From Patescibacteria group bacterium (GTDB lineage: Bacteria > Patescibacteriota > JABMPQ01 > JAQVVF01): 64,000 nucleotides of DNA. The notes under the pieces were generated by a model. It made no database searches and had not been told where the DNA came from. It saw nothing but the letters and a program-made list of their open reading frames with translations. Shown here piece after piece: positions 1-64,000 of the stretch; position 1 is the stretch's first letter; every line of letters starts with the position of its first letter. The translations under genes were made by a program, and so were the position numbers. Location: the NCBI GenBank assembly GCA_041662665.1, contig JBAZSC010000001.1, forward strand, positions 513,511 to 577,510, given 5' to 3'.

Positions 1-264
1 CTTTTACTTCATTTTCTTTTACTATTTTTCGTAATGTAAAAAAGTAATCAACAGAGCTCAAGCCAAACATTCTAAGAGAGCTATTATAGCTTTTTCGGAT
101 AATTTTAAAGCCTTGTTTTTTATCAAAATCGGACGCATTAGAATTAATTGGTGCCCAAACTACGACCTTATCAGAAGGCAATCTTTTGCAAATGTTATAA
201 AGATAATTTTGAATTCCACCTCTTTCTGGAGGAAAGAAATAGGTGAGAAATAATGATTTTTTCA
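1..264 (-). CDS. Glycosyltransferase family 4, N-terminal part (partial, runs off the window start)
   Basis: Reverse-strand ORF with start codon at 262-264. N-terminus MKKSLFLTYFFPPERGGIQNY... is the typical GT4 N-domain motif (FPPxxGG). Missing from the ORF track because there is no stop inside the window. Confidence 0.5.
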
Positions 265-423
265 TGAAATTTATGAATTGAATATTGAATATTTAATATT
301 GGCGTCGAGAGTCGGATAATATTCAATATTTAATATTCAGTAACTTTATTCTACCAAATAATCAAAAATCACACAAATATTGCTATTATATTGGCTTAAA
401 CAAGGGAAAGTGATAAAATCCCA

Positions 424-452
424 TTGACAAGATTTTTAGATTGTGCTAATCT
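424..452 (+). promoter_or_regulatory. sigma70-like promoter: TTGACA, 17-nt spacer, TAATCT
   Basis: TTGACA at 424-429, 17-nt spacer, TAATCT at 447-452. AT-rich host-like promoter reading into the GC-rich CDS; RBS GAGGAGG precedes the ATG at 531. Confidence 0.5.
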
Positions 453-530
453 ACTAAGTTACAATCCTCAGGTTCTGGAGAGAAAGGCAAGAACACTCAC
501 AACGAGAGAGAAAACGAGGAGGCAAGGGAA

Positions 531-1598
531 ATGAAGCGCACCAACAACATGCTCAAGATCGTGGCGGCGGGTTTCGTGATGTTCATGATGATGTTCAACT
601 TCAACCCCTTCTACAACTACTTCTACGACGAGGACGAGGGTGTCGCGTACGCGCAGGGCGAGCAGAGCGAGAAGGTGGAGTGGAAGATGTTGGACGCTGG
701 GTTCCAGGGTCAGAACGTGGCCTGGAAGAGCGAGTGGTCCTCCATGGTCATGGATGCGAAGTCGATGGTTGATATGAATCCGCTGAGTTGTGTAGAGGTG
801 AAGGGTTTCGAGGACGTGATTGGCTACGGCCAGTCCAAGCAGGAGCGCCTGGAGATCCGGGTCGCGGGTGGCGAAGAGCCCCTGCGGCAGGATCGGGCGC
901 GCAAGCGGATGATCTACGTGATGAGCAAGATTCGTGAGACTGGGCTGGAAGGTGCACAGGTCAAGGAAGGAATCCCCGTCATCAACGCCCCCAAGGGGCA
1001 GCGTGGCGCGGTGATCACCCTGATCAAGGATTGCATTCCCAAGCCGCCTGTTGCCTGCTGGGATACGAACCAGAACAGCCAGTGTGACTACGAGGAAGAC
1101 GTCAACAAGGACAACAAGTGTGATGTCATCGACTGCAGGGGCGACGATGGATCGAACGGTCGGAACGGCAAGATGGACATCGACTACGACTTCATCGGCC
1201 AGTACATGGTGAGCTTCGAGCGACCTGACTTCTACGGCTTCGAGCTTCGCGTCAACTTCCCGGTCAGCGACATGCTGATGCTGGGACTGGGCGCGGAAGC
1301 AGGGAAGTCGGACGGTGTGGCGGCGGCGGGATTCGAGCTGGCTGGAGAGTACGATCTGAACCGCTACTTCAAGCCTCGTCTCTCCCTGGTCGGTCGGGCG
1401 TTCGAGCTCGACAATCATCTCTACTTCGGTAGGGGTGAGATCGGCGGAGGGCTGGGGTTCGTCGGCGAATTCGCGGAGTTCGACCACCTCTCCCTGATCT
1501 ACGAGCTCCGAGGAGAATGGAAGGGAGAACTGGCGACGGGCAGGCGGGAATGGAAGGACGTGAAGTCCGGGGTCTTCGACCTCGGCCTCCGGTTCTAG
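531..1598 (+). CDS. Secreted beta-rich protein encoded in GC-rich DNA; homolog of CDS 3410..4663
   Basis: N-terminal hydrophobic signal/TM segment. Strong GC3 codon bias. C-terminal alternating hydrophobic strands ending in ...GLRF (aromatic C-terminus, OMP-like). Blocks align with 3410..4663 (EKVEWKMLDAGF/EKIVQKWDLVDAAL; PLSCVEVKGFEDV/PTSCLDIAGIDDV; KGQRGAVITLIKDC/KGIRGVRITLVKGC; YDLNRYFKPRL/YDLVYLKPRI). Confidence 0.6.
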   Translation: MKRTNNMLKIVAAGFVMFMMMFNFNPFYNYFYDEDEGVAYAQGEQSEKVEWKMLDAGFQGQNVAWKSEWSSMVMDAKSMVDMNPLSCVEVKGFEDVIGYGQSKQERLEIRVAGGEEPLRQDRARKRMIYVMSKIRETGLEGAQVKEGIPVINAPKGQRGAVITLIKDCIPKPPVACWDTNQNSQCDYEEDVNKDNKCDVIDCRGDDGSNGRNGKMDIDYDFIGQYMVSFERPDFYGFELRVNFPVSDMLMLGLGAEAGKSDGVAAAGFELAGEYDLNRYFKPRLSLVGRAFELDNHLYFGRGEIGGGLGFVGEFAEFDHLSLIYELRGEWKGELATGRREWKDVKSGVFDLGLRF

Positions 1599-1692
1599 TT
1601 CGAGAAGCTCCGGGCGCCCGACAAGACAACCGGCTGACAAGAAGTCGGGCGCCCGGTTCCGGTGGCAAGAACGGTTCGAGAGGAGGTGTGCG

Positions 1693-2331
1693 ATGAACGC
1701 GTTCGCGAAGTTCCTGTTCTGCCTGCTGATCGGTCTGTGCCTGTCCATCAACTGGAGCTGCGCGCTCCGCGAGGACGCCCAGCCGCCGGAAGACGGTGGC
1801 GAGGGCGAGGGAGAAGGCGAGGGCGAGGGTGAGGGCGAAGGTGAAGGGGAAGGTGAGGGTGAAGGCGAAGGAGAAGGCTGCGAGGGCGAAGGTGAGGGCG
1901 AGGGCGTGGAGTGCCAGGACGGTGAGCTCCGCCCGTGCAACTGCGACAGCGGCGACGTCGGCTACCAGACCTGCAAGGGAAGCTGGGGCGAGTGCGTCTG
2001 CGACTGTGGCGGCGACTGCGAAGGTGAGGGCGAGGGCGGCGAGGGGGAGGGTGAAGGTGAGAGCTGCTCGGTGTGGATCCAGGATGGGATGCTGTGTGGT
2101 GACATCGCTGGTCTGACTTCGTGGACGTTCGGCTGCATGCCTCCGGGTGTGGAGTCGGTCTGCGAGCTGAAGACCTTCGGTGGAACCTGCACGATGATCC
2201 CGACTGGTGTCGACTCCGCGTGGCCCCGTTCGATCAACGGTGTCTGGCTGACAGTCGTGGGCTGCATGGCTCGCGACGGTCTCCAGATCACCAGCGATCC
2301 GAGCGGCGGCCACTACCTGACCCTGCCGTAA
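1693..2331 (+). CDS. Secreted acidic Cys-rich protein with (GE)n low-complexity repeat
   Basis: RBS GAGGAGG upstream and an N-terminal signal peptide. GGCGAG-type hexanucleotide repeat at about 1797-1875 encodes (GE)n. The Cys motif TCKGSWGECVC resembles the C..G..TC...GSWG.C modules of CDS 25243..28200. Confidence 0.5.
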   Translation: MNAFAKFLFCLLIGLCLSINWSCALREDAQPPEDGGEGEGEGEGEGEGEGEGEGEGEGEGEGCEGEGEGEGVECQDGELRPCNCDSGDVGYQTCKGSWGECVCDCGGDCEGEGEGGEGEGEGESCSVWIQDGMLCGDIAGLTSWTFGCMPPGVESVCELKTFGGTCTMIPTGVDSAWPRSINGVWLTVVGCMARDGLQITSDPSGGHYLTLP

Positions 2332-2423
2332 GATCTTCAATCCCGCCCGACAAACGCAAGTGCGTCGGGTGCGGCCTCTCTCAACACAACAACAAGCAAT
2401 TCCTGTACATTCTGTTCCTTTAA

Positions 2424-2451
2424 GAGTTCACTTCAGTGAGCTCTTTTTTTA
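2424..2451 (+). terminator. Intrinsic terminator
   Basis: GAGTTCAC-TTCA-GTGAGCTC hairpin followed by T7. Confidence 0.6.
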
Positions 2452-2452
2452 T

Positions 2453-2479
2453 CCGCCGAAGCCTGAAAGGCGAAGGCGG
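2453..2479. repeat. GC-rich REP-like hairpin element, copy A (CCGCCGAAGCC-loop-GGCGAAGGCGG)
   Basis: Same motif family recurs at 8243-8275, 20527-20562 (inside ugd) and 21570-21624. Confidence 0.5.
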
Positions 2480-2496
2480 ATTTTGTTCAAATTTTA

Positions 2497-2649
2497 GAAA
2501 CTCGGTTTTATGGGTAAAGAAAAATTAACGTATTTCTGGGATAGTTAATTTAAGTTAAGTAAAATGTTGCTTTGCACAAAAACCGAGTTTCGTAACGTCG
2601 TAATCAACACGCGAAACTCGGTTTTTTCGAAAACCGAGTTTCAAATCAG
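2497..2649. repeat. Left arm of 153-bp imperfect inverted repeat flanking the tRNA operon
   Basis: Reverse complement of 3079-3231. The ends match perfectly (GAAACTCGGTTTTATGGGTAAAGAAA and AAACTCGGTTTTTTCGAAAACCGAGTTTCAAATCAG) around a diverged middle. Holds four copies of the palindromic 12-mer GAAACTCGGTTT/AAACCGAGTTTC. Confidence 0.8.
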
Positions 2650-2760
2650 CTGTGATTTTACGTATTTATAAAATCACATAGAATTGCCCCAAAAGGCATA
2701 TTTTACTATAAAAGCAATATCATACCAGCTCTATATCAATCTCACGCTAGGCCAAAAACC

Positions 2761-2788
2761 TTGACAAATTTAGCCATTGTAGTATACT
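2761..2788 (+). promoter_or_regulatory. sigma70-like promoter of the tRNA operon: TTGACA, 16-nt spacer, TATACT
   Basis: Near-consensus boxes about 38 nt upstream of tRNA-Lys. Confidence 0.6.
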
Positions 2789-2825
2789 TATAAGTTAAAA
2801 ATCCAGCCACCTGTACTTTCGGTAA

Positions 2826-2901
2826 GCGCCCATAGCTCAGCTGGTAGAGCTGCGGACTTTTAATCCGTCGGTCGAGGGTTCGAATCCCTCTGGGCGTACC
2901 A
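2826..2901 (+). tRNA. tRNA-Lys (anticodon UUU), CCA encoded
   Basis: Manual cloverleaf: acceptor GCGCCCA/TGGGCGT, D-stem GCTC/GAGC, anticodon stem GCGGA/TCCGT with loop CTTTTAA, T-arm GAGGG-TTCGAAT-CCCTC, 3' ACCA. Confidence 0.9.
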
Positions 2902-2918
2902 CGTCAGTCGTTCCTTCA

Positions 2919-3007
2919 GCCCGGATGGCGAAAAGGCAGCCGCGCTGGGCTTAAAACCCGGTGGTCCTGAACCAACCGTGCGGGTTCGAATCCCGCTCCG
3001 GGCACCA
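2919..3007 (+). tRNA. tRNA-Leu (anticodon UAA), type II long variable arm, CCA encoded
   Basis: Acceptor GCCCGGA/TCCGGGC, anticodon stem CTGGG/CCCGG with loop CTTAAAA, long variable arm, T-arm GCGGG-TTCGAAT-CCCGC, discriminator A, CCA. Confidence 0.85.
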
Positions 3008-3010
3008 TCA

Positions 3011-3037
3011 ACAGCATCTAATCGTGCTGTTTTTTTC
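3011..3037 (+). terminator. Intrinsic terminator of the tRNA operon
   Basis: ACAGCA-N8-TGCTGT hairpin followed by T7. Confidence 0.7.
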
Positions 3038-3078
3038 TTGTCCAAATTTTTTGTTCAGTTGCTAATCGAATATCAATA

Positions 3079-3231
3079 CTGATTTGAAACTCGGTTTTCG
3101 AAAAAACCGAGTTTCGCGTGTTGACTGTAACACTACGAAACTCGGTTTTTGTGCAAAGCAATATTTTATTTTATCTAAATAAACTATTTAAAAAATACAC
3201 TAATCTTTCTTTACCCATAAAACCGAGTTTC
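3079..3231. repeat. Right arm of 153-bp inverted repeat flanking the tRNA operon
   Basis: Reverse complement of 2497-2649; contains the same palindromic 12-mers. Confidence 0.8.
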
Positions 3232-3287
3232 TATTCGAGCGATTTGTGGCCTTAAGGCATTCGTGAGATTAGTAATGTAAAAAGAGT

Positions 3288-3316
3288 TTGACATAAATAC
3301 AAAATAGTAGTATTCT
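3288..3316 (+). promoter_or_regulatory. sigma70-like promoter: TTGACA, 17-nt spacer, TATTCT
   Basis: Upstream of CDS 3410; RBS AGGGAGGAAAAAGGG precedes the ATG. Confidence 0.5.
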
Positions 3317-3409
3317 CTAATATCCTGTTTAAAGCAAGCAACTTTTATTTATCAATGGAAAAAACTTCGAAGACAGAAACCAGGAGAGCAAAAAGGGAGG
3401 AAAAAGGGA

Positions 3410-4663
3410 ATGAGCAAGTTCAGACGTGCTTTTATTATTGCAGGCATTCTTTTGTTTTCGCAAACAACATATGCTGCAAATACTTGTCCAAATTCTCAAG
3501 TTTCAGCTTGGACTGAAAAAGGATCAGTTTGTGTTACCGCAAATTTGACTGGATCCGTTCAGATTTTTGCGCCAGAGAATTTCTTGATCTATATCAACAA
3601 AGTCAAGGTTTCTGGAATTCAGTACAATCGTGGAAAAGCATATTTCAAGGTTTATTTGATGCCAGGCAAATACGATATTTATGTTGGCACCAACTCAAAC
3701 AATTACAGGCACGAGACAATTCAGATTCATGCCTCAAAGACTGAATCAGTAACTTTCGCATCGCCAAAGTTGATGTACAATGCTCCGAATGTTTCATATC
3801 CAGAAATCAATCCAGAGAAGATTGTGCAGAAATGGGATTTGGTTGATGCTGCTTTGAAGGGAATGGATTGTGTTTATAAGGAATCATGGAAAAAAACTCT
3901 GCAAGAGGCAGCAATTGCTTTGTCAAAGGAAGAGCCAACATCCTGTTTGGATATTGCTGGAATCGATGATGTCAACGATTTTGTCGACTTGGCAACGCCA
4001 GAAGTCAGAGCAGCAGGTAGTCAAGATGCATTTCATACCATCAGAGCGCAAGGTAGAGCAAGCTTGATCATGTATCGTTTTGAAATGGATTTCAATGTTC
4101 CGCCAAAGCGTTTGCGCGAAGGCAAGATTGTGATTAGAGGTGAAAAGGGAATTCGAGGAGTCAGGATTACGCTCGTCAAAGGATGTTTGTCTCAAGCTGT
4201 CAATTCAAATCCTGTTGTAAATGTTCCTGATTCAGTAATGGATGTTTGGAGAGCAGGAGATGATGTTGCTAGGAAAAGGAAGCATTGGGAAGCAATCTAT
4301 GGCGCAAGACTTGTTTTTGGCGCTGGATATAGCACTTACCTTGATAATGTCTTGCAGACTCATCAGATTGAATTCCCAACTGACTTTAATTCAATTCTAG
4401 TAATTCCAGGAATGCGTCTTGGAACATCAGACTATGACAATTTCTATCCTTCTGCGATGTTTTCACTTGGCTATGACCTTGTATATCTCAAGCCAAGGAT
4501 TGGTGGAATTGTTACTGGTCATATCTCAGAAAGAGAAATTGAACGAAGCCTGTTTGCTGGAATTGTGTTTCCTCTGCCTGTCGAAAATTTGACCTTGGGT
4601 TCGCAATATGAGTATGGCAATTTTGGCCAAAACGGTTTTCTTTCCATTGGATTCGATCTTTAA
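3410..4663 (+). CDS. Secreted protein, AT-rich homolog of the GC-rich CDS 531..1598
   Basis: Signal peptide MSKFRRAFIIAGILLFSQTTYA. Strong SD. Several collinear conserved blocks shared with 531..1598. Confidence 0.6.
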   Translation: MSKFRRAFIIAGILLFSQTTYAANTCPNSQVSAWTEKGSVCVTANLTGSVQIFAPENFLIYINKVKVSGIQYNRGKAYFKVYLMPGKYDIYVGTNSNNYRHETIQIHASKTESVTFASPKLMYNAPNVSYPEINPEKIVQKWDLVDAALKGMDCVYKESWKKTLQEAAIALSKEEPTSCLDIAGIDDVNDFVDLATPEVRAAGSQDAFHTIRAQGRASLIMYRFEMDFNVPPKRLREGKIVIRGEKGIRGVRITLVKGCLSQAVNSNPVVNVPDSVMDVWRAGDDVARKRKHWEAIYGARLVFGAGYSTYLDNVLQTHQIEFPTDFNSILVIPGMRLGTSDYDNFYPSAMFSLGYDLVYLKPRIGGIVTGHISEREIERSLFAGIVFPLPVENLTLGSQYEYGNFGQNGFLSIGFDL

Positions 4664-4664
4664 T

Positions 4665-4690
4665 AGCTCACATTAGTTGAGCTTTTTTTA
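4665..4690 (+). terminator. Intrinsic terminator
   Basis: AGCTCA-N7-TGAGCT hairpin followed by T7. Confidence 0.6.
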
Positions 4691-4832
4691 TGCTTACAAA
4701 TCTCACAAATGCCTTCTGGCCACAAATTAACACCAATAATTTAGAGAAACTTTTTTTTATTCAAAAAATATGTTACACTAAAAAAAAGTCAATTTCTTAA
4801 TTTCCGAATTTCTTAATTTCTAAAATTATTAA

Positions 4833-6281
4833 ATGGAAACCATTAAAAACCAAATAAAAAATCTATCAAAACCGGCAATCTATACAGCATTATGTTTTCT
4901 TTATGTCAGTATTTTTATTTTGCCAACATTTTTTATTCCTTTTAATATTTTTCTATACCTTTTCGGCATTGGTTTTGCTTCATTATTTATCCTCAAAATT
5001 CCAGAAGTTGGCTTATATACCATAATATTATGCACAATGGTTTACGAAAGATTTTTTACTTTGCAGCCAATTGTTTTTGATATTAATATCTACAAAATTT
5101 ATCCAATTGATGCAATATTATTAGTTACTTTTATCAGTTTTTTAATTCATCATTTTGGCAATCTAAAAAGCAAAGAAATAAAATATACCAGATTAGAAAT
5201 TGCCACTTTTATTTTCTTTTTAACATTAGTCGTTGCAGTAGTTTACAGTATTATCAAAAATCCAGACAAAGAATTGGCAATTGCAACATTCAAGAATTAT
5301 AGCTATTTATTAATTTTATTTTTAACGATTTTTATAATAAGGACAAAGATTCAGTTCAAGAGAATTATAAATGTCATTTTAGCTGGTGGCATTATATTAA
5401 TTGGCTTTATTATTTATGGACTTGCCTCAGGAAATGGGCTTTGGAGTGAATTTACTCCAGGAACAAGATATTTAGCGCAGACACACACGTATTATCTATT
5501 ATTGCCAGTTTTTATTGCAATTGTTTTTCTAACATATGGCAAGGAAATTTATGGGCATATCAGAACTCAAGCTATAATTTTAATTCAATCAACAGGCATT
5601 ATCGCAGGTTTGCACCGACATTTATGGCTTGGATTTGGAGCTGGACTTGCTACAATTTTATTACTATCAGACAAAGAAAAAAGAAAAATCGCTCTAAAAA
5701 ATATTTTAAGCGTTCTTCTTGCAGGTTTGATAATTTTTTCTTTAGTAATTTGGATTGCTGCTTTATCAAATGCCAATCTTAATATTAAGGCTTCATCTTA
5801 TGTCCAAAGATTTACAGAAAGAGTTCAATCATTGTTTACCTTAAAATCAAGTAATATTGAAGATGCTGCTGGTTGGAGATTAAAAGCATGGCAAGAAGGC
5901 TTAATTTTGTATGCCAAAAATCCAGTTCTGGGCATCGGTTTTGGAAAGATGATCAATGTCGAATTCAAAGGTTTCGTTTCTACAGTTGAAATGAGAGCTT
6001 TGCATAATGAGCCATTAGGACTATTGATTCAAGCTGGTTTATTAGCTCTTATTCCATTTATAATAATAAATATTTATTTAATAAAATATTTTATTAAGCT
6101 TTACAAGACAAAAATAGAAGAACAGCCAGAATTAATTGCCTTATTTGCTTTTTATATCGCTACAATGGTCAGCATGTTTTTTTCCTTGTATTTAGTTACG
6201 AATATGCTTAATATATTCTATTGGATTGCAATGGGATTAATTGTCAGTTTGTATAAGATGTACAAGCCTGAGATTAAATAA
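4833..6281 (+). CDS. Polytopic membrane protein, O-antigen ligase/polymerase (Wzy_C)-like
   Basis: About 12 TM helices with a large loop; sits in a polysaccharide cluster. Family call is tentative. Confidence 0.4.
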   Translation: METIKNQIKNLSKPAIYTALCFLYVSIFILPTFFIPFNIFLYLFGIGFASLFILKIPEVGLYTIILCTMVYERFFTLQPIVFDINIYKIYPIDAILLVTFISFLIHHFGNLKSKEIKYTRLEIATFIFFLTLVVAVVYSIIKNPDKELAIATFKNYSYLLILFLTIFIIRTKIQFKRIINVILAGGIILIGFIIYGLASGNGLWSEFTPGTRYLAQTHTYYLLLPVFIAIVFLTYGKEIYGHIRTQAIILIQSTGIIAGLHRHLWLGFGAGLATILLLSDKEKRKIALKNILSVLLAGLIIFSLVIWIAALSNANLNIKASSYVQRFTERVQSLFTLKSSNIEDAAGWRLKAWQEGLILYAKNPVLGIGFGKMINVEFKGFVSTVEMRALHNEPLGLLIQAGLLALIPFIIINIYLIKYFIKLYKTKIEEQPELIALFAFYIATMVSMFFSLYLVTNMLNIFYWIAMGLIVSLYKMYKPEIK

Positions 6282-6282
6282 T

Positions 6283-6400
6283 TATCAATTTTACAATTTA
6301 CAATAAATTACCAATTTACAATTTTCAAATTATGGTTTTCTGCTTGAAAATTGGTTATTGAAAATTTATTGTAAATTGATAATTGGAAATTGAAAATTTT
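6283..6400. repeat. Long imperfect AT-rich intergenic palindrome built from TTGTAAATTG/CAATTTACAA motifs
   Basis: Arms at 6286-6335 and 6350-6400 are mutual reverse complements with mismatches. The same motif family forms the palindrome at 14105-14225. Confidence 0.5.
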
Positions 6401-7624
6401 ATGAGAATAGTTCAAGCCAACAAATTTTATTATCTAAAAGGCGGTGCAGAGCGCTATTATTTTAATTTGATAAAATTGCTTGAATCAAAGGGTCATGAGA
6501 TTATTCCTTTTTCAATGCAGGATGAAAAGAATGAACCAAGCGAATATTCTAAATATTTTGTTAGCAATGTTGATTTTGATAAAAAAGGGCAGAGTTTTAA
6601 AAAGGCAAGAAGAGTATTATATTCACTTGAAGCCAAAAAGAAGTTTGAACAACTAATTTGTTCAACCAAGCCAGATCTAATTCATATTCATAATATTTAT
6701 CACCAGATCTCACCATCAATTCTTACAATTGCTAAAAAATATAAAATTCCAGTTGTTGAAACTTTGCATGATTTTAAGCTTATCTGCCCTAATTATACTT
6801 TGTATTCAAAAAACGAACTTTGTGAACAATGCAAAAAATATCGCTATTACAAATGCGCATTAAGAAAATGTATTAAGAATAAATTCTGGCAAAGTTTGTT
6901 AGCATCTAAAGAAATGTATTTTCATAAGTTCATCAGAATCTATGAAAACAATGTTAATCAATTTTTAGCGCCAAGCAAATTTGTTTACGATAAAATTTTG
7001 AAATTTGGCATTATAAAACCAGATCAAATTACAATTTTACCTGAATTTATTTTTGATTCGACTGGTGAAGGAGTCCTCTCCTTCGCCAAATCGTCGCAAT
7101 CATATATTTTATATTTTGGTAGGCTTATCAAAGAAAAGGGAATCAAGACTTTAATCAACGCAATGAAACAAGTTAAAGGCTTAGAATTACATCTTGCAGG
7201 AACAGGACCAGATGAACAGGAATTTAAAGATTTAGTAAAAAAAGAAAACTTAAATAATATTAAATTTTTTGGCTTTTTAGATCAAGAAAAATTACAGCAA
7301 GAAATAAGCAATTCATTATTCGTTATTCATCCTTCCGAAGTCTATGAAACTTTTGGCTTATCGATTTTAGAAAATTATGTTTTAAATAAACCTGTCATCG
7401 CATCTAATTTAGGCGCTTTGCCAGAGATAGTAAAAGACAAACAAACTGGTCTTCTGTTCAAAGCAGGCGATAGCCAGGATCTTGCAGATAAAATAAATTA
7501 TTTAGCTAATAACCAAGATTTAGCTAAGCAAATGGGAGATAACGCCAAAATTTTAACCGAACAAAAATATAGTTCAGATGACCATTATCAAAAGATAATC
7601 AAGATCTATGAAGGATTATTATAA
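6401..7624 (+). CDS. Glycosyltransferase family 4
   Basis: N-terminal MRIVQANKFYYLKGGAERYYF (GT4 N-domain). C-terminal E-x7-E-type motif (EVYETFGLSILEN). The ORF-track start at 6383 uses a TTG; the ATG at 6401 is preferred. Confidence 0.8.
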   Translation: MRIVQANKFYYLKGGAERYYFNLIKLLESKGHEIIPFSMQDEKNEPSEYSKYFVSNVDFDKKGQSFKKARRVLYSLEAKKKFEQLICSTKPDLIHIHNIYHQISPSILTIAKKYKIPVVETLHDFKLICPNYTLYSKNELCEQCKKYRYYKCALRKCIKNKFWQSLLASKEMYFHKFIRIYENNVNQFLAPSKFVYDKILKFGIIKPDQITILPEFIFDSTGEGVLSFAKSSQSYILYFGRLIKEKGIKTLINAMKQVKGLELHLAGTGPDEQEFKDLVKKENLNNIKFFGFLDQEKLQQEISNSLFVIHPSEVYETFGLSILENYVLNKPVIASNLGALPEIVKDKQTGLLFKAGDSQDLADKINYLANNQDLAKQMGDNAKILTEQKYSSDDHYQKIIKIYEGLL

Positions 7625-7645
7625 ATTTTACTAATTCTTACAGTA

Positions 7646-7667
7646 GGCGAGAAAACGTTTTCTCGCC
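7646..7667. terminator. Perfect 22-bp palindrome GGCGAGAAAACG/CGTTTTCTCGCC between convergent genes (bidirectional terminator candidate)
   Basis: GC-rich perfect hairpin between the 3' ends of 6401..7624 (+) and 7730..8227 (-). Confidence 0.5.
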
Positions 7668-7729
7668 TTCGTGTTAATTTAGGCAAAGAAAAAATCAGCT
7701 CAAGGCTGATTATTTTTAGTGTACAATTA

Positions 7730-8227
7730 TTAGCGTAATCTCAACTGTATCAAGTTTCTGCAAGGTTCATCCGCAATTGAAAAAAGTGCGACAGGACCGT
7801 TACTATTATAGAAAATCATTCCTTCTTTGCTCAGAGATGTTATTTCTACGAGCTTATAATCTTGCTTGAAGGATTCAAGACTAGCAGTAGAATCTAAGCC
7901 CTTAGCTAGACATTCCCAAGCAGTAACTTCACAAAAAGCTAAAATTCCATAGATATAATGTCGAGGCATTTCAAACACTTCTCCAGGTTTTGGCATGTCA
8001 GTTCCAGTACTTTTTCTAAACCAATAGATATGAAGTTCTTTCTGGCCAAGGCAGATAAATTCGCACTGCATTGACTCAAAGATTCTACCTGCGTAGATTC
8101 CCTTTGATGCAACTTTAAAAGACAAAGGATACAGATTATAGACATATGCATCAAGTAAGTGTTTTTCTTCGCCATGTTCAGAAATTCGAATAATGACACC
8201 CTGACCAACTTGCCATTCATTTTTCAT
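7730..8227 (-). CDS. Hypothetical protein (165 aa)
   Basis: ORF with SD GGAGGG 5 nt before the second ATG (MKNEWQ...). Own promoter. GC somewhat above neighbours. No recognisable family. Confidence 0.5.
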   Translation of the reverse strand: MKNEWQVGQGVIIRISEHGEEKHLLDAYVYNLYPLSFKVASKGIYAGRIFESMQCEFICLGQKELHIYWFRKSTGTDMPKPGEVFEMPRHYIYGILAFCEVTAWECLAKGLDSTASLESFKQDYKLVEITSLSKEGMIFYNSNGPVALFSIADEPCRNLIQLRLR

Positions 8228-8242
8228 TTGTCCCTCCATTGT

Positions 8243-8275
8243 CCGCCGTAGCCATTTGAATTGTGGCGAAGGCGG
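8243..8275. repeat. GC-rich REP-like hairpin element, copy B (CCGCCGTAGCC-loop-GGCGAAGGCGG)
   Basis: Lies in the 5'-UTR of the minus-strand gene 7730..8227. Same family as 2453-2479. Confidence 0.5.
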
Positions 8276-8301
8276 GCTTTTTCTAGGGTGCGACTGTCAT
8301 A

Positions 8302-8330
8302 ATATTATGCTAAAAATAATCAATTTGCAA
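8302..8330 (-). promoter_or_regulatory. sigma70-like promoter for 7730..8227 (minus strand): TTGCAA, 17-nt spacer, TAATAT
   Basis: Boxes read on the reverse strand. Confidence 0.45.
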
Positions 8331-8423
8331 GAGTCTAGATGTAATGAATAAATAACTTGTTCACGAGCGTACAACTTTCGTACGTTTTTTTATACCCAAA
8401 ACCACATTATCCACAAGAAAAGC

Positions 8424-8452
8424 TTGACTATTAAGCCAAAAACTGCTACACT
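8424..8452 (+). promoter_or_regulatory. Promoter module 1: TTGACT, 17-nt spacer, TACACT
   Basis: First of two tandemly duplicated modules of about 89 bp. Confidence 0.45.
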
Positions 8453-8512
8453 GCTTAGTCAAATTGAAAATGTCTTAAATAAGCCAAAAAAACAAAGATT
8501 TACAAAAAAGCC

Positions 8513-8541
8513 TTGACAGCAAAGGCTAAAAGTGCTATATT
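8513..8541 (+). promoter_or_regulatory. Promoter module 2: TTGACA, 17-nt spacer, TATATT
   Basis: Homologous to module 1, including the downstream ...TAAATAAGCCAAAAAAAC / ...TAAAATAACCAAAAAAC tails. Confidence 0.45.
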
Positions 8542-8619
8542 TATACGTCGATAAATAGACATCTAAAATAACCAAAAAACTGAATTATATGCATTTCATG
8601 AGGGAGATTTATCCGTTAA

Positions 8620-8647
8620 TTCGCATATTCGTAGATTAGCATAAATT
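8620..8647 (+). promoter_or_regulatory. Conserved promoter/operator element, copy 1: TTCGCA, 16-nt spacer, TAAATT; spacer contains GTAGATTAGC
   Basis: Shared with 11157-11225 and 20104-20201; immediately upstream of the ATG at 8669. Confidence 0.5.
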
Positions 8648-8668
8648 CGTATATTTGTATTATATATT

Positions 8669-9820
8669 ATGAAAATAGCTTTTATAGGACAAAAAGGAAT
8701 ACCAGCTAAATCTGGCGGTGTCGAAAGACACGTTGAGGATTTAGCCACTAGATTGGCAAAACAAGGCCATGAAGTTTTTGTATACACAAGACCAAATTAT
8801 ACTGATCCAAATATTAAGTTTTACAAAAACGTCAAATTGGTATCTTTGCCTTCAATAAACTCAAAAAACTTTGATGCTATTTCTCATACCTTAATTTCAA
8901 CATTTCACGCTATATTTCAAAAATACGATATTATTCATTATCAAGGTGTTGGACCATCAACTTTAGCATTTATTGCTAGATTATTTACAAAATCAAAAAT
9001 TATCTCAACTTTTCACTGCCAAGATCAATACCATCAAAAATGGGGTTGGTTTGCAAAATTATATTTAAAATTTGGTGAATTCGCTGCATGTAAATTTCCT
9101 CACCAAACTATTGTTGTCTCAAAAATTATTAGACAAATTGCTAAAGAAAGATTTAATACCGAAGCTATCTATATTCCAAATGGTATTAACTTTTTAGATC
9201 TTAAAAATCAAAATAGCAATATTTTACAAAAATTCAATTTGGAACAAAATAAATATATTTTGACTGTTGGCCGTTTAGTAAAGCACAAAGGCATTCATTA
9301 TTTAATTGATGCTTTCAATAAAATCCAAACTGACAAAAAATTAGTAATTGTCGGTGATTCAGCATGTTCTGATGATTATGTTGAATTTATTAAAGAAAAA
9401 GCAAAAAGCAACCCAAACATTATTTTAACTGGTGCTGTTTTTGGTAAAGATTTACATACATTATATAAAAATGCTTATTTATATGTTCAGCCATCAGAAG
9501 CTGAAGGTTTGCCAACTACAGTATTGGAAGCAATGAGTCATGGAAGATGTGTTCTTGTTTCAAACATTCCAGAAAATATTGAAGCTTTCGCTGGATTTGG
9601 ATATTTATTCATGAACAAAAATGTTGATGACTTAGCTTCAAAATTAGAAATCTTAAATCAAAGAACTGATTTGATTATGGAAAAAGGTGAAAAAGCAAAA
9701 ACTTACGCTTTAGAAAATTACAATTGGGACATTTTAAGTCTTCAAACAGAAATTTTGTATGAAAAAACTCTTCAAAATAGAGAAGAGTTATCTTTCAGTT
9801 TGCGTAAAATCGAAATCTAG
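8669..9820 (+). CDS. Glycosyltransferase family 4
   Basis: MKIAFIGQKGIPAKSGGVERHVEDLATRLAKQGHEV... (GT4 N-domain); C-terminal Glycos_transf_1 region (SEAEGLPTTVLEAMSHG). Confidence 0.8.
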   Translation: MKIAFIGQKGIPAKSGGVERHVEDLATRLAKQGHEVFVYTRPNYTDPNIKFYKNVKLVSLPSINSKNFDAISHTLISTFHAIFQKYDIIHYQGVGPSTLAFIARLFTKSKIISTFHCQDQYHQKWGWFAKLYLKFGEFAACKFPHQTIVVSKIIRQIAKERFNTEAIYIPNGINFLDLKNQNSNILQKFNLEQNKYILTVGRLVKHKGIHYLIDAFNKIQTDKKLVIVGDSACSDDYVEFIKEKAKSNPNIILTGAVFGKDLHTLYKNAYLYVQPSEAEGLPTTVLEAMSHGRCVLVSNIPENIEAFAGFGYLFMNKNVDDLASKLEILNQRTDLIMEKGEKAKTYALENYNWDILSLQTEILYEKTLQNREELSFSLRKIEI

Positions 9821-9918
9821 ATTATTTCCTGAAAAATAATTTTAAGCTAATTTTCAGCAATTAGTATTAAAGTTATGTTTCAGGAGATAAACTCCAAAAT
9901 CGAGTTAATCTCCTTAAA

Positions 9919-9952
9919 GCAGGTGTGGCGCTACTATGTCACCCTGCTTTTA
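9919..9952 (+). terminator. Intrinsic terminator (imperfect)
   Basis: GCAGGTG...CACCCTGC hairpin followed by a TTTTATATT run. Confidence 0.4.
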
Positions 9953-10067
9953 TATTACACTAAATTTTAAAAATAAGAATAATGAAAAATAATCTAGCCC
10001 TGTTGATAAATATGTTTTATACTTTAATAAAGCGAAAATTGCTTCATTGCTAAATTATTAAATTGCT

Positions 10068-10096
10068 GTAGCGACAGGGCAGTGCCCTGTCGCTAC
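10068..10096. promoter_or_regulatory. 29-bp perfect palindrome GTAGCGACAGGGCA-G-TGCCCTGTCGCTAC, 18 nt upstream of the rmlC-like start
   Basis: Identical element (central base complemented) at 17818-17846. Confidence 0.6.
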
Positions 10097-10113
10097 GAAA
10101 TAAATAAAATTTT

Positions 10114-10593
10114 ATGATTCAAGGTGTCAAAATCAAACAGTTAATAATTCGTAAAGACAAACCAGATCTAGATCAGAAAAAAGTTAAACCAGGACATTTG
10201 CTAGAAATTTTAAGATCTGATGACAAATTATTAACAAAATTCGGACAAACAATTTTTACTGTTGCTTATCCTGGTACAATCAAAGCTTTTCATTGGCACA
10301 AAAAACAAGACGATCTTTGGTTTTTCGCGACTGGCAAGGCAACTATTGTATTGTATGATACTCGCAAAAAATCAAAAACTTTTGGCGAGACTCAAGTAAT
10401 TGAATGCAACACTGAAACAGATCCAAAATTAGTATTAATTCCAATCGGTGTTGCTCATGGCTACAAAGCTCAAGGTAAAAAACCAGTTATGCTTTTTTAT
10501 CATACAACAAAACCATATAATGCTAAAAATCCAGATGAGCAAAGACTTCCATACAATGATCCAAAAATCGGATTCAATTGGAATAAAATATAA
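10114..10593 (+). CDS. rmlC: dTDP-4-dehydrorhamnose 3,5-epimerase-like cupin
   Basis: Cupin with KAFHWHK (compare RGLHFQ) and C-terminal NDPKIGFNW (compare NDPxLxIxW). Located with rmlB, rmlD and rmlA. Confidence 0.6.
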   Translation: MIQGVKIKQLIIRKDKPDLDQKKVKPGHLLEILRSDDKLLTKFGQTIFTVAYPGTIKAFHWHKKQDDLWFFATGKATIVLYDTRKKSKTFGETQVIECNTETDPKLVLIPIGVAHGYKAQGKKPVMLFYHTTKPYNAKNPDEQRLPYNDPKIGFNWNKI

Positions 10594-10599
10594 GTAGCT

Positions 10600-10623
10600 G
10601 GTTGCAGAGTCCTCTCTGCAACC
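10600..10623. repeat. Perfect hairpin GGTTGCAGAG-TCCT-CTCTGCAACC sharing the 10-mer GAGTCCTCTC with a hairpin inside CDS 6401..7624
   Basis: 10-bp stem, no T-run; just downstream of the rmlC-like stop. Confidence 0.45.
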
Positions 10624-10690
10624 ACATCAACGTATTAAAATAATTTCAGAAAAGATTCTGAAATCAGCAAATTAGTTTTAAATTTTAAAG

Positions 10691-11155
10691 ATGATATCGA
10701 TAGATCAAAATCTAATTTCACAAACCTTAGAACAGGCAAAGGATAATCCTCGTCATCGACAAATTTTTCGTTTTCACAAATTAAAAGAACCAGTTCAGAG
10801 AATGCTCAATGCTTTATTGCCAGACAGCTATGCTAGACCGCATTACCATTCTGACAAGCCAGAAGTATTTATAATTTTAAAAGGCAAATTAGCAATTATA
10901 AAATTTAATAAGCAAGGAAAAATAATTCAGCAAGAAATAATTAAAAGTTCAGGTCCAAATTTTGGCGTTGAAATAAAACCTAAAGAATGGCATAGTATTG
11001 TTGCTTTAATTCCATCTGTTGTATACGAAATTAAAAAAGGACCATATATTAAAAAGACTGACAAAGTTTTTGCCAAATGGGCGCCTGAAGAAAACACTGA
11101 TGAAGGACAAAAATATTTAAAAAAACTTAAAAATATAATACGAATATACAAATAA
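10691..11155 (+). CDS. WbuC-family cupin fold metalloprotein
   Basis: About 150 aa cupin with the YARPHYH motif; typical of WbuC proteins in O-antigen clusters. Confidence 0.55.
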   Translation: MISIDQNLISQTLEQAKDNPRHRQIFRFHKLKEPVQRMLNALLPDSYARPHYHSDKPEVFIILKGKLAIIKFNKQGKIIQQEIIKSSGPNFGVEIKPKEWHSIVALIPSVVYEIKKGPYIKKTDKVFAKWAPEENTDEGQKYLKKLKNIIRIYK

Positions 11156-11156
11156 T

Positions 11157-11225
11157 GCTAATCTACAAAAATACGAATTCGCATATTCGTTGATTAGCAT
11201 AAATTTATAGATTCGTATCACACTA
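11157..11225 (+). promoter_or_regulatory. Conserved promoter/operator element, copy 2 (GCTAATCTAC...ACGAAT/ATTCGT...GATTAGC nested inverted repeats; TTCGCA, 16-nt spacer, TAAATT; ...ATTCGTATCACACTA-ATG)
   Basis: Aligns with copies at 8620-8668 and 20104-20201. Confidence 0.55.
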
Positions 11226-11636
11226 ATGAAGAAATGCATTTTCTGTCAAATTGCAAAAAAAGAATTGCCGTCAGATATAATTTTTGAAAATAAAAATGTG
11301 ATGGCAATTTTAGATATTATGCCAGTAAATCTAGGCCATGTTTTAGTTATTCCAAAAAAACATTTTGCTACAATGGTCGATGTTCCAGATAAATTATTAC
11401 AGGAAATGATTGTGGTTTCCAAAAAAGTTGGCAAAGCAATTATGAAAGGTCTGAAAGTAAAAGGTTTTAATTTAAGTACAAGCAATGGTAGAGTTGCTGG
11501 ACAAAAAATTGATCACGTCCATTTTCATCTTATTCCAAGATTTGCAAATGATGGTTTAAAATTATGGCCACAAAGACAAGGATATAGAGCAACTGAAGCT
11601 GAAAAAATTGTTAAAAAAATTAAGAGCAAACTTTAG
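11226..11636 (+). CDS. HIT-family (histidine triad) nucleotide hydrolase/transferase
   Basis: HVHFHLIPR histidine-triad motif. Confidence 0.8.
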   Translation: MKKCIFCQIAKKELPSDIIFENKNVMAILDIMPVNLGHVLVIPKKHFATMVDVPDKLLQEMIVVSKKVGKAIMKGLKVKGFNLSTSNGRVAGQKIDHVHFHLIPRFANDGLKLWPQRQGYRATEAEKIVKKIKSKL

Positions 11637-11719
11637 AAAACAGGAAATAGAAAACAGAAAACAGGTGTGGTCGTTAACTTTTTTCTCTTTTCTATTTTCT
11701 ATTAACTATTTCTAATCAT

Positions 11720-12736
11720 ATGAAAATTTTAGTCACAGGAGGTCTAGGTTTTATAGGCGCAAACTTTATTCGCTACATGTTATCAAAATATCCAGACTAT
11801 CAAATTGTCAATTTAGACAAAGTTACTTATGCTGGAAATTTTGAAAATTTAAAAGGCATTGATAAAGATCCTCGCTACCAATTTTTAAAAGGCGACATTG
11901 CTGATTCTAAATTAGTTAATAGTTTAATTTCAGTTCAAAAGCCGGATGCTATCATTAATTTTGCAGCTGAAACACATGTTGATCGATCAATCATGAATCC
12001 AGGCGATTTTATCAATACTGATGTTTTTGGCACACATATTTTACTTAATGCAGTTAAAGATCATAATATAAAACGCTATATCCAAATTTCAACTGATGAA
12101 GTTTATGGTGATTTTGATAATGGCGGATTTGCAAAAGAAAATTCACCACTTAGACCTTCATCTCCATATTCTGCATCAAAAGCAGGAGGAGATCTTCAAG
12201 TTTTAGCATTCAGACGAACTTACAATTTACCAGTTATGATTACAAGATGCACAAATAATTATGGACCATATCAATATCCAGAAAAAATTATTCCACTTTT
12301 TATTACAAATTTATTAGAAGGTAAAAAAGTTCCAGTCTATGGTGATGGCCAACAAATTCGTGATTGGTTGCATGTTGATGATCATTGTTCTGCAATTGAT
12401 TTGGTTTTACATAAAGGCAGAGATGGCGAGATTTATAATATCGGCGCTAACCAAAATCCAGAAATTCCAAATTTAGATTTAACAAAAAGAATTGTTTTGG
12501 TATGCAACAAAGATGAAAAATCAATTGAATATGTCAAAGATCGTGCTGGCCATGATCGTCGTTATGCTGTTGATGTTACAAAAATCAAAACAGAATTAGG
12601 CTGGCAACCAAAATATGATTTTGATTCTGGAATTGCACAAACTATTTCTTGGTACCAAAATAATTTAGACTGGTGGAAAAAAATCAAGACAGGAGAGTAT
12701 TTAAATTATTACAAACAGCAATATGTTCAAAGATAA
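11720..12736 (+). CDS. rmlB: dTDP-glucose 4,6-dehydratase
   Basis: GGLGFIGANF Rossmann motif, TDEVYG and YSASKAGGD motifs; 338 aa. Confidence 0.85.
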   Translation: MKILVTGGLGFIGANFIRYMLSKYPDYQIVNLDKVTYAGNFENLKGIDKDPRYQFLKGDIADSKLVNSLISVQKPDAIINFAAETHVDRSIMNPGDFINTDVFGTHILLNAVKDHNIKRYIQISTDEVYGDFDNGGFAKENSPLRPSSPYSASKAGGDLQVLAFRRTYNLPVMITRCTNNYGPYQYPEKIIPLFITNLLEGKKVPVYGDGQQIRDWLHVDDHCSAIDLVLHKGRDGEIYNIGANQNPEIPNLDLTKRIVLVCNKDEKSIEYVKDRAGHDRRYAVDVTKIKTELGWQPKYDFDSGIAQTISWYQNNLDWWKKIKTGEYLNYYKQQYVQR

Positions 12737-13271
12737 TCTGGCAAACAAGATAATTAAAAAAATTTCATCAAAAGAAATATTTTCTTGCAAATGGTATAAA
12801 TTAAAACATGATAAATTAATTCTTCCTAATGGTAAAAAAGGCGATTATTTTTATATTCATAAAAAAGGTTGTGTAATGATTATTGCAATTGAGAATAATA
12901 ATATTATATTAACTGAACAATATCGATATCTATCAAAGAAAAATAGTATAGAGCTACCAGCTGGCGGTTTTGATAATGGAAATCCTAAATTCCATGCTCA
13001 AAGGGAATTTGAGGAAGAAACAGGTTACAGAGCAAAATATTGGAAAAAAATAGGAATTTTTTATCCGTATAATGGAATTTCAAATGAGATTTGTCATGTT
13101 TTCTTAGCAAAGAATTTAATAAAAACTAAAGTAAATCCAGACGAAACTGAATTTATTAAGATAATAAAAAAACCAGTTAAAGAAGTTTACAAAATGGCAG
13201 AACAAAATAAAATTACTGATGGCATGACAATTTCTGCATTATTTTTAGCTAAAAAGTATTTAAAAATATAA
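12723..13271 (+). CDS. Nudix hydrolase (ADP-ribose/NDP-sugar pyrophosphatase-like)
   Basis: Nudix box ...GGFDNGNPKFHAQREFEEETGY. Confidence 0.75.
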   Translation: MFKDNLANKIIKKISSKEIFSCKWYKLKHDKLILPNGKKGDYFYIHKKGCVMIIAIENNNIILTEQYRYLSKKNSIELPAGGFDNGNPKFHAQREFEEETGYRAKYWKKIGIFYPYNGISNEICHVFLAKNLIKTKVNPDETEFIKIIKKPVKEVYKMAEQNKITDGMTISALFLAKKYLKI

Positions 13272-13273
13272 AT

Positions 13274-14104
13274 ATGAAAATATTAATAACCGGCGCTCGT
13301 GGCATGTTAGGCCAAGATTTATGTTCTCTTTTAGAAAAAGAACATGAAATAATAAAATATGATCGCGAAGAATTAGATATTACAAATGCAGAAATGGTTG
13401 ACGAAGTTCTGCCAAAATTAAATCCAAATGCAGTTATAAATTGTGCTGCTTTTACTGATGTTGATGGTTGTGAAGAACAAACAAAAAAAGAAATTGCCAT
13501 GAAAGTTAATGGCTATGGACCAGGAAATCTAGCCAAAGCTTGTGCAAAATTAGACATCCCATTTTTTCATTACAGCACAGATTATATTTTTAATGGCCAA
13601 GAAAAAAATGGCTATAAAGAAGATTATGACAAAATAGATCCAATCAATGCTTATGGCGAAACAAAAGCATTGGGTGAAAAATTAATTAAAGAAAATTGTA
13701 CAAAATATTATATTTTAAGAACAGCCTGGCTTTATGGAAAATTAGGCAAAAATTTTGTTGACACAATGTTGCAATTAGCTCAAAAAAATGATAATTTAAG
13801 GGTAGTCAACGATCAGCACGGCAAGCCAACTTTTACTTTAGATTTAGCCAAAAGAACAAAAGAAATTCTGGATCAAAAAGTGAAGCCAGGAATATATCAT
13901 GTAACCAATGAAGGAGAAGCGAGTTGGTACGATTTTGCTAACGAAATTTTCAAAATTAAAGGCGTAAAAATAAAAGTTACGCCATGCAAAACTTCTGAAT
14001 TTCCAAGGAAAGCTATAAGACCAGAATATTCCGCATTAATAAATACTAAATTACCGGCAATGAGAAAATGGCAAGAGGCGTTAGCCGAGTATTTAGCAAA
14101 CTAA
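13274..14104 (+). CDS. rmlD: dTDP-4-dehydrorhamnose reductase
   Basis: MKILITGARGMLG...; YSTDYIFNG motif; 276 aa. Confidence 0.8.
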   Translation: MKILITGARGMLGQDLCSLLEKEHEIIKYDREELDITNAEMVDEVLPKLNPNAVINCAAFTDVDGCEEQTKKEIAMKVNGYGPGNLAKACAKLDIPFFHYSTDYIFNGQEKNGYKEDYDKIDPINAYGETKALGEKLIKENCTKYYILRTAWLYGKLGKNFVDTMLQLAQKNDNLRVVNDQHGKPTFTLDLAKRTKEILDQKVKPGIYHVTNEGEASWYDFANEIFKIKGVKIKVTPCKTSEFPRKAIRPEYSALINTKLPAMRKWQEALAEYLAN

Positions 14105-14225
14105 TTTTCAATTATCAATAATCAATTTACAATAAATTTTCAATTCACAATTCTCAATGAGCTGTTTGTAAATTAGTTCATTGGAAATTGATTGAAAATT
14201 GGAAATTGTAAATTGAAAATTAAAT
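14105..14225. repeat. Long imperfect AT-rich intergenic palindrome of the TTGTAAATTG/CAATTTACAA family
   Basis: Arms at about 14108-14160 and 14170-14222; shares motifs with 6283-6400. Confidence 0.45.
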
Positions 14226-14226
14226 C

Positions 14227-15105
14227 ATGAAAGGCATTATTTTAGCTGGAGGGTCGGGAACACGTCTATATCCGTTAACTCAAAGCATCTCAAAACAGAT
14301 CATGCCAATTTATGACAAGCCGATGATTTATTATCCATTGTCGATTTTGATGCTTTCAGGAATTAGAGAAATTTTAATTATTTCAACTCCAAGAGATATA
14401 ACAACTTATCAAGATTTACTTGGCAACGGCAAAAAATTCGGCCTAAAAATTTCTTATGCAGTTCAACCTTCTCCAGATGGATTAGCACAAGCATTTATAA
14501 TTGGTGAAAAATTTATCGGCAAAGATAGCGTCAGTTTAATTTTAGGCGATAATGTTTTTTACGGTCATGGATTTAAAGGCATGTTAAAAAAAGCATCCAG
14601 AATAAAAAAAGGCGCTGTAATTTTTGGCTATTATGTTAATGATCCAGAAAGATATGGCATCGCTGAATTTGATAAAAAATTTCGAGTTTTAAGTATTGAA
14701 GAAAAGCCAGAGCATCCAAAATCAAATTACGCAATTACTGGTTTATATTTTTATGATAATTCAGTTGTCAAAAAAGCAAAATCTTTAAAACCATCAGCAA
14801 GAGGCGAGTTAGAAATTACAGATTTAAACAGATTATATTTAAATGAAAAGAAATTAAAATTAGAAATGCTCGGCCGAGGATTTGCTTGGCTAGACACTGG
14901 CACTCATGAAAGTCTTTTAGATGCCTCAAATTTTATTCAAACAATTGAAAAAAGACAAGGCTTGAAAGTTTCTTGTCTTGAAGAGATTGCTTATACAAAT
15001 GGTTATATTAACAAAAAGCAATTATTAAAATTAGCAGAACCGCTGAGCAAGAATCAGTACGGTCAATATTTGCTAAAGATTGCTAATGAAAAAAACTTAT
15101 TCTAA
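14227..15105 (+). CDS. rmlA: Glucose-1-phosphate thymidylyltransferase
   Basis: [18 protein letters not shown]...; 292 aa; canonical RmlA N-terminus. Confidence 0.9.
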
Positions 15106-15108
15106 TTT

Positions 15109-15345
15109 ATGAAAGTGATAAAATTAGATGGTGCAAATATGGATATCGATCTAGTATCTGAAGACAAAACATCTTGGAAACAAATGAAATGCCCATGGAA
15201 CGAAAAAGATAAAAATAATATTCATAAGTGTGCAATTAAAAATATATCAATCTGTAAATATTTTTGCGGTGTTGAATACTTAGATAATGTTTTATGCTGT
15301 TATCCAGAAAAAAATATTGTGAAAGATAATAAACAGAAAAAGTAA
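15109..15345 (+). CDS. Small Cys-rich hypothetical protein (78 aa, 7 Cys)
   Basis: ORF starting 4 nt after the rmlA stop. Cys pattern CPW...HKC...CKYFC...CC. Unknown family. Confidence 0.3.
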   Translation: MKVIKLDGANMDIDLVSEDKTSWKQMKCPWNEKDKNNIHKCAIKNISICKYFCGVEYLDNVLCCYPEKNIVKDNKQKK

Positions 15346-15378
15346 TTTATATATATTAGCTTTGCTATAGCCAATTTT

Positions 15379-16752
15379 ATGTACAAAATCAAAATCAAAA
15401 CAAAAATTTTAATAACCTTAGCGTTATTATTCATACCGATCTTCTCAATTAAAGCAGCGTACTTCAACCCTGACAATATTTTAACAGACGAAGAATATAC
15501 AAATTCCAAATCATTAACAACATCAGCGATTCAAAGATTTTTAATAAAAAAGGGAAGTGAATTGGCAGTTTTACAATACAATGGTAAAAGCGTTGCTAAA
15601 ATTTTTCATGATTCAGCTGTAAAATACGGTATTAATCCAAAATTATTAATTGCAACTGCACAAAAAGAACAAAGCACTATCACTGATTCGAGTCTTTCAG
15701 ATTATCAAAAAAAATATTTAATGGGTTATGCTGTTTTTGATCGATTCAACCCTATTCAATACAAATACCAAGGAATTCCAAAACAAATTGATAGCGCAGC
15801 TTGGCAATTTCGCCAATATATAGACAATCCAAGTTATTATGGCTATCAAAAAGGTTTAACAAAAACAACTTCTGATGGTTATACAGTGACTCCAAAAAAT
15901 AATGCAACAGCAGGATTATATAATTACACTCCACATGCAGGTTTAGGAAAAGGTGCAACAGTTGATGATTCAGGAAATGGAAATTTTTTGTTCTGGCAAA
16001 TCTGGACAAACTGGTTTGCAAATTATTATCCAAATGGAACTTTATTAAAAATAGAAGGAGATGATACTCTTTATGTTTTGCAAGGAGAAAAAAAGAAACC
16101 TTTTCTTTCAGACAGAATAATCACAACCTCAAAATATAAAGATACTCAAGCAGTTGTACTGTCAGCAGATCAAGATAAATATTTGACTGGCAAGCCAACA
16201 ATTTTTCCAGATGGCACATTACTTTATGATCAAAATAATAATTATTTCATAATTAGTCATAAAAAAATCAGGCGTTTTCAATCACTAGATGTCATGAAAA
16301 AATTAGGTTATCACAAAACTAATGCCCAATTTATCGATCAAAAAGGAAAAGATTATTATGAAAAAGATTTACGAATTAAAGAAGACGTTGTTTTTCCAAT
16401 CGATGGTACAGTAATTTATGAAAAGACATCAAATATAAAATATTTACTGGAAAATAGTCAGAAGCGTCCAATTATTAGTGACAAAATTTATAATAATCAA
16501 TTTGATTCAAGAAATTTAGTTGCAGTTTCAAAAGCAACATTAAACAAATTAGAAACTGGCAGTCCAATTTTATTTCGAGATGGCACATTAATCAAAGATG
16601 GCGCTTCTAATTTATATGTCATTGAATATGGCAAAAAGCGACCAATTTCCAAAACAACTTTTGAAAAAATGGGTTATAAATATGAGAATGTAATTTTGAC
16701 TCAATATAAACTCAGAAAACTTCATGAAACAGGAAAAAAAGTTAAAATCTAG
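15379..16752 (+). CDS. Secreted protein with three or four internal repeats of about 60 aa (DGTL..., ...KKRPI.S...GY...)
   Basis: Signal/TM N-terminus. Repeated modules PDGTLLYD.../RDGTLIKD.../IDGTVIYE... each followed by KKRPI/QKRPI. Confidence 0.5.
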   Translation: MYKIKIKTKILITLALLFIPIFSIKAAYFNPDNILTDEEYTNSKSLTTSAIQRFLIKKGSELAVLQYNGKSVAKIFHDSAVKYGINPKLLIATAQKEQSTITDSSLSDYQKKYLMGYAVFDRFNPIQYKYQGIPKQIDSAAWQFRQYIDNPSYYGYQKGLTKTTSDGYTVTPKNNATAGLYNYTPHAGLGKGATVDDSGNGNFLFWQIWTNWFANYYPNGTLLKIEGDDTLYVLQGEKKKPFLSDRIITTSKYKDTQAVVLSADQDKYLTGKPTIFPDGTLLYDQNNNYFIISHKKIRRFQSLDVMKKLGYHKTNAQFIDQKGKDYYEKDLRIKEDVVFPIDGTVIYEKTSNIKYLLENSQKRPIISDKIYNNQFDSRNLVAVSKATLNKLETGSPILFRDGTLIKDGASNLYVIEYGKKRPISKTTFEKMGYKYENVILTQYKLRKLHETGKKVKI

Positions 16753-17221
16753 TTTAGTTAAATGTACGTCATTGTACGGAAAAAAGTGTTTAATTGATAA
16801 GAAAAAAATAAGGAATAGGGTCTCTGTTTATGCTGTCATAATTGATAATGGAAAAATATTATTAACAAATTCAAGAAACACGAATAAGCTCTTTTTACCT
16901 GGCGGAGAAGTTGAGAATGATGAAACAATAGATCAGGCATTAAAAAGAGAGCTCAGAGAAGAAACAGGAATTAAAATAAAAATAAAACATTTTTTAAATT
17001 TTAAAGAAGTGTTTTTTTATTATGATCCATGGGATGAGGGATACCACAATTTTTCTTTTTTCTATCTTTGCAAACCGATCACCAAAAAGCTAACAGAAAA
17101 ATATCAAGTTGAATTTGATGAATCAGAAAAACCAGTCTGGAAAAAATTGTCAGAACTAAAAAAGAAAGATTTTCAATTTCCAACCTACGACATTATTAAA
17201 AAATTCTTGATTGTAAAATAA
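16724..17221 (+). CDS. Nudix hydrolase
   Basis: Nudix box GGEVENDETIDQALKRELREETGI. The true start may lie a few codons downstream of 16724. Confidence 0.7.
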   Translation: MKQEKKLKSSLVKCTSLYGKKCLIDKKKIRNRVSVYAVIIDNGKILLTNSRNTNKLFLPGGEVENDETIDQALKRELREETGIKIKIKHFLNFKEVFFYYDPWDEGYHNFSFFYLCKPITKKLTEKYQVEFDESEKPVWKKLSELKKKDFQFPTYDIIKKFLIVK

Positions 17222-17224
17222 TTT

Positions 17225-17812
17225 ATGATTAAAGAAAAAGACTTTAAAATTACAATGAATCAGATTTGGATATTAGCAAAGCCTTATTTAGAAATGGGGA
17301 CAATGAAAAATTTTATTATCCATTCAAAAGGAGTTTTGTTAGCTATGACAATGTTGTTGAAAAAAGAAAAAGGTGACAAAGAAATTTTATTGCCTGCAGC
17401 TATTTTACATGATGTTGGTTTCTCTAAAGTTTCAAAAGAATTGCAAAAAAGTAATGATAAGGCTGTAAAGACAAAAGTGTTAAGACAGCATTTAGAATTT
17501 GCGCCAGAAATTATAAAGGAAATTTTAAATAAAGTCGGTTATAATAAAAATGATATTGATGAAGTTATTCAAATTGTTATAGCTCATAAATTTCAAGATC
17601 CAAAAGAATTAGATAAACAATTATTAATTGACGCAGATACATTATCCGATGTTTTTAAAGAACAATTTTATTCTGATGCAAAAGCCTACAATAAAACTCC
17701 TCAGGAATTTTATAACGTTAGAAAAGATAACAAATTTTATACAAAAACAGCAAAAAACATTTTTTATCAAGAATTAAAAAATAGAAAAGAAGAAATTTTT
17801 ATAAAAAAATAA
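17225..17812 (+). CDS. HD-domain phosphohydrolase
   Basis: H...HD motif (AAILHDVGF) and a downstream H...D. Confidence 0.55.
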   Translation: MIKEKDFKITMNQIWILAKPYLEMGTMKNFIIHSKGVLLAMTMLLKKEKGDKEILLPAAILHDVGFSKVSKELQKSNDKAVKTKVLRQHLEFAPEIIKEILNKVGYNKNDIDEVIQIVIAHKFQDPKELDKQLLIDADTLSDVFKEQFYSDAKAYNKTPQEFYNVRKDNKFYTKTAKNIFYQELKNRKEEIFIKK

Positions 17813-17817
17813 TTCAC

Positions 17818-17846
17818 GTAGCGACAGGGCACTGCCCTGTCGCTAC
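17818..17846. promoter_or_regulatory. Second copy of the 29-bp perfect palindrome (central base C), 9 nt upstream of the epimerase start
   Basis: GTAGCGACAGGGCA-C-TGCCCTGTCGCTAC; the reverse complement of the copy at 10068-10096. Confidence 0.6.
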
Positions 17847-17855
17847 CAAAACATT

Positions 17856-18785
17856 ATGAAAATATTAGTCACAGGCGGTGCAGGCTTCATTGGCTCGCAC
17901 ATTGTCGATAAATTAATAGCAGAAAATAATGAAGTTGTTGTTATTGATAATTTATCAACTGGCAAAAAAGAAAATTTAAACAACAAAGCAAAATTTTATC
18001 AAGCTGATATCAAAAATTTTGAAGATGTAGAAAAAGTATTTGAGCAAGAAAAACCAGAATATATTTGTCACCAAGCAGCTCATGCCTCAGTTTCAGAATC
18101 AGTCAAAGATCCAATTTATGATGCTGAAAATAATATTTTAGGATCAATAAATATTATAAAATTAGCAATCAAATATAATATTAAAAAAATAGTTTTCGCT
18201 TCAACAGGTGGCGCAATGTATGGCGATGCTGAAATTATTCCAACGCCTGAAAAATCAGAAACAAAGCCGGTTTCTCCATATGCTGTTACAAAGCTTGCAG
18301 TTGAAAAATATTTATATTGCTTCAATTTTTTAAATAAGTTAAACTATACTATTCTACGCTATGCAAATGTTTATGGCCCAAAACAAGATCCATTTGGTGA
18401 GGCTGGAGTAGTTGCAATTTTTAGCCAAAAAATAGTTAATAATGAACAGCCAATAATCAACGGCGATGGCAAATACACTAGAGATTATGTTTATGTTACA
18501 GACATCGCAAATGCAAATTTATTGGCATTGAAAAGTGAAAAATCGCAAAATATTTACAATGTAGGAACTGGAATAGAGACAGATGTTAATACAATTTTCC
18601 AGAATTTATCTAAAATTTCTGGAAAAAATATTCCTGAAAAACATGGTGAAGCAAGAAAGGGTGATCATAGAAAAGGTGCAATCGATTCAACAAAAATTAA
18701 GCAAGAATTAAATTGGCAACCAACAGTTAAATTAGAAGATGGTTTGAAAGAAACATATAAATGGTTTTCGAACTTAAAATCCTAA
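17856..18785 (+). CDS. NAD-dependent sugar-nucleotide epimerase (UDP-glucose 4-epimerase-like)
   Basis: [20 protein letters not shown]...; YAVTKLAVEKY (YxxxK). Confidence 0.7.
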   Translation: MKILVTGGAGFIGSHIVDKLIAENNEVVVIDNLSTGKKENLNNKAKFYQADIKNFEDVEKVFEQEKPEYICHQAAHASVSESVKDPIYDAENNILGSINIIKLAIKYNIKKIVFASTGGAMYGDAEIIPTPEKSETKPVSPYAVTKLAVEKYLYCFNFLNKLNYTILRYANVYGPKQDPFGEAGVVAIFSQKIVNNEQPIINGDGKYTRDYVYVTDIANANLLALKSEKSQNIYNVGTGIETDVNTIFQNLSKISGKNIPEKHGEARKGDHRKGAIDSTKIKQELNWQPTVKLEDGLKETYKWFSNLKS

Positions 18786-18917
18786 GCACTAAATCCTAAA
18801 TACTAAACAAATCCAAATTACTAAAACTCAAATTTTCAAAGGTCGCAACATTGTTTTATATTTTGTAAATTAGAATTTTGAATTTGTTTTGAGTTTAGTA
18901 TTTAGGATTTAGTGCTT
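18784..18917. repeat. About 134-bp imperfect palindrome with perfect 25-bp terminal arms (AAGCACTAAATCCTAAATACTAAAC / GTTTAGTATTTAGGATTTAGTGCTT)
   Basis: Between the epimerase stop and metK; candidate terminator or structured element. Confidence 0.55.
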
Positions 18918-18955
18918 TCTAATCTAAATTAATTTTAACAAGTCAAAAATAAAAC

Positions 18956-20104
18956 ATGAATAAGTACATCTTTACATCAGAGTCAGTAACAGAGGGACAT
19001 CCTGACAAAGTAGCAGATCAAATTTCAGACTCAATTCTGGATGAATTATTAAAACAAGATCCAGATTCAAGAGTCGGCTGTGAAACACTAGTCACAACTG
19101 GATTAGTTGTTGTTGCAGGCGAAATTACAACCAAGGCATATGTTGATATTGCAAAGATAGCAAGAAAAACAGTTAAAGAAATCGGTTACAACAAGCATGA
19201 ATATGGTTTTCATCATGAAGATTGTGGTGTTGTCGTAAGTATAGATGAACAAAGTCCAGACATTGCCATGGGTGTTGATAAAACTAAAAAGAAAAAACAA
19301 GGAGCAGGCGATCAAGGCTTGATGTTTGGTTATGCGACAAATGAAACAGAAGAATTAATGCCATTGCCAATTATTTTGGCTCACAAGCTTTGCCAAAAAT
19401 TAGCAGAAGTAAGAAAAAATGGGACTTTAAATTATTTAAGACCAGATGGAAAATCAGAAGTTGCTGTAGAATATGAAGACAATAAACCAAAAAGAGTTAA
19501 TACAATTGTTATTGCAGCTCAACATGATGAAGATATAAAATTAAGCCAAATAAAAAAAGATATTATTGAAAAAGTTATTAAACCAGTTTGCGGTAATTGG
19601 TTAACTAGAAAAACAAAATTCTTTGTTAATGCTACTGGTAAATTTGTTAAGGGCGGACCTCCAGCTGATTGCGGTTTAACTGGCCGAAAAATAATTGTTG
19701 ATACTTATGGTGGTCATGGAAGTCATGGTGGAGGCTGTTTTTCAGGTAAAGATCCATCAAAAGTTGATCGTTCAGGTAGCTACATGGCAAGATATATTGC
19801 CAAAAATATTGTTGCATCTGGAATAGCAGAAAGATGTGAAATTCAAATCGCTTATGTCATTGGTGTTGCTGAGCCAATTAGTATTTTAGTTAATACTCAC
19901 AACACTTCAAAAATCAGCAATGAACAGATTGAAAAAATAATTCGACAAGTTTTCGATCTAACTCCAGAAGGAATTATTGAAACATTGAAATTGAAACGTC
20001 CAATCTACAAAAAAACAGCAGCTTATGGACATTTTGGTCGCAAAGACAAAGATTTCACTTGGGAAAAAACGGATAAGGTAAAAGAAATCAAGAAATTAAT
20101 TTAA
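18956..20104 (+). CDS. metK: S-adenosylmethionine synthetase (bacterial MetK type)
   Basis: ...[15 protein letters not shown]..., GGGAFSGKDP-type region ([19 protein letters not shown]); 382 aa. Confidence 0.95.
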
Positions 20105-20201
20105 TACAAATCTACGAATTTTATGCTAATCTACGAAAATACGAATGCGCCGATTCGCATATTTGTAGATTAGCATATATTCGTAAATTCGTATCACACT
20201 T
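20104..20201 (+). promoter_or_regulatory. Conserved promoter/operator element, copy 3 (GCTAATCTAC-N...-GTAGATTAGC inverted repeat; TTCGCA, 16-nt spacer, TATATT; ...ATTCGTATCACACTT-ATG)
   Basis: Longest copy. Contains a GCGCCG insertion and a duplicated ATTCGTA segment relative to copy 2. Confidence 0.55.
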
Positions 20202-21518
20202 ATGAAAATCGCAGTTGTCGGCACTGGTTACGTTGGCTTAGTCACTGGTGCATGTTTGGCAAAAGTAGGTCACACAATTACTTGTGTAGATATAGATAAA
20301 AATAAAATTGCCAGATTAAAAAAAGGCATTATTCCAATCTATGAGCCAGGCTTGGACAAAGTTGTCAAAGAAGTAATAAAAAAGAACAAGCTTAGTTTTG
20401 ATATTTCATTAAAAAATGTTTTAAGCGAAGTGCAAGCTGTATTTATTGCAGTCGGCACTCCAGCCAGAAAAGATGGCAAAGCTGATCTAAAATATGTTTT
20501 TGACGTTGCAAAAGAAGTAGGTGAAACCTTGGCCGCCGAAGCCAGCAGGCGAAGGCGGCAGGATTATAAAGTCATTATTAATAAAAGCACAGTACCAGTT
20601 GGAACAGCAAAAGAAGTCACAAATATTATTGCAAAATATTATAAAGGCGAATTTGCTGTTGTCTCAAATCCAGAATTTTTGAAAGAAGGCTATGCAGTTG
20701 ATGATTTTATGAAGCCAGACCGAATTGTCGTTGGCACTTCTTCCAAAAAAGCTAAGAAAATAATGCAAGAAATTTATAAACCTGTAAAAGGTAAAAAAGT
20801 TTTTACGGAAGTGCAAAGTTCAGAGATGATTAAGTATGCATCAAATGCTTTTCTAACAACCAAAATTTCTTTTATCAATGAAATAGCAAATCTTTGCGAA
20901 TTAGTCGGTGCTGATGTAAAAGAAGTTTCCTTTGGAATGGGATTAGACAAAAGAATTGGCAAGAGTTTTTTGAACGCTGGAATTGGTTATGGTGGTTCCT
21001 GTTTTCCAAAGGACACTACAGCCTTAAATCAAATTGCTGGTACAAAAGGTTATGATTTTAAATTGCTAAAGGCAGTTATTGAAGTTAATTCAAAGCAAAG
21101 AAAATACGTCATTGATAAATTAGAACAAGTTTTCGGCAATTTAAAAAATAAAAGAATCGCAGTTTTGGGCTTAGCTTTCAAAAATAATACCGATGATGTT
21201 AGAGAATCAGCTTCGATAGATATTATCAGAATGTTGACCGGAGTTGGCGCAAGAGTAAAAGCCTATGATCCAAAAGCAAATGATAACGCAAAAGAAATTT
21301 TAAATTCTGGAGTTAAAATTACTAATGATCCATACGAAGCAATAAAAAATTCAGACGCATTAGTAATTGCAACAGAATGGCCAGAATTTGCTAATTTAGA
21401 TTTTGATAAAATCAAAACATTATTAAAAAAGCCAATCATAATTGATGGCCGAAATTTGTTAAATTCTGTTATAATAAAAAAACTCGGCTTTCAGTATTAT
21501 GGAATTGGCCGAGCTTAA
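20202..21518 (+). CDS. ugd: UDP-glucose 6-dehydrogenase
   Basis: MKIAVVGTGYVGLVTGACLA...; catalytic GGSCFPKD; 438 aa. Confidence 0.9.
   Translation: MKIAVVGTGYVGLVTGACLAKVGHTITCVDIDKNKIARLKKGIIPIYEPGLDKVVKEVIKKNKLSFDISLKNVLSEVQAVFIAVGTPARKDGKADLKYVFDVAKEVGETLAAEASRRRRQDYKVIINKSTVPVGTAKEVTNIIAKYYKGEFAVVSNPEFLKEGYAVDDFMKPDRIVVGTSSKKAKKIMQEIYKPVKGKKVFTEVQSSEMIKYASNAFLTTKISFINEIANLCELVGADVKEVSFGMGLDKRIGKSFLNAGIGYGGSCFPKDTTALNQIAGTKGYDFKLLKAVIEVNSKQRKYVIDKLEQVFGNLKNKRIAVLGLAFKNNTDDVRESASIDIIRMLTGVGARVKAYDPKANDNAKEILNSGVKITNDPYEAIKNSDALVIATEWPEFANLDFDKIKTLLKKPIIIDGRNLLNSVIIKKLGFQYYGIGRA
20527..20562. repeat. GC-rich REP-like element inserted in frame within ugd (encodes LAAEASRRRRQD)
   Basis: GGCCGCCGAAGCC-AGCA-GGCGAAGGCGGC matches the intergenic motif at 2453-2479. 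A GC-rich patch in an otherwise AT-rich CDS; reading frame preserved. Confidence 0.6.
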
Positions 21519-21554
21519 AATCAAAAATATAAAAACTTAAAAATATTTTTCTAC

Positions 21555-21633
21555 CCTGGCCATGTTTATCCGCCGATTTATCTGCCGTAGTTTTTAACGA
21601 AGGCAGAAGTAACGACGGAGGCGGACCAGGGGT
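21555..21633. terminator. Compound GC-rich hairpin (REP-like copy C) followed by a T-run; bidirectional terminator candidate
   Basis: Outer stem CCCTGG/CCAGGG, inner TCTGCC/GGCAGA, with CCGCCG...GGAGGCGG motifs, then TTTTTATTTT. Confidence 0.5.
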
Positions 21634-21635
21634 TT

Positions 21636-22058
21636 TTATTTTAAATCATTTTGACTATTATCTAACAACAAATAAGATATTAGCCATATTAAAACACCAG
21701 AAAGTATTGAAATTATAATACTTAAAACAATTCCCAAAGACATAATTTTTACAAAAATTAAAATTGCAGCAATTAATCCTAAGAAAAAAGCAAGTATCGA
21801 AAATTTCCAAGAATTTTTTTCTTGATTTTCTGTAACTAATTTATCATCATTGTCTTTAATAAGAATTAACAATATTCCAGAGATAATAACAATTGCAAGT
21901 ATATAATTCAAATTGATAAAATTACTAACAAAATTATCAAATATCTGATCAATCAAAAAGAAAAATAAATAGCCAATCAAAAAAATTCCAAATATTTGTT
22001 GAAAAATAATATTTAATATATCTTTATAATTTTTTTGCCCAGACAAATTTTTTTCCAT
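21636..22058 (-). CDS. Small integral membrane protein (about 4 TM)
   Basis: Hydrophobic segments only; no recognisable family. Confidence 0.45.
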   Translation of the reverse strand: MEKNLSGQKNYKDILNIIFQQIFGIFLIGYLFFFLIDQIFDNFVSNFINLNYILAIVIISGILLILIKDNDDKLVTENQEKNSWKFSILAFFLGLIAAILIFVKIMSLGIVLSIIISILSGVLIWLISYLLLDNSQNDLK

Positions 22059-22095
22059 AATAAACTAAGTAAAACAATTAAATTTTGTAAGTAGT

Positions 22096-22135
22096 GTCCG
22101 CATATTCCGCGTAAGTTCCGCGTATTTCCGCGCAA
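22096..22135. repeat. Four tandem 10-bp direct repeats (..TTCCGCGTA..) in the promoter region of the minus-strand gene 21636..22058
   Basis: GTCCGCATAT TCCGCGTAAG TTCCGCGTAT TTCCGCGCAA; helical-turn periodicity. Confidence 0.6.
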
Positions 22136-22198
22136 AAAATTAATTTAACAAACATATCTTATTATCAGTTTAAAATAAAACATACAAAAAATGTATTT

Positions 22199-23830
22199 TT
22201 ATCGGCTATATTTTAGATCAATTCTATTTATTTTGACATCTCCAGCATCATTACGGTTGTATTGAGGAAATATCAATAATAAATTAAAATTATTTTTTTC
22301 ATCTAAATATAAATTATTAACATCAAAATCAGCACTTGCATTTGTAGTACCATTTTTTTCCTCAGGCTTTTCAAAATAATCAGAAATAATATAATTGCAA
22401 CTCTCTTTATTGAATTTTGCAAAATCAGAAAAATTAATCAAATTATTTACATTTAATGCTTGTAAAGATTCCATATTAGTAGCAATCAAATTATTAAAAT
22501 CAATGTTCAAGTCAGCCTTTGGCATAAATATTTTTGAATATATATTGCGATTAAAAATATATGGCTTATCAATTTTTATGATATCTAGTTCTTTCTTTTG
22601 AAATTCTGGACCAAATTCAGTAACCATTCCTTTTTCTTTAGTGATTGTAACAGTTTGCAAAGCAGAATCGCGAAGAGCTGTAAAAGACATATTTCCGCTA
22701 TTTGAATATAAATCAACGCTTTTTTCTGGATCTAAAAGTTTAATATTGTTGACAAAAGCCCAATATTTTTGTTTTGTTATTAAAGAATCAAATACAATAT
22801 CATCACTAGCATCAAGATAAATATTATAAAAACCTTCTTTTAAATTTGGTATCGTAACACTTAAATTTTTGATAGCTGAAGCAACTTCATCGCCTTTTTC
22901 ATTTCCATCATCAGATATATTTTTTTCTAAGATCTTTTCATCTCCTCTAAAAATAAAAATATTAAAATCACTTTTTTCTTGTAAAGTATTCAAGTCTTGA
23001 TAATCAAAATTAAAATCTAAATCTTCATTTGCTAAATATGTTTTGATTATCGTAAATCCATTTAATTGATAATCAAAACTATTAGTGGAAGATGCAGGAG
23101 AATAATCAGGCACTTTAGCAAGATCATTAAGTCCATCTATATTAAAAGTGCAGATTTTCTCTTTTTGTATTAGATTTGGAATATCATTCATAAAACTGCC
23201 AACATCTTCATAATCATAATTTACCCAATTTTTTTTAGGATTTTTTTCTTTCAAATATTCACTATCTTTGTCATACATCAATGCGCAATTTTCATATTCA
23301 GCAACTGGATCAATATCACTTTCTGATTGAAGTTCCTTAACTTTTTTTTCGCAAATATCATCGCCTTTCTGGTATAAAATTTTGCTTTGATTTTTATCAG
23401 CTATTCTATACCAATCCAAATTATCAAAAAGCTTATTCTCTAAAATTTTCGTTGCATTTTTGTATGTTGGTTTATATTTAAATGGACTCTTTAAAGCAAT
23501 TGATGCCATGACAAAATTTGTATTTTGATTTTCGTATTTTACTTTTACATTCAAGTTATTAAAAGTCTTAAAAACTTTAATTTTTAATTGTGCTAAAAAT
23601 CCAGTAACTCTGCGGTAAGTCTGGCCAGTTTTTAAATTTTTTTCAGCATTATCCAATCCAATAGTTTCAGTTACATAAGCAGGTAACTTACTCGAATTAA
23701 AAACTATTGCTAACTTTGTAGATCCAAATGGCCCAAAATAAGAAAACAGAGCATAAATCAAAATAATAGCAATTACTACAATTGAAAAAATTCGCGCTAT
23801 TTTTGCGTAAGTTTTTGTATTTAGTTTCAT
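22199..23830 (-). CDS. N-terminally anchored extracytoplasmic protein (543 aa), hypothetical
   Basis: Single N-terminal TM then a large Asn/Asp/Lys-rich domain resembling the C-terminal domains of the giant membrane proteins at 54-63 kb. Confidence 0.5.
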   Translation of the reverse strand: MKLNTKTYAKIARIFSIVVIAIILIYALFSYFGPFGSTKLAIVFNSSKLPAYVTETIGLDNAEKNLKTGQTYRRVTGFLAQLKIKVFKTFNNLNVKVKYENQNTNFVMASIALKSPFKYKPTYKNATKILENKLFDNLDWYRIADKNQSKILYQKGDDICEKKVKELQSESDIDPVAEYENCALMYDKDSEYLKEKNPKKNWVNYDYEDVGSFMNDIPNLIQKEKICTFNIDGLNDLAKVPDYSPASSTNSFDYQLNGFTIIKTYLANEDLDFNFDYQDLNTLQEKSDFNIFIFRGDEKILEKNISDDGNEKGDEVASAIKNLSVTIPNLKEGFYNIYLDASDDIVFDSLITKQKYWAFVNNIKLLDPEKSVDLYSNSGNMSFTALRDSALQTVTITKEKGMVTEFGPEFQKKELDIIKIDKPYIFNRNIYSKIFMPKADLNIDFNNLIATNMESLQALNVNNLINFSDFAKFNKESCNYIISDYFEKPEEKNGTTNASADFDVNNLYLDEKNNFNLLLIFPQYNRNDAGDVKINRIDLKYSR

Positions 23831-23978
23831 ATATTAAAAGTATACCATATATTTTACATCAATAATATAAAATTGAAAACTTGACAAGTGGATAATCTTT
23901 TGTTACGCTATTTTGAAGCAAATCTGTGCCGAAGTACCGAAAAACAACCCGTTTCCGAGAGAAGAGGAGGAGAAAAAG

Positions 23979-25004
23979 ATGAGAATCCTGAACTTTCTAG
24001 TATTTTGTGGAGTTGCTTGTTTTTCATCGACTGCTTATACTCAAGAAGAATCCGAAAGCAAGTCGGATATTGCTATTGTTTTGATGTCTGAAGAAACTCA
24101 TGATCAGAGAATGGTAGATGATGCTGTTGAAATGATTATTGCCAAATTTTCAAATGAAAAGATCCAGTCTTCTGGCAAAGAAATGTTTGGCAGTGATTCT
24201 GATGAACAGATCAAAACTTGTCTGAAAGACAATTCTTGTGTACAAAAAAAAGCTGTGGAAAAACATGTTTCCCGAGTATTTTATGGAACTTTGGCTAGTG
24301 ACAGAAGAGTTGAAAATGTTGTAGTTATCACTCCTGGCAAGAGATACAATAAGATCAAGGATGTTGTTCCAGTAGAGAAGAAAACTCTGACTATTAGACT
24401 GACTATGTTTGATGCAGTCAACAACAAGGTTGAAATGTCATGGGTGAGCAAAAAGATTGAACCAAGCAAACTCGCTTCTGAAGTTCTGACTGACATTGCT
24501 TCCGAAGCTGTTCGTATCTACAAGGCAAGTCCACTGACCTGGCCAGAAACAAAAAAGCCAAATACTGAAGTCAAGGTTGAAATTGTAAATGTCGATCCTG
24601 TTTCAGAACCAGCCAAGCCAGTTGTCGAAGAAGTGCAGGAAAAGCCAATCGTTCTGCTGGATCCTGAAGTGAGCAATTTGGATTGGCATTTCTGGACGAG
24701 CGTTGGCGGTGCAAGTGTCGGTGTAATCTTGATTTCTGCAGGCAGTTACTACGGTCTCAAGTCAAGCAATGCTAGCGACAATTATGATGCAACCAACATT
24801 CAGACCCAGGCAGAAAGCTTTAAAGATGAAGCAGAATCTGCTGGATCAACTGCTAACATTATGTTTGCTTCTGGTGGAGTTCTGATTGCAGGCAGTGCAG
24901 CTCTTTATGTTCTTGATCAATTCGGTATTCTCGATGCCAATGAATCACCTCAGGCAGTTTTCGTGCCAAAAGACGGCATGTTCTGTTTGAACCTTTCGTT
25001 CTAA
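23979..25004 (+). CDS. Secreted/membrane-anchored hypothetical protein
   Basis: Strong SD (GAGGAGGAG), signal peptide MRILNFLVFCGVACFSS, C-terminal hydrophobic segments. The ATG at 23979 is preferred over the ORF-track start at 23913. Confidence 0.55.
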   Translation: MRILNFLVFCGVACFSSTAYTQEESESKSDIAIVLMSEETHDQRMVDDAVEMIIAKFSNEKIQSSGKEMFGSDSDEQIKTCLKDNSCVQKKAVEKHVSRVFYGTLASDRRVENVVVITPGKRYNKIKDVVPVEKKTLTIRLTMFDAVNNKVEMSWVSKKIEPSKLASEVLTDIASEAVRIYKASPLTWPETKKPNTEVKVEIVNVDPVSEPAKPVVEEVQEKPIVLLDPEVSNLDWHFWTSVGGASVGVILISAGSYYGLKSSNASDNYDATNIQTQAESFKDEAESAGSTANIMFASGGVLIAGSAALYVLDQFGILDANESPQAVFVPKDGMFCLNLSF

Positions 25005-25030
25005 ACGCTATTTTTGGCGTTTTTTTATTG
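25003..25030 (+). terminator. Intrinsic terminator
   Basis: AAACGC-N8-GCGTTT hairpin followed by a T-run. Confidence 0.45.
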
Positions 25031-25242
25031 CCTGAAATCCTATATTTTACGTTCAGCTTAAATATTATATTTGAAAATAATAATGCTTCTAGGCTCAAAA
25101 ATTGACAAAATTATACAAAATATCCATAATAAGCCATTTTCTCTTGCCAAAATTTTATGATTATGCTATTATAATATGAACAGAAAACCAGGAAAGGTCG
25201 GTTACAGGACCGAACCTTCACATCAAGAGAGGAGGAAGAGAG

Positions 25243-28200
25243 ATGAGACAAACAGCATTAATGTTTTTGTTGTCCTTGTATTTTGTTGGTTGTATTGCAG
25301 AGTTGGCACCTGCTGATGAAAAGAATGGAAAGAATCTTTGTGATGAAAATGCACGTTGCTCTGATGGCTATACTTGTGTTTGCAACATGAATAATCATTC
25401 CAAGATTTGCGTGAAGAATCCGAATGCTGAAATGATTTTGGCAAACAAGTCTACTGTCTGTGAAGAGACTATGTCTGACACCGGACCCGATGCTGAAGCT
25501 GACGCCGAAGTTGGAACAAGCGCTGATATCGACGCTGATTCTAACGCTGAAGCGGACGCTGAAGTCGGAACGCCTGATGAAGATTCGACGACTGATACAG
25601 ATGCCAACGCTTCTACCGATGTCGAGCCTGATGAAGGCAACGATGTTGGTAATGACGCTCAGCCTGATGTCTCGCCTGACAATGGAACCGATCTCGGTTC
25701 TGATGTCGGTGAAGATGTTCCTTGTATTCCCGCAACCGAAATCTGTGATGGCGTTGACAATGACTGCGATAGCTATACTGACGAAGATTTCAACAATCTG
25801 AATCAGTCCTGTTCTGTCGGACTCGGTTTGTGTGAGAACGAAGGCGTTTACGTTTGTAGTACCGATAGAAGCACAACTGTTTGTAATGTTGCAGCTTTTC
25901 AAGCTTATCCTGAAGAATGTGATGACATGGACAACGACTGCGATGGCCAAACTGACGAAGATTTGGTTGGCTGTTGCGACGTTGACGCTGTTCAGGAATG
26001 CGGATCTGATGTTGGGGAATGTGTGAAGGGCGAGATGACTTGTCAGGAAGATGGCAGTTGGGGCGACTGTGAAAACGCTGTTGGTCCGACTGTTGATCTT
26101 TGCGACAGTCTTGACAATGACTGTGATGGCGCAACTGACGAGGATTTTCTGAATCGAGGGATGGAATGCCAGATTGGTCAAGGCAACTGTCTTTCTAATG
26201 GCAATTATGCTTGTACTGAAGATATGTTTGGAACTTTCTGTGCAGCTCTGATCATCCAGCCGTCCAATGAGGCTTGCGATCAGCAGGATAATGACTGCGA
26301 TGGCGCAACTGATGAGGACTTGGTTGGATGTTGCGAGCCTAACGATCAGGTCGAATGCGGATCCGCTGTCGGCGAATGCCGTAAGGGTCACAAGACTTGT
26401 TCGATTGATGGTGTGTGGAGCGAATGTCTTGAAGAAGTGAAGCCAATGGCTGAACTTTGTGATGGCAAGGATAACAACTGCGACGGTCAGACAGATGAAA
26501 CCTTTGCTAATCTGAACAGCGAATGTCAGATTGGGCGTGGTGAATGTCTGTCGATTGGTCGCATGACTTGCGGTGTTGATCAGCAGTCAACGTCTTGTAA
26601 TGCAGATATCCTCACCGGCAACGATGAGATCTGTGATAACAAAGATAATGACTGCGATGGCGATGTTGACGAAAATCTGCTGCGTGAATGTGGCAGTGAC
26701 GTCGGTGAATGTGAGATCGGTATCCAATCTTGTTTTGCTGGTGGCTGGCTTGCCTGCGAAGGTGAGATTCAGTCGAGCGACGAGATTTGTGATAACCTTG
26801 ATAACAATTGCGACGGTAATACAGATGAAGGTTTCAACATCAACGATCAATGCTTTGAAGGTCTTGGCGAATGCCAGGCTGAAGGCGTGATCGTTTGTGT
26901 TGATGAGAATATGAGTGCTTGCAATGCAGTTGTCGGTCAGCAGTCGGAAGAGACATGCGATGGCTTGGACAACGATTGCGATGGCAATACAGATGAAGAG
27001 TTGGAAAATTGTTGTATTCCTGATACCATTTCCGAATGCGGTATTGACACTGGCGAATGTGTGAAGGGAACTTCCACTTGCCAGGCAGACCGTACTTGGG
27101 GTTGGTGTTTGGATGCAACTGGACCATCGGATGAAATCTGCGATGGATTGGATAACAACTGCGATGGCGAAACAGACGAAGGTTTGACTGGTTGTTGCTC
27201 ACCTTCCGTTTCTCGCAACTGCGGATCTGATGTGGGCGAATGCTCTCATGGGACGCAGATTTGCTGGGAAAGCCGTGAGTGGGGCGAATGCCAGAATCAG
27301 ACTTTGCCTGCAAATGAAATCTGCGATGGACTTGACAATGACTGCGATGGCCAGACAGACAATGGATTCGACCTCATGGCTGAAGCCAATAACTGCGGCC
27401 AATGCAATTATGTTTGTGGCAGTCAGGGGACAGTGAGTACTACTTGCGAAGCAGGTGAGTGCGTTCTGACGTGCAGCCGCTTCCGAGTTGATTTGAACAC
27501 TGATCCGACTGACGGCTGTGAATGTGAAGTCACCAATTGCGGTGTGGAAATCTGCGATCAGGTGGACAACGATTGTGATGGTGCAATTGACGAAGACTGT
27601 GATTCTCTCGTCATGTACCTGAGCTTCGATGGACACATGAATGATGGATCTACCAATGCCAACAACGCTCTCAACCATGGCGCCACTTACACTGCTGATG
27701 CAGTTTGTGGCCAGGCAGCATCGTTCGACGGAGTCGACGATTATGCCGAAGTGGCTGATAGCGTGAGCATGGATTCGATTGTGAATGAGTTTACGATTTG
27801 CGTTTCAGCAAATGTGACTGATTACGAAAGAGGTGATGTTGTATTCTCAAAGTTTAGGCTGCAACCAGCACTTGGAATCGAATGGAACGATGTAACTATG
27901 GAAAACAACTGGACATTCTTTTTAAACCGAGTAAAGCTTGCTCAGGGAAGAACTGTTAATGTGAATCAGTGGATTACTTTCTGTGGGAAATTCAAGCAAG
28001 GAGTTTTTACTGCATACATTGATGGCGAACAAATTTGGCAAGGTAATGCTCAAAACCCAGTTGGCGGTATTACCTATATTGGGTCTAACGATATGCCACC
28101 AGCCAAGAACAGCCACACAAAGATTGATGAGACTACATTTTATAACGTTGCACTTTCCGATGAGGAAATCCAGCACTACTTTGAAATCATGAAACGCTAG
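25243..28200 (+). CDS. Large secreted (lipo)protein with 11 MopE-like/TSP3-like Cys-rich Ca-binding repeats (CDGxDNDCDGxTDE) and a C-terminal LamG/concanavalin-A-like domain
   Basis: Strong SD, signal peptide with ...YFVGC. N-terminal acidic DAEADAEVGT repeats. Eleven copies of C-D-x-x-D-N-D-C-D-G-x-x-D-E alternate with two types of Cys-knot-like spacers. C-terminal LSFDG...DGSTNANNALNHGAT...ASFDGVDDYAEV is the LamG_3 signature. GC about 45-50%. Confidence 0.7.
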   Translation: MRQTALMFLLSLYFVGCIAELAPADEKNGKNLCDENARCSDGYTCVCNMNNHSKICVKNPNAEMILANKSTVCEETMSDTGPDAEADAEVGTSADIDADSNAEADAEVGTPDEDSTTDTDANASTDVEPDEGNDVGNDAQPDVSPDNGTDLGSDVGEDVPCIPATEICDGVDNDCDSYTDEDFNNLNQSCSVGLGLCENEGVYVCSTDRSTTVCNVAAFQAYPEECDDMDNDCDGQTDEDLVGCCDVDAVQECGSDVGECVKGEMTCQEDGSWGDCENAVGPTVDLCDSLDNDCDGATDEDFLNRGMECQIGQGNCLSNGNYACTEDMFGTFCAALIIQPSNEACDQQDNDCDGATDEDLVGCCEPNDQVECGSAVGECRKGHKTCSIDGVWSECLEEVKPMAELCDGKDNNCDGQTDETFANLNSECQIGRGECLSIGRMTCGVDQQSTSCNADILTGNDEICDNKDNDCDGDVDENLLRECGSDVGECEIGIQSCFAGGWLACEGEIQSSDEICDNLDNNCDGNTDEGFNINDQCFEGLGECQAEGVIVCVDENMSACNAVVGQQSEETCDGLDNDCDGNTDEELENCCIPDTISECGIDTGECVKGTSTCQADRTWGWCLDATGPSDEICDGLDNNCDGETDEGLTGCCSPSVSRNCGSDVGECSHGTQICWESREWGECQNQTLPANEICDGLDNDCDGQTDNGFDLMAEANNCGQCNYVCGSQGTVSTTCEAGECVLTCSRFRVDLNTDPTDGCECEVTNCGVEICDQVDNDCDGAIDEDCDSLVMYLSFDGHMNDGSTNANNALNHGATYTADAVCGQAASFDGVDDYAEVADSVSMDSIVNEFTICVSANVTDYERGDVVFSKFRLQPALGIEWNDVTMENNWTFFLNRVKLAQGRTVNVNQWITFCGKFKQGVFTAYIDGEQIWQGNAQNPVGGITYIGSNDMPPAKNSHTKIDETTFYNVALSDEEIQHYFEIMKR

Positions 28201-28210
28201 CACTTTTTTT

Positions 28211-28237
28211 ACCACAGATTTTTCTGTGGTTTTTTTG
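28211..28237 (+). terminator. Intrinsic terminator
   Basis: ACCACAGA-TTTT-TCTGTGGT hairpin followed by T6. Confidence 0.7.
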
Positions 28238-28240
28238 TAC

Positions 28241-28275
28241 AAAATAAAAACTTCCTTGCATATTTAGCAAGGAAG
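28241..28275 (-). terminator. Intrinsic terminator for the minus-strand gene 28295..29029
   Basis: CTTCCTTGC-N7-GCAAGGAAG hairpin, T-run on the minus strand. Confidence 0.65.
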
Positions 28276-28294
28276 TAAAACAAATAATATTAAA

Positions 28295-29029
28295 TTAATA
28301 AACAGTTAGATAAAATCCTGTAGGATCTGAACCTGCACCAGTATCATCATAAAAATCAATCGTAACCGATGTTGTACCAACAGACCTAATAACAGCAAAT
28401 AAACTTGTACCAGAAATAAGAGGAGTAACATTAAAATAATTAGAAGAAATATTTGTTGTTGCTCCAAAATCAACTGTATATCTTCCAGCTGTTGAATTAT
28501 AGCTAGGCGTTATTGTTGTTCCATTAGCTAGTTTGTTAAATTGGGTGGCTGCTGTTGGAGTAGAGGGAGTCGAAGTGTTAATATACGCTGCCGCCTTTAC
28601 AACTCCATCCATAGAAAAATCCATTTTATCACCAGTTACAGAAGCACTTTGCAAATTACCAGAAGTTATAGTTTCGCTAGCAATTTTATTTCCAGTTACA
28701 GCGCCTTCGCCAATTTTTCCATTTGTAACAACACCAGTTCCAAGATTATCAGCACCAACAATATTGCTACCTTGCAAAATTCCGCCAACTTTGACATTTC
28801 CTTGAACTTTCAAATGATCCTTGATATAAACTTTTTTGCCTTTGACAGGATTTCTGATAAAACCTTTTACTAACAATTGTCCTTTATTGCTGTTTGTTCC
28901 AACAGTCAATGTTTTTTTTACTAGACCAGTATCAATGGTCCAGACAGATGCTGCGCTTGCAAAAGCAGTTGTAAACAACAACGCGCTTCCTAAAACAAGC
29001 GACAACCCTAAAAATCTTTTTTGTTTCAT
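28295..29029 (-). CDS. Secreted Gly/Thr/Val-rich repeat protein (beta-helix or fiber-like)
   Basis: Signal peptide, repeated G.V.TG.KI..G motifs, 244 aa. Confidence 0.5.
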   Translation of the reverse strand: MKQKRFLGLSLVLGSALLFTTAFASAASVWTIDTGLVKKTLTVGTNSNKGQLLVKGFIRNPVKGKKVYIKDHLKVQGNVKVGGILQGSNIVGADNLGTGVVTNGKIGEGAVTGNKIASETITSGNLQSASVTGDKMDFSMDGVVKAAAYINTSTPSTPTAATQFNKLANGTTITPSYNSTAGRYTVDFGATTNISSNYFNVTPLISGTSLFAVIRSVGTTSVTIDFYDDTGAGSDPTGFYLTVY

Positions 29030-29080
29030 TTGTTTGTATTAATTATTTTTTAAATTTATAAGTAATTTTAATTAATTTTT

Positions 29081-29131
29081 ATGCGTAAATTCTGCGTTTT
29101 CTGCGTTCGATTCTGCGTTAGTCTGCGTTAT
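29081..29131. repeat. Five tandem direct repeats of about 10 bp (..TCTGCGTT..) in the promoter region of the minus-strand gene 28295..29029
   Basis: ATGCGTAAAT TCTGCGTTTT CTGCGTTCGAT TCTGCGTTAG TCTGCGTTAT. Confidence 0.6.
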
Positions 29132-29200
29132 AACAAATTAAATATTACGAATTGTGCTTAATTTTTCAGCCTTTGTAATTAATTAGCACTTCTTATCAAT

Positions 29201-29785
29201 TTATGATTTAAGCTCAATAGTTGGAAAAGCTTTTATTTTACTAATCTTTTCATACTCGATATCACTTAGAATTCGATGACCTTTTAAAGTATCAACTAAA
29301 ACAATTATTTTTTCATCTAACTTTCTAATAATCAAAATAACATCACCCTTTGCAGAATCAATTTTATTGATCAAAGATTCTTCAACATGATCAATTTTAT
29401 TTGTTAATTCTTTTTTAATACCATCAACTTTAATATTTAATATTTCTAAATCTTCTTTTGTTGCGGTCTCTTCAAAACCTTTTGCAACCATTAATGCAAG
29501 TTCTGAAATTTTTTTATCGAATTTTTTATCAAGTCTTTTTTCTTGTTGATTAAAACCAATATCCATTTTTTTATCAAGTCTTTTTTCTTGTTGATTAAAA
29601 CCAATATCCATTTTTTTATCAAGTCTTTTTTCTTGTTCTTTAAAACCACTATCCATTTTTACGGATAATTTTTCAAACTTTGTAGATATCTTTTCAACCT
29701 TTGTAGATATCTTTTCAACTTTTGTGCCAAGCTTTTCAATCAATTTGGCCAAATCATTAATTGTAATTTCTTTTTTTATTTTCAT
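29201..29785 (-). CDS. Coiled-coil protein with perfect in-frame tandem DNA repeats (45 bp in 3 copies; 21 bp in 3 copies)
   Basis: Two perfect copies plus one variant of a 45-bp unit at about 29522-29655 encode FNQQEKRLDKKMDIG. A 21-bp unit at about 29668-29740 encodes KVEKIST. The internal Met (MKIKKE) is preferred as start. Confidence 0.5.
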   Translation of the reverse strand: MKIKKEITINDLAKLIEKLGTKVEKISTKVEKISTKFEKLSVKMDSGFKEQEKRLDKKMDIGFNQQEKRLDKKMDIGFNQQEKRLDKKFDKKISELALMVAKGFEETATKEDLEILNIKVDGIKKELTNKIDHVEESLINKIDSAKGDVILIIRKLDEKIIVLVDTLKGHRILSDIEYEKISKIKAFPTIELKS

Positions 29786-29863
29786 GAATTCAAAAATTTT
29801 ATCACCAAAATTATAACACATTTTTTCTAAGTCAACAAATATACTGTTGATAATAAATCAAAG

Positions 29864-29892
29864 TTGACAAATATCAATTTTAAAAGTATTAT
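29864..29892 (+). promoter_or_regulatory. sigma70-like promoter: TTGACA, 17-nt spacer, TATTAT
   Basis: Upstream of the lipoprotein gene 29935; SD ACAGGAGGGAAG. Confidence 0.55.
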
Positions 29893-29934
29893 ATATAAAT
29901 CGTACCTTGCCAAAAAGAGAACAGGAGGGAAGAG

Positions 29935-30864
29935 ATGAAAAGGGAAATGACATTAGTTATTTTATTGTCAATTTTGCTTGCATCTTGTATGAGCTATCCA
30001 GAAAGAATCAAGGCTTACACAACCGGCAATCCTGGAAAGCCATTTAGAGTCTTAGGCAGTGCTGAAGCAACATATATTCCCCAAGGATATTCCAAAAAAG
30101 TTGCGCCTGGTCTGAAAAGCTATGAAAGAAATTATGAAAAATATGGCGACACAAAAACTCATGTCAGCAGCTATAATTTGGAAGCTCCGCCTGATTTGAA
30201 GCCTGATTATCAAGAAGCAAATCGACTGATGCTCATCATGGCCTATCGTCAATATGGATCAATTCTTGCTGCAGTTGTTAATGTTCGTTATTCAACTTCC
30301 AAAGAATATTATGCAGAAGGTGGTAAGGTTGATACCAATTTACAACGAATGCGCGTGAAAGCTTCTGGCACAGCTGTCTGTTTTATTGATCGGCAAAACA
30401 AATGCATTGCCTATGATGATGATTCTGTAATTGAAGAAGAGTCTACAGCAGTTGCTTCAATTCCAAAAGAAAAGCCAGTTGCAATGAATGATTCACCAGG
30501 AGAAAAGTTGCTTGTTTCTCGAAATATTTTAGGAAGTGATTTGCTATCAACCAAAACTGATACTGATACAAAGAGACATTCAAAAGGATTCAAGAAAGGA
30601 TATTTTTACGATTATGATTTATTTTCGATTAGAATTATGGAATTCAAAACTCCCAAAATTGCAAAAAGTTATCTTGAATCTCTGGGTAAAAAGCCAAATG
30701 CCAAAAGAGTCAACGAAGGATTCTATTGGCTTAGTCAACAAGATTCTGAACAAACTTCGTACCTAGTATATCTGCTTGATCCGACAAAAGTTGTTGCTAT
30801 TTATCCTGCTGATAAGAGCTTAAGTACAGCTGCAAAAATTTCAGCTGAGTTGGAAAAGAAATAA
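29935..30864 (+). CDS. Lipoprotein, hypothetical
   Basis: Signal peptide with lipobox LLASC; strong SD. Confidence 0.55.
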   Translation: MKREMTLVILLSILLASCMSYPERIKAYTTGNPGKPFRVLGSAEATYIPQGYSKKVAPGLKSYERNYEKYGDTKTHVSSYNLEAPPDLKPDYQEANRLMLIMAYRQYGSILAAVVNVRYSTSKEYYAEGGKVDTNLQRMRVKASGTAVCFIDRQNKCIAYDDDSVIEEESTAVASIPKEKPVAMNDSPGEKLLVSRNILGSDLLSTKTDTDTKRHSKGFKKGYFYDYDLFSIRIMEFKTPKIAKSYLESLGKKPNAKRVNEGFYWLSQQDSEQTSYLVYLLDPTKVVAIYPADKSLSTAAKISAELEKK

Positions 30865-30883
30865 TGTTCTATTTTTAGTCTCA

Positions 30884-30909
30884 ATCGAAGAAAGTCTTCG
30901 ATTTTTTAT
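30884..30909 (+). terminator. Intrinsic terminator
   Basis: ATCGAAGA-AAG-TCTTCGAT hairpin followed by T6. Confidence 0.7.
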
Positions 30910-30913
30910 TTTA

Positions 30914-30943
30914 AAATAAAAAAAACCGAAGAAAATCTTCGGT
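30914..30943 (-). terminator. Intrinsic terminator (minus strand)
   Basis: ACCGAAGA-AAA-TCTTCGGT hairpin with a T8 run on the minus strand. Confidence 0.7.
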
Positions 30944-30949
30944 AGAATC

Positions 30950-32053
30950 TTACTCCTTTTCGAGCTCTTGATTGATATATCCAGAGCCATCTGAAGCTTC
31001 AAAAACACGAGGAAGACTATTCCAATCCCAATCATAAGTAAATGTCTTAAAGCCAGGCTTTTTGATTTCAATTTTAAATGGATAACTAGGCAAATTATCA
31101 AGAGTTAATTCAGCAGAATCACCAGGTTTCACAGATTTCAAAACGCCACGTCTTTCACCACTTATAAATACTTCTGAATCTTCTTGCCCGATAAAATCAA
31201 TCCTTCGCACTTTCTCAACTTTCTTACTTCTTGTAACATACTTTTTCTGATCACTATCATAATAATTAAAATATTTCGTTACAGAACCACCACCTGAACT
31301 ATCCGTTGTGACGAGCATTGGAAAATTGCCATCCGTATTTGGCTGAACGTCCTTGATTGATGGCGCGCTTTCGAAAATCATTTTCGGTGATTCATCGACA
31401 ATTGACCACAGATTAGAATAACAATTGCCAGATCTTGCATGGCAAGTATCTGAAACTAGCACTTCATCAATTCCATCACTATTCAAATCTTTCACTTCAG
31501 AGATTCCGCAATTATCCATGCTGTTTTCTTCATCACAATTATGATGTTTGCAATAGCAAGAAGCTAATGCAGTTTCCTTCAGTGCAGTTTCTAGATTCGT
31601 CTTTCTAATTGCTTTGAAATCTTCTGATTCTGGACAATTGGCATCAACTTCAACTGAAATGTTCCGCAGTTTGAAGCCTTCATCGAAAATTTCATAAGAC
31701 AATGTCAAACATTGCTGATAAATGAAAACACCAGGTCTGCGACCAGCAACGCCATCTTCAAAATTACCTGCAAAAGTAAGGAGAGAATTTCTAGACTCTT
31801 TGGGCGTGCATGTATTATTCACAGAAATTCTCACTTTGATTTCAGCTTTTTCATCACGCGTCAACTTTTCAATCTGTTCGGGATTTGTCAAAGTAAAAGT
31901 GCAATTCAAGTTTCCAGATGAAAATCTTCTAGCCAAATTAATATAATACAAATTCACATCCTGCTCAATTTGTTTTTCTTCAACTTCTTTTTTGCATGAC
32001 ACTAGAGAAGAAATCGCAAGAATCGCCAGCAAAAGTGCTAGTGTTTTTCTCAT
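30950..32053 (-). CDS. Lipoprotein, hypothetical (Cys-containing extracytoplasmic protein)
   Basis: SD GAGGAGGAGG, then MRKTLALLLAILAISSLVSC lipobox. Start at 32053 is preferred over the track's 32116. Confidence 0.55.
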   Translation of the reverse strand: MRKTLALLLAILAISSLVSCKKEVEEKQIEQDVNLYYINLARRFSSGNLNCTFTLTNPEQIEKLTRDEKAEIKVRISVNNTCTPKESRNSLLTFAGNFEDGVAGRRPGVFIYQQCLTLSYEIFDEGFKLRNISVEVDANCPESEDFKAIRKTNLETALKETALASCYCKHHNCDEENSMDNCGISEVKDLNSDGIDEVLVSDTCHARSGNCYSNLWSIVDESPKMIFESAPSIKDVQPNTDGNFPMLVTTDSSGGGSVTKYFNYYDSDQKKYVTRSKKVEKVRRIDFIGQEDSEVFISGERRGVLKSVKPGDSAELTLDNLPSYPFKIEIKKPGFKTFTYDWDWNSLPRVFEASDGSGYINQELEKE

Positions 32054-32142
32054 GACTTTTTCCTCCTCCTCTCTCGTTTTTGGGAGTAAAATTTTAAAAG
32101 AACAATACCATAACATACGCTAAACTTTAAATTTTGTCAAAT

Positions 32143-32167
32143 AAAAAAAACCGAAATAAATTCGGTT
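32143..32167 (-). terminator. Intrinsic terminator (minus strand)
   Basis: AACCGAA-ATAAA-TTCGGTT hairpin with a T8 run on the minus strand. Confidence 0.7.
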
Positions 32168-32181
32168 AAAAGAGCAAAAAA

Positions 32182-33777
32182 TTACAAACAAAGTCTTAGA
32201 GGCATTCTCCCATAAGGTTGATCAAAGCTTTTGCAAGTTGTGCCAACAGGACATTCACTAAACAAATTGCAATTATCACAAGTTACTCCCAGATCTTGAC
32301 CACGATCTTTTTCCTCAAAACAAGCTTCGGTGCAAGTTCCTACAAGACATGGCAAATCAAAATCACAATCACTGTTTTGCGAACAAGGTTTGCCAATTCC
32401 ATGATTTGGCAAATCCATTTCATGAGTTGCTTTTTTCACAGCTTCCAAGACATTGATTCTTCTCCAATAATGAAAAACACCGTCAGGATAAGTAACTAGA
32501 ATTTCTGTTGCTGATTCATACATAATTCTTCTAACTTCATCAGGATTCAATTCTGGTCTTATCTCTTTCAGTAAACCAGCAAGTCCAGCAACCATTGGCG
32601 AGGCAAAAGAAGTACCTTCTCCAATTGAATAAGAATTATCAAGACCCAACAATCTTAAATCCTTTCCAGGTGCAGCCAATGTCAAAATATTAGGATCATC
32701 ATTTTGAGAAAAATTTGAAAAAGTAGTTCTATTCTCAAGACCATATTGGTCATAATAAGTTGCACCGACAGAGATAACTTCAGGATAAGCAGAAGGATAA
32801 TGGTTTGTCGCATCAATGAAAGTATTGCCTGCTGAACAAACAATGACAACGCCATGTTTGTTTGCATACACTACTGCCAAGTTCAGCATGCCCAAAGAAA
32901 AATTATTTGCTGATAAAGTATTTCCGCTATAATTTATTACCGATGCGCCTCTTTTTGTTGCCATTACAATTGCCGAAACCAGCGTTCTTATTAAACTATG
33001 GTTTTCGCCAGTATCAGGAAAAATCTTGTATGCCAGAAAATCAGCATTATATGCAATTCCATTAATTCCTGTGCCATTATTTTGAGCAAAGATAATTCCA
33101 GCAGTTGCAGTTCCATGCCCATCAGAATAATAGACATTGTTATCAGTATCAGCAAAATCATATTTTTCAACATCTAAGCCAGCAAATTCTTGATGATTCA
33201 AGTCAAAGCCATTATCCAAATCCGCAATTTTGATAGGATGAAGAGTAATACCATTTTGTTCAATGAAGTCATAAGCTTGTGCTAATTTGATTTTCTCAAA
33301 TCCCCACAGTCCAGCGTCATCTTTGCCTTCAATATCCAAACTTTCAAGCTGTACAGCATAATTCTTTTCTGCCAATTCGACATTATAATTAGCGAGCAAT
33401 GTATCAATCTTTTGTTCAATTTCTTCAATGGAATTGCAATCAAACTTTAATTCATAAATATTTAAATCAGGAATGAATGCCGATATTTTTGCATCAACAA
33501 TTCCAAGAACAATTTCAATGCCAGAAATGCTCACATCATCCTTGAATTTGACAAGCAACGTGTTAGTTGAAGCAATATTTCCATCAGAATCAACAACATT
33601 TAAATTTATATCAATTGGTGTCAGATAAAAATCTTCAACTTGCCAAATTACACTTTCGCAATAACTATCATCACAAAGCTTCTTTGCTGTTTCAGTGCCA
33701 GTGAATTTACTTTCTTCATCTGAATCAGTACAAGCAATCATTAAAAAGGCTAGGCAGAGCAAACTGGTGTTTCGCAT
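32182..33777 (-). CDS. Subtilisin-like serine peptidase (S8 family) lipoprotein with Cys-rich C-terminal extension
   Basis: Lipobox FLMIAC. Catalytic HGTATAGII (His) and GTSFASPMVAG (Ser) motifs. C-terminal region with 14 Cys. Confidence 0.8.
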   Translation of the reverse strand: MRNTSLLCLAFLMIACTDSDEESKFTGTETAKKLCDDSYCESVIWQVEDFYLTPIDINLNVVDSDGNIASTNTLLVKFKDDVSISGIEIVLGIVDAKISAFIPDLNIYELKFDCNSIEEIEQKIDTLLANYNVELAEKNYAVQLESLDIEGKDDAGLWGFEKIKLAQAYDFIEQNGITLHPIKIADLDNGFDLNHQEFAGLDVEKYDFADTDNNVYYSDGHGTATAGIIFAQNNGTGINGIAYNADFLAYKIFPDTGENHSLIRTLVSAIVMATKRGASVINYSGNTLSANNFSLGMLNLAVVYANKHGVVIVCSAGNTFIDATNHYPSAYPEVISVGATYYDQYGLENRTTFSNFSQNDDPNILTLAAPGKDLRLLGLDNSYSIGEGTSFASPMVAGLAGLLKEIRPELNPDEVRRIMYESATEILVTYPDGVFHYWRRINVLEAVKKATHEMDLPNHGIGKPCSQNSDCDFDLPCLVGTCTEACFEEKDRGQDLGVTCDNCNLFSECPVGTTCKSFDQPYGRMPLRLCL

Positions 33778-33865
33778 CTTTTTCCTCCTTCTTGGTCATT
33801 AACCTAGAATTTGTAATGAGCTAACCAAAAATATAATTAAATAATATAACATAAAAATATAAATT

Positions 33866-33896
33866 TGTAAAACAAAAACGGGATTTTAGCCCGTTT
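33866..33896 (-). terminator. Intrinsic terminator (minus strand)
   Basis: AAACGGG-N7-CCCGTTT hairpin with a T-rich tract on the minus strand. Confidence 0.55.
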
Positions 33897-33913
33897 CTTA
33901 GATTTAAATTAAT

Positions 33914-34855
33914 TTAAGAGCTGCGTAATGCCTTTTTAAAATAAGGTATAGTTTTTTTAAGTCCAGAAGTTAAATTAATCGTTGGTTCCCAATCTAAAAC
34001 TTTTTTAGCCAAAGAAATATCAGGTTTTCTTTGCTTTGGGTCATTGATTGGCAAAGGCTCATAAATAAGTTTACTTTTTGATTTTGTCAGTTTTATCACA
34101 AGATTTGCCAATTCAAGCATTGTAAATTCTCCAGGATTGCCAAGATTTATTGGACCAGTAATTTTATCATCAGTTTCCATCATTTCATAAAGTCCATTTA
34201 CTAAATCATCTACATAACAAAATGATCTTGTTTGCTTTCCTTTGCCATAAATAGTTATTGGTTTATTTTGCAAAGCTTGAATAAGAAAATTTGAAACAAC
34301 TCTGCCGTCATTCATAGCTAATCTCGGACCATAAGTATTAAAAATTCTAACAATCTTTATTTTCACTTTATTTTGTCGCCAGTAATCCATAAATAATGTT
34401 TCAGCACATCGTTTTGCTTCATCGTAGCAAGATCTAGGACCGATTGGATTAACATTGCCCCAATAGCTTTCTTTTTGCGGATGGACTTTTGGATCGCCGT
34501 AGACTTCTGAAGTTGAAGTTAACAAAATTTTAATCTTTAACCTTTTTGCTAAACCAAGCATTTGGATCGCACCTAAAACATTTGTTTTAGTTGTCTGAAT
34601 TGGATCCTTTTGATAATGAATCGGTGCTGCAGGCGAGGCAAGATGGTAAATCTGATCAACTTCAATATATAACGGCCAAGTAACATCATGTCTAATGACT
34701 TCAAAATAAGGATTTTTTAACAAATGAATAATATTTTGTTTTTGGCCAGTAAAAAAATTATCAACACATATAACCTCGTTGTCTTTTTTTAACAAGTATT
34801 CACATAAATGTGAACCTATAAACCCCGCACCTCCAGTAACTAAAATTCGTTTCAT
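33914..34855 (-). CDS. UDP-glucuronate decarboxylase (UDP-xylose synthase)-like
   Basis: [18 protein letters not shown]...[15 protein letters not shown] (the NFFTG motif typical of UXS); 313 aa. Fits with Ugd upstream. Confidence 0.7.
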
Positions 34856-34913
34856 AAAATTTAATTCTAGTTCTCAATTATTAATTCATAGTATATAATA
34901 CTTTCATAACATT

Positions 34914-36230
34914 ATGTCATCATTTTTATATAAAATCAAACAAAATTTAATCGCAAGCTTATTTTTAAAAAATACTGTAATTTTATTTTCAGGAACAATA
35001 ATTGCCAGTGTCTTAAATTATCTTTTTAATTTAATTATTGGTCGCGTATTAACAGTTGATGAATATGGCCAATTAGTCTCTCTCGAAAGTATATTCTTAA
35101 TCGTAACAATGATTGGCGGCGCGATTATTTTAGCAGGAACTAGAAAAGTTGCGGAATATAAAGCTAACAAAAATTTTGCAAAACTTGCTCAATTCAAATC
35201 ATATTTTGAAAAAAAATTCTTGTATTTTGGAATTATTGTTTTCATAATTTTAACGGCATTTTCAGATTTAATTGCTCAATATTTAAAAATTCAAAAAGCC
35301 CCAATTATTATTATGGCTTCATGTCTTATTCTTGCGTATGTGGGTAGTTTTTATATATCTATATTGCAAGGTTTACAAAGATTTAAAGCACTTTCTATTG
35401 TAAATGTTATAGGTACAATTCTTAAGATTATATTGGGCGTTGGATTAGTTTTGCTTGGATTTTCAGTTTCCGGCGCTGTAGTTGGTTATGTTTTTCCTTC
35501 AGTTATTTGTGCAGTGATTATTTATTTGTTATTAAGGGATATAAAACTGAACAAGGCAGATTTTATAAATCTTCAGTCGATAAAAATTAGCACTAAACAA
35601 ATTCAAAGCATTAGCTATTTTTTTATTACATCTCTTTGCTTAACCCTTTTATATAATATTGATTTGATTTTAGTCAAACATTATTTTTCTAATAATGACG
35701 CGGGACTCTATAGCTCTTTAGCAATGCTAGCTAGAATAATTTTTTTCGGAACAGGTATCATTGCATCTGTTCTCTTGCCAATGGCAACTGAAAAATTTGA
35801 ACGCCAAGAAAAACATCAACATTTATTTATTTATGCCTTGTTACTAGTCACAGTTTTGGGAATATTATTAAACATCTTATATTTTATTTTTCCTGAGCAA
35901 ATTATAAAAATGCTATTCGGCGCAAAATACCTACAAAGCAGTAATCTTTTAGGAATAATGAGCGTTGTAATGACTGCATATTCCATTTTAAATCTGATTA
36001 TTACATATTTAATTTCTATTAAAAAATTTATATTTTTACCAATTCTTGCAGCTGGCTCAATTTTGCAAATTATATTTATAATAATTTTTCATGCTTCACT
36101 TTTTCAAGTTATTATGATATGTTTAATTATAAATAGCTTGATCTCGCTTATAAGTTTTATGTTTGTTTATTTTCCTAAAGAAAAGAATAAAAATTATGCC
36201 GAACATCTCAATAGTAGTGCCGGTTTATAA
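34914..36230 (+). CDS. Polysaccharide biosynthesis protein / Wzx-like oligosaccharide flippase (MOP superfamily)
   Basis: About 12-14 TM helices; in a glycan cluster. Confidence 0.5.
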   Translation: MSSFLYKIKQNLIASLFLKNTVILFSGTIIASVLNYLFNLIIGRVLTVDEYGQLVSLESIFLIVTMIGGAIILAGTRKVAEYKANKNFAKLAQFKSYFEKKFLYFGIIVFIILTAFSDLIAQYLKIQKAPIIIMASCLILAYVGSFYISILQGLQRFKALSIVNVIGTILKIILGVGLVLLGFSVSGAVVGYVFPSVICAVIIYLLLRDIKLNKADFINLQSIKISTKQIQSISYFFITSLCLTLLYNIDLILVKHYFSNNDAGLYSSLAMLARIIFFGTGIIASVLLPMATEKFERQEKHQHLFIYALLLVTVLGILLNILYFIFPEQIIKMLFGAKYLQSSNLLGIMSVVMTAYSILNLIITYLISIKKFIFLPILAAGSILQIIFIIIFHASLFQVIMICLIINSLISLISFMFVYFPKEKNKNYAEHLNSSAGL

Positions 36231-37125
36231 CGAATCAAAAAATTTAGATTTTTTTTGCAGAGAGATCAATTCAGTTTTGAATAAAATACCAAATTTGACT
36301 TATGAAATAATTTTTGTCAACGATGGGAGCAAAGATAACAGTCGAAACGTTCTTAAAAATTTAGCGAATCAAAATAACAAAATTAAATATCTTGATTTTA
36401 CAAAAAACTTCGGCAAAGAAATTGCAACAACGGCGGGCTTGAATTTTTGCCAAGGCGAAGCAGCAATTACGATTGATGCCGACTTGCAACATCCACTTTA
36501 TTTAATTCCAAAATTTATAAAGTATTGGCAGAAAGGGCATAAAGTCGTTATCGGTGTCAGAAATAAAAGCAAAAGTGATAAGACTACCAAAAAAATTGGT
36601 TCCTGGATGTTCTATAAAATAATAAATAATATTTCTGAAACAAAAATGGTTCAAGGATCAACAGATTATCGGCTTTTGGATCGCCAAGTTATTGATGAAT
36701 TTAATAAACTTAAAGAAAAAAATAGAATAACACGTGGTCTAATCGATTGGCTCGGTTTTGATAAGAAATATATATATTTTGATGCACAAGACAGAAAAGA
36801 AGGAAAACCAGGTTACAGTTTTTTAAAATTAGTTAGGCTCGCTTTTTCTTCTTTTGTATCAATGAGCCTTTTTCCTTTAAAACTTGCTGGCTACTTAGGA
36901 ATATTTATTATGATTGGTTCAGGAATTTTCGGAATTTATATGTTTTTCACAAACTATATTTTAGGGATGAAAAATTTTTCAGGGCCAGCAATTTTAGCAA
37001 TTATAAATTTATTTTTAATTGGCATTGTTCTAAGTTGCTTAGGCTTAATTGCCTTGTATATCGCTAACATCAATTTTCAGGTTATTAATCGGCCATTATA
37101 CATTATAAATAGTAAAAAGTTATAA
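36196..37125 (+). CDS. GT2 polyprenyl-phosphate sugar transferase (GtrB/ArnC/DPM1-like)
   Basis: ISIVVPVYNESKNL...DADLQHP; two C-terminal TM helices. Confidence 0.75.
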   Translation: MPNISIVVPVYNESKNLDFFCREINSVLNKIPNLTYEIIFVNDGSKDNSRNVLKNLANQNNKIKYLDFTKNFGKEIATTAGLNFCQGEAAITIDADLQHPLYLIPKFIKYWQKGHKVVIGVRNKSKSDKTTKKIGSWMFYKIINNISETKMVQGSTDYRLLDRQVIDEFNKLKEKNRITRGLIDWLGFDKKYIYFDAQDRKEGKPGYSFLKLVRLAFSSFVSMSLFPLKLAGYLGIFIMIGSGIFGIYMFFTNYILGMKNFSGPAILAIINLFLIGIVLSCLGLIALYIANINFQVINRPLYIINSKKL

Positions 37126-37181
37126 AGTTTTAAAGTCCATAAAGTACTTTATAACTTTTTATTTTATAACTTTATAACTGT

Positions 37182-38156
37182 TTGAAATACACGTTTGTCA
37201 TTCCAGTCAAGGAAATTAATGATTATATAAGAGAAACCATTCCCAATATTTTAGAAATTAAGCGAGATGATTTTGAAATAATTATTTATCCAAACGAAAT
37301 TAATTCAGAACATTGGCCAAAAACAAAGCAAATTTCTACAGGTCCAGGCGGACCAGCAATGAAAAGAAATCTAGCAATCAGAGATGCAAAAGGTGAAATA
37401 TTGATTTTCGTTGACGATGATGCTTTTCCTAAAAATAATTTGTTGGAAATCCTTGATCAAGATTTTAACGATAAAAATATTATTGCTGTTGGCGGTCCAG
37501 CTTTAACACCTAAAGAAGACAATTTTTGGCAAAAGGTTTCGGGTGCAGTTTTTTTAAGTAATTTTTCTGGCGGTTTTCCAGAACGTTATGTTCAAGTTGG
37601 CCAAAAAAGATTTATCAATGATTGGCCAAGTGTCAATTTATCAATCAGAAAAAACAATTTTCAAAAAGTCAAAGGTTTCAATTCGGAATATTGGCCAGGT
37701 GAAGATACTAAGTTATGTATTGACCTATTAAAAGAAAATAAAGGCAAAATAATTTACGATCCAGAATTAATTGTTTATCATCATCGCCGTCAAGGTTTGT
37801 TAGAGCACTTAAAACAAGTTGGCAATTATGGAATTCATCGCGGTTTTTTCGCCAAGAAATATCCAGAGACTTCTTTAAAATTAAAGTACTTTGTTCCAAG
37901 CTTCTTTTTATTATTTATTATTTTGGGAGCTATATCTAGTATCTTTTCAAGCATAATCCTTCGTCTCTACATTTTAGGCTGGATAATTTATGCGCTTTCT
38001 TATATCAAGATTTTCTTCGACATTCACAAATACGAAAAGAATATCCTAATAATTTTTAATACTTTTTACTACATTTTTTTAACACACATCTGGTATGGAA
38101 CAAGATTTTTACAAGGATTTATTTTTACTAAAAATTTAAAAAGCAAATACCGATGA
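37182..38156 (+). CDS. Glycosyltransferase family 2 with C-terminal membrane segment
   Basis: FVIPVKE...; DDDAFP motif; C-terminal TM helices. Confidence 0.55.
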   Translation: MKYTFVIPVKEINDYIRETIPNILEIKRDDFEIIIYPNEINSEHWPKTKQISTGPGGPAMKRNLAIRDAKGEILIFVDDDAFPKNNLLEILDQDFNDKNIIAVGGPALTPKEDNFWQKVSGAVFLSNFSGGFPERYVQVGQKRFINDWPSVNLSIRKNNFQKVKGFNSEYWPGEDTKLCIDLLKENKGKIIYDPELIVYHHRRQGLLEHLKQVGNYGIHRGFFAKKYPETSLKLKYFVPSFFLLFIILGAISSIFSSIILRLYILGWIIYALSYIKIFFDIHKYEKNILIIFNTFYYIFLTHIWYGTRFLQGFIFTKNLKSKYR

Positions 38157-39607
38157 AAATATCAATTTCGTATCCGCCAATGCAATCAAAAAAAGGCACG
38201 CCTTTATTATCACAAAATCGTCAATTCCAATGGTTTAATTCGCCAACCTATATTTTTCCAGTTATTCCAGCTTATGCTGCAACTTTATTATCAAAAAATG
38301 GTTATCAAGTTTTTTGGCATGATGGCATTGCCAAAGAGCAGACCTATCAAGAATGGCTTGCCGATATTATTAACACAAAGCCAGATATTCTAGTTATTGA
38401 ATCAAAAACCCCAGTCATAAAAAAGCATTGGAAAATTATTGATGAATTAAAGGCAAAAAACAAAGAATTAAAAATTGTTCTAATGGGTGATCATGTGACA
38501 GCAATGCCAGAAGAATCATTGAAAAATTCAAAAGCTGATTATATTTTAACAGGCGGAGATTTTGATTTTCTTTTGCTCAATCTAGCAAATCATTTAAGCA
38601 AAGGCGAAAAACTTGAGGGTGGAATTTGGTTTAGAGAAAATGGAGCATTGAAAAATTCAGGTCCAATTGATTTATTAAAACATGATTTAAATTCCTTGCC
38701 AATGGTTGATAGAGAATTAGTTAATTGGCAATTATATGCCTACAAAAATGGCAATTTTAAACATACTCCAGGCACATACATGATGTCAGGACGTGATTGT
38801 TGGTGGGGAAGATGTTCATTTTGTTCTTGGACAACATTATTCCCAGGCCAGCATTTCCGTACTCGATCTGCAAAACAAGCTTTGGATGAAATAGGTCATT
38901 TGATCGATTTAGGTGTTAAAGAAATAATGGAAGATTCAGGTAGTTTACCAATAGGAGATTGGCTACTAGAATTTTGTAATGGCATGATTGAAAGAGGTTA
39001 CAACAAAAAAGTTACCATGAGTTGCAATATGAGGATTAGCGGCATCAAGGATCCAAAAATTTGGCAATTAATGAAGCAAGCTGGTTTTCGTTTTGTATTA
39101 TTTGGTCTAGAATCAGCAAACCAAAAAACACTAGATAAAATTAATAAAAATCTTAAAGTTGAAGAAATTGAATATGGTTTAAAAATTTGTAAAGAAGCAG
39201 GCTTAGAACCGCATATCACTGCAATGATTGGTTATCCTTGGGAAACAAAAGAAGATGCTCAAAGAACTGTTTGTCTTGCCAAAGATTTATTTAAAAAAGG
39301 TTATGTTGATACTTTGCAGGCAACTGTTTTAATTCCTTATCCAGGTACACCATTATATAAGTATTGCTTAGAAAATAATTTATTGAATTTTACAGATTAT
39401 GATCGTTTTGATCAACGAGAACAAGTAATGAAGAGTGTTTTAACTACAGAAGATGTTAAAGAGTTGACTTCAGGATTATATAAAGCTTTTATGACGCCAA
39501 AATTTATCTTGAAAAAAATCAGCCAGACTAGAAATATGAATGATCTTAAATTTTTGTGGAAAGCAGGAACAAAAGTTTTAGGACATCTAATGGATTTTAA
39601 AAGCTAA
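38153..39607 (+). CDS. B12-binding-domain radical SAM protein
   Basis: N-terminal cobalamin-binding-like Rossmann segment and a Cys cluster CWWGRCSFC (Cx4Cx2C). Confidence 0.55.
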   Translation: MKISISYPPMQSKKGTPLLSQNRQFQWFNSPTYIFPVIPAYAATLLSKNGYQVFWHDGIAKEQTYQEWLADIINTKPDILVIESKTPVIKKHWKIIDELKAKNKELKIVLMGDHVTAMPEESLKNSKADYILTGGDFDFLLLNLANHLSKGEKLEGGIWFRENGALKNSGPIDLLKHDLNSLPMVDRELVNWQLYAYKNGNFKHTPGTYMMSGRDCWWGRCSFCSWTTLFPGQHFRTRSAKQALDEIGHLIDLGVKEIMEDSGSLPIGDWLLEFCNGMIERGYNKKVTMSCNMRISGIKDPKIWQLMKQAGFRFVLFGLESANQKTLDKINKNLKVEEIEYGLKICKEAGLEPHITAMIGYPWETKEDAQRTVCLAKDLFKKGYVDTLQATVLIPYPGTPLYKYCLENNLLNFTDYDRFDQREQVMKSVLTTEDVKELTSGLYKAFMTPKFILKKISQTRNMNDLKFLWKAGTKVLGHLMDFKS

Positions 39608-39622
39608 TTTTACTGACTATCC

Positions 39623-40495
39623 ATGACAATCCCTTTAATATCAGTAATTATAACGACAAAAAATGAAGAAGATAATATTAGATATTGCCTAAAATCAATA
39701 AAACAGCAAACATATCCGAAAGAATTTATTGAAATGATTGTTATAGATAATAATTCTACGGATAAGACAAAAGAAATTGCCAAGCAATATACAAAGCTAG
39801 TTTTCAATTTTGGTCCAGAAAGATCGGCTCAAAGAAATTATGGAATTAATAAATGTCATGGAGAATATTTTTTACAACTCGATGCTGATCAATCACTAGA
39901 CAAAAACGTAATTGAAGAATGTGTAAAAAAAATTGTCAATTTCAAAGATAATGATAAGTCAAACAATTATTTCGCAGATATCGCTTTACAGGTACCAGAA
40001 AATATTGTCGGAAGTAAAAATTACTTTAATAGAATAAGAAATTATGAAAAAGTATTTTATACAAATTCAGTAATCGATTGTGTAAGATTTATTCCGACAA
40101 AAATAATAAAAGATATTGGAGGATATGATTGTTCTCTTAACGGACCAGAAGATTGGGATTTGGATCAGCGCATTAGGGAAAAATGTTACATTGATATTAT
40201 TGATAGCCATATGGATCATAATGAAGGGAATGTAACTTTTTTAAAATTCTTGGAAAAAAAATGGTACTATTCAAAATCCTTCGGAAAATATATAAGTAAA
40301 TGGGGAAAAAATAATAGATATGTTAAACTAAGGCTTGGTTTTTTTTACAGATACATAGGAGTTTTTGTAGAGAATAAAAAATACAAAAATGTCTTAATTC
40401 ACCCAATGTTATTCGCAAGCCTGATTGGCACTAAATTAATACTAGGCGGAGTATTTCTTGGCCGAACATTCGCTGATAAATTCAAAACAAGATGA
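39623..40495 (+). CDS. Glycosyltransferase family 2
   Basis: LISVIITTKNEEDNIRYCLKSI...; DADQ and EDWD motifs. Paralog of 43474..44337. Confidence 0.75.
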   Translation: MTIPLISVIITTKNEEDNIRYCLKSIKQQTYPKEFIEMIVIDNNSTDKTKEIAKQYTKLVFNFGPERSAQRNYGINKCHGEYFLQLDADQSLDKNVIEECVKKIVNFKDNDKSNNYFADIALQVPENIVGSKNYFNRIRNYEKVFYTNSVIDCVRFIPTKIIKDIGGYDCSLNGPEDWDLDQRIREKCYIDIIDSHMDHNEGNVTFLKFLEKKWYYSKSFGKYISKWGKNNRYVKLRLGFFYRYIGVFVENKKYKNVLIHPMLFASLIGTKLILGGVFLGRTFADKFKTR

Positions 40496-41355
40496 ACAAA
40501 ATTTTTTTGACAGGCTCAACAGGTTTTATAGGCAAAAAATTATTAGATAAAATTTCTAAAAACAAAGATAACTATATTATTTGTTTAATCAGAAATGAGA
40601 ATAAAGCAAAGAAAAAGCTATCAAATATCAAATATATAGAAGGCGATTTAAATCCTAGCAAATACTTCAGTCTTTTATCAAATTGTAATTATATAATTCA
40701 CTTAGCAGCTGAACTAGATTCCAAAAATGAAGACATTTTCAGAGTTAACGTTGATTTTACCGAAGCTTTAATAAGTGCTTGTAATAAAAATATTAAAAAG
40801 TTTATTTTTTTTAGTTCTATTACTGCGAAACGGAATGATACGGTTGCATACTCTGAATCAAAGAAAAGAGCCGAAGAAAAAATAAAAAAATATAATAAGC
40901 CTTATCTAATTATTCGTCCTGCCTGGGTCTTGGGAAAAGATTCGCGAAGTACAAAAAAATTTATCAGCTATCTCAAAAAATTTCCAATTCTACCAATAAT
41001 AGGAAACGGAAAAACTTTACTGCAACCTATATATATTGACGATTTAATAGAAATTACAAACACTCTCAGCTTCAATAATTTTGAAACCAACAAAAGTATA
41101 GAAATTGCTGGAAAATATCCAGTTGCTTATGAAGAATTTATTAATTATTTTCTTAAGAGAATGGCAATAAATAAAAGTAAAATTCATTTACCAATATCTA
41201 TTTGCAAACAAATCGCAAAACATTCGAATCTTCTTTCTCTGGATGCAGTCAGCGATTTTGCAAATAATACCATCGCTGATATCTCTTATCTTAAAAAAGC
41301 ATATAATTTTACTCCTTTAGACTATAAAGAAATTATCAATAAAATAGTAGAATAA
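40492..41355 (+). CDS. NAD-dependent epimerase/dehydratase family protein
   Basis: IFLTGSTGFIGKKLL; SxnYxxxK-like region. Confidence 0.55.
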   Translation: MNKIFLTGSTGFIGKKLLDKISKNKDNYIICLIRNENKAKKKLSNIKYIEGDLNPSKYFSLLSNCNYIIHLAAELDSKNEDIFRVNVDFTEALISACNKNIKKFIFFSSITAKRNDTVAYSESKKRAEEKIKKYNKPYLIIRPAWVLGKDSRSTKKFISYLKKFPILPIIGNGKTLLQPIYIDDLIEITNTLSFNNFETNKSIEIAGKYPVAYEEFINYFLKRMAINKSKIHLPISICKQIAKHSNLLSLDAVSDFANNTIADISYLKKAYNFTPLDYKEIINKIVE

Positions 41356-41360
41356 TCTTA

Positions 41361-42368
41361 ATGAAAAAATTAAATATTTCAATAATCGGAACAGGTGCAA
41401 TTGCAGAAAGTGCTCACTTGCCAAGTCTATTAAGTATTCCCCAAACGAATATCGTTAGTATTTGCGATTTAAAAAAAGATAAATTAGAAAAAATCGGACA
41501 TCAGTTTAATATTAGCAAAAAAGAAACTGATTACCACAGAGTACTCAACGATCCATCAGTTGAAGCTGTAATTGTTTCCACAAATGCACCAATGCATGAA
41601 AAAATCGTTTTAGATAGCCTAAAATCAGGAAAACATGTTTTTGTCGAGAAGCCGATTACAACTTCAATTGAAGCAGCAGAAAAAATTTTAAAACTACAGA
41701 ATGAGACAAATCTTTCCATTATGGTTGGCTATCAACTTCGTTTTATGCCGAACCATATTAAAGTGCGTGAATATCTAAAACAAGATATAGTGGGAAAAAT
41801 TTATCTTGGACACATTAGATCTGAAACATTAGTAATAAAACCAGAAGAAACATTATTAATAGATTATGGAACGCATTTTTTTGATTTAATAAGATGGTAT
41901 TTTGAAGGAAAGAAAATAGAATCAGTATCTGGCACAGTTATTTACGATAATGAAATTCAAGTAGGTGCAACTACCACTATTGTATTTGAAGATAATATAC
42001 AGACAATAGTTGAAATCTATTGGGTGCCAAAATGGAATTGGAGTAATGTTAATCGGACAGCTGAATTTATAGGTGAAAAGGGAAAAATATCTACACAAAT
42101 GAGCATACCTGCTATAAAACTGTGGAGATGTGATTCATTCAGAGATAAAATATTAGGTGAAAAAAACTTTACTCCTAAAGAGGTTTCTAATGTGTACATG
42201 TCAGCAGGAGATATCGCTTATAGAAAACAACTTGAAGTATTTGTTGATTGCATCTTGAATAATAAACCTGTACCGACGAATGCTTATGACGGTCTTATTG
42301 CTCTGAAAATTGCTCAGGCCTCTTTGCAATCACATCAAGAAAAAAAAGTAATAACAAATATTGAATGA
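41361..42368 (+). CDS. Gfo/Idh/MocA-family oxidoreductase
   Basis: ISIIGTGAIAESAHLPSL... N-terminal Rossmann fold; EKP motif. Confidence 0.7.
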   Translation: MKKLNISIIGTGAIAESAHLPSLLSIPQTNIVSICDLKKDKLEKIGHQFNISKKETDYHRVLNDPSVEAVIVSTNAPMHEKIVLDSLKSGKHVFVEKPITTSIEAAEKILKLQNETNLSIMVGYQLRFMPNHIKVREYLKQDIVGKIYLGHIRSETLVIKPEETLLIDYGTHFFDLIRWYFEGKKIESVSGTVIYDNEIQVGATTTIVFEDNIQTIVEIYWVPKWNWSNVNRTAEFIGEKGKISTQMSIPAIKLWRCDSFRDKILGEKNFTPKEVSNVYMSAGDIAYRKQLEVFVDCILNNKPVPTNAYDGLIALKIAQASLQSHQEKKVITNIE

Positions 42369-43447
42369 AAAATCAGGTTTCAATAATTGACGGTAAAATA
42401 GATTTTGGAAGAATTATTCCAAAATATTTTGATTCAACTAAAATCAAAGATTCAACAATATTAATCAAAATTGATACGTACTCTGGATTAAAATCACAAC
42501 AATCAGGAACTACAACAAATATCAAATTAGTTGAAAGTTTGATTCAATCACTTAATGTCTTTAGCCCCAAAAAAATATTAATTGCGGATTCCGAAAATAA
42601 AGATGATCTGAACTTAATTTTTGATACAATCGGTTATTCAGAATTAACTTTAAAATATCAAAATGTTGAATTGCTAAATCTAAGTCATGGCAGAACAGTT
42701 AGTTATATCGGAGAAAAAGATTATAAAATTCGTAATCAAGAATTTTCTGAAAAACTAAATTTTATTGATTTTTTCATAATTTTCTCAAATCTAAAAAGTC
42801 ATGTTGCAGAAAAAATTTCTGGATGTTGGCTTAGCCAATTAAATTATCTAGCAAATAATGAACAAAAAATTGTTTTACAGCCTTTCTCATTTTATATCGC
42901 TTATGATTTGTACAGATTTTTTAAGCCAAGTCTTTGTATTCTAGATGCTACGACTATTCTAGGTACTATGGGTCCTGTTGAAGGTCAGCCAAGAAAAATG
43001 AACAAGATCATAATTGGCAATAATCCTTGTCTTACTGACATTTGCGCTGCTAGATTATTAAAATTAGACTATAAAACTATTCCAACACTAAAATATGCAG
43101 TTAAAAAGCTAAAACTCAAGAAAATAGTTGAAAAGATCACTGGTCAAATTCAGCCAATAAATATTGATTTTCAGAAACTCTCAAGTTTACATTTTTTCAT
43201 TTTTAAATTTTCTTATTTTATTAATCGTTTATCAATTTATCTAAATAATTTCGCTTATCTAATTTTTTTAGGAGGAATGGCGCTAATTTCTATTGGTGGA
43301 AAAGATCTTGTCACGGGCAGATGGATGTCAATAAATAATTATTTTAAAATCGCAAAAGAAGTAATTACAAAAATTAATAAAGCTGATAACCTATTGAATT
43401 TAAAAATAACAATTAATAATCACGTTAAAGAACAAAGTATTTCATAG
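42365..43447 (+). CDS. Hypothetical protein (possibly DUF362-like)
   Basis: ORF with translational coupling to its neighbours. Family assignment is uncertain. Confidence 0.35.
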   Translation: MKNQVSIIDGKIDFGRIIPKYFDSTKIKDSTILIKIDTYSGLKSQQSGTTTNIKLVESLIQSLNVFSPKKILIADSENKDDLNLIFDTIGYSELTLKYQNVELLNLSHGRTVSYIGEKDYKIRNQEFSEKLNFIDFFIIFSNLKSHVAEKISGCWLSQLNYLANNEQKIVLQPFSFYIAYDLYRFFKPSLCILDATTILGTMGPVEGQPRKMNKIIIGNNPCLTDICAARLLKLDYKTIPTLKYAVKKLKLKKIVEKITGQIQPINIDFQKLSSLHFFIFKFSYFINRLSIYLNNFAYLIFLGGMALISIGGKDLVTGRWMSINNYFKIAKEVITKINKADNLLNLKITINNHVKEQSIS

Positions 43448-43473
43448 CTATTTTATTTACTGAAAAAGTTAAA

Positions 43474-44337
43474 ATGTCTGAATTAAATATTCCATTGGTT
43501 TCAATAATTATTGCAACCAAGAATGAGGAAAAAAATATTAAAAATTGCTTAAGATCTATCAAAAAACAAACTCTATCAAAAAATAAAATAGAGATTATTG
43601 TTGTTGACAATAATTCAATTGATAAAACGAAAAAAATAGCCAAACAATTTACCAATATTGTTCTAAATTATGGTCCTGAAAGATCAGCACAAAGAAATTT
43701 TGGCGTTTTACATGCTAAGGCAAACTGGATTCTATATCTCGATGCTGATATGATTTTATCAAATCACGTTTTAGACGAATGCTTAACAATGGTTCGAAGA
43801 AATAAAAAGCTCATTGGATTATATATTCCTGAAATTATTATAGGTAAAAGTTTTTTAAGTAAAATAAGGCAATTTGAAAGAAGTTTTTATAATGCAACTG
43901 CCATAGATGCTGTTCGTTTTATAAAAAAAGATATTTTTCTAAGCGTAAAAGGTTTTGACGAATCGTTAAATAGTGCTGAAGACTGGGATCTTGATAAGAG
44001 GTTGAAAGAACATGGAACTGTCGGAATAATTGACAATCCTCTTTTTCACAACGAAAAAGAGCTATCTTTAAGTAGATATTTATCAAAAAAGGTTTATTAC
44101 ACTAAAAGTTTTGAAAAATACATATCTAAATGGGGCTCTAGTGACAAAGATATCAGAAAACAACTCGGTTTTTATTATCGGTTTTTAGGCGTTCATTTTG
44201 AAAATAGTAAATGGAAAAAAGTTATTTCACATCCAATCCTTAGTTTAGGCGTATATTATTTACATTTTAGAAAAGGATTGATTTATCTATCTCAAAAAAA
44301 TCAATGGAAAAAGAATCCTTCAAAAATAAAGAATTAA
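43474..44337 (+). CDS. Glycosyltransferase family 2 (paralog of 39623..40495)
   Basis: LVSIIIATKNEEKNIKNCLRSI...DADM...EDWD. Confidence 0.75.
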   Translation: MSELNIPLVSIIIATKNEEKNIKNCLRSIKKQTLSKNKIEIIVVDNNSIDKTKKIAKQFTNIVLNYGPERSAQRNFGVLHAKANWILYLDADMILSNHVLDECLTMVRRNKKLIGLYIPEIIIGKSFLSKIRQFERSFYNATAIDAVRFIKKDIFLSVKGFDESLNSAEDWDLDKRLKEHGTVGIIDNPLFHNEKELSLSRYLSKKVYYTKSFEKYISKWGSSDKDIRKQLGFYYRFLGVHFENSKWKKVISHPILSLGVYYLHFRKGLIYLSQKNQWKKNPSKIKN

Positions 44338-45512
44338 TTTTTTGTTCTTTTGCGCCTGTTGGGTTAGATGATTACGAGTCTTATTTTAAAGAAAATTTCT
44401 CTGATTTTATCTATCTAAAATGGAAATTTCCACATGGAGACAAAAATACTAGTTCTTTCTTAAGACATTATAGGGAACAAGAAAAAATTATAGACAAAAA
44501 AATATTATCTCCAATAGTCTTTAGGAATAGGTTATTATATTTTATTTTTCTGCCTTTTAATTACATGCTATATTTCTGTCAAGCTTTATTTTATCTTTCT
44601 AGAAAAAAAGAAAGAAAGAAAAGGATATTCTTTGGCATAAATTATATATGTACATTTTACGGGATATTCTTGAAAAAAATTGGTTACATTGATTTTATTA
44701 TTTATAGAGTGATGGACTTTTTCCCATTGCCAAAAAAAGGTATCTATCGTTTTTTGACCAGAATATTTTATATAATGGATGCATTTTGTTTAAAAAATGC
44801 AGATTCTATTTGGTTTACAACTAATCGACACATAATCGGGCGTCAAAAATATGGCTATTTTAAAGATTATGCTAAAAAGTCACAACTTATTCCACTTGGC
44901 ATTAATATTGATAATTGCCAATTAAAATTAATTAAAAAAAATTCAACCCCCACATTAGTTTATTGCGGCATAATAAGCAAATACCAACTTCTGGATTTAT
45001 TATTTGAAAGCGTAAAGGAATTAAAAAATGAATTTCCAAATTTAAAACTTGAAGTAATCGGTAGCGGACCTGATGAAATCTATTTCAAAAAAATAGCTAA
45101 AGAAATGGGAATTGATAAAAATATATTTTTTCATGGTTTTATAGAAAACATGGACGAAGTAAAAAAAATAATTTCTAGAAGTCATCTTGGAATAGCATTG
45201 TACAAAGATGAAGAAAACTATATGAAATACACTGAGCCAGCCAAGGTTAAATATTACTTAAATTTTGGTGTCCCAGTTGTAATTTCAAAAGTTCCAGAAA
45301 TTGCGCATGAACTTGACGAAAAGAAAATTAGCTTTTCAGTCAACAATAATAAAATAGAACTCGTTCAGGTTATTAGAAATTATTTATTAAATCAAAACCA
45401 GCAGAAAATATATCAAGAAAACATTAAAAATTTTTTGCCAACTATAGATATTAATAAATTATTATCTAAAAATTTCAAGCAAACTTTTACTAGTGAATAT
45501 ATTTATGATTAA
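44304..45512 (+). CDS. Glycosyltransferase family 4-like (C-terminal Glycos_transf_1 domain)
   Basis: C-terminal ...EPAKVKYYLNFGVPVV...; paralog of 51725..52858. Confidence 0.55.
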   Translation: MEKESFKNKELIFCSFAPVGLDDYESYFKENFSDFIYLKWKFPHGDKNTSSFLRHYREQEKIIDKKILSPIVFRNRLLYFIFLPFNYMLYFCQALFYLSRKKERKKRIFFGINYICTFYGIFLKKIGYIDFIIYRVMDFFPLPKKGIYRFLTRIFYIMDAFCLKNADSIWFTTNRHIIGRQKYGYFKDYAKKSQLIPLGINIDNCQLKLIKKNSTPTLVYCGIISKYQLLDLLFESVKELKNEFPNLKLEVIGSGPDEIYFKKIAKEMGIDKNIFFHGFIENMDEVKKIISRSHLGIALYKDEENYMKYTEPAKVKYYLNFGVPVVISKVPEIAHELDEKKISFSVNNNKIELVQVIRNYLLNQNQQKIYQENIKNFLPTIDINKLLSKNFKQTFTSEYIYD

Positions 45513-46389
45513 ACGATATTATTATTATATAAAAATTAACTTTTTAAGCATTTTAGATTATATATTTGGTGAATGGCGACGACTTGGAATAAAACCTAAA
45601 GAAATTGTTGTAGATTTAGGCTGTGGAGGCCGTCCATTGCCCAGAGCTGATATAATAGTCGATAAATTTTTAACAGGATTTACAGAAAGACCAACTGATT
45701 TCATTGATAACAAGGCTTTCATCATTCAATGTGATATTGATCATCTGCCTTTCAAAAATAAATCCATAGATTTTGTTTATAGTAGTCATGTTATTGAACA
45801 TTTAAATAATCCCGCAATTTGCTTGAATGAAATGGAGAGAATTGGGAAGAGAGGATATATTACTTGTCCTTCAGCTTTACGTGAACAAATCATGGCTCTT
45901 AAAATGCATTTATGGTTTGCAGAAATAAAAGATAATAAGATTATCTTATTCAGAAAAAAACAACCGTATCCCGAATTTATTAATAATTATTTTGATAAAT
46001 TTTTAGCATCTGAGCAAAGCTACATCTGGCATAGTTTTGAAAGAAGTTTTAGAAAAGAATTTTTTATCAATTATTTTTGGAAAAATAAAATTAATTACGT
46101 AATTCATGATCTGCAAAATATTCAAACCTGGAAAATAGCAGGCGAAACTGAATTTCAACCAGAGAAGAATTTCCTTTTAAGTATTAGAAAGAGCATAATT
46201 ATTTTCACCTCACAAACGATTAAAAAGATCTTTAGTAAGCAAATTGATATAGAAAAAATTTTATGTTGTCCAAATTGTCATGGAAATATAAAAATTAATG
46301 ATGAATTTGTTTTTTGCGAAAAATGTAATGAAAAATACCAGCATCAAGACAAAAGAATCTTTTATTTTGTTCAGAAATATGATGCATAA
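45493..46389 (+). CDS. Class I SAM-dependent methyltransferase with C-terminal zinc-ribbon (CxxC...CxxC)
   Basis: VVDLGCGGRPL motif I; CCPNCHG...CEKCN. Confidence 0.6.
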   Translation: MNIFMIKRYYYYIKINFLSILDYIFGEWRRLGIKPKEIVVDLGCGGRPLPRADIIVDKFLTGFTERPTDFIDNKAFIIQCDIDHLPFKNKSIDFVYSSHVIEHLNNPAICLNEMERIGKRGYITCPSALREQIMALKMHLWFAEIKDNKIILFRKKQPYPEFINNYFDKFLASEQSYIWHSFERSFRKEFFINYFWKNKINYVIHDLQNIQTWKIAGETEFQPEKNFLLSIRKSIIIFTSQTIKKIFSKQIDIEKILCCPNCHGNIKINDEFVFCEKCNEKYQHQDKRIFYFVQKYDA

Positions 46390-46425
46390 ATTCCAAGTTC
46401 GTTTAATAATTTAAAAAGATATATT

Positions 46426-47226
46426 ATGGAAATTAATTTTAAAAAAAATTTTAATTTGATAGTTTTTTATCATTTAAGAAATCTTTTTGAACAAATTAAA
46501 ATAATTAAATTAATCAGAAATGTTCGGTATAATAAAGAAAAAATTAAAAAGCTTCAATTTTTTTCATCCTTTATGAAAGAAAAAGATTTAGTTTTTGATG
46601 TTGGAGCTAATGTCGGCATCTATTCAGAATTTTTTCTTGGATTAAAAACAAAGGTTGTGGCAATCGAACCTCAAGTTAAATGCGTAAAGTATTTGGAATA
46701 TTTATTTAAAAATAATAAAAATGTGGCAATCGAAAACGTAGCTCTAGGCAAGAATGAAGAAACGGGCGAAATTTTAATAAGTAGAACAAATGACGGACAT
46801 TCATCAATGTCAAATGATTTTATTTCGTCTATTAAAAAAAGCAATAGATTTTCTAATGACACATATTATTTTTTTGACAGAAAACAAGAAGTTAAAATCG
46901 CAACACTTGATTCGCTAATCAAGAAATATGGAATTCCAAAATTTATTAAAATTGATGTTGAAGGATTTGAATACAACGTTTTACAAGGATTGACTCAACC
47001 TATAAAAGCGTTATCTTTTGAGTTTTTCCCTGATTTTTTCGATCCAACCAAGAAATGTATTCAACACTTAGAAAAATTAAATAATTACCGTTTTAATTAT
47101 TCATTGAGAGATTTTTATCAATTAGAATTGCCAAAGTATGTGACAGGTACTGAATTAATCAAAATTATTTCAAACTTTTCTGAAAAAAACATATATGGCG
47201 AAATATATTGCAGAATCGAGAAATAA
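46426..47226 (+). CDS. FkbM-family methyltransferase
   Basis: FDVGANVGIYSEFF motif. Confidence 0.6.
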   Translation: MEINFKKNFNLIVFYHLRNLFEQIKIIKLIRNVRYNKEKIKKLQFFSSFMKEKDLVFDVGANVGIYSEFFLGLKTKVVAIEPQVKCVKYLEYLFKNNKNVAIENVALGKNEETGEILISRTNDGHSSMSNDFISSIKKSNRFSNDTYYFFDRKQEVKIATLDSLIKKYGIPKFIKIDVEGFEYNVLQGLTQPIKALSFEFFPDFFDPTKKCIQHLEKLNNYRFNYSLRDFYQLELPKYVTGTELIKIISNFSEKNIYGEIYCRIEK

Positions 47227-48067
47227 TTATTTATCTTTAACAAAAATTATGATTGAGCAAAAAACAAATAGTAAAAAAACATTATCACTTTTGCATAAAT
47301 ATTATATCTTAATTAGAAATATTAGATATAAAGAGTATATTGATGAAATTGAAAAAATTAAAAACGCCGAGTACGCTGATTTTTCCAGTTTTAGCGGTAT
47401 TAGGAAAGAAAATTTTGCCAAATGTATCGATCAATGGAATAATTATATTTCTAAAAATAAAATAGATTATAATAATTTAGATAAATATTATTCAAATTGT
47501 AACACAATAACAAATATTGAGGATCAATACAGTAGAGTGAATCTATATAAAGTATTAAAAGAATCAATTAAAAGTTTAAACAAAAAAATAAATTATCTTG
47601 ATTTTGGTTGTGGAAGCGGTTCTTTAAGCTTTAATTTCATTAAGTTTTTTCAGGAGGGCTATTTTTTAGACTTTCATAGCATGTCTCAAGAATTTTTAAA
47701 ATATAGAATAAACTTGAATAAAGATTGCAGAAATAATTTACATATTTTAGAACCACAAGAAATTGATAAAATAAAAAACAACTCACTAGATATTGTATTA
47801 ATATATGATGTTTTAGAACATTTACCAAATCCATCAGCAACCTTGAAAAAAATATCCTCTAAAATCAAAATCGGTGGTTTTATAGTATTTAGAGCGCCAT
47901 GGGGAGACACATTTTTTGGTAAGCATCCTGACCATAATATATTTTCTAGAAAAGAAATGATCAAAAACGGAGGCATGAAATTGCTTAAAGAAAAGTACGC
48001 TAAGATTAAATCAGTTTGTATTCTTGATTATTATTATAAACAAGGCGTTTTTCAAAAAATAATATAG
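47195..48067 (+). CDS. Class I SAM-dependent methyltransferase
   Basis: LDFGCGSGSLS motif I; start possibly at the internal Met at 47249. Confidence 0.6.
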   Translation: MAKYIAESRNNYLSLTKIMIEQKTNSKKTLSLLHKYYILIRNIRYKEYIDEIEKIKNAEYADFSSFSGIRKENFAKCIDQWNNYISKNKIDYNNLDKYYSNCNTITNIEDQYSRVNLYKVLKESIKSLNKKINYLDFGCGSGSLSFNFIKFFQEGYFLDFHSMSQEFLKYRINLNKDCRNNLHILEPQEIDKIKNNSLDIVLIYDVLEHLPNPSATLKKISSKIKIGGFIVFRAPWGDTFFGKHPDHNIFSRKEMIKNGGMKLLKEKYAKIKSVCILDYYYKQGVFQKII

Positions 48068-48079
48068 TTTTTAAAAAAA

Positions 48080-49489
48080 ATGTATAAGATTTTAGTTTTG
48101 AATTTACCAGGTAATGTAATGAAAGCTGGTTCAAGATGGTATAATGTTATTCAAAATTCAGCAACATCGCTAAGATACTCTCCATATCCTTGGTTTATGG
48201 GTTATTTAACATCATTATTAAAAAAAAATAATTTTGAAGCTAAACTTATTGACGCTATTGCGATGGAATGGAATTTTGAAAGAACGCTAGCTTTTATTAA
48301 AAAATTTAAACCAAAATACATAATTTGCGAACCTACATGGGTAAGTGAAGAAAGCGATAAAGATTTTTTAAGTAAAATTGACAAAAAAATAATCAAAATT
48401 GCGGTTGGAAACTATGCTACAAATTATCCATTTAATTGCTTAAAAAAAATACCAATAGATTATGTAGTTATCGGAGAATATGAATTTTCGATACTAGATT
48501 TTGTTAAGTCAGGTAACAAAATAATACCCAAAAATTTTGTAAGTAAAAATAAGAATAGTTTTGACAGATCAGAATTAGTAGATTTGAATCTCCTGCCTTT
48601 TCCAGAACGCAATGATACTCCGATTGAGTATTACAATGAACCATCTTGTTTTGGACGCAATATCGTAATGGTATCTTCACGCGGCTGTCGTTTAAAATGT
48701 AGTTTTTGTAATGTAGAATGCATATATGGCAAACATATCTACCGGACCAGAAATGTTAATAATGTAGTAGATGAAATGGAATATTTGAAAAAAAATTTTA
48801 AATTCGATGAAATATACTTTGATGATGACAATATGGTTGCCAAAAAAGAACATATAGATGGAATTTGTAAAGAAATTATTAGGAGAAGATTAAAAATAAA
48901 ATGGCTATGCATGGGTGATGGTTTAATCGATGATCAGACTCTGGAATTACTTGCGCTAGCTGGCTGTGTAACATATAAATATGGGCTTGAACATCTTGAC
49001 GAACAAGTTCTTAAAGCCATCCCGAAACCATTAAAAAGAGAACGTTTATTAGAAATAATTAAAAAATGCAAAGAGCTAAGAATGAGATCATACGTCAATC
49101 TGATTTTTGGACTTCCGCAATCAACTTTTAAAAAAGACTATAAAATGTTTCAGGATGTTCTTAAAGCTAATCCAGACTTATTACAAATTTCAATTGCTAC
49201 TCCATATCCAGGCACATTATTCTTTCAAAAAGCGAAAGCTAATGGTTGGCTTATCTCAGAAGATCCTAGTTATTTCGATGCTACTGGAAAAAGTGCTGTT
49301 TCATATCCAAATTATTCCGCAGAAGAGATTCAAAAAATGTTTAACTTAGGCTGGAAGATGTGGTATAAGCATGTTTTATTTAAGAAACCAAAAACACTTT
49401 TATTTTTCGTTAACAGTGAAATAAAAAGAAACGGATTATTAAGTACTCTTAATAAAATGACTTCTTATTCTAAAAAAATTATCAACTAA
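48080..49489 (+). CDS. B12-binding-domain radical SAM protein
   Basis: CRLKCSFC (CxxxCxxC) radical-SAM cluster after an N-terminal cobalamin-binding-like domain. Confidence 0.65.
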   Translation: MYKILVLNLPGNVMKAGSRWYNVIQNSATSLRYSPYPWFMGYLTSLLKKNNFEAKLIDAIAMEWNFERTLAFIKKFKPKYIICEPTWVSEESDKDFLSKIDKKIIKIAVGNYATNYPFNCLKKIPIDYVVIGEYEFSILDFVKSGNKIIPKNFVSKNKNSFDRSELVDLNLLPFPERNDTPIEYYNEPSCFGRNIVMVSSRGCRLKCSFCNVECIYGKHIYRTRNVNNVVDEMEYLKKNFKFDEIYFDDDNMVAKKEHIDGICKEIIRRRLKIKWLCMGDGLIDDQTLELLALAGCVTYKYGLEHLDEQVLKAIPKPLKRERLLEIIKKCKELRMRSYVNLIFGLPQSTFKKDYKMFQDVLKANPDLLQISIATPYPGTLFFQKAKANGWLISEDPSYFDATGKSAVSYPNYSAEEIQKMFNLGWKMWYKHVLFKKPKTLLFFVNSEIKRNGLLSTLNKMTSYSKKIIN

Positions 49490-49502
49490 ATTAATCAAAC
49501 AA

Positions 49503-50714
49503 TTGCAAAAAAATAAGATTCTTATTACTGGTGGAGCAGGCTATGTAGGCTCTAATCTTGAAAAATTTCTCAAAAAGAAAAATTTTATGATTTACTGTCT
49601 CGATATTCTCCCCAAAATAAAAAAAAATTATTTTCAAATTAATATTGTCAATAAAAAGCAAGTTTTAAATTTTCTTAAAAAAATTAAACCCGATATCATA
49701 ATTCATACTGCAGGTTTAAGCAATCTAAAAATTTGCGAAGAAAATAAAAAATTAGCATATCAAATCAATATTCAGGGAACAAAAAATCTAATTTCAGCAA
49801 TTAAGAATATTGACCAAAAAATTAAATTAGTATTTTTTTCTTCCGACTATGTATTTGATGGAATAAATGGAAATTATAAAGAGAATTCTATACAAAAACC
49901 AAGGACTGAATATGGAAAAAATAAACTTCAATCCGAAAAAGATATTAAAGATAACTTAAATAACTATATAATTTTGAGAACTGCCAACATATTCGGACAT
50001 AATGGCGGCAACTTTTTTAATTTCGTTGTAAAAAACTTGTTAGAAAATAAAAAGATCGAAGTTTTTAACGACGTATTTTACACTCCGACTTACATTGATT
50101 ATTTATTAGACTCAATCTATTATTTATTACAAAATGATTTTAACGGAACTATTCACATCGCAGGTGCTGAAACTATATCTCGTTATCAATTTGCTAAAAA
50201 AATAGCTTGTTCACTAAAAATAAATCCAAGGCTTATTAAACCTATTAAACAAGGAAACGGACTTATTTCAAAAAATGTTTCGCTTAATTCAAGCTATTCA
50301 AGAAAAATAATTAAAAATTATTATCCCAGTATAGATAAATCTCTTCATCATAATTTTTTGAATTTGCAGTATCCGTATTTTTATTTTGAAGATCAACGAG
50401 GTAAAATATTAGGATTGCTCCAGACAGGAAATTGGAAAGAAATTAACTACATAGAATCACAAAAAAAATGCATACGAGGTAATCATTATCATAAAAGAAC
50501 AAAAGAAGCCTTTTTCATTATTGATGGTAAAATCAAAGTCATTCTTAAAGATTTAAAAAACAACAAAACTAAAATATTTTATGTCCAAAAGGGTGACATT
50601 TTTATCGTAAACAAGTATGTTCTTCATACTTTTGAAATTATTAAAAATGCATCTTGGATTAATATGCTTTCAAAGCCAATGAACGAAAATGATAAGGACA
50701 TTCATCGAATATAA
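49503..50714 (+). CDS. Fusion protein: NAD(P)-dependent sugar-nucleotide reductase/epimerase (RmlD-like) plus C-terminal cupin (WxcM/FdtA-like sugar ketoisomerase)
   Basis: N-terminal ILITGGAGYVGSNL; C-terminal IRGNHYHKRTKEAFFIIDGKIKV cupin motif. Confidence 0.5.
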   Translation: MQKNKILITGGAGYVGSNLEKFLKKKNFMIYCLDILPKIKKNYFQINIVNKKQVLNFLKKIKPDIIIHTAGLSNLKICEENKKLAYQINIQGTKNLISAIKNIDQKIKLVFFSSDYVFDGINGNYKENSIQKPRTEYGKNKLQSEKDIKDNLNNYIILRTANIFGHNGGNFFNFVVKNLLENKKIEVFNDVFYTPTYIDYLLDSIYYLLQNDFNGTIHIAGAETISRYQFAKKIACSLKINPRLIKPIKQGNGLISKNVSLNSSYSRKIIKNYYPSIDKSLHHNFLNLQYPYFYFEDQRGKILGLLQTGNWKEINYIESQKKCIRGNHYHKRTKEAFFIIDGKIKVILKDLKNNKTKIFYVQKGDIFIVNKYVLHTFEIIKNASWINMLSKPMNENDKDIHRI

Positions 50715-50786
50715 TTTTTTCTGGTAATAATATTTATAAAAATATATACTACTAGATAGACACAAATAATTTTAAATAATATTTTT

Positions 50787-51722
50787 ATGAGCACTCATTC
50801 AGTAAGGAGAGAAAAAGTCTTAATAACAGGGGGGACAGGTTTGTTGGGATTATCACTAATACAAAATGCACCTAGAAATTATGATATTTTTGCCACTTAT
50901 CATAGATTTCCTACAAAGATTCTTCCAGATTTCAGTAATTGTAAATATATTTCATTAGATGTTACTGACAAAAAGAATGTAATGAAACTGTTCAAAAAAA
51001 ATAAACCTAAATATTTAATTCACACTGCATCAATAGGAAGTGTTGATTTTTGCGAACAACATAAAAAAGAAGCTTTCAAGATTAACGTTTTGGGTGGAAG
51101 AAACATGATTGAGGCGTGTAAAAAGTACGATACTAAAATTATTTACACATCATCAAATGCTGTGTTCGATGGAAAAAATCCTCCATACAAAGAAAGCGAC
51201 CAAACAAAACCTCTGGATTATTATGGCAAAACAAAACTGCAGACCGAAAAAGATATTTTGAAAAATAATATTAAATATTGTATTGTGCGTCTTATGACTA
51301 TGTACGGATGGAATCATTGTAACGAAAGGCCAAATCCAGTCACTTGGCTTCTGGATGAATTAAAAAACAATCGTCAAGTCAAAGTGGTAGATGATATATA
51401 CAATAATCATTTATACGTTAAAGATGCTGCTAAAGCTATATGGCAAATAATCAAAAAAAATAAATCAAAAATCTATCATCTAGCCGGACCAAAAACAATT
51501 TCTCGTTTTGATCTTTCATTAAATGTAGCCAAAACCTTTAAACTTAACCAAAATTTGATTCAACCCGTTGATTCTTCATTTTTTCCGTCATTAGCACCTC
51601 GACCAAAAGATACAACCTACCAGATCAATAAAATGATCAAAGAATTAGGCGTTAAACCAATGAGTCCTCTAAAAGGTTTACTTGATATGAAAAAAAATCA
51701 GCCTTCCTGGAAAAAAAGTTAA
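50787..51722 (+). CDS. dTDP-4-dehydrorhamnose reductase-like (RmlD family)
   Basis: VLITGGTGLLG; SSNAVFDG motif. Confidence 0.6.
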   Translation: MSTHSVRREKVLITGGTGLLGLSLIQNAPRNYDIFATYHRFPTKILPDFSNCKYISLDVTDKKNVMKLFKKNKPKYLIHTASIGSVDFCEQHKKEAFKINVLGGRNMIEACKKYDTKIIYTSSNAVFDGKNPPYKESDQTKPLDYYGKTKLQTEKDILKNNIKYCIVRLMTMYGWNHCNERPNPVTWLLDELKNNRQVKVVDDIYNNHLYVKDAAKAIWQIIKKNKSKIYHLAGPKTISRFDLSLNVAKTFKLNQNLIQPVDSSFFPSLAPRPKDTTYQINKMIKELGVKPMSPLKGLLDMKKNQPSWKKS

Positions 51723-51724
51723 AT

Positions 51725-52858
51725 ATGAACAAACCTAAAAAAATATTATTAATTTCACATATTGCTAATTCGATCGGACCAGTCCAAAAAATGGAAGAAT
51801 TTTTAATTCAAAAAAAATCATGCTTTGCTGTTATTGGACATCCTTACGAGTTTACGTCAAACGAAAGTTTTTTAAAAATATATAGTAATGGTAAAATTAT
51901 AAGCGAAAAGAAGATTATCCGTAAAAAAAAGTTAAGTGCAATTGCCTATATCGAAGATATTTTTTTATCAATTAGGATCTATAAAAAATATCTAGATAGC
52001 AATTTTGAATTATGCTTTGGATTTGATCCACTTAACGCCATTTCAGCCATTATCATCAAAAAAATATATAGGATAAATAAAGTGATCTATTATTCTGTAG
52101 ACTATGCTGAAAAAAGATTTGAAAACTTTTTTCTTAATTATATCTATCATCTTTTAGATAAATTTGCTAGTAGGCACGCTGATTATTGCTGGTCAGTTTC
52201 AAATTCTATTCGTAATATTAGAAAGCATTTAAGAATACCAGATAAAAAAAACATTTTAGCGCCGAATGGGCTAAATATTAATGAAATTTGCACAACTCCA
52301 GAATTTCCTAAAAACAATATTTTTTATATCGGGGTGCTTTCAAAAACGAAAGGCGTGCATAGTCTAATCGACATAATGCCACAAATTCTTAAACAAAATC
52401 CGCTAGTTAAATTACACATAATTGGCGGAGGTCCAGATGAAGAATTTCTTCAAACTCTTGCGCAGAAGAAAGGAATAAGCGATAGAATTAATTTTTATGG
52501 ATATACGAAGCAAGAGCGAACAAACAAAATTCTTTCTCTTGGTGGAATCGGTGTTGCCCCTTATGAAGATACCGAGGATTATGTAAGATTCTGCGATCCT
52601 CTCAAAGTAAAAAATTATTTAGCAATGGGAATTCCTGTCGTTATGACAAAGATTCCAGCACTTGCAGAGGAGATTGAAGAAAATAGTTTAGGTTTTGCAG
52701 TCGAAAACAAAAAAGAAATGGCTGATAGAATCAATGAAATTCTGTCAGATTCAAACAAATATATGTTATTTAGAAATAATGCATTAAAAGCAAAAAAGAT
52801 GTATGATATTAATATGATTTATGACCAAGCTTTTCAAAAAATATCTTACAATATTTAA
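51725..52858 (+). CDS. Glycosyltransferase family 4-like
   Basis: C-terminal Glycos_transf_1-like region; paralog of 44304..45512. Confidence 0.6.
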   Translation: MNKPKKILLISHIANSIGPVQKMEEFLIQKKSCFAVIGHPYEFTSNESFLKIYSNGKIISEKKIIRKKKLSAIAYIEDIFLSIRIYKKYLDSNFELCFGFDPLNAISAIIIKKIYRINKVIYYSVDYAEKRFENFFLNYIYHLLDKFASRHADYCWSVSNSIRNIRKHLRIPDKKNILAPNGLNINEICTTPEFPKNNIFYIGVLSKTKGVHSLIDIMPQILKQNPLVKLHIIGGGPDEEFLQTLAQKKGISDRINFYGYTKQERTNKILSLGGIGVAPYEDTEDYVRFCDPLKVKNYLAMGIPVVMTKIPALAEEIEENSLGFAVENKKEMADRINEILSDSNKYMLFRNNALKAKKMYDINMIYDQAFQKISYNI

Positions 52859-52870
52859 ATCATTTGAAAT

Positions 52871-53698
52871 ATGCAAAATACGAATGTGATTCAAGATCAA
52901 AAATATTTTTTCGATTTAAATGCCCAAAAAGAAGAAAAAAAAGTAAACAAAAACAACTTTTTCTATATTTATAATACAGAAATCATCTATTCTGGTTTTA
53001 ATTGGTTATCTGATAGAAAGAAGATAATTGATTATGGATGCGGGACTGGTAAAAACATTGAAATGTTTTTGGACAATACGAACGACAAAAGCAAGAGTTT
53101 TATTGGTGTTGATATTTCTGATGAAGCAATTAAAAAGGCAAAAGAAAAATTTACAGAAAAACAATATAATTTCATCAAAATTTCAAACAATAAAATACCG
53201 CAAATTGCTGATATGGGAACCGATGGAGCTTATATGATTTGTGTTTTACATCATAGTCATGAACATCAGGCAATTTTTAACGAAATTTATAAAAAATTGA
53301 AGAAAAATGGGAAATTTTACATTGTAGATTTAACAGCAGATAACATAATTGTGAATTTTGCAAGAAATGCTTTTACAATATTGCCAAAAAAATTTAGGAA
53401 TAGCTTTAGCGATGACCTAGTTGTTGATGGAAAAATTCCAGAAAAATATGTAGTTAATATCAATAGTGTTGTCCAACAACTTAAACAAACTGGCTTTGAA
53501 ATTCAGGGGATAGATAAAAGTGAACTTTTTTTATTTATTGCAAGCTGGGTAGAAAAATTTGTCCCTATAAGTTGCAATGATTCTAACCTTTACTGTAAAT
53601 TACTAAGAAAATGCCATCAACTTGAAAAGAAAATGCTTAAAATTAATTATTTTAATAAAAGGGCTCATGTTTTTTCAATAAAATGCATCAAAAAATAG
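52871..53698 (+). CDS. Class I SAM-dependent methyltransferase
   Basis: IDYGCGTGKN motif I. Confidence 0.6.
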   Translation: MQNTNVIQDQKYFFDLNAQKEEKKVNKNNFFYIYNTEIIYSGFNWLSDRKKIIDYGCGTGKNIEMFLDNTNDKSKSFIGVDISDEAIKKAKEKFTEKQYNFIKISNNKIPQIADMGTDGAYMICVLHHSHEHQAIFNEIYKKLKKNGKFYIVDLTADNIIVNFARNAFTILPKKFRNSFSDDLVVDGKIPEKYVVNINSVVQQLKQTGFEIQGIDKSELFLFIASWVEKFVPISCNDSNLYCKLLRKCHQLEKKMLKINYFNKRAHVFSIKCIKK

Positions 53699-54429
53699 AC
53701 AATTCAAACAATTGTATGCCGTCACAGCATGGAGGCTATTCACCAGGAAAAGAAAAGCCAATGCTGAATATAATAAATGACATATTGAAAGAGAATAAAC
53801 GTGGTTTTAAATTAATTGACATAGGATGTGGCGACGGATTTTTTTTAAACATGTTTTATCAAATTTTAGAAGAAAAAAAAATTGATTTAGATAATGTTAA
53901 ACTGGTTGGAATTGATAAGCATGAATACCATAATTCTTCAAGAAATAATAAAATTTTTTTTCTCAAAGAAGATATTTTTGAAATTGAAAAGCATTTCCCA
54001 CATAATTATTTTGATTTTGTAGTTTGTTCAGAGGTCATTGAACATGTTGTCGAAACAGATAAATTGATTAAGAAAATTAAAAAGATATTAAAACCAAATG
54101 GTTTTTTATTTTTGACTACACCAAATTTAGCTTCATATCACGGCAGATTTTCGTTATTAATGGGTCTTTTACCACTCGCGAGTGAAATAAGCAATGAAAA
54201 TGCAAAATTTGGAAAAGGCTTTTTATCGAAATATTATTTTACTTCGTCAAAACCGATTTTTCATGTTCGCGTCTTCACATTAAAAGCCCTAAAAGAATTT
54301 ATTATTTTTCACAAATTAGAAATAAAGAACATTTCTGGTTTTGATTACAAGATGCCTTGGTTTTGGAAAAAAATTCCTTCATTTGCACCTGGAATTTATA
54401 TGATTTGCCAAAATACAAAAGATTTTTAA
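53683..54429 (+). CDS. Class I SAM-dependent methyltransferase
   Basis: IDIGCGDGFF motif I; CSEVIEHV motif. Confidence 0.6.
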   Translation: MHQKIDNSNNCMPSQHGGYSPGKEKPMLNIINDILKENKRGFKLIDIGCGDGFFLNMFYQILEEKKIDLDNVKLVGIDKHEYHNSSRNNKIFFLKEDIFEIEKHFPHNYFDFVVCSEVIEHVVETDKLIKKIKKILKPNGFLFLTTPNLASYHGRFSLLMGLLPLASEISNENAKFGKGFLSKYYFTSSKPIFHVRVFTLKALKEFIIFHKLEIKNISGFDYKMPWFWKKIPSFAPGIYMICQNTKDF

Positions 54430-54446
54430 AAAAATAAATATAGGCA

Positions 54447-56993
54447 ATGTTTGATAAAATAAAAAACAACAAATTAATATCTATTTTCAAACGAGAAAGT
54501 GTTTTGGTTGTTGTATTCGCATTTATCGCAATTTTTTTATTTTTAAGTAGGGTATTGTTTAAAGAGGGTTTTCTGTCATTTTCGGATTATCTGCATTTTT
54601 TTAATCTTGAAAAATTAAACTTATTTTTTTCCGTCTGGAAAGAAGATAATAGCGGCTTTTTAGCAATTACGGAAAATATTTTATTATTACCGTTATTAAT
54701 TCCGATGTACTGCCTCAGTTTTTTTGTTCAGCCGATAGTTATAGATAAATTTATATCATTTATATCATTTTTTATCGTTATTTTATCAAGTTATTACTTC
54801 TGCAAAAGTTACATTAAAAAATATAGTATACTAGGAACCCTATTGATTGTGTTTTCTTTTTTCTTCATAGCCTCATTATCATTTGGTTGGACTCTTATTG
54901 GCTTCATACCATTCTCAGGCAGTATTCTGATGGTTGCTTTTTTTCATCGTTTTAACGAAACTAATCAAAAGAAATATTTGGTTTTTTCGATTATTAGTGC
55001 TTTGTATTCATTTGTTTTAATTCAATATTTTGCTTTGAGCTTGTTTTTTATCTTTACTGAATTACTATTTTACCAAAACAAGAAAAAAGTTATTAAAAAT
55101 ATTATCATTTTTTTAATTGCATCCATATTGATGAATGCTTATTTTATTATACCTTTTTTTATTAGTTCAAAACTTTATAAATTTAATCATTATAAATATG
55201 TTGACCCATTCGCATCAATAGAAATTGTAAAAAGGTCGAATTCTTTTTCCAAAACCCTAGCTTTCCAAAACAGCGGACCTGGAGGCAAAGATCTTTCCGC
55301 ATTTTTTTCATCTAACTATGTAAAAATTCCTTCTCTTATTCTATTAATAATGGTCTTATTGCTATTAATCAAAAAAAACAGACCAGACAAAACCAGTGCA
55401 TACAGTCTATTAATGGTGATATTTTTAACGCTTGGATTAGGAGGATATAGTATTATCTACGTCTTGCTTTTTAAATATTTTCCGATGTTCTTCATTTTTA
55501 GGGATGTTTTTAAATTTACTCCATTTGCACTATTGGCTTTTGTTGTTCTATTTTTGTTGCTTTTAAAAGATAATAAAAAAATTCCGATATATGTTATTGC
55601 AGGAGTTATGCTGTATCTGATCGTTGCATGTCCGTTGTTGACCGGAAATTTGATGGGCAATATTAAACCTTATGTTTTGCCAAATGAATATTACGATATT
55701 TCAGAAGATTTAAATTCAAAAAAAATAGAATCAAATGTTTTAATTTTTCCTTTCGCATACCTTTTTTCCGAATTTAGTTGGAATAAAGGATCATACCAAA
55801 TGGCAAATCCATTAAAAATGCTAATCATGAAGCCTGTCATTTTTGATGAATTTTTTAATAATAATTTGAATATTTTACAAAAGAAATATATTGAAAATTT
55901 TACTTTTGATAATAATTTTGATAATAAGTTTGCATCTTTAAATAGTGTAAAATATATCGTATTTCAAAAAGATCAGCTCAACACTTTTTCAAGAAATTAC
56001 AGTCTAACGCAAAAAAATATCAACAATTATTCCAACCCAAATTTTATCGAAGGTCAAAACACAAAATATCTCGAACTTTATACTCTAAAACAAACTCTGC
56101 CTATAATTTTTACGCCTCAAAAAATTTCTATCGAGCAAGGCGATTTTAAGCTTGCAAGCATAGATATTTTAAATACTGTTTACTATAAATCGCAAGAAGA
56201 TAATTCTATTCTAGAAAAAGTACAGAACTCTCTTTTGCAAAATTCGCAAAAACCGATTATAGAATTTAAGAAAATTAATACAACTAAATATAGAATCTTT
56301 CTTCATAATGTAAAAAATACAACACCTCTTGTTTATAATTCAACCTTTCATAATGGCTGGAAAATATATTTAACTAAAAACAATTCAAAAATTTTGCCAG
56401 AGAAGGAAAAAATAAATGAACTCTATAAAATTATTGAAAATAATGAACAGGAACAAGCAACAAAAGAAGAAGTAACTTCATATGTCAATAGCGGTTTGAT
56501 TACAGCAATAGGTGATCTTAAAGAAAAAGAGATTAAGCACAAAAAATGGTTCAAAGGCAGGACTAGTATAGATCATATTGAAAAATATAATATTGATTTT
56601 ATTTCAAAAAATAATAACGGAACAATTCAAAACAACAACTTAGATGATGGAAAATTATATGAAACGTGGTTCGCACTCAAAAAAAATGGAAATAACTTGT
56701 TTGGACTAAATAAAAATGTTGTTGAATTAGCAGACGTAAAACATTTGATCGCAAACGAATATGCAAACAGCTGGATTGTTGATCCTCAAGAGATTTGTAA
56801 AAATAATAATTTCTGTCGTAAAAATAGCGATGGAAGCTATGATCTCGAACTAGTAATTGAACTTTGGCCACAAAGATTATTTTATATTGGATTAATAATT
56901 ACAGTTGCAACCATTTTTGTACTATTTTGCTATTTAATTTTTATTTTATTCAAAAATAAATCAACCCAAAAAATTGCTCAAGGAACCAAATAA
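54447..56993 (+). CDS. Large polytopic membrane protein with extracytoplasmic C-terminal domain (YfhO/GT-C-like glycosyltransferase candidate)
   Basis: About 14 N-terminal TM helices, then a roughly 450-aa soluble domain and a terminal TM helix; 848 aa. Confidence 0.4.
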   Translation: MFDKIKNNKLISIFKRESVLVVVFAFIAIFLFLSRVLFKEGFLSFSDYLHFFNLEKLNLFFSVWKEDNSGFLAITENILLLPLLIPMYCLSFFVQPIVIDKFISFISFFIVILSSYYFCKSYIKKYSILGTLLIVFSFFFIASLSFGWTLIGFIPFSGSILMVAFFHRFNETNQKKYLVFSIISALYSFVLIQYFALSLFFIFTELLFYQNKKKVIKNIIIFLIASILMNAYFIIPFFISSKLYKFNHYKYVDPFASIEIVKRSNSFSKTLAFQNSGPGGKDLSAFFSSNYVKIPSLILLIMVLLLLIKKNRPDKTSAYSLLMVIFLTLGLGGYSIIYVLLFKYFPMFFIFRDVFKFTPFALLAFVVLFLLLLKDNKKIPIYVIAGVMLYLIVACPLLTGNLMGNIKPYVLPNEYYDISEDLNSKKIESNVLIFPFAYLFSEFSWNKGSYQMANPLKMLIMKPVIFDEFFNNNLNILQKKYIENFTFDNNFDNKFASLNSVKYIVFQKDQLNTFSRNYSLTQKNINNYSNPNFIEGQNTKYLELYTLKQTLPIIFTPQKISIEQGDFKLASIDILNTVYYKSQEDNSILEKVQNSLLQNSQKPIIEFKKINTTKYRIFLHNVKNTTPLVYNSTFHNGWKIYLTKNNSKILPEKEKINELYKIIENNEQEQATKEEVTSYVNSGLITAIGDLKEKEIKHKKWFKGRTSIDHIEKYNIDFISKNNNGTIQNNNLDDGKLYETWFALKKNGNNLFGLNKNVVELADVKHLIANEYANSWIVDPQEICKNNNFCRKNSDGSYDLELVIELWPQRLFYIGLIITVATIFVLFCYLIFILFKNKSTQKIAQGTK

Positions 56994-58704
56994 TAACGTA
57001 AAAAAAATAGGTATAATAGAAATCTGTATATTCTTTCTCTTTATAATTATAAGTATCTTTTTTTATCCTGCAATCTTACATCCTAATACCCAAATTTCAG
57101 GTCAAGGCGGGGGAGATGATTATGGGACAATATATAATTTTTGGTGGAATAAATATTCAAAAGATAATAATCTAAATCTTTATAATAATCAGCTTTTGAA
57201 TTATCCATATGGAAATAATTTTTATCAAAATCTTCAACCTTTTTGGAATTTTATAATTAATAATATTCTACTAAATTTTTGTTCTGATATTTGTAGCTAT
57301 AACATTATAAATTGGATAAGTTTTCCATTGTCAGCAATCGCTATGTACTTTCTTGCTTTTTATTTAACTAAAAACAGATTTATCAGTCTATTAGCTGGTT
57401 TAATGTACGCTTTTACACCATATCATTTTATACGAACAACAGGGCACATTTTTTTAGCTCAAATTGAATGGATTCCATTATATGTATTATATCTTTTGAA
57501 AACATTTAATAATCCAAACTATAAAAATTCAATCTTAGCTGGATCTTTTTTGGCGTTAGTATTTTTATCAGATCCTTATTATGCTTTATTTGTAGTTTTT
57601 TTTACAATCATGTTTTGGATTATAAAACTATTTTTTGGTTATAAACAAGCAGTGCTTAAATATTTTTTTATAATAACTGTTCTTGCATTTTCTTTATCTG
57701 CAATCTTTTATTTACCAGCATATTTTCAATCAAAGAAAACTTCAAATCTCGTTGCACCTCGCGCTACAGAAGAATTATATAGATGGGGATTGAATCAAGT
57801 AAAATATTATTTTATTCCATCTCAGTATAACTATTTGCTTGGTAATTTTTGGAATAAAATTTTTTATAAAAACCAAGGCATGCCAGATTTTGAGTGGCTA
57901 GTTTATCTGGGTATACCAGCGATAATTTTTGCAATTTATTGTCTATACCAATGCTTTAAAGGTAAATTTGAAAAAGATAAAAAATCGATTATTGTAATTT
58001 TTTTAGCTTTAGCTATTTTTAGTATTATATTCTCTCTAAGACCACCACTTTCGCCAACTCTTTGGATTCACAAGATCTTGCCAGTCTTTCGAGTTTATTC
58101 TAGAATGTTTGTCTTCGTTGATCTTTCTATTATCATACTTGCAATTTATGGATTACAGTATTTCCTAAATGTTCTAGCAAATAACAAGTTTCTAGCCAAG
58201 CATTTTTCAAGTTCTCAAATAAAAATATTTATTCTCGCTTTTATATTTTTGATTATATCAGTCGATTTTTTACCTTCTTTTGAAACAAAAAATATTGGTA
58301 ATGTTCCAGAAGAATATTTATGGTTAAAAAACCAGCCCCAAAATACTGTTATTGCAGAATATCCATATACGAATCGCAACTTCACACCAACGCAAACATA
58401 TATGTTTTGGCAAAGAATTCACCAACACCCAATTATAAATGGACAACCAGAACCGGATCCAACAGGAAAAGAAAGAATTCGATTACAAATATTTGATATT
58501 ACGAATAATTCAACTCCAATCGCTCTAAAGAAAATGGGTGCAAAATACATTTTTCTGCATAAAGACTATTATAATAAACCTGATCTTAAAGATAATCCTG
58601 TTTTGCCAGAAAAAATACTTAATATTACTGATTTTGAAAATATTAATCCAAATCTAAAATTAGTTAACGTTATCAATCAAACATACATTTATGAAATAAA
58701 ATAG
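56974..58704 (+). CDS. Polytopic membrane protein (GT-C-like candidate)
   Basis: About 12 TM helices plus a C-terminal soluble region; 576 aa. Confidence 0.4.
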   Translation: MLKEPNNNVKKIGIIEICIFFLFIIISIFFYPAILHPNTQISGQGGGDDYGTIYNFWWNKYSKDNNLNLYNNQLLNYPYGNNFYQNLQPFWNFIINNILLNFCSDICSYNIINWISFPLSAIAMYFLAFYLTKNRFISLLAGLMYAFTPYHFIRTTGHIFLAQIEWIPLYVLYLLKTFNNPNYKNSILAGSFLALVFLSDPYYALFVVFFTIMFWIIKLFFGYKQAVLKYFFIITVLAFSLSAIFYLPAYFQSKKTSNLVAPRATEELYRWGLNQVKYYFIPSQYNYLLGNFWNKIFYKNQGMPDFEWLVYLGIPAIIFAIYCLYQCFKGKFEKDKKSIIVIFLALAIFSIIFSLRPPLSPTLWIHKILPVFRVYSRMFVFVDLSIIILAIYGLQYFLNVLANNKFLAKHFSSSQIKIFILAFIFLIISVDFLPSFETKNIGNVPEEYLWLKNQPQNTVIAEYPYTNRNFTPTQTYMFWQRIHQHPIINGQPEPDPTGKERIRLQIFDITNNSTPIALKKMGAKYIFLHKDYYNKPDLKDNPVLPEKILNITDFENINPNLKLVNVINQTYIYEIK

Positions 58705-58741
58705 CTTTGTATTTTTAATTACTTTTTGATAAAATGTCAAT

Positions 58742-59350
58742 ATGATAGCAGTTCGTAAAATTATCTTTGTTTTCACATTAATTTTAATACCCATTTTTTT
58801 CACCCTAATTATTTTGAGGTTGCTTTTTAATACCCAGTTTAATTATTACTCATACTTAGATTATTCAATTCTTTTGGCAATTATATTAGATGTTATAATT
58901 TTGAATCGCGTATCCAGCAAAAATGGATTTAAAAGAGAAAAATCTATGCTGATTTTTTTAATTAGTTTCTTAAGCATTGATTTAATTTGGCTGATAGAAA
59001 AAAGAATTACTATCCCAATAAGTGTTTATCAAGAATCTATGCTATTTCCATTTAGAATTATCGCCTTTTTGATTCTTATTGGTGTATTTTTTTTAGCACT
59101 CAACAAACAGCCACTTGGAATTAAGTTAAAAATACTACTTCTCAAATTAATAGATCCGCGTTCGATCATTTTTCTTGCAATTATCTTTTTATCAATATGT
59201 TGTTTTTTTCTTTTTTTCAAAGCTGATCCAATTGCAGAAAAAGCTGCAAACGTCGCTTATTTATTGCTTGTCATTGGAGCAATTGGTTTATTCATACAGT
59301 ATTTAATCAATTTGAGAAGAGAAAGAAAAAATAAGTTGCCAAAAATATGA
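58742..59350 (+). CDS. Small integral membrane protein (about 6 TM)
   Basis: Hydrophobicity only. Confidence 0.4.
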   Translation: MIAVRKIIFVFTLILIPIFFTLIILRLLFNTQFNYYSYLDYSILLAIILDVIILNRVSSKNGFKREKSMLIFLISFLSIDLIWLIEKRITIPISVYQESMLFPFRIIAFLILIGVFFLALNKQPLGIKLKILLLKLIDPRSIIFLAIIFLSICCFFLFFKADPIAEKAANVAYLLLVIGAIGLFIQYLINLRRERKNKLPKI

Positions 59351-62300
59351 ATAATATCCTAACATTTTTTAAAACAAAGCAAAAACTAAAAATTTTTGTT
59401 ATCTATTTTATTTTTGGAATAATAGTTACGCTTCCGGCAATTTTTTTAATACCAAGTCATCTTGCGATTGACCCTAGCTTATCAGCTGAAAATGCACGAT
59501 ATTTTGATCTAATTAATAATTTTGACAATAAATTCACTAATCGATCAGTCATGACTGTTATATTTGAAATTTTTAATCCTTTATTTTTAGGATATCTTTT
59601 ACATTTAGTGCTTTTCGAACCATTGGCATTTAATATTTTTTGGCTATTATTCTTTCCATTTGGAGCTTTTGGCGGTTTTTTACTTCTCGAAAAAATATTT
59701 AAAAAAGAAATTAATATCTTAAGTATCATTTTTGGTGGAATAATATTTGGGTTGCTCTCCTTGATTTTTTTTCCAGTAGTCTTAGTCCTTTATTTCATTT
59801 TCTTTCTCTTAAAATTTCTTGATAACCCAAGTCCAATCTCTGCATTACTTACTTTACTCTCTTATATTTTTATTGTTGGTTTTAATCTATTTTTTGCGAT
59901 TTGTACGCTTCTATTAACGATTATAATTATTACTTTTAGACTTGTGCCAGTTTTCAAAGATCTTCTTAAGAAGGAAAATATCTATAACCTATACAAAATT
60001 GCAATTTTATTTTTAATGCTCATATTTATTTTTGGATTAAAATATTATTTCTTATTTCATAAAATCGAACCGTTCGGACTAGAAAATCAGTATTTCCTAT
60101 ATAATTCTTTTTCTTTAACTGATGCTTTTAAAAACGTTATTCCTTTTTTTCAAAGCTTTGCTATTATATCAATCGTCGGAATAGCCGTATTGTTATTAAT
60201 AATTTTGTTATTAGTATCATCTTCTTTTACCTTCAAAAAAAATAGGTGGGTAGCCCTTTCATTTTTCCTTTCAATTCTTTTCTTTGTTTTTTCATTAGGA
60301 CCATATCTAAAAACCAGCGGTCAGATTTTCGATACACAAATTCCATTACCTTATATATTTCTGTATCGCTTTTTTCCATATTTCAATCAAACAGTTGATT
60401 TGCGAGAATTTCTTATTTTTGCACTTATATTTTTTATAATCGTTTTGACAGCAGGGTTAAACTATTTTTTCCTAAAATTTAAACTTAATCCAAATAGAAG
60501 CATATTAATTACGAGCATTTTAGTTGCACTTATTTTTACACTTAGTTGGATTGCTTGGAAACCAAGTGAGAAAATTCCAGAATTTTACAAAAAGTTATCA
60601 CCGAATGAAGTTATGGTTTATCTAACTTTTTTATCGAAACAACCATCTTCATTTCTCTACAATAAATCAGATACTAAAAATAATGTAATTCTAAATCAAA
60701 GTTTGTTTTTTGAAAATAGAAAAAATATTGACCTCGATCCAATAGTAAACAATTTAACCGGCAAAAGCGATCAAATTTATTTTATAAAAGAAGATTCTGA
60801 TCAAATTATTAATTATTTTAGAGATAAAAATGTCAAATATCTAGTAATAGATTCACAATTACTAGAAAAACAGAGAGAAAATTCCGATGGTATCATCAAT
60901 TTCAGAAAAATAGTTAATTTTGTAAAAAATAATGCAGTCGGAACAGGACAATTAGTAGGCGATAAACTAATCTACAGAATAAGTAATAAAAATACACCAA
61001 ATAATTTAATCGTTTACCAAGGAAAGAATTGGTCGTTACCAGATTTTGATCCAACTATTTTCGCAACAAATGGTATAAAAACATTTAATAAAGAGAGGTG
61101 GATGTTAAACGATTCTACTTTTATTATTCAAAATATTTCTACTCAAACAACAGACGCTGAGTTATACTTTGAAGCGAAAACAGAAGCTGAACTAAGAAAT
61201 ATTTATGTAACGTTAAACAATGAAAATGTAGATAAGCTAATTATTAGCCCAAACAAAAAAGCATTCGTTATCATTTTGCACAATTTAAAACAAGGAAAAA
61301 ACATAATTCAATTCCACGTTAAAAAATATTCAGGTGATGAGATTGAAAATATAGATGAATCGAATAAGATAAGAGAATCTGTTCAATTTAACAATGTAAG
61401 AATTAAACAATTCAATGAATCTTCTGTTCTTGATTTTTCAAAAGAACTTGAGCTTGGTGATAATTCAAAGATTATGATGTATCCTGAAATTAACGAATTG
61501 AATAATAAAAACGGTTTCGTTAATGAGTCTGATTTTATTAATGCAAAAGAAATTATTGAAAAACCATCAGTGATTAGCAATATATATTTTAATGATCTGT
61601 TTATACAACCCAATATAAATATTTTAGATAAAAATTATTATTATAAAACTGGACAAGATGCCATTAATAAGTATAATGTAAGATACATTGGAATCTACAA
61701 GAAATGGCTTTCAAAAACAGATTTTACAAATTTAGTGAAATTTATTATTAGTAATACTGGCATAGAAGATATTCAAATTAATAATGATGAACTTATTGTT
61801 TTCAAACTTAAAAATCCGGATAATGATCTGCAACCACTGATTGAATTTGTTAGCAATTGGGATTTAAATTATTGGAACCCGCAACTTAATAATTATTTTA
61901 ATCTAGCGTATAGCGATTCAAAAATAAGCATTATAAATTCTTACGACGCGCCCAGAGACATAAATTTTTCTTTTAAAATTAATGAGACTAATCAAAATCG
62001 GAAATTAAAGATTTATCTCAATGAAGATTGGACGAATGAACAGGAATTGTTTATTATTGATACAAAAAACGACAAAGATAACAATATAGTTTTAAAAAAT
62101 TTAAAACCTGGCAATAACGAAATTACCTTCAAGCTTTTTGATGAAAATAATAATGAAATTTTTAAGGAAAATAATAGTATAGGCACAGCAATATCAAAAT
62201 TTAAAGCTGAAATTGTTGAAATGCCAATTAACGAAGATTTATCGAATAATGAATATTGCGATGCGCTTTCTTCAAGTAAAATAATTAATTTAATTCAAGA

Positions 62301-62856
62301 TAACTTTGAAGATGAAAAACAATCACGAGAAAAATGGCAATTCAGCCCATCAACAATATTTTCACAAAAGGAAAAAATTGAAGGTAAGCAATCAATAAAA
62401 TTTAACAATGAGACAGGTGAATCTACAGGAGAAATAAAATTTGATAATTGCCCAGAAAAAATAACAACCACCTTTATGATTAATCCTAAAAAATTTATTC
62501 CTGGAGCAGATTTATCAATTACATTCACTGATAATAATCCTTATAGTATAACTAATTTTCAGCCATCTAGTCCAAATCGTCTTGTTTTTCTGTCTACAAC
62601 AAAAGCGCTATATCTCTCAAAGGATGGAAAAATATACGAATTCAAGCATAACCTACCTTTGAATGAATGGTCAGAAATTAAATTAGTTTGGACAAAAGAG
62701 GGTAAGCTAGAGTTCTATGAAAATAATGAATTAGTTTTATCCAAAGATGACTATGGCAATAAAACTCCAGTTGGCTTTAAAATTGCACCTGGAGGAGTAA
62801 AACCAAAAGAAAATCTCGATATCTATTTTGATGATTTTAAGCTAAATTTTGAATGA
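59347..62856 (+). CDS. Giant polytopic membrane protein (1169 aa) with large extracytoplasmic C-terminal domain (GT-C/YfhO-like candidate)
   Basis: About 15 TM helices followed by a roughly 750-aa soluble domain with a LamG/jelly-roll-like C-terminus. Confidence 0.4.
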   Translation: MNNILTFFKTKQKLKIFVIYFIFGIIVTLPAIFLIPSHLAIDPSLSAENARYFDLINNFDNKFTNRSVMTVIFEIFNPLFLGYLLHLVLFEPLAFNIFWLLFFPFGAFGGFLLLEKIFKKEINILSIIFGGIIFGLLSLIFFPVVLVLYFIFFLLKFLDNPSPISALLTLLSYIFIVGFNLFFAICTLLLTIIIITFRLVPVFKDLLKKENIYNLYKIAILFLMLIFIFGLKYYFLFHKIEPFGLENQYFLYNSFSLTDAFKNVIPFFQSFAIISIVGIAVLLLIILLLVSSSFTFKKNRWVALSFFLSILFFVFSLGPYLKTSGQIFDTQIPLPYIFLYRFFPYFNQTVDLREFLIFALIFFIIVLTAGLNYFFLKFKLNPNRSILITSILVALIFTLSWIAWKPSEKIPEFYKKLSPNEVMVYLTFLSKQPSSFLYNKSDTKNNVILNQSLFFENRKNIDLDPIVNNLTGKSDQIYFIKEDSDQIINYFRDKNVKYLVIDSQLLEKQRENSDGIINFRKIVNFVKNNAVGTGQLVGDKLIYRISNKNTPNNLIVYQGKNWSLPDFDPTIFATNGIKTFNKERWMLNDSTFIIQNISTQTTDAELYFEAKTEAELRNIYVTLNNENVDKLIISPNKKAFVIILHNLKQGKNIIQFHVKKYSGDEIENIDESNKIRESVQFNNVRIKQFNESSVLDFSKELELGDNSKIMMYPEINELNNKNGFVNESDFINAKEIIEKPSVISNIYFNDLFIQPNINILDKNYYYKTGQDAINKYNVRYIGIYKKWLSKTDFTNLVKFIISNTGIEDIQINNDELIVFKLKNPDNDLQPLIEFVSNWDLNYWNPQLNNYFNLAYSDSKISIINSYDAPRDINFSFKINETNQNRKLKIYLNEDWTNEQELFIIDTKNDKDNNIVLKNLKPGNNEITFKLFDENNNEIFKENNSIGTAISKFKAEIVEMPINEDLSNNEYCDALSSSKIINLIQDNFEDEKQSREKWQFSPSTIFSQKEKIEGKQSIKFNNETGESTGEIKFDNCPEKITTTFMINPKKFIPGADLSITFTDNNPYSITNFQPSSPNRLVFLSTTKALYLSKDGKIYEFKHNLPLNEWSEIKLVWTKEGKLEFYENNELVLSKDDYGNKTPVGFKIAPGGVKPKENLDIYFDDFKLNFE

Positions 62857-63785
62857 CACAGGCAAATAATATTACAACAAAAAAAATAACAATAGTTATA
62901 CCTTGCTATAATGAAGAAAAAACAATTAGCAAGGTTATTAATGATTTTAAAAAAGAATTGCCAAATGTGGAAATAATAGTTATAGACAATAATTCTAATG
63001 ACAATTCTGTTAAATTGGCAAAAGAGAGTAATGCAATCGTGATGACTGAAGAAAAACAAGGCAAGGGCTATGTTGTTCAAAAAATGTTTGATGAAATCGA
63101 CTCTGATATTTATATTATGGTTGATGGAGATGATACATATTTTGCTGACGATGTACACAAGCTGTTACAACCTGTATTTGATGGGAAAATTGATATGAGT
63201 GTTGGCACAAGGCTGGAACAAGCTACAAAAAAAACACTTCGGCCGTTGCACCAATTTGGCAATAGAGTTATCTTGGAAATTATAAATATTTTTTTTAGAT
63301 GTAATTTTAAAGACATACTTTCAGGTTATCGTGTAATGAATAAAAAATTTGTTAAGAATATCCCAATCCTCGCTAATGGATTTGAGGTCGAAACAGTATT
63401 AACATTACAAGCATTAGAAAAAAACTTAAGTATTAAAGAAATTCCAATAAAGTACAAGGAGAGACCAGAAGGAAGTCACTCTAAACTTAAATCTTTTAGA
63501 GACGGATCTAAAATTCTGTATACAATATTATCGATTTTGCGCGATTATCGACCAATGACTTTTTTTCCATTACTCGCAGGAATTATGATTTTTATAGGCT
63601 TTATAATTGGCGTTGTAATAATTATTGAATATTATCAAACTGGATTTGTTTCAAGACTGCCTTCAGCTGTTTTATCAGTTTCTCTGATAATTTTAGGAGC
63701 AATAACTTTTATTACTGGCTTGGTTGTTGATACTATCAATCGAAGATTCAAAGAGCTTCAGCAACTTAATCAAAGAAGCAAATGA
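62853..63785 (+). CDS. GT2 polyprenyl-phosphate sugar transferase (GtrB/ArnC-like)
   Basis: ITIVIPCYNEEKTI...DGDDTY; two C-terminal TM helices. Confidence 0.75.
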   Translation: MTQANNITTKKITIVIPCYNEEKTISKVINDFKKELPNVEIIVIDNNSNDNSVKLAKESNAIVMTEEKQGKGYVVQKMFDEIDSDIYIMVDGDDTYFADDVHKLLQPVFDGKIDMSVGTRLEQATKKTLRPLHQFGNRVILEIINIFFRCNFKDILSGYRVMNKKFVKNIPILANGFEVETVLTLQALEKNLSIKEIPIKYKERPEGSHSKLKSFRDGSKILYTILSILRDYRPMTFFPLLAGIMIFIGFIIGVVIIIEYYQTGFVSRLPSAVLSVSLIILGAITFITGLVVDTINRRFKELQQLNQRSK

Positions 63786-64000
63786 AAATAGTTTTTGTTT
63801 CAGATTCAATCTATCCATATTTTAAAGGTGGCAAGGAAAAAAGAATTTACGAAGTGACAACAAGATTAGTGACGCTTGGACACGAAGTCCATATTTTTAC
63901 GATGAAATGGTGGCAAGGGGATAGTGTAATAAAAAAAGATAACATTACCTTACATGGGATTTCAAAGCTTTATCAGCTGTATAATAAAAAGAATAAAAGA
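63782..64000 (+). CDS. Glycosyltransferase family 4, N-terminal part (partial, runs off the window end)
   Basis: MKIVFVSDSIYPYFKGGKEKRIYEV... GT4 N-domain motif. Confidence 0.55.
   Translation, partial: MKIVFVSDSIYPYFKGGKEKRIYEVTTRLVTLGHEVHIFTMKWWQGDSVIKKDNITLHGISKLYQLYNKKNKR

Follow-up and report, generated by a model that had tools for sequence, protein, structure and literature searches.

We present the analysis of a 1.9-kb GC-rich island in the otherwise AT-rich DNA of an ultra-small, uncultivated Patescibacteria (CPR) genome. The island is read, at a probability of about 0.7, as an operon that is long resident and vertically syntenic in a narrow clade of Patescibacteria, encodes two secreted envelope proteins and behaves as an allele cassette at a maintained GC-rich equilibrium. 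Its GC-richness would be actively kept up and not be the leftover of a recent import. The whole stretch of 64,000 nt that was analysed is called the window here, and positions are counted from its first letter.

The GC content of sliding 200-nt segments puts the edges of the island at about 466 and 2420, in agreement with the switch at about 470 and the reversion at about 2420 that a preliminary description of this DNA had estimated. Between these edges the DNA has 54–68% GC against 25–33% in the flanks (about 62% against about 30% in the genome). From 501 to 2400 the values per 200 nt run from 54 to 68.5%, with 25–33% just before and 32–37% after, and the complete window has 31.5% GC. Both edges fall within about 20 nt of the predicted transcript ends, from promoter to terminator, and the operon is built of the following elements; related loci carry handles of the form L002.

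393 to 480, plus strand: AT-rich promoter block, conserved, with the first part of the 5' leader (sequence reading, seven-locus alignment)
466 to 2420, plus strand: GC-rich domain, equal to the putative transcript body and to the segment swapped between genomes (composition, L002/L011 breakpoints)
516 to 522, plus strand: Shine-Dalgarno sequence GAGGAGG of ORF1 (sequence; GAGGAG kept in alignment A1)
531 to 1598, plus strand: ORF1, 355 aa, GC3 0.82
1610 to 1658, plus strand: conserved GC-rich intercistronic hairpin, 13-bp stem CCGGGCGCCCGAC / GTCGGGCGCCCGG (RNAalifold)
1681 to 1686, plus strand: Shine-Dalgarno sequence AGGAGG of ORF2 (sequence; alignment A7)
1693 to 2331, plus strand: ORF2, 212 aa, GC3 0.79
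1798 to 1906, plus strand: imperfect (GGCGAG)n tract coding for (GE)n, about 17.7 units (TRF)
2008 to 2061, plus strand: second, short GGCGAG-type tract
2342 to 2374, plus strand: conserved 3' UTR hairpin CCCGCCCGAC...GTCGGGTGCGG, the right-hand point of regained identity between exchanged alleles
2422 to 2452, plus strand: intrinsic terminator with 10-bp stem, 4-nt loop and T-run (terminator scan, stem 2422 to 2445)

The promoter consists of a TGGCTTA motif, a -35 element TTGACA (424–429), a 17-nt spacer and an extended -10 element TGcTAATCT (444–452), and is followed by the conserved leader CCTCAGGTTCTGGA at 466–479; transcription would start near 459. Its core motifs are invariant in 7/7 aligned loci, including L004 and L005, where a transposase lies upstream; the promoter is also kept in L011, and that of L010 is of the same type. 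The intercistronic hairpin, folded over six loci, has 16 pairs, five of them with compensatory double changes, and the terminator is kept in 5/5 aligned loci (the window, L002, L004, L005 and L008). The sigma70-type promoter at 424–452, the Shine-Dalgarno sequences and the normal intrinsic terminator described earlier are all present, and the island is indeed integrated, a real unit between host-type promoter and terminator.

The strong GC3 bias ascribed to both reading frames was likewise borne out, as a background of about 0.2 (0.14–0.30 in some 45 other genes of the window) stands against their 0.82 and 0.79. At 4-fold sites of the island A makes up 5–8% and C+G 73–77%, against an A+T of 79% in background genes. 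Pyrimidine-ending 2-fold codons end in C in about 88% of cases, where the 4-fold sites would predict about 68%; TTC is used 27/27 times, TAC 16/16 and AAG for lysine 25/25, CTG is used for leucine, and the codon usage resembles that of an organism with about 65% GC. Noncoding parts of the unit are GC-elevated too (5' UTR 47–53%, intercistronic spacer 63–70%, 3' UTR 45–53%; background spacers 27%), and therefore the force that raises GC acts region-wide and beyond codons. The GC3 of the island lies above the prediction from GC1 and GC2, the opposite of what amelioration would give; the expected relation is reportedly that of the Muto-Osawa regressions. Third-position GC skew is -0.00 in ORF1 and -0.12 in ORF2, the overall skew of 0.18 arising from codon positions 1 and 2, and the island holds one canonical G4 motif.

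ORF1 begins with a hydrophobic signal-like helix and a conserved AYAQ (by inspection and helix prediction), followed by a predicted OmpA-like α/β domain (aa ~45–170, nt ~663–1040), a Cys/Asp-rich linker (aa ~168–205, nt ~1032–1145) and a C-terminal part with eight predicted β-strands (aa 233–354, nt ~1227–1592). In the structural model the N-terminal domain is an OmpA-like fold of the peptidoglycan-binding type, β-α-β-α-β-β and superposable on OmpA-like domains, and the C-terminal domain looks like an eight-strand β-barrel, modelled at low confidence. ORF1 gave no match to Pfam or NCBIfam at E <= 1, PF00691 (OmpA) included, nor to PDB chains by sequence, and its hhalign comparison with the E. 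coli OmpA C-terminal domain was not significant (E = 0.045, probability 1%). Residues D95, R122 and R126, candidates for the Asp/Arg ligands of the peptide stem, vary little or not at all, and in that non-significant alignment they take the expected register. The C-terminus ...G[VL]RF is invariant in 6/6 orthologs, which upholds the aromatic β-signal noticed before, and many distant relatives have similar hydrophobic or aromatic ends. Of the Gram-negative outer-membrane β-barrel claimed for ORF1, the aromatic end stands and the β-strands are predicted; for a Patescibacterium an outer membrane is doubtful, as the CPR bacteria so far described are monoderm (PMC8871954).

ORF2 comprises a hydrophobic N-terminus, an invariant Cys (CALRE), an acidic (GE)n spacer, Cys-rich modules and a conserved C-terminal domain with the consensus ...VWI..G..CG.I.GL..WTFGCMP.GVE.VC...WLTVVGC..DGL...DP.GGHYL.LP; its AF2 model is poor (pLDDT 49). 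From the conserved Cys after the hydrophobic N-terminus it appears to be a lipoprotein. The (GGCGAG)n tract, described as slippage-prone, does vary in length, a 42-nt in-frame indel within it being the sole difference between L004 and L005. Judging from their signal-like N-termini and envelope-type folds, both proteins are probably secreted and located on the cell surface or envelope. The OmpA-fold/β-barrel protein and its putative partner lipoprotein may together build an outer layer of CPR cells or a structure for contact with a host.

The host clade is a narrow Patescibacteria group of Parcubacteria/ABY1 type, in which the locus runs Wzz, GT4, the two-gene unit, usually tRNA-Leu, and Wzy. 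The unit is equally GC-rich (59–69%; GC3 0.72–0.86) within AT-rich flanks in L002, L003, L004/5, L008, L009, L011 and L012, and lies at the same position after Wzz and GT4 wherever the upstream flank is present (L002, L003, L009, L011); in L012 the same GC island is followed by tRNA-Leu. In the deeper syntenic ortholog L010, whose GT4 is 57% identical, GC3 is 0.52 against 0.24 in the flanks and once more exceeds what GC1 and GC2 would predict. Patchy presence at the locus was not seen, the unit being there in L002, L003, L009, L010 and L011. Flank-gene dS among the relatives is 0.85–2.8, that is, saturated, and MetK is 92–93% identical. Gene-wide dN/dS is 0.3–0.4 in the island and 0.06–0.11 in flank genes, and ORF1 keeps 45–76% amino-acid identity between lineages.

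Comparison of close relatives points to exchange of the unit as a block. L002 and L011 are identical at 100% in Wzz and 98% in GT4 (amino acids), with flanks 89–100% identical in nucleotides, and share 69% identity in ORF1 and 58% in ORF2. The breakpoints are sharp and fall within the 5' leader, some 25 nt ahead of the ATG, on the left and in the 3' hairpin on the right. Divergent alleles between such breakpoints in near-identical genomes make the GC-rich segment a cassette of recombining alleles. The allele of the window is itself mosaic (max-chi-square 82.4, permutation p <= 0.003): positions 700–1019 group with L003 and the remainder with L008. In alignments A1–A3 the promoter, the intercistronic hairpin, the 3' hairpin and the terminator are conserved and the coding sequences divergent; the interior of the operon is exchanged between genomes through homologous recombination that crosses over in these conserved elements. 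In its deep branches the cassette roughly tracks the flanks. Silent cassettes were not found in the 64-kb window, part of a 645-kb contig, by tblastn and self-BLAST, the only match being the paralog at 3830–4189. Nor does the island look like the target of a diversity-generating retroelement: no island segment is repeated in the window, and A and T are both depleted at 4-fold sites.

Beyond the island lie a tRNA module and a paralog of ORF1:

2495 to 3233, no strand assigned: tRNA module, outside the island
2495 to 2659 and 3069 to 3233: 165-nt inverted repeat that brackets the tRNA module
2761 to 2788: promoter of the tRNA genes' own
2826 to 2901: tRNA-Lys(UUU)
2919 to 3007: tRNA-Leu(UAA)
3010 to 3031: tRNA terminator
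3410 to 4663, plus strand: ORF1 paralog, 417 aa, GC 0.40, GC3 0.34, host-like codon usage (BLASTP 8e-15 to ORF1)

Between genomes the paralog has 50% amino-acid identity (dN 0.41) and is as divergent as ORF1, yet it is not GC-rich; rapid divergence alone therefore does not give GC-richness. ORF1 exceeds it by +0.48 in GC3 and +0.11 in GC1 and differs by -0.03 in GC2, and the dS of the island is below that of both flanks and paralog.

Polarised synonymous changes in the island, counted as AT→GC : GC→AT, are 12:12, 11:14, 16:17 and 17:16; polarisation was by parsimony, which is imperfect at dS 0.5–1 and with recombining alleles, the expected bias opposing the equilibrium conclusion. The AT→GC share is 0.49–0.51, against 0.08–0.20 expected under the host process (p = 9e-6 to 8e-15), and the implied equilibrium GC3 is 0.64–0.80 in the island and 0.32–0.49 in the flanks. 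Per site in the cassette, AT→GC changes are fixed about three times faster than GC→AT changes, and in the flanks it is the reverse. As the synonymous changes are balanced, the island is at a GC-rich equilibrium and not decaying.

As to what holds GC high, the most likely driver, tentatively, is a recombination-linked fixation bias that favours GC and is confined to the exchanged segment. It may take the form of GC-biased repair of heteroduplex between divergent alleles or, alternatively, of selection for a recombination-supporting composition, as proposed for Borrelia vls. Several observations fit it poorly: the paralog is as divergent and has a GC3 of only 0.34, and when whole cassettes are swapped cleanly, biased repair has little heteroduplex to work on in the interior. 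The excess of C in 2-fold codons over the 4-fold prediction hints at some codon-level selection, and the GC3 differences attributed to bacterial biased gene conversion, in our reading of PMC4450053, are far below the 60-point shift here. Moreover, unlike vls, the island has no third-position GC skew, one canonical G4 and no silent cassettes in the window.

Selection on the transcript, with GC-rich mRNA or GC-ending codons favoured in this probably highly expressed surface operon, is a somewhat unlikely driver. Such an mRNA might be more stable or better structured, might resist AU-directed RNases, or might be translated at a speed, or with pauses, that suit secretion. GC-rich domain and predicted transcript agree within about 20 nt, the shift against the paralog is concentrated at synonymous positions (GC3 +0.48), and TTC and TAC usage goes beyond the 4-fold bias. 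The lowered dS, the conserved hairpins with covariation, the near-consensus promoter and the strong Shine-Dalgarno sequences speak for it as well, and the equally divergent but not GC-rich paralog makes the pressure unit-specific. However, AAG at 25/25 and CTG look anti-adapted beside tRNA-Lys(UUU) and tRNA-Leu(UAA), and the transcript ends are also the ends of the recombination unit, so that the two readings are confounded. We know of no case in which translational or mRNA selection has moved GC3 from 0.2 to 0.8.

An external high-GC reservoir is improbable. Here the alleles would for the most part evolve elsewhere, in a GC-rich genome or replicon not yet seen (that of the symbiont's host, for example), and be imported repeatedly through the 5' leader and the 3' hairpin. 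The codon usage of an approximately 65% GC organism and the very different alleles of near-identical genomes are in its favour, and the equilibrium substitution pattern would follow automatically. In addition, most of the distant relatives with the same architecture have a high-GC-type amino-acid composition and OMP-like C-termini, a setting in which a barrel and lipoprotein pair makes sense. Among 5.8 billion protein clusters, however, there were five homologs of ORF1, four of ORF2 and no close homolog in GC-rich DNA; a library of 1.84 billion proteins added nothing close, and scans of metagenome, genome and viral collections brought up no copy of the island in GC-rich DNA. Each recovered locus with a close homolog and flanking DNA is AT-flanked, and the protein searches once proposed for tracing a donor lineage led to none in GC-rich DNA. 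The island proteins are of intermediate amino-acid composition (GARP/FYMINK about 1, GC2 0.36), unlike proteins of high-GC genomes (2–8). The intermediate GC3 of L010, likewise above the level that fits its GC1 and GC2, and the deep branching of the cassette, which roughly follows the flanks, also argue against a reservoir.

It is hard to credit a mutational bias confined to the unit, in which, for instance, an error-prone polymerase tract, or damage or repair coupled to transcription, would make AT→GC mutations in excess. Such a bias would agree with the sharp edges at the transcript ends and with the GC elevation of every site class, noncoding spacers included, but third positions have no strand asymmetry (skew -0.00 and -0.12) and the adjoining, similarly organised paralog operon lacks the effect. 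In an unsystematic look at the ORFs in and beside the unit, no mutator-type gene was noticed. The locally different mutational regime offered in the preliminary description comes close, in that the substitution regime of the island is GC-biased, with local mutation as its cause rated low.

A very recent horizontal acquisition from a high-GC donor at a tRNA hotspot, not yet ameliorated, had also been put forward and is very improbable. The strong compositional contrast with sharp edges, the tRNA genes close by and a wider protein family found mostly in high-GC-type proteomes invite this view, and an ancient transfer of that family into CPR is quite possible. Against it, every relative recovered carries the unit, in synteny and GC-rich, even though flank dS is saturated, the unit's synonymous substitutions are at equilibrium, the searches of both protein collections gave no close homolog in GC-rich DNA, and the nearest high-GC-type relatives are only 17–25% identical. 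The integration hotspot fares no better: the tRNA promoter comes only downstream of the unit, which holds just two ORFs with coding-type GC3, neither with a Pfam match and neither an integrase or mobility gene, and no att-type direct repeats were found around it. tRNA-Leu(UAA) follows the island in L004, L005, L011 and L012, and L002 has the unit without any tRNA.

The Logan contig L001 is 100% identical to window positions 1–2633, both junctions included, the JGI contig L013 matches L001 at 100% over 3,193 nt, left junction included, and 8/8 related lineages, assembled by others, have the same GC-rich unit in AT-rich flanks. An artefact, whether a chimeric assembly suspected because the source is a MAG or a composition constrained by an overlapping antisense gene (long antisense ORFs exist, e.g. 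468..1940, 490 aa, and the gene caller chose one in L002), is therefore rejected, as the independent assemblies agree across the junctions, which confirms the earlier view that this is no chimeric join, and the antisense frame is not more open than codon-shuffled controls and is broken in L002 and L003.

Returning to the resident, exchanged operon, a bolder and still doubtful proposal is that of a bacterial compositional micro-isochore. A 1.9-kb transcript that is also a cassette would have been held for long at a GC3 equilibrium of about 0.8, in a genome with an equilibrium of about 0.2, by a unit-specific fixation-biased force much stronger than documented bacterial biased gene conversion or codon selection.

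Sharp GC-rich islands beside tRNA genes are normally filed as recent horizontal transfer, and this default inference is corrected here by one that is old, resident and compositionally stable. Bacterial mutation is generally AT-biased, and whether selection or biased gene conversion keeps GC up is debated; an old resident locus, in place of a recent import, is a natural test case for GC maintenance in bacteria. Two regimes a few nucleotides apart in one cell, with an AT-type paralog as built-in control, make the competing explanations testable with population metagenomics. In uncultivated Patescibacteria the operon is also a candidate for what determines the identity of the cell surface and perhaps the interaction with hosts or phages, and a β-barrel-like OmpA-fold protein in a supposedly monoderm cell turns its role into a question. 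Such segments may be treated wrongly by compositional binning and decontamination tools and by gene callers, as the antisense shadow ORF picked in L002 illustrates.

Among known systems, integrase-mediated tRNA-associated genomic islands resemble the present one in atypical composition, sharp edges and adjoining tRNA genes. They differ in that this island has neither integrase nor att-type direct repeats, lies upstream of the tRNA and not at its 3' end, occurs in all relatives (one of them without the tRNA) and gives no sign of amelioration. Compared with the OmpA, OprF and Pal anchors, ORF1 has the reversed domain order, OmpA-like first and barrel last, has no Pfam OmpA match and belongs to a lineage described as monoderm. 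Hypervariable surface-antigen loci (O-antigen or capsule clusters, porin and pilin alleles) share with the island conserved flanks around deeply divergent and mosaic alleles, flank and cassette divergence that is discordant in close relatives, and a surface-polysaccharide neighbourhood (Wzz, GT4, Wzy). Such loci are usually lower in GC than their own genome and are read as imports, whereas the island is far above its genome in GC and at substitutional equilibrium.

With GC-biased gene conversion in bacteria the island has in common a recombining cassette with a GC-biased fixation pattern. Whether or not codons are optimal, recombining bacterial genes have a higher GC3 than non-recombining genes of the same genome (Lassalle et al. 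2015, PMC4450053); the published effect is, as we read it, modest, against about 60 GC3 points within 1.9 kb here and a paralog barely affected. The closest precedent is vls (vlsE and its silent cassettes) of Borrelia burgdorferi sensu lato, where the cassettes have 49.1% GC in a 28.6% GC genome and the authors invoke a pressure linked to gene conversion (PMC11499132). There, intragenomic, unidirectional segmental conversion from a silent-cassette array operates in a vertebrate pathogen, and the coding strand has a GC skew of 0.52 with G-runs. The island, in a free-living or episymbiotic CPR bacterium, has none silent in 64 kb, a third-position skew of about zero and one canonical G4, varies between genomes by allele replacement, and encodes proteins unrelated to VlsE. 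The likeness nevertheless extends to a surface-protein locus (a lipoprotein in vls) that is GC-rich in a genome of about 28% GC, keeps its GC across diverging species and diversifies by recombination; the island is likewise conserved across lineages and mosaic in its alleles, and its contrast is the larger one (about 62% against 30%).

GC content in 200-nt sliding windows stayed at 25–33% until about position 400, reached 54–68.5% for 501–2400 and then returned to 32–37%, against 31.5% for the entire 64-kb window; the GC-rich island proposed in the preliminary description is thus real. Its genuine genes are two plus-strand ORFs, and the promoter, both Shine-Dalgarno sequences, the terminator and the hexanucleotide tract lie where they had been placed earlier.

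424–429 and 444–452, plus strand: promoter, TTGACA and TGcTAATCT with a 17-nt spacing (sequence reading)
531..1598, plus strand: ORF1, GC at codon positions 1/2/3 of 0.59/0.36/0.82
1693..2331, plus strand: ORF2, GC at codon positions 1/2/3 of 0.66/0.53/0.79
1798–1906, plus strand: (GGCGAG)n tract, 17.7 imperfect units
2422–2445 plus T-run, plus strand: terminator (terminator scan)

GC3 is 0.14–0.30 in about 45 other genes of the window, and codon preference in the island is inverted relative to this background: lysine is encoded by AAG in 25/25 cases (background 85% AAA), phenylalanine by TTC in 27/27 (background 80% TTT) and leucine by CTG or CTC in 36 of 38 (background mainly TTA). Four-fold degenerate sites of the island comprise A 5–8%, C 36–40%, G 33–41% and T 15–22%, compared with A 42%, C 14%, G 6% and T 37% in the background. 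Such GC-rich codon usage, devoid of TTA, CTA and TCA, leaves long antisense shadow ORFs on the minus strand at 468–1940 (490 aa) and 1369–2340 (323 aa), and at 4748–5527 of the related Logan contig L002. The 490-aa frame is a by-product of codon usage and not an overlapping, dual-coding gene, since codon-shuffled controls were just as open and the frame is interrupted in two related loci (L002 and L003). The automatic gene caller annotated an antisense ORF in place of ORF2 in L002, and recurrent mis-annotation of this kind is likely at the locus.

The window belongs to a 645-kb contig (locus tag WC663_02670) of a MAG that NCBI lists as "Patescibacteria group bacterium". Mis-assembly, which had initially been left possible, is ruled out by separate contigs identical through the junctions: a Logan contig from SRR18595301 matches window 1–2633 at 100% identity, covering both composition junctions and ending within a repeat, and shares a 100% identical stretch of 3,193 nt, left junction included, with JGI contig Ga0172379_10059146. 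By its MetK the genome falls within CPR lineages of the Parcubacteria/ABY1 type, the closest named relatives being Falkowbacteria, Buchananbacteria, Kerfeldbacteria and Kuenenbacteria at 73–76% identity. One related contig, L012 (CAZNOH010000001.1), is titled "uncultured Candidatus Saccharibacteria", an affiliation that would imply high-GC actinobacterial hosts; MetK neighbours do not support it, the MetK of these genomes being nearest to Parcubacteria/ABY1-type lineages, and the label is probably inaccurate.

Search of 5.8 billion protein clusters returned only five homologs of ORF1 (45–53% identity) and four of ORF2, and every contig bearing them carried the two-gene unit at 59–69% GC within DNA of 27–37% GC. 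Unit-bearing loci are the Logan contigs L002, L003, L008 and L009, the JGI contigs L004 and L005, and the reference MAG contigs L011 (211 kb) and L012 (654 kb), the last profiled for composition and tRNAs only. Where flanks exist, the unit follows DUF5679, DUF5656, Wzz and GT4 (minus strand), and L011 retains the full order of the window, with the unit succeeded by tRNA-Leu(UAA), two lower-GC paralogs and Wzy. A deeper relative, L010, whose GT4 is 57% identical to that of the window genome, carries an ortholog in the same position behind the same promoter type, with GC3 of 0.52 against 0.23–0.25 in its flanks.

A very recent horizontal acquisition, as originally suggested, is excluded along with subsequent amelioration by this synteny, by saturated synonymous divergence of the flanks and by polarised substitutions that show no decay. 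For flank genes, dS is 0.85–1.4 in the comparison of the window with L002 and as high as 2.8 in that with L003, and dN/dS lies at 0.06–0.17 (0.06–0.11 for window versus L002); island genes have similar dS (~1.0–1.6), 4–5 times higher dN and dN/dS of 0.2–0.44, and their GC3 is 0.72–0.86 in every lineage. Synonymous third-position changes separating the closest alleles were polarised by parsimony against an outgroup, and the AT→GC to GC→AT counts in the island were 12:12, 11:14, 16:17, 17:16, 20:15, 7:8 and 9:9, with a few comparisons tilted towards GC→AT (9:20, 4:16). Per site, AT→GC changes were about three times faster (12/43 vs 12/136). The implied equilibrium GC3 is 0.64–0.80 for the island, where the bias of parsimony runs counter to the conclusion, and 0.32–0.49 for GT4 and Wzz, a value inflated by that same bias from common to rare state. 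The flank process applied to the ancestral island composition would yield an AT→GC share of 0.13–0.20, or 0.08 at the native equilibrium GC3 of 0.21; the observed share was 0.49–0.51 (binomial p = 9e-6 to 8e-15). Moreover, the GC3 of ORF1 matches a genome of 68% GC, for which Muto-Osawa regression coefficients predict GC1 of 68% and GC2 of 45% against the observed 59% and 36%; GC3 is too high for its GC1 and GC2, which is the reverse of the amelioration pattern of a foreign GC-rich gene. Phage origin was rejected, with no match among viral contigs.

Across loci a non-coding frame is conserved, comprising the promoter and first ~20 nt of leader, an intercistronic hairpin (13 bp, GC-rich, with compensatory changes at 5 pairs among 6 sequences), a hairpin in the 3' UTR, and the terminator. 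L004/L005, with an rve_3 transposase as the neighbour upstream, keep this frame too. The coding interior retains identity of only 45–76% in ORF1 and 49–79% in ORF2. Between L002 and L011, Wzz and GT4 proteins are 100% and 98% identical and nucleotide identity is 89–100% across 3.6 kb, whereas ORF1 and ORF2 are 69% and 58% identical. Identity is perfect over the promoter and first ~48 nt of leader, collapses ~25 nt before the ATG, recovers partially in the β-barrel-like region (82–90%) and reaches its minimum in ORF2 (51–67%); over the 3' hairpin and terminator it is back at 92%, with Wzy downstream at 86%. The window allele is itself mosaic, grouping over 700–1019 with L003 (78/104 informative sites) and elsewhere with L008 (188/245; max-chi-square 82, permutation p <= 0.003), and L004 and L005 are distinguished solely by an in-frame indel of 42 nt within the (GE)n tract. 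From the conserved frame, the L002/L011 edges, the mosaicism and the L004/L005 comparison, the exchanged unit coincides with the GC-rich domain. The evidence best supports reading the island as a surface-protein cassette that is resident, recombines and has its high GC actively maintained.

At the left border of some loci, an rve_3 (IS-type) integrase/transposase gene (L005 3–902; L006 3–896; minus strand) replaces GT4 directly upstream of the island promoter, reflecting either an IS insertion there or relocation of the unit in that lineage. In the window, the GT4–promoter spacer at 265–339 is filled with AT-rich repeats, both direct and inverted (AATATTGAATATTTAATATT and its relatives), which are kept in L002 and L011 and may form a shared regulatory region of divergent promoters.

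Neither ORF1 nor ORF2 matched Pfam, NCBIfam or PDB sequences. Profile search of 1.84 billion proteins gave 217 matches of two kinds, namely large collagen-like proteins repeating a Cys/Asp linker motif and proteins of ~350–400 aa with the N-terminal domain of ORF1 and usually an OMP-like C-terminus. In our reading this motif resembles the calcium-binding thrombospondin type 3 repeat, a likeness that Pfam did not confirm for ORF1. Alignment of ORF1 with OmpA by hhalign was in correct register, with a score that was not significant. ORF2 is lipoprotein-like, with an invariant Cys after a hydrophobic N-terminus; the (GE)n spacer comes next, then modules rich in Cys and a C-terminal domain that is well conserved. 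Its structure model was poor (pLDDT 49) and was left out of the fold search. CPR cells so far described are monoderm (PMC8871954).

Downstream of the island lies a module of tRNAs and an ORF1 paralog.

3410..4663: ORF1 paralog (BLASTP 8e-15 to ORF1)

The tRNA-Leu(UAA) follows the unit in L004, L005, L011 and L012, and L002 lacks the entire module between island terminator and Wzy, which makes the module a presence/absence polymorphism. Since L002 carries the unit without any tRNA, the earlier notion of a tRNA integration hotspot was abandoned. An inverted repeat of 165 nt (2495–2659 / 3069–3233; 86–88% complementary) encloses tRNA-Lys(UUU)/tRNA-Leu(UAA), and its arms hold all eight exact window copies of GAAACTCGGTTTT, as palindromes such as GAAACTCGGTTTTTTCGAAAACCGAGTTTC. 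This motif has 11 matches at <=2 mismatches, a count reached by 0/100 shuffles (mean 3.2), and L002, L004/L005 and L008 have single palindromes of it after the terminator of the island; the palindromes and 165-nt repeat may serve as an operator or bidirectional terminator, or may mark the ends of a MITE-like or invertible element. Extra tRNA 3'-end copies (...GGGCGAATCCCGCTCCGGGCACCA) occur downstream of tRNA-Leu in L011 (~10300–10620) and L004 (~2440–2520), the two in L011 each having a GC-rich hairpin before and their own terminator after; the window has none of this type. The extra copies may be tRNA-like small RNAs, or may have been left behind by integrase-type events at the tRNA. The paralog is flanked by a 34-nt inverted repeat (3242–3275 / 4694–4727, 88% complementary), with a similar motif upstream of one paralog in L011 (10624–10643).

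A second raised-GC region (23979–25004 and 25243–28200; 41–48% GC; GC3 0.36 and 0.43) encodes a secreted-looking 341-aa protein without family match and a 985-aa protein with eight Cu-binding_MopE Cys-rich motifs and a Laminin_G_3 domain. Its Cys motif (CGSDVGEC..G...C..DGSWGEC) is weakly like the ORF2 Cys module; this is all that is shared, the similarity is not significant, and these genes were rejected as ORF1/ORF2 paralogs. Taken with the paralog (GC3 0.34), the region suggests that surface-protein genes in this genome have elevated GC3 to graded extents. A cluster of signal-peptide/lipoprotein-like genes follows at 28295–33777, including a secreted subtilase (Peptidase_S8, 32185–33777, minus strand), and two genes of the wider surroundings, 23913–25004 and 30950–32116, have a common purine-rich leader that translates through the start codon as ...REEEEK(K/V)M.

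As for what maintains the cassette, recombination-linked GC-favouring fixation would keep it GC-rich and is ranked first, at a probability of roughly 0.4. GC-richness does not follow simply from fast divergence, as the paralog, equally divergent between the window and L011 (50% identity vs 51% for ORF1; dN 0.41 vs 0.42), has GC3 of only 0.34–0.35. Selection on the transcript or on synonymous sites stands second and is rather unlikely. Island dS between the window and L011 (1.07) is lower than that of Wzy (1.45) and the paralog (2.8), consistent with synonymous sites being under a directional force; the force acts beyond codon choice, because the 5' UTR (47–53% GC), intercistronic spacer (63–70%) and 3' UTR (45–53%) also stand well above background spacers (27%). 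An unseen high-GC reservoir as the source is ranked third and deemed improbable: GARP/FYMINK is 2–8 in most of the ~350–400 aa relatives, a high-GC type, about 1 in the island proteins and about 0.4 in native window proteins. Local mutation bias is the least credible driver; the positive GC skew of the island arises from codon positions 1 and 2, and the lack of skew at position 3 (-0.00 and -0.12) discounts strand-asymmetric or transcription-coupled mutation. The "locally different mutational regime" first offered as an alternative is in essence correct, provided that it is recast as a regime of locally GC-biased substitution.

Among known systems, DGR-type mutagenesis is set aside, as a template copy is missing from the window and T, like A, is depleted. 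The closest is the antigenic-variation locus vls of Borrelia, whose cassettes are 49.1% GC in a genome of 28.6%, an anomaly kept across species for which its authors held that a strong pressure tied to gene conversion must exist (PMC11499132). The island differs in having no vls-type silent cassettes within the 64-kb window and no third-position skew, and its variation is allele replacement between genomes, in proteins and an organism unrelated to the Borrelia case. Biased gene conversion in bacteria is a general principle (PMC4450053), and its documented effects are, in our reading, much smaller than the shift seen here; the phenomenon is robust, its magnitude is surprising, and an old question becomes directly testable.

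Follow-up and report, generated by a model that had tools for sequence, protein, structure and literature searches.

In an AT-rich Patescibacteria genome, two adjoining cell-envelope genes, A and B, are spelled mostly in G/C-ending codons. This pair is very probably native, vertically inherited and actively maintained rather than recently imported, and our best reading is that a fixation bias acting on the transcript keeps a native operon in a GC-rich synonymous 'dialect'. This would mean that, in this one transcript only, W→S changes were fixed despite AT-biased mutation. At least seven related species have long kept the GC-rich spelling.

The compositional anomaly is a two-gene block

The window, i.e. 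the whole stretch of 64,000 nucleotides that was analysed, carries the following genes near its start:

531..1598, + strand: gene A, open reading frame; GC 59.1%, GC3 0.82
1693..2331, + strand: gene B, open reading frame; GC 66%, GC3 0.79
3410..4663, + strand: gene C, open reading frame; GC 40.3%, GC3 0.34, GC4 0.22-0.31

An earlier note on this DNA had set A against C as two genes of the same direction and opposite base composition, each with a signal peptide and a strong Shine-Dalgarno sequence, on either side of an inverted-repeat-bounded tRNA module. Both open reading frames are indeed present on the + strand with N-terminal hydrophobic signal sequences, the Shine-Dalgarno sequences can be read directly (GAGGAGG before A, GGGAGG upstream of 3410), and we located both tRNAs and the bracketing repeat. 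The GC contents also differ as claimed, but the GC3 and GC4 of C are near background, so that there is no symmetric pair. As the 40% GC of C is explained by its amino-acid composition only, the true compositional anomaly is the two-gene block A+B, not the A/C contrast. The tRNA module comprises:

2495..3233, + strand: inverted-repeat-bounded module; arms 2495-2659 and 3069-3233, a 165-nt inverted repeat of 86%
2826-2901: tRNA-Lys(UUU), between A-B and C
2919-3007: tRNA-Leu(UAA), between A-B and C

Each arm holds four copies of AAAACCGAGTTTC in alternating orientation; all 8 exact copies of this sequence (0.16 expected) lie inside the arms. Of the other lineages, L003, L008 and L009 have only tRNA-Leu, and L001 has no tRNA.

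Seven Patescibacteria lineages of species rank (counted as the window, L001, L002/L003, L006, L008, L009/L011 and L010) have the A-B operon at one and the same locus, as do independent assemblies, and the order GT4(-), A, B, ..., Wzy_C is common to all seven. Across lineages, A-B has a GC content of 58-69% and a GC3 of 0.72-0.86, compared to 28-33% and 0.23-0.31 in the flanks, and its codon use is the inverse of theirs. GC2 is the same as in the paralogs, which places the GC excess at synonymous sites. The ln-odds shift towards G/C depends on the preceding codon bases, amounting to 4.0 in WW-N codons, 2.65 in mixed and 1.5 in SS-N codons; part of this dependence may be due to mutational context or to effects of codon-anticodon pairing and not to RNA stability, which would count against transcript-level selection. 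At 4-fold sites in A-B, T is about twice as frequent as A in 7/7 lineages (background A = T). GC3 peaks at 0.90-0.97 in the first 30 codons, which are rich in F/Y/M/N, and no GC3 gradient runs into the neighbouring GT4up. The amino-acid composition of A is of the AT-genome type (GARP 0.26-0.31 and FYMINK 0.23-0.30, against 0.37-0.50 and 0.06-0.15 in homologs from GC-rich organisms).

The GC-rich segment matches a predicted transcription unit

The GC-rich segment, ~460-2450, is best explained as one predicted transcription unit running from leader to terminator, with the following elements:

392..404, + strand: upstream motif TGGCTTA..CAAG, candidate regulatory site in AT-rich context; invariant in seven lineages
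424..452, + strand: predicted A-B promoter; -35 TTGACA 424-429, 17-nt spacer with TGTGC, -10 TAATCT 447-452
460..530, + strand: 5' leader of ~70 nt, purine-rich, 48% GC, with the Shine-Dalgarno sequence at 516-522; start of the GC-rich block
1610..1656, + strand: intercistronic GC hairpin (CCGGGCGCCCGAC ... GTCGGGCGCCCGG), directly 3' of the A stop codon, no U-tract
2342..2374, + strand: 3'UTR hairpin (CCCGCCCGAC-AAACGCAAGTGC-GTCGGGTGCGG), near-invariant in six lineages
2422..2450, + strand: intrinsic terminator (AAGAGTTCAC-TTCA-GTGAGCTCTT + T7), stem and T-run conserved; end of the GC-rich block

The promoter, whose function is suggested by its consensus match, has an invariant TTGACA and a conserved -10 in the seven lineages and in L012, where the upstream motif is also found 5' of the positional ortholog. 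In all lineages GC is 0.20-0.27 before the -35 and reaches 0.44-0.55 no more than 30 nt past the -10, and it drops to ~0.3 right after the terminator. RNAalifold gave 16 pairs of the intercistronic hairpin kept in seven lineages, and compensatory changes support 5 of these pairs (consensus -35 kcal/mol), and the 3'UTR hairpin is near-invariant despite the saturation of coding synonymous sites. At the AT-rich ortholog locus of L012, we found no intercistronic hairpin, 3'UTR hairpin or terminator, and the genes abut.

Products of the three genes

According to its AF2 model, A is a secreted, domain-permuted OmpA/OprF-like protein:

N-terminus: signal sequence, invariant cleavage motif AYA/Q
aa 48-165: OmpA-like peptidoglycan-binding domain
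aa 172-214: Cys/Asp-rich Ca-type linker
aa 218-355: 8-stranded beta-barrel (AF2 model), ending ..RF with a terminal Phe

Foldseek matched this model to barrel-type structures (NspA, E=1e-5; OmpW, OprF-N, Ail, OmpX and OmpA-TM) and also to OprF-C, AbOmpA and Pal, and the wider A family has weak Pfam matches to OmpA, TSP_3 and OMP_b-brl. Unlike in OmpA/OprF, the order is permuted, with the peptidoglycan-binding domain followed by the Ca-type linker and then the barrel.

B is a putative lipoprotein, judging from a lipobox-like Cys, and its orthologs sit after A in L001, L003, L008, L009 and L010:

N-terminus: signal sequence ending in Cys (..SC/ALRE; ..GGC/ALRE in orthologs)
after the signal: acidic (Glu-Gly)n linker, Cys-rich part and conserved ~95-aa C-terminal domain ending GGHYLxLP
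1795..2083, + strand: (GAG-GGY)n tracts coding the EG repeats; direct-repeat family D1, length-polymorphic

A 42-nt indel in the EG-repeat tract distinguishes the near-identical populations L002 and L003. B has no match in Pfam or NCBIfam, and its single-sequence AF2 model (pLDDT 47) is too poor to use. A G-run (G4-type) motif lies at 2028; regex matches to G4 motifs occur in 4/6 lineages and are thus not universal, with none in L008 or L010. The proposed tie of B, through a Cys motif, to the 985-aa protein encoded at 25243..28200 did not hold up: the best BLASTP match has E=0.15, and an HMM built from the repeat unit of the large protein scored at most 0.7 bits on all B orthologs (6/6).

C has the following parts:

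N-terminal to central: signal peptide, extra ~100-aa N-terminal beta-rich domain, OmpA-like domain homologous to A
C-terminus: divergent beta region ending ..GFDL
3288-3293 and 3311-3316, + strand: promoter-like site TTGACA, 17 nt, TATTCT

Orthologs of C are found in L007 (70% identity; promoter-like site kept) and L008 (50%); L001 and L009 lack the gene. The homology of A and C was borne out by BLASTP (E=8e-15, 27% identity over 137 aa, A 38-171 versus C 128-262), and other A alleles reach E=1e-18 to 1e-25 against C. The first three collinear blocks put forward earlier fall within this OmpA-like region, but the two C-terminal ones (YDLNRYFKPR.. / YDLVYLKPR.. and VFDLGLRF / FLSIGFDL) lack statistical support: MAFFT puts them in register, BLASTP leaves them unaligned, and profile-profile comparison of the C-terminal halves gave a probability of 3.9% and a non-collinear match. 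On the kinship of the two genes the earlier note was right, and A and C are best explained as old paralogs of one 'permuted OmpA' envelope family native to this Patescibacteria clade.

Divergence and recombination

The flanks of the seven lineages have diverged to dS 0.4-1.2. Since dS of A-B is similar, with synonymous sites near saturation between lineages in both, A-B co-diverged with its flanks. At 4-fold sites, p4 is 0.33-0.66 in A-B and flanks alike, while GC4 is 0.63-0.82 in A-B versus 0.19-0.28 in the flanks. Passive amelioration would leave a GC3 of 0.33-0.50 at the deeper splits, where 0.72-0.86 was observed. Polarised S>W:W>S changes in A-B are ~1-3:1, against 9-16:1 (around 12:1) expected under the flank bias. 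Polarising by parsimony does, however, introduce a bias of its own when composition is skewed, and the flanks show the mirror artefact. The window/L010 comparisons, at 19:2 and 24:8, suggest net GC decay in those two lineages. The A-B proteins evolve 4-6 times faster than their neighbours (dN/dS ~0.3 vs ~0.06), and A-B is mosaic (quartet-site heterogeneity p=7e-14, 3e-4 and 3e-5; Wzy flank p=0.07-0.42). The 5' part of GT4up is also discordant in topology, and its GC3 is not raised. No silent donor cassettes were found within the 64 kb and two 21-kb regions.

Possible causes of the GC-rich spelling

On our best reading, the A-B unit has very probably been passed down vertically along with its AT-rich flanks. 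Recombination has shuffled its segments between lineages, and its synonymous sites have been recoded to G/C and kept there. Although its GC is 80%, W→S and S→W changes are fixed in about equal numbers, so that it sits near a GC-rich equilibrium of its own against AT-biased mutation. The force may be selection on the transcript or its decoding, which could act through the structure or stability of the mRNA, through removal of A/U-rich sites, or through the strength of codon-anticodon pairing. We tentatively favour transcript-level selection, at somewhat less than an even chance, because the bias differs between the strands, is far larger in codons with A/T at positions 1-2, does not extend past the ends of the transcript and arrived with new stabilising stem-loops after each cistron. 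Since the remaining window genes, including metK, have a GC3 of ~0.19 (a set holding no ribosomal-protein genes), any selection would be specific to the A-B operon. We know of no precedent for the selection-driven GC recoding of a whole operon in an AT-rich bacterium.

An assembly artefact, in which a GC-rich organism's contig was joined chimerically into an AT-rich genome, has the abrupt composition change as the only point in its favour. It was rejected as having practically no chance: the same junctions recur in 8+ independent assemblies from differing samples and pipelines (NCBI, JGI, ENA, Logan), a conserved promoter and terminator span both, and homologs with AT-rich spelling are known, a paralog as well as an ortholog. 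The earlier note had argued against a random chimera, and the AT-to-GC junction is indeed 100% identical in L014, an independent JGI assembly of the window organism, and present in other species. All three scenarios of that note explained the GC contrast by import of a xenologous or new high-GC copy. Import from a GC-rich, probably diderm, donor beside a resident paralog, with GC kept by slow amelioration or repeated re-import, now appears quite improbable. It would suit the codon usage of A-B, which would be at home in a bacterium of ~62-67% GC, the diderm-typical architecture (outer-membrane barrel with terminal Phe, OmpA-like domain, lipoprotein), the adjoining tRNA genes, an IS upstream of the block in one lineage, and the occurrence of family members in GC-rich organisms (P0052, on a 61% GC, 204-kb contig); moreover, the L012 positional ortholog, with the same promoter and a GC3 of 0.36, does not fix the ancestral state. 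However, slot, AT-rich promoter and 3'UTR are common to the seven lineages, dS matches that of the flanks, GC3 is undecayed and substitutions are near balance. A is closest to AT-rich genes of Patescibacteria, first the positional ortholog P0016 (112 bits) and next paralogs C and A', rather than to its homologs in GC-rich organisms, and its amino acids are AT-genome type. No donor, plasmid or phage copy was found among 15 billion proteins and plasmid, phage and viral collections, and neither 5.8 billion clusters nor 1.84 billion representatives yielded a GC-rich homolog that is closer. A foreign start would still need a maintaining force, and A-B may go back to a GC-rich xenolog that took the place of an older copy long ago and was then maintained. 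We consider improbable, too, a transcription-tied local mutational bias (strand-asymmetric damage or repair, R-loop or G-run processes) that, in a very highly transcribed unit, would shift the mutational equilibrium of this segment alone to G/C. The coincidence of the GC block with the transcription unit, the A-versus-T asymmetry, the G-rich coding strand and the G-run motifs that some lineages have in their EG-repeat tracts speak for it, but the main change in known transcription-associated mutagenesis is C→T deamination of the non-template strand, and this lowers GC. Furthermore, A-B dS is not markedly above that of the flanks, dependence on the two preceding codon bases suggests that codons or sequence are under selection rather than that a mutational process is at work, and two lineages lack G4 motifs.

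The main rival, unlikely in our view but with a real share of the probability, is that a surface-protein recombination hot spot undergoes GC-biased gene conversion, or is under selection for DNA that promotes recombination. Repeated G/C-biased heteroduplex repair of exchanged segments would then raise synonymous GC. Against it, the GC3 difference of ~+0.55 far exceeds those described for bacterial recombining genes, and a strand-symmetric per-site repair bias predicts neither the context dependence (4.0, 2.65, 1.5) nor the excess of T over A. The GC edges at promoter and terminator are sharp, GC3 stays flat in the discordant 5' part of GT4up, donor cassettes are lacking in the regions searched, and paralog C is fast-evolving too (dN/dS 0.18), yet its GC4 is at background. 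The recombinogenic nature of A-B, with significant mosaicism in it and not in the Wzy flank, and the mildly raised GC3 of the window's other secreted-protein genes (0.34-0.43) fit biased gene conversion and count against transcript selection, and the coding-strand GC skew of A-B (0.15-0.19) points the same way. The effect is also centred on synonymous sites, as reported for recombining bacterial genes (PMC4450053). A precedent is offered by the Borrelia vls cassettes, which, like A-B, form a GC-rich recombining surface-protein locus in AT-rich surroundings, with 49% GC vs 28.6% and a GC skew of 0.52, kept across Lyme Borrelia (PMC11499132).

A GC-rich two-gene transcription unit in an AT-rich window

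The window lies on a 645-kb contig of a Patescibacteria (CPR) MAG, from which two proteins carry the NCBI names WC663_02670 and WC663_02690, and across its approximately 50 genes the background has a GC content of 25–33% and a GC3 of 0.14–0.30. The region from ~460 to 2450 reaches 58–68% GC and contains two plus-strand ORFs, hereafter A and B (together, the cassette), which differ from their surroundings in GC content (60% vs 28%) and GC3 (0.8 vs 0.2) and show atypical codon usage.

Features of the GC-rich locus and its surroundings
424-429 and 447-452: promoter, TTGACA (invariant), 17-nt spacer and TAATCT, in AT-rich DNA
531..1598, plus strand: gene A, 355 aa, GC 59.1%, GC3 0.82
1610-1656: intercistronic GC hairpin of 13–16 bp without a U-tract, 3' of the stop codon of A, in 7/7 lineages
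1693..2331, plus strand: gene B, 212 aa, GC 65.9%, GC3 0.79
2342-2374 and 2422-2450: hairpin and terminator of a 3'UTR of ~110 nt, nearly invariant even though the coding synonymous sites are saturated
Downstream of B and upstream of C: tRNA-Lys(UUU) and tRNA-Leu(UAA), inside a 165-nt inverted repeat (86%)
3410..4663, plus strand: gene C, 417 aa, GC 40.3%, GC3 0.34, GC4 0.22–0.31
Neighbouring envelope polysaccharide genes: GT4 (minus strand) upstream; Wzy_C and then GT4 downstream

The earlier note had described A and C as genes of opposite base composition. This held for A, which is indeed GC-rich, but not for C, whose synonymous sites are near background; its 40% GC is therefore an amino-acid effect, and the compositional anomaly belongs to the A+B block alone. 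Elsewhere in the window, GC3 rose above background in only two genes, one encoding a 985-aa secreted protein (25243-28200; GC3 0.43), which carries about 11 Cys-rich repeats of the MopE type (period 58/61 aa) and, at its C-terminus, a Laminin_G_3 domain, and the other a 363-aa ORF upstream of it (23913-25004; GC3 0.36). A Cys motif thought to link B to the 985-aa protein found no statistical backing, neither by BLASTP (E=0.15) nor with an HMM of the MopE repeat unit, which scored at most 0.7 bits against six B orthologs. Long antisense ORFs run along the minus strand of the GC-rich block (468-1940, 490 aa; 1369-2340, 323 aa); GC3-rich plus-strand coding is expected to produce such frames as a side effect. 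They lack homologs of their own and were not taken as genes, even though one gene caller reported such an ORF in the related locus L001 (4748-5527). The 64-kb window contains no ribosomal-protein genes, and an Rfam scan of positions 250–3450 returned nothing beyond the two tRNAs.

The limits of the anomaly coincide with those of a transcription unit. GC content rises from 0.20–0.27 upstream of the promoter to 0.44–0.55 in the 30 nt after the -10 element and to 0.60–0.70 in the coding region, and drops to ~0.3 directly past the T-run of the terminator. The adjacent 5' part of the minus-strand glycosyltransferase gene upstream of the promoter shows no GC3 gradient (0.18–0.28). A TGGCTTA..CAAG motif upstream of the promoter is also conserved, and the intercistronic hairpin carries compensatory changes at five pairs. 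In L012, a locus from a more distant lineage, the two genes abut without the intercistronic hairpin and the 3'UTR elements. Between the GT4 start and the promoter lies an AT-rich palindrome (265-339; ATTGAATATTGAATATT ... AATATTCAATATTTAAT) around a short GC core (GGCGTCGAGAGTCGG). The window, L001 and L008 share this palindrome, which is not conserved in L006, L009 and L010; it is a possible operator or element of a divergent promoter. On the coding strand, the window (2028), L001, L003 and L009 carry G-run (G4-type) motifs; these are absent in L008 and L010, and the idea of a G-quadruplex was dropped.

The block is conserved in position and composition across lineages

Six further lineages yielded homologs of A, with mutual identities of 43–64%: L001, L002–L005, L006, L008 (210-kb contig; a GTDB species representative), L009 (identical to L011; 654-kb contig) and L010. 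L014, a JGI assembly obtained independently for the window organism, was 100% identical over 1,262 nt spanning the junction, and an assembly artefact is excluded. With alignments to A only, the search for related loci recovered two genome loci, one metagenome locus and no viral locus. Every lineage shares the same slot, with the gene order DUF5656, Wzz, GT4 (minus strand), A, B, (tRNA-Leu), ..., Wzy_C, GT4; in each of them, a B ortholog follows A and a block of 58–69% GC is set inside flanks of 28–33% GC. GC3 was 0.72–0.86 for A and B and 0.23–0.31 for the flanking genes. Its conservation in both position and composition means that the block is neither chimeric nor newly acquired.

The number of paralogs at the locus varies: A is the sole family member in L001 and L009, while L008 carries three in tandem, A (60% GC), a short A' (35%) and C (42%), and thus three family members with three compositions. 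A' lies between tRNA-Leu and C (L008 12740-13549; 269 aa, 35% GC, GC3 0.27, ending in ..IGIRF) and shares 41% identity with its ortholog P0044. Only in L003 (3-902) and L004 (3-896) is an IS present upstream; there, an IS-type transposase (rve_3 with an HTH) replaces GT4 directly upstream of the cassette promoter.

A protein of native type, with no foreign donor found

The best outside match of A (112 bits) was P0016, its positional ortholog in L012, where synteny and promoter motif are as in the window, yet the gene has 45% GC and a GC3 of 0.36. The next-best matches were the AT-rich paralogs C and A', and homologs from GC-rich organisms came last (e.g. P0052, on a contig of 61% GC). No closer relative was present among 5.8 billion clusters or 1.84 billion representatives. 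The amino acid composition of A likewise matches that of C rather than that of homologs from GC-rich organisms.

Amino acid composition of family members (fractions of GARP and FYMINK residues)
A: GARP 0.26–0.31; FYMINK 0.23–0.30
C: GARP 0.25; FYMINK 0.29–0.31
Homologs from GC-rich organisms: GARP 0.37–0.50; FYMINK 0.06–0.15

GC2 of A (0.36–0.45) equals that of C (0.39), and the first 30 codons of A encode a signal region rich in F, Y, M and N, yet have a GC3 of 0.90–0.97. We found neither copies of A or B on plasmids, phages or viral contigs, nor an integrase or att duplication at the GC boundaries, which are instead the conserved promoter and terminator; the arms of the inverted repeat bracket the tRNAs and not the GC block. 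Altogether, neither affinity to a foreign donor nor a patchy distribution was observed, as the block occupies the same slot in 7/7 recovered lineages and the nearest relatives are AT-rich Patescibacteria genes. P0052, from a GC-rich organism, also neighbours a MopE-repeat protein (L013 14557-17026).

The GC-rich state is actively maintained

Between lineages, 4-fold sites differ at proportions of 0.33–0.66 in A and B and of 0.33–0.60 in Wzy_C, so both are near saturation; despite this, GC4 is 0.63–0.82 in the cassette and 0.19–0.28 in the flanks. Synonymous divergence (NG86 dS) of the cassette (0.39–1.26) is similar to that of the flanks (0.42–1.24), and the block has therefore co-diverged with them. 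Under a two-state model at the equilibrium of the flanks, an imported block would be expected to have a GC3 of 0.33–0.50 by now at the deeper splits, and at 80% GC changes from G/C to A/T should exceed the reverse by 9–16:1. Outgroup-polarised synonymous changes in the cassette instead gave a ratio of approximately 1–3:1 (e.g. 7:7, 12:12, 15:10, 18:9), and the flanks showed the mirror excess, with A/T to G/C changes outnumbering the reverse by ~2:1, a known parsimony artefact at skewed composition. Changes from G/C to A/T were in excess in the pair of the window and L010 (19:2, 24:8), and GC3 was lowest in L010 and L006, which indicates that maintenance is not perfectly uniform.

We conclude that this hyper-GC operon of an AT-rich CPR clade, which encodes fast-evolving, recombining envelope proteins, is conserved, actively maintained and delimited by its transcript; a literature search turned up no account of such a phenomenon in Patescibacteria. 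The unusual feature and the paralogy first noticed in the window were thus real, while the explanations by horizontal transfer proposed along with them were not supported in light of synteny, co-divergence, the lack of amelioration and the lack of a donor.

A is predicted to be a domain-permuted OmpA/OprF-like protein

Homology between A and C was borne out by BLASTP (E=8e-15; A residues 38-171 vs C residues 128-262), in an alignment covering the first three of the collinear blocks on which it had been proposed, and other A alleles reached 1e-18 to 1e-25 against C. The two C-terminal blocks fared worse: MAFFT does set them in register, but BLASTP gave no alignment and hhalign assigned a probability of 3.9%, which is not significant.

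At threshold, Pfam and NCBIfam gave nothing for A, B, C or A'; specifically, PF00691 did not match A, A' or C at the gathering threshold, and a PDB sequence search with the family profile returned no match. The AF2 model of A, built from an 8-sequence alignment (domain pLDDT 70–87), predicts an alpha/beta domain at residues 48–165 (pLDDT ~70–86), then a linker, disordered and rich in Cys and Asp, and, at 218–354, eight long strands in antiparallel arrangement (pLDDT 76–87) that end in Phe. Foldseek searches against the PDB matched the predicted barrel to NspA (1p4t, E=1e-5, TMt 0.61), OmpW, OprF-N (4rlc), Ail, OmpX and OmpA (1qjp/1bxw). Residues 48–165, with a predicted beta-alpha-beta-alpha-beta-beta fold resembling solved OmpA-like domains, matched OprF-C (5u1h, TMt 0.62–0.64), AbOmpA (3td3), Pal (4g4w, TMt 0.72) and 1oap, with E values from 2e-3 to 1e-2. 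On the basis of this predicted barrel and OmpA-like domain, the model identifies A as a domain-permuted OmpA/OprF-like protein.

The wider family comprised 302 matches at E<1e-3. Among 51 members, a weak, sub-threshold match to Pfam OmpA was found in 12 (best E=9e-4), to TSP_3 in two and to OMP_b-brl in one; D95 and R126 were invariant and R122 and A123 nearly so. Judged from sequence, the context of these residues (G-x-E-D ... R-A-x-x-R/V) resembles GHTD ... RRA..V, and D95 and R126 are candidates for the conserved Asp/Arg pair that binds the diaminopimelate of peptidoglycan. Every A allele, and A' too, terminates in ..G(V/L/I)RF, with hydrophobic residues at alternating positions, as in a C-terminal aromatic beta-signal, which is absent in C (..GFDL). 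The CWDxNxNG..DC motif of the linker is found again in repeat proteins of collagen- and dockerin-like type. B, a putative lipoprotein, combines a lipobox-like Cys with an acidic EG linker and a C-terminal domain that is conserved; its single-sequence AF2 model had a pLDDT of 47. Little is documented about CPR envelopes, and those few that have been characterised are of the monoderm type (PMC8871954).

The cassette evolves fast and is mosaic

The dN/dS ratio was 0.25–0.35 for A, 0.24–0.51 for B and 0.18 for C, compared with 0.03–0.10 for the flanks. Sliding identity switched module by module: between L003 and L009 it was ~60% in the leader and signal peptide and 93–95% in the OmpA-like domain and the C-terminal domain of B, while between the window and L010 it began at 80–87% at the 5' end, fell to ~50% over the OmpA-like domain and returned to ~80% over the barrel. 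Quartet-informative sites changed topology between segments (heterogeneity in three quartets, p=7e-14, 3e-4 and 3e-5); no such heterogeneity was seen in Wzy_C (p=0.07–0.42). The (GAG-GGY)n tracts that encode the Glu-Gly repeats of B (1795-2083) differed by a 42-nt indel between the populations L002 and L003, which are otherwise 99.7–100% identical.

Searches of the window and of L008 and L009 (21 kb each) by tblastn and blastn revealed neither silent cassettes nor additional copies, and no other paralog of this genome was present in the protein database. We also considered the cassette as a target of a diversity-generating retroelement (DGR) and rejected this, as no template/variable repeat pair with A-specific differences involving it was detected in the 64-kb window and the coding strand is not depleted of adenine relative to T overall (positive AT skew).

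Repeats around the tRNA module and elsewhere in the window

The arms of the inverted repeat around the tRNAs (2495-2659 / 3069-3233) contain all eight exact copies of a 13-nt motif, AAAACCGAGTTTC (0.16 expected), at 2497, 2579, 2613, 2630, 3086, 3103, 3137 and 3219. Because the copies alternate in orientation, two hairpins are possible per arm, which makes the array a candidate set of operators, terminator for both directions or MITE-like element. In L001, L003 and L008, a comparable palindrome (GAAACTCGGTTTT..AAAACCGAG.GTTTC) lies downstream of the cassette terminator. C is itself bracketed by a 34-nt inverted repeat (88%; 3242-3275 / 4694-4727), which we rejected as a cassette boundary as it is not conserved around C in L007 and L008 and has further copies in L009 (324-352, 12167-12191); with another copy in L008 (12634-12654), it appears to be a small dispersed repeat.

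In L009 (12380-12465), a second tRNA 3' end (GAATCCCGCTCCGGGCACCA), preceded by two GC-rich hairpins, lies ~100 nt downstream of tRNA-Leu. This looks like a scar of integration or excision at tRNA-Leu and may be connected with the differing occurrence of A' and C from lineage to lineage. At 8597-8659, 11155-11217 and 20123-20193 and at 10061-10121 and 17811-17871 lie intergenic repeats with TGCTAATCT / GATTAGCA palindromes, which contain the -10-like word of the cassette promoter, and a repeated GC-rich hairpin (GTAGCGACAGGGCAGTGCCCTGTCGCTAC), probably a terminator. Finally, a 206-aa minus-strand ORF (29201..29821) includes three tandem 45-nt repeats (29515-29660; 91–96% identical).

Possible forces behind the GC-rich operon

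Any explanation requires a force that pushes synonymous sites towards G/C in this unit alone. The bias depends on sequence context, with a shift in ln-odds relative to the flanks of 4.0 for WW-N codons, 2.65 for mixed and 1.5 for SS-N codons (W, A/T; S, G/C), an ordering that was clear in 6/7 lineages and weak in L006. At 4-fold sites, T was about twice as frequent as A in 7/7 lineages, whereas A equals T in the background. Selection on the transcript or its decoding could keep the operon GC-rich; candidate routes are the stability or structure of the mRNA, the avoidance of sites rich in A/U and the strength of codon-anticodon pairing. We tentatively favour such selection, at a confidence somewhat short of even, since context dependence, strand asymmetry and limits set by the transcript are not predicted by GC-biased gene conversion (gBGC) or another composition effect at the DNA level; the stem-loops gained after each cistron fit it as well. 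The main rival, recombination-associated gBGC or selection for recombination-promoting DNA, can draw on the demonstrated mosaicism of the operon, on the general link between GC3 and recombination (PMC4450053) and on the precedent of the vls locus (PMC11499132). A process of this type is, however, per-site and strand-symmetric and predicts no dependence on context, strand or transcript, and we regard it as a serious but rather unlikely alternative, which is not mutually exclusive with selection on the transcript.

Other scenarios are less probable still. An ancient xenologous replacement is possible as the origin of the block, but leaves its maintenance unexplained and is improbable as a full explanation; a mutation bias linked to transcription is hardly more plausible. 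It is also conceivable, though highly improbable, that A and B, as diderm-type envelope proteins (a BAM-style barrel of eight strands, carrying a Phe signal at its C-terminus and joined to a PG-binding domain, plus a lipoprotein), are deployed in the envelope of a GC-rich diderm host and not in that of the epibiont itself. This far-fetched scenario would involve insertion into the host outer membrane, or even expression by the host machinery, the epibiont presumably being outer-membrane-less, and adaptation to the foreign setting would account for the GC codon "dialect" and for the hairpin-capped, nuclease-resistant transcript. In a milder form, to which the same very small probability extends, recoding of the whole operon would be an evolved gene-specific switch of expression or stability, of a kind undescribed in bacteria.

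Atypical GC content is the standard signal by which horizontally transferred genes are called. The A+B block is a clean counter-example to the notion that atypical composition means recent import, as 2 kb of DNA lie ~55 GC3 points off the genome, yet are native in protein composition, vertically inherited and near their own equilibrium across species. The locus also represents a natural experiment on the forces that hold synonymous sites against a strong mutational bias, at which the predictions of transcript-level selection and of biased gene conversion differ and can be tested. Moreover, a family of OmpA/OprF-type barrels with predicted reversed domain order in Patescibacteria bears on the envelope of ultra-small epibionts and on their attachment to hosts.

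Comparison with known systems

With horizontally acquired genomic islands next to tRNA genes, the locus shares a sharp break in composition, atypical codons, secreted-protein cargo, tRNAs and nearby inverted repeats. It differs from them in its conserved synteny, vertical co-divergence with the flanks, lack of amelioration and of a donor, and native-type proteins, and in that A+B is bounded by a promoter and a terminator. The codon usage partly recalls the Grosjean-Fiers rule of intermediate codon-anticodon strength, a codon bias of highly expressed genes that is due to translational selection: C is favoured after weak first and second bases (TTC, TAC, AAC and ATC at 0.91–0.95) and strong ones leave relatively more room for T (GGT 0.29, CGT 0.21, GCT 0.16). 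In contrast to this rule, the operon uses Lys AAG and Gln CAG at 0.95 and has nearly lost A-ending codons in 4-fold boxes, both of which are unusual for highly expressed genes of AT-rich bacteria.

At the protein level, A resembles OmpA/OprF in its predicted 8-stranded barrel and OmpA-like domain, in a Cys/Asp-rich, Ca-type linker (relatives match TSP_3) and in a C-terminal Phe after alternating hydrophobic residues; within the OmpA/OprF family, Ca-binding linkers of the thrombospondin-type-3 kind occur in some proteins. Its domain order is reversed, however, with the PG-binding domain first and the barrel last, and it is encoded by a Patescibacterium, a group whose few described members are monoderm (PMC8871954). 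Lassalle et al. (2015; PMC4450053) reported that GC3 is raised in recombining bacterial genes, most strongly at synonymous positions and including non-optimal GC-ending codons, and attributed this to gBGC. The operon likewise recombines and is GC3-rich, but the effect is an order beyond the reported magnitudes, is restricted to a single transcription unit and varies with context and strand.

The closest analogue of the operon is the compositional anomaly of the vls locus of Borrelia burgdorferi s.l. (vlsE and its silent cassettes), which has 49% GC in a genome of 28.6% and a G-rich coding strand; this property is kept across species despite divergence, and the authors proposed a strong selective pressure and a link to segmental recombination (PMC11499132). 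Both are surface-protein loci that are mosaic, recombining and far GC-richer than their AT-rich genomes. The operon has no sequence or fold relation to VlsE, an array of silent cassettes was not found in the window and the two 21-kb loci, and its segmental mosaicism is seen between lineages. In comparison with vls, its GC content is higher (60–62%) and its GC skew lower (0.15–0.19 vs 0.52), and the anomaly is mainly synonymous (GC3 0.8, with native-type amino acids) and spans a two-gene transcription unit together with its UTRs.

Follow-up and report, generated by a model that had tools for sequence, protein, structure and literature searches.

A possible locus-specific cluster of palindromic hairpins on both sides of a tRNA operon in a Patescibacteria genome

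Introduction

When a pair of tRNA genes is enclosed by a long inverted repeat, does the repeat mark the ends of a cassette that moves or inverts, or do the repeat and the genes have separate histories? This question is raised by a locus in the AT-rich, 645-kb metagenome-assembled genome (MAG) of a Patescibacteria group bacterium, of which a stretch of 64 kb (the window) was analyzed. The small genomes of Patescibacteria (CPR bacteria) are thought to contain little repeat DNA, and to our knowledge there are hardly any descriptions of extragenic palindromic repeats from this group; the literature searched held no relevant description of such repeats in Patescibacteria, and nothing relevant to the motif reported below. 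The locus brings together compensatory evolution of stems, a spacer of conserved length and the reshuffling of a tRNA module among close relatives. It offers a tractable test of whether hairpins are selected structures (e.g., terminators or insulators) or self-maintaining by-products of replication, and it could reveal whether they drive the movement of tRNA genes.

Results

Organization of the locus

The locus is a long intergenic region with a GC-rich secreted-protein gene on one side and a Wzy_C gene on the other. Two inverted arms enclose a module of 429 bp (2650-3078), in which the near-consensus promoter, the two tRNA genes and the terminator of an earlier sequence-only reading were all located, at 2761-3038. 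The features are as follows, with the strand given where a feature has one:

2422-2487, plus strand: hairpins T1 (2422-2450) and T2 (2451-2487), both terminators of the GC-rich gene upstream
2495-2649: left arm, made up of a hairpin unit (95 bp), 21 nt, a small hairpin (30 bp) and AAATCAG (7 nt)
2497-2591, minus strand: left 95-bp unit, 13-bp stem between F 2497-2509 and R 2579-2591, covariance model 102 bits
2571-2633: R2:F3 hairpin of the left arm, 10-bp stem and 19-nt loop between an A5 tract and a T6 tract, terminator-shaped
2613-2642: left small hairpin, perfect 13-bp stem, loop TTCG
2761-2788, plus strand: promoter of the tRNA operon, TTGACA-16-TATACT, 11 of 12 consensus positions
2826-2901, plus strand: tRNA-Lys(UUU), absent at the corresponding locus in L086 and L095
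2919-3007, plus strand: tRNA-Leu(UAA), which passes Rfam as a tRNA
3010-3038, plus strand: intrinsic terminator behind the tRNA genes, with a stem of 8 bp and then T7
3079-3233: right arm, reverse complement of the left arm, 87.7% identity
3086-3115: right small hairpin, perfect 13-bp stem, loop CGAA
3095-3157: mirror copy of the R2:F3-type hairpin in the right arm, terminator-shaped
3137-3231, plus strand: right 95-bp unit, stem between F 3137-3149 and R 3219-3231, 69-nt spacer, covariance model 96.5 bits

A recount confirmed that the arms are reverse complements, with 19 mismatches over 155 positions once they are extended 2 nt outward, and a repeat search called a wider inverted repeat (2495-2659 and 3069-3233, 165 nt each, 86% complementary). 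In left-arm coordinates the perfect blocks are 2495-2522, 2567-2594 and 2604-2649, and the mismatches fall at 2523-2566 (13) and 2595-2603 (6). The arms had been described as perfect over the outer 30 bp or so and the inner 70 bp or so around a diverged middle; the inner part is in fact interrupted at 2595-2603. The motif GAAACTCGGTTTT/AAAACCGAGTTTC is present in eight exact copies in the 64 kb, four per arm as first counted and none outside the arms, and the four other 13-mer matches each carry 2 mismatches, which is the background level. The two spellings are reverse complements of each other, so that the copies have an orientation, and their order in the left arm is F 2497, R 2579, F 2613, R 2630, with the right arm as its mirror. 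The motif had been taken to be self-complementary, but GAAACTCGGTTT is a near-palindrome, AAAC-TCG-GTTT, with an asymmetric centre. Likewise, the paired copies seen as a 31-bp super-palindrome exist, but they constitute a 30-bp hairpin with a 4-nt loop. None of the 19 arm substitutions falls on the 52 motif positions (hypergeometric P=2.3e-4). The spacer of the left unit is AT-rich, has the same 69 nt, and is inverted with respect to that of the right unit.

Folding had been suggested as a check, and both arms folded strongly: as RNA, the single arms gave -52 and -53 kcal/mol (z=-6 and -6.9), and the whole region as ssDNA paired arm to arm (-187 kcal/mol, z=-21). Two Logan contigs, assembled from short reads, have an end in the small hairpins, L002 ending inside the left one and L001 beginning inside the right one.

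Pairing of the stems, and not their sequence, is conserved between genomes

The right unit is homologous to unit c of the related contigs L086 and L090, in which units b and c are mutually inverted and 28 nt apart (as placed by spacer-only alignments). The homologous units of L086 and L090 use different stems, AAGGTTCGGTCTT and AAGGCTCGGCTTT. The window stems differ from those of units b and c at 4-6 of 13 positions and complementarity is retained throughout, with compensatory double changes in 6 of the 13 stem pairs. All eight 13-mers are identical within the source genome and differ between genomes, whereas the spacer is conserved in length (about 69 nt) and free in sequence. RNAalifold retained only the 13-bp helix and found no conserved structure in the 69-nt interior. 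At the level of sequence comparison, these results showed that the complementarity of the stem is the conserved trait, with compensatory changes between genomes and no substitution within the source genome. The compensatory changes indicate that pairing is conserved rather than a protein-binding sequence, although changes of this type can also arise from hairpin-templated correction without any selected function.

These data bear on the proposal that the arms encode small structured RNAs (about 95-150 nt), or that the 13-mers are operators through which a dimeric protein regulates the tRNA operon. The strong folding z-scores, the covariation of the stem pairs and the AAAC-N3-GTTT form of the 13-mer are in its favor. 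Nevertheless, the arms had no Rfam match even at E values up to 10, their scores all falling far short of the gathering thresholds, which only the two tRNAs passed, the closing helix is the only conserved part, and one promoter direction cannot serve both arms, because they are inverted; the short ORF candidate with its ATG at 2510 is not conserved in relatives either. As for an operator, the earlier suggestion of a dimeric DNA-binding-protein site is at odds with stems that keep their pairing and not their sequence at orthologous loci, and that of an operator array controlling the tRNAs with arm ends more than 110 bp from the tRNA promoter and with a promoter that is conserved in L086 and L095 without arms. 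We consider the proposal, in either form, quite improbable.

Two minor candidates were dropped at this stage. A hammerhead ribozyme, suggested by GAAAC, lacks the CUGANGA core. A leader peptide or attenuator, read from the ATG at 2510 as MGKEKLTYFWDS and in the right arm as MGKERLVYFLNSLFR, lacks a Shine-Dalgarno sequence, and relatives do not have the ATG.

Copies of the units are confined to one locus in the DNA searched

The units have the architecture of REPINs, in which two inverted near-palindromic repeats and a less conserved spacer form a hairpin that accumulates compensatory changes (Bertels & Rainey 2011, PMC3116915): each unit has two inverted near-palindromic repeats, the 69-nt spacer and a predicted hairpin. 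In a broader sense they resemble REP, BIME and REPIN (RAYT-associated) sequences in being extragenic, short near-palindromic repeats of alternating orientation that build higher-order clusters, in the inverted doublets with a less conserved spacer of fixed length that form a long hairpin with compensatory changes, and in the roles proposed for such repeats in termination or mRNA stabilization. They differ from REPs in that the repeat is 13 nt with a 5-bp self-stem, as against 20-35 nt, and the spacer is unpaired.

A covariance-model search detected no further unit in about 157 kb of clade DNA, i.e., the 64-kb window of the 645-kb genome and roughly 90 kb of other clade DNA. Within that DNA the arm is not the common intergenic element that would have reduced it to generic repeat background, and the units lack the dispersal of REPINs, since all copies are at one locus; a dispersed family of low copy number may nevertheless exist in the genome beyond the 64 kb covered. 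Pfam scans of 52 window ORFs gave no match to a recombinase or transposase family, Y1_Tnp (RAYT) included; they covered the 49 non-overlapped ORFs of at least 150 aa, with the exception of 53683-54429 and 58742-59350. A scan of 21 kb of L086 gave no such match either. At the unit ends, no consistent target-site duplication was observed. In addition, a search of phage DNA returned matches only to the tRNAs, and a scan of viral contigs for the hairpin returned none. The MITE-like Correia/NEMIS, ERIC and RUP elements are similar in size (about 100-150 bp), terminal inverted repeats, intergenic position and RNA hairpins, and can have terminator or promoter activity, but here the terminal repeats come without target-site duplication or dispersed copies, and the shared block reaches beyond them.

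The units could still be non-autonomous REPIN- or MITE-like elements that were moved in trans, two of which landed in inverted orientation around the tRNA operon. Their REPIN-like architecture with compensatory changes, positions that differ between the window and L086 or L090, their absence from L095, L097 and L098, the identity of all eight 13-mers within the genome and their difference between genomes, and the presence of other REP-like hairpins in the genome, one of them starting GTAG, speak for such elements. We regard this explanation as unlikely, given that copies are confined to a single intergenic locus (the remaining 63 kb of the window and roughly 90 kb of other clade DNA contain none), that RAYT and transposase families were unmatched among the window ORFs scanned, and that target-site duplications are absent. 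Furthermore, the inverted repeat extends 7 nt (AAATCAG) beyond the terminal 13-mer, so that more was duplicated than an element with the terminal repeats at its ends, and the spacers of the two arms are 19% diverged from each other, which indicates that the copies are old. From the earlier idea of a MITE-like or composite element that had captured tRNA genes, what stands is the presence of hairpin-forming repeats of MITE/REP type in a rearranged locus; the arms as boundaries of a tRNA cassette do not.

Scans for F-loop-R and R-loop-F hairpins in genomes and metagenomes yielded 21 and 61 loci, respectively. Most were from Chloroflexota/Anaerolineae, and others came from Parabeggiatoa, Hormoscilla and high-GC metagenome contigs. 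Each is one short hairpin by itself, and none contains the 95-bp unit. A tRNA was near the hairpin in none of the 21 genome loci and in 2 of the 20 metagenome loci scanned (L070 and L045). The pattern is palindromic, so that only about 13 of its bases are independent in such a scan, and for this reason we read the cross-phylum matches as a family of terminator-like stems that recurs, and do not regard them as homologous to the arms. That the stem family is real in those genomes is shown by near-variants in the same contigs. In other contigs, R-loop-F hairpins with A and T tracts were observed downstream of stop codons.

The palindrome and the tRNA operon are found apart in relatives

In order of tRNA content, the locus carries tRNA-Lys and tRNA-Leu, tRNA-Leu only, or none across genomes, which shows that the region has been rearranged. 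The promoter-tRNA-Leu-terminator module occurs without flanking arms in two relatives, L086 and L095, and the promoter is kept upstream of tRNA-Leu in both (94% over 32 nt aligned in L086). In L086 and L090 two units lie next to each other in inverted orientation and no tRNA separates them, so that the inverted pair is independent of tRNA genes; L090, L097 and L098 have no tRNA gene at the locus at all. At the orthologous site of L085 the outer part of the right unit is kept, with an exact outer R motif, and the spacer has diverged. Relatives share terminator T1, the GC-rich T2 occurs in the window only, and stems related to the 13-mer serve as the terminator of convergent genes, between Wzz and GT4, in the same genomes. 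The contigs of L091-L094, which were reached through the GT4 protein, end before the intergenic region. Since relatives show the palindrome and the tRNA operon apart, we conclude from this comparison that they are separate pieces and not a dedicated mobile tRNA cassette. For annotation, it follows that enclosure of a gene module by a long inverted repeat should not, on its own, be taken as evidence that the module is a cassette that moves or inverts.

A neighboring gene module, that of a 417-aa surface protein, is also flanked by an inverted repeat, of 34 bp.

The sequence-only reading had listed an invertible or excisable tRNA cassette among its possibilities. In such a cassette a site-specific recombinase would act at the 30-bp hairpin sites. 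In each of these sites, a short asymmetric centre is flanked by inverted arms of 13 bp, a layout resembling that of lox, FRT or dif, the sites of tyrosine recombinases, and the two are mutually inverted (loops TTCG and CGAA). As in invertons and pdif modules, a self-contained module lies inside inverted repeats with a short palindromic core, and the neighboring 417-aa gene module is arranged likewise; module content differs among relatives, and direct 13-mer pairs (e.g., R 2579 and R 3103) would permit a precise deletion giving the relatives' layout. However, the invertase or recombinase gene expected near an inverton was unmatched in the window ORFs scanned and in 21 kb of L086, all three genomes that have the tRNA genes show them in one orientation, and inversion of a self-contained unit would have no effect. 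The centre is of 4 nt, whereas known sites of this type have a centre of 6-8 bp, the repeat is far longer than known sites, and the stem sequence varies between relatives by a compensatory drift that a sequence-specific recombinase would not tolerate. A cassette of this kind is therefore very unlikely.

It had also been suggested that integration of the GC-rich island beside the tRNA genes left the arms behind as attL/attR-type scars. The island is directly to the left (53% GC over the first 2 kb, compared with about 29% elsewhere), integration often targets tRNA genes, and the 3′ end of tRNA-Leu is duplicated in relatives. Yet the arms are inverted and not direct, both are to the right of the island, neither overlaps a tRNA, and no copy of the motif is present on the left side of the island; the island itself is found in L086, L090, L091, L092, L095 and L098, whether arms or tRNA are present or not, and the 3′ duplications are unrelated to the 13-mer. 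This origin can hardly be entertained. As a candidate att core, the 13-nt direct repeat TTGTYCAAATTTT (2483 and 3038) was rejected, given that about a dozen chance matches are estimated for AT-rich DNA of this kind; a third copy lies within a gene. We know of no sequence resemblance between the motif of the arms and parS, dif or CIRCE-like sites.

Discussion

The reading that we prefer, to which we give somewhat less than an even chance, is that of an old palindromic hairpin cluster, specific to this locus and evolving locally, REP/BIME/REPIN-like in form, which straddles an independent tRNA operon. The two arms would be the halves of one such cluster, and the promoter-tRNA-terminator unit would be an independent, older transcription unit that in the source genome lies between the halves. 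Hairpins may form when the nucleic acid is single stranded, i.e., in RNA or in the lagging-strand template, and the stems might be kept perfect through selection for pairing, through intrastrand templated correction, or both. The nested inverted and direct 13-mers would favor recombination and replication slippage, and this would explain the shuffling of tRNA and gene modules among relatives.

For the hairpins themselves, the predicted R2:F3 structure with its A and T tracts would constitute a bidirectional barrier to transcription, and such a barrier would insulate the strongly promoted tRNA operon from co-directional units on both sides. R2:F3 has a 10-bp stem and a T6 tract (A5 on the other side), and its 19-nt loop exceeds the limits of the terminator scanner, which flagged within the arms only the minus-strand reading of the small hairpin. 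The likeness to bidirectional intrinsic terminators, including inverted pairs of uptake sequences (DUS/USS) that also terminate transcription, lies in the R-loop-F arrangement with an A tract, a 9-10-bp stem and a T tract, and in related stems, which in the same genomes separate convergent genes and in many other contigs follow stop codons. On the other hand, there are four half-sites per arm and not two, the loop is of 19-21 nt, the F-loop-R hairpins have the T tract inside the stem, and the window as a whole shows no excess of the motif, as it would for an uptake sequence. Moreover, co-transcriptional folding would favor F1:R2 and F3:R4 over the terminator-shaped R2:F3, and an additional barrier seems redundant, because the tRNA operon and the upstream gene have their own terminators. 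Judged from the predicted structures, the cluster probably acts as a transcription barrier and as a recombination-prone structure.

A further proposal, which we put forward as a long shot, is that in this Patescibacteria clade the centres of hairpin-forming palindromes are landing pads, where self-contained modules would be gained, swapped or lost. The modules in question might be the tRNA operon and the 417-aa surface-protein gene with its 34-bp inverted repeat. The route could be directed by structure, e.g., by breakage and repair of a cruciform or hairpin, or alternatively an unknown recombinase could recognize hairpins in single-stranded DNA. If true, this would amount to a cassette system that uses neither an integron nor a transposase.

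Other families of intergenic palindromes are present in the source genome, among them the REP-like hairpin that begins with GTAG.

Inverted arms built of an oriented 13-mer

A repeat search recovered the inverted arms at 2495-2659 and 3069-3233 (165 nt, 86% complementary), and a direct recount of 2495-2649 against 3079-3233 gave 19 mismatches in 155 positions, so that the reverse complementarity described in the sequence-only reading is real. The perfect matching does not form the inner stretch of about 70 bp that had been reported there, and falls instead in three blocks. The enclosed promoter, both tRNA genes and the terminator were recovered as described:

2495-2522, 2567-2594, 2604-2649: blocks of perfect match between the arms
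2497 (F), 2579 (R), 2613 (F), 2630 (R): 13-mers of the left arm; the right arm has the mirror order
2761-2788: promoter TTGACA-16-TATACT (consensus scan)
2826-2901: tRNA-Lys(UUU) (ARAGORN, Rfam)
2919-3007: tRNA-Leu(UAA) (ARAGORN, Rfam)
3010-3038: terminator, stem plus T7 (consensus scan)

The motif GAAACTCGGTTT has eight exact copies in the 64 kb, four per arm as had been claimed and all within the arms; further matches carry two mismatches and are at background level. It had been taken for a self-complementary 12-mer, but it is a near-palindrome, AAAC-TCG-GTTT, and its copies are therefore oriented (GAAACTCGGTTTT, termed F; AAAACCGAGTTTC, termed R). All 19 substitutions lie outside the 52 motif positions (P=2.3e-4), which indicates that the 13-mers are constrained or being homogenised. 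Selection for pairing, or correction templated by the hairpins, could keep all eight perfect.

Each arm consists, in order, of a 95-bp unit (F, 69 nt, R), 21 nt, a 30-bp hairpin (F, 4 nt, R) and AAATCAG. The super-palindrome of the sequence-only reading is this hairpin, whose 13-bp stem is perfect and whose loop measures 4 nt. The 13-mers, numbered along the arm, can pair either as F1:R2 plus F3:R4 or as F1:R4 plus R2:F3. The R2:F3 hairpin, with A5 upstream and T6 downstream, has the predicted shape of a bidirectional intrinsic terminator. Single arms folded as RNA at -52 and -53 kcal/mol (z about -6 and -7), and the whole region folded as single-stranded DNA by arm-to-arm pairing (-187 kcal/mol, z=-21). 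No Rfam match to the arms was found, even at E up to 10. The two units lie 545 bp apart, a distance made up of 21 nt, hairpin, tRNA module, hairpin and 21 nt.

Genomic setting of the tRNA module

The window has a GC content of about 29% and is covered over nearly its whole length by a polysaccharide/O-antigen gene cluster. Short-read contigs of the same organism (SRR18595301) terminate exactly within both 30-bp hairpins. A recombinase-driven invertible or excisable cassette appears improbable, since a Pfam scan of 52 window ORFs gave no match to a recombinase, integrase or transposase family. The set comprised five alternative-frame ORFs and 47 of the 49 non-overlapped ORFs with 150 aa or more, all except 53683-54429 and 58742-59350.

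The tRNAs of the operon decode AAA (Lys) and UUA (Leu), which presumably rank among the most used codons at 29% GC. Left of the arms lies a GC-rich island, formed by the window's first 2 kb (53% GC); it encodes secreted proteins rich in Cys and Gly/Glu without a Pfam match. GC-rich islands span 480-2400 and 24000-28200 (48-53% GC, measured per 2 kb, compared with about 29% in the rest); their products are secreted Cys-rich or (GEGE)n-rich proteins, one of which is 985 aa long and combines five MopE-type metal-binding motifs with a laminin-G domain. Relatives keep the left island at 66-74% nucleotide identity, and it is still GC-rich there; it is thus no recent acquisition.

Units and tRNA module occur independently in relatives

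Seven related loci, reached via the flanking proteins, share one gene order, which runs from Wzz and GT4 through the GC-rich gene(s) and a variable intergenic region to Wzy_C. Two of them, L086 (GCA_964574655.1) and L090, carry two 95-bp units each, b and c; the stems are AAGGTTCGGTCTT/AAGGCCGAACCTT and AAGGCTCGGCTTT/AAAGCCGAGCCTT, and the spacers measure 66-69 nt. When the six units were aligned with RNAalifold, only the 13-bp outer helix was retained, with compensatory double changes in 6 of its 13 pairs and no conserved spacer structure. The arms are thus shown, by sequence comparison, to be built of hairpin units in which complementarity is conserved and sequence is not. Spacer-only alignments (z 2.6 to 5) placed unit c in the orientation of the right unit of the window and unit b inverted with respect to c, so that the inverted pair is common to both relatives and the window; b and c are only 28 nt apart, and the pair thus exists without tRNA genes between its halves.

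In L086 the tRNA promoter (94% identity over 32 aligned nt), tRNA-Leu and terminator lie to the right of both units, without tRNA-Lys, and the L090 locus has no tRNA at all. In the contiguous assembly of L095 (GCA_028699085.1), the promoter-tRNA-Leu-terminator module has only a single degenerate small hairpin in front of it, and units and arms are absent; in L097 and L098 the locus lacks tRNA and units alike. Either element occurs without the other, so that tRNA module and palindromic units are found independently. Bracketing of the module by arms was observed in the window only. It may also exist in L085, where the contig breaks at the edge of a repeated block; this locus encodes a homologue (70% identity) of the 417-aa protein and carries an exact 'CCCAT AAAACCGAGTTTC' at the orthologous site, with a diverged spacer.

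This comparison does not support the arms as a cassette boundary, nor does it support an operator array or attL/attR-like integration scars. A small RNA or operator array is a doubtful alternative, and integration scars are very improbable indeed. We tentatively favour a locus-specific palindromic hairpin cluster, a probable transcription barrier and recombination-prone, similar in form to REP/BIME/REPIN clusters (PMC3116915). The cluster would probably separate three co-directional units, each with its own promoter, and the nested inverted and direct 13-mers would make the locus prone to recombination and replication slippage, which could account for the shuffling of modules there. Extragenic palindromic hairpin clusters are already known; an example from Patescibacteria, whose stems evolve by compensatory change and whose centre is a tRNA operon, is new as a variant and not as a category.

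At this locus tRNA-Lys was seen in the window genome only (compared with L086 and L095), so that the chromosomal position of presumably essential tRNAs varies between close relatives. Downstream of tRNA-Leu, L086 (7280-7413) and L095 (7160-7375) carry a tRNA-Leu 3'-end fragment, in one copy and in two tandem copies, respectively, each with its own terminator. In the fragment, GGGTTCG is followed by two GC-rich hairpins (about 44 nt) that interrupt the T-loop, and then by AATCCCGCTCCGGGCACCA; in L086 the fragment creates a perfect 25-nt direct repeat. Between L086 and L095 the two hairpin loops have exchanged places, in reverse complement. These fragments may be T-loop integration scars or genes for small tRNA-derived RNAs.

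Spread of the units and hairpins

A covariance model of the six units, searched over 157 kb of clade DNA, matched nothing beyond these units, the small hairpins, the partial copy in L085 and a single terminator hairpin of L094. Within these 157 kb, the search for further copies that had been suggested thus found none dispersed; a mobile REPIN/MITE-like family is unlikely, because all copies found lie at one locus. Related stems occur in the same genomes at the terminator of the convergent Wzz and GT4 genes, e.g., AAAAACGAGTTTC-aaaaa-GAGACTCGTTTTT.

Exact F-loop-R or R-loop-F hairpins were found at 21 genome and 61 metagenome loci in public collections, mostly of Chloroflexota/Anaerolineae, with some in Parabeggiatoa, Hormoscilla and high-GC contigs. 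They are short, single and frequently located right behind a stop codon. R-loop-F hairpins show the usual terminator layout (A-tract, stem, T-tract), and the same contigs also hold near-variants whose stems differ by compensatory changes. tRNAs were present at none of the 21 genome loci and at 2 of 20 metagenome loci scanned (L070, L045), and no public hairpin locus had the 95-bp unit. Since the palindromic query has only about 13 independent bases, cross-phylum matches were not counted as evidence for mobility of the arms between phyla, and are read as a terminator-like stem family that recurs.

Among these matches, the stem (A)GAAACYNGGTTTTT / AAAAACCNRGTTTC(T) recurs in hairpins of either loop arrangement (L003-L084; e.g., L015 1985-2017 and 4499-4574, L035 1621-1849, L046, L053 and L056), both in genomes of Chloroflexota/Anaerolineae, Parabeggiatoa and Hormoscilla and in numerous high-GC contigs from metagenomes. 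A contig may hold several related copies, some within larger composite repeats; we know of no description of this family. A metagenome subgroup (L036, L047, L080, L029 and, on the opposite strand, L051, L061, L068, L079) has conserved flanks, ...CTATAG...TTTGA AAAACCGAGTTTC, 32-35 nt, GAAACTCGGTTTT TCTATC..., and appears to be a separate structured element about 100 nt long, with no Rfam match at gathering score. Two public metagenome contigs carry probable assembly artefacts: a head-to-head Nextera adapter palindrome (CTGTCTCTTATACACATC) at L078 55-94, and a perfect palindrome with a 47-bp stem at L069 1-96.

Other palindromes in the window

The 417-aa gene, together with a promoter and a terminator of its own, lies between the halves of a second inverted repeat, 3242-3275 / 4694-4727 (34 nt, 88% complementary). 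L086 shows one copy of the repeat sequence but no such gene, L095 a single copy upstream of a 269-aa and 419-aa gene pair, and L098 both copies adjacent as a palindrome with nothing between; in L085 the gene is present and the repeat almost absent. A perfect GC-rich hairpin, GTAGCGACAGGGC-agt/act-GCCCTGTCGCTAC, occurs at 10068-10096 and 17818-17846, with the loop inverted between the copies, both in short gaps between co-directional genes. It starts with GTAG; REP elements recognised by RAYT transposases begin with GTAG. AT-rich intergenic palindromes of about 115 bp, at 6285-6398 and 14102-14222, reiterate the motifs CAATTTACAATTT / TTGAAAATTGG and are 87% complementary to each other over 55 nt, 7.7 kb apart. 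Further intergenic short-motif arrays, each with its own motif, lie at 265-360, 4796-4830 and 18771-18930, and palindromes of reiterated short motifs seem to be a general habit of the source genome.
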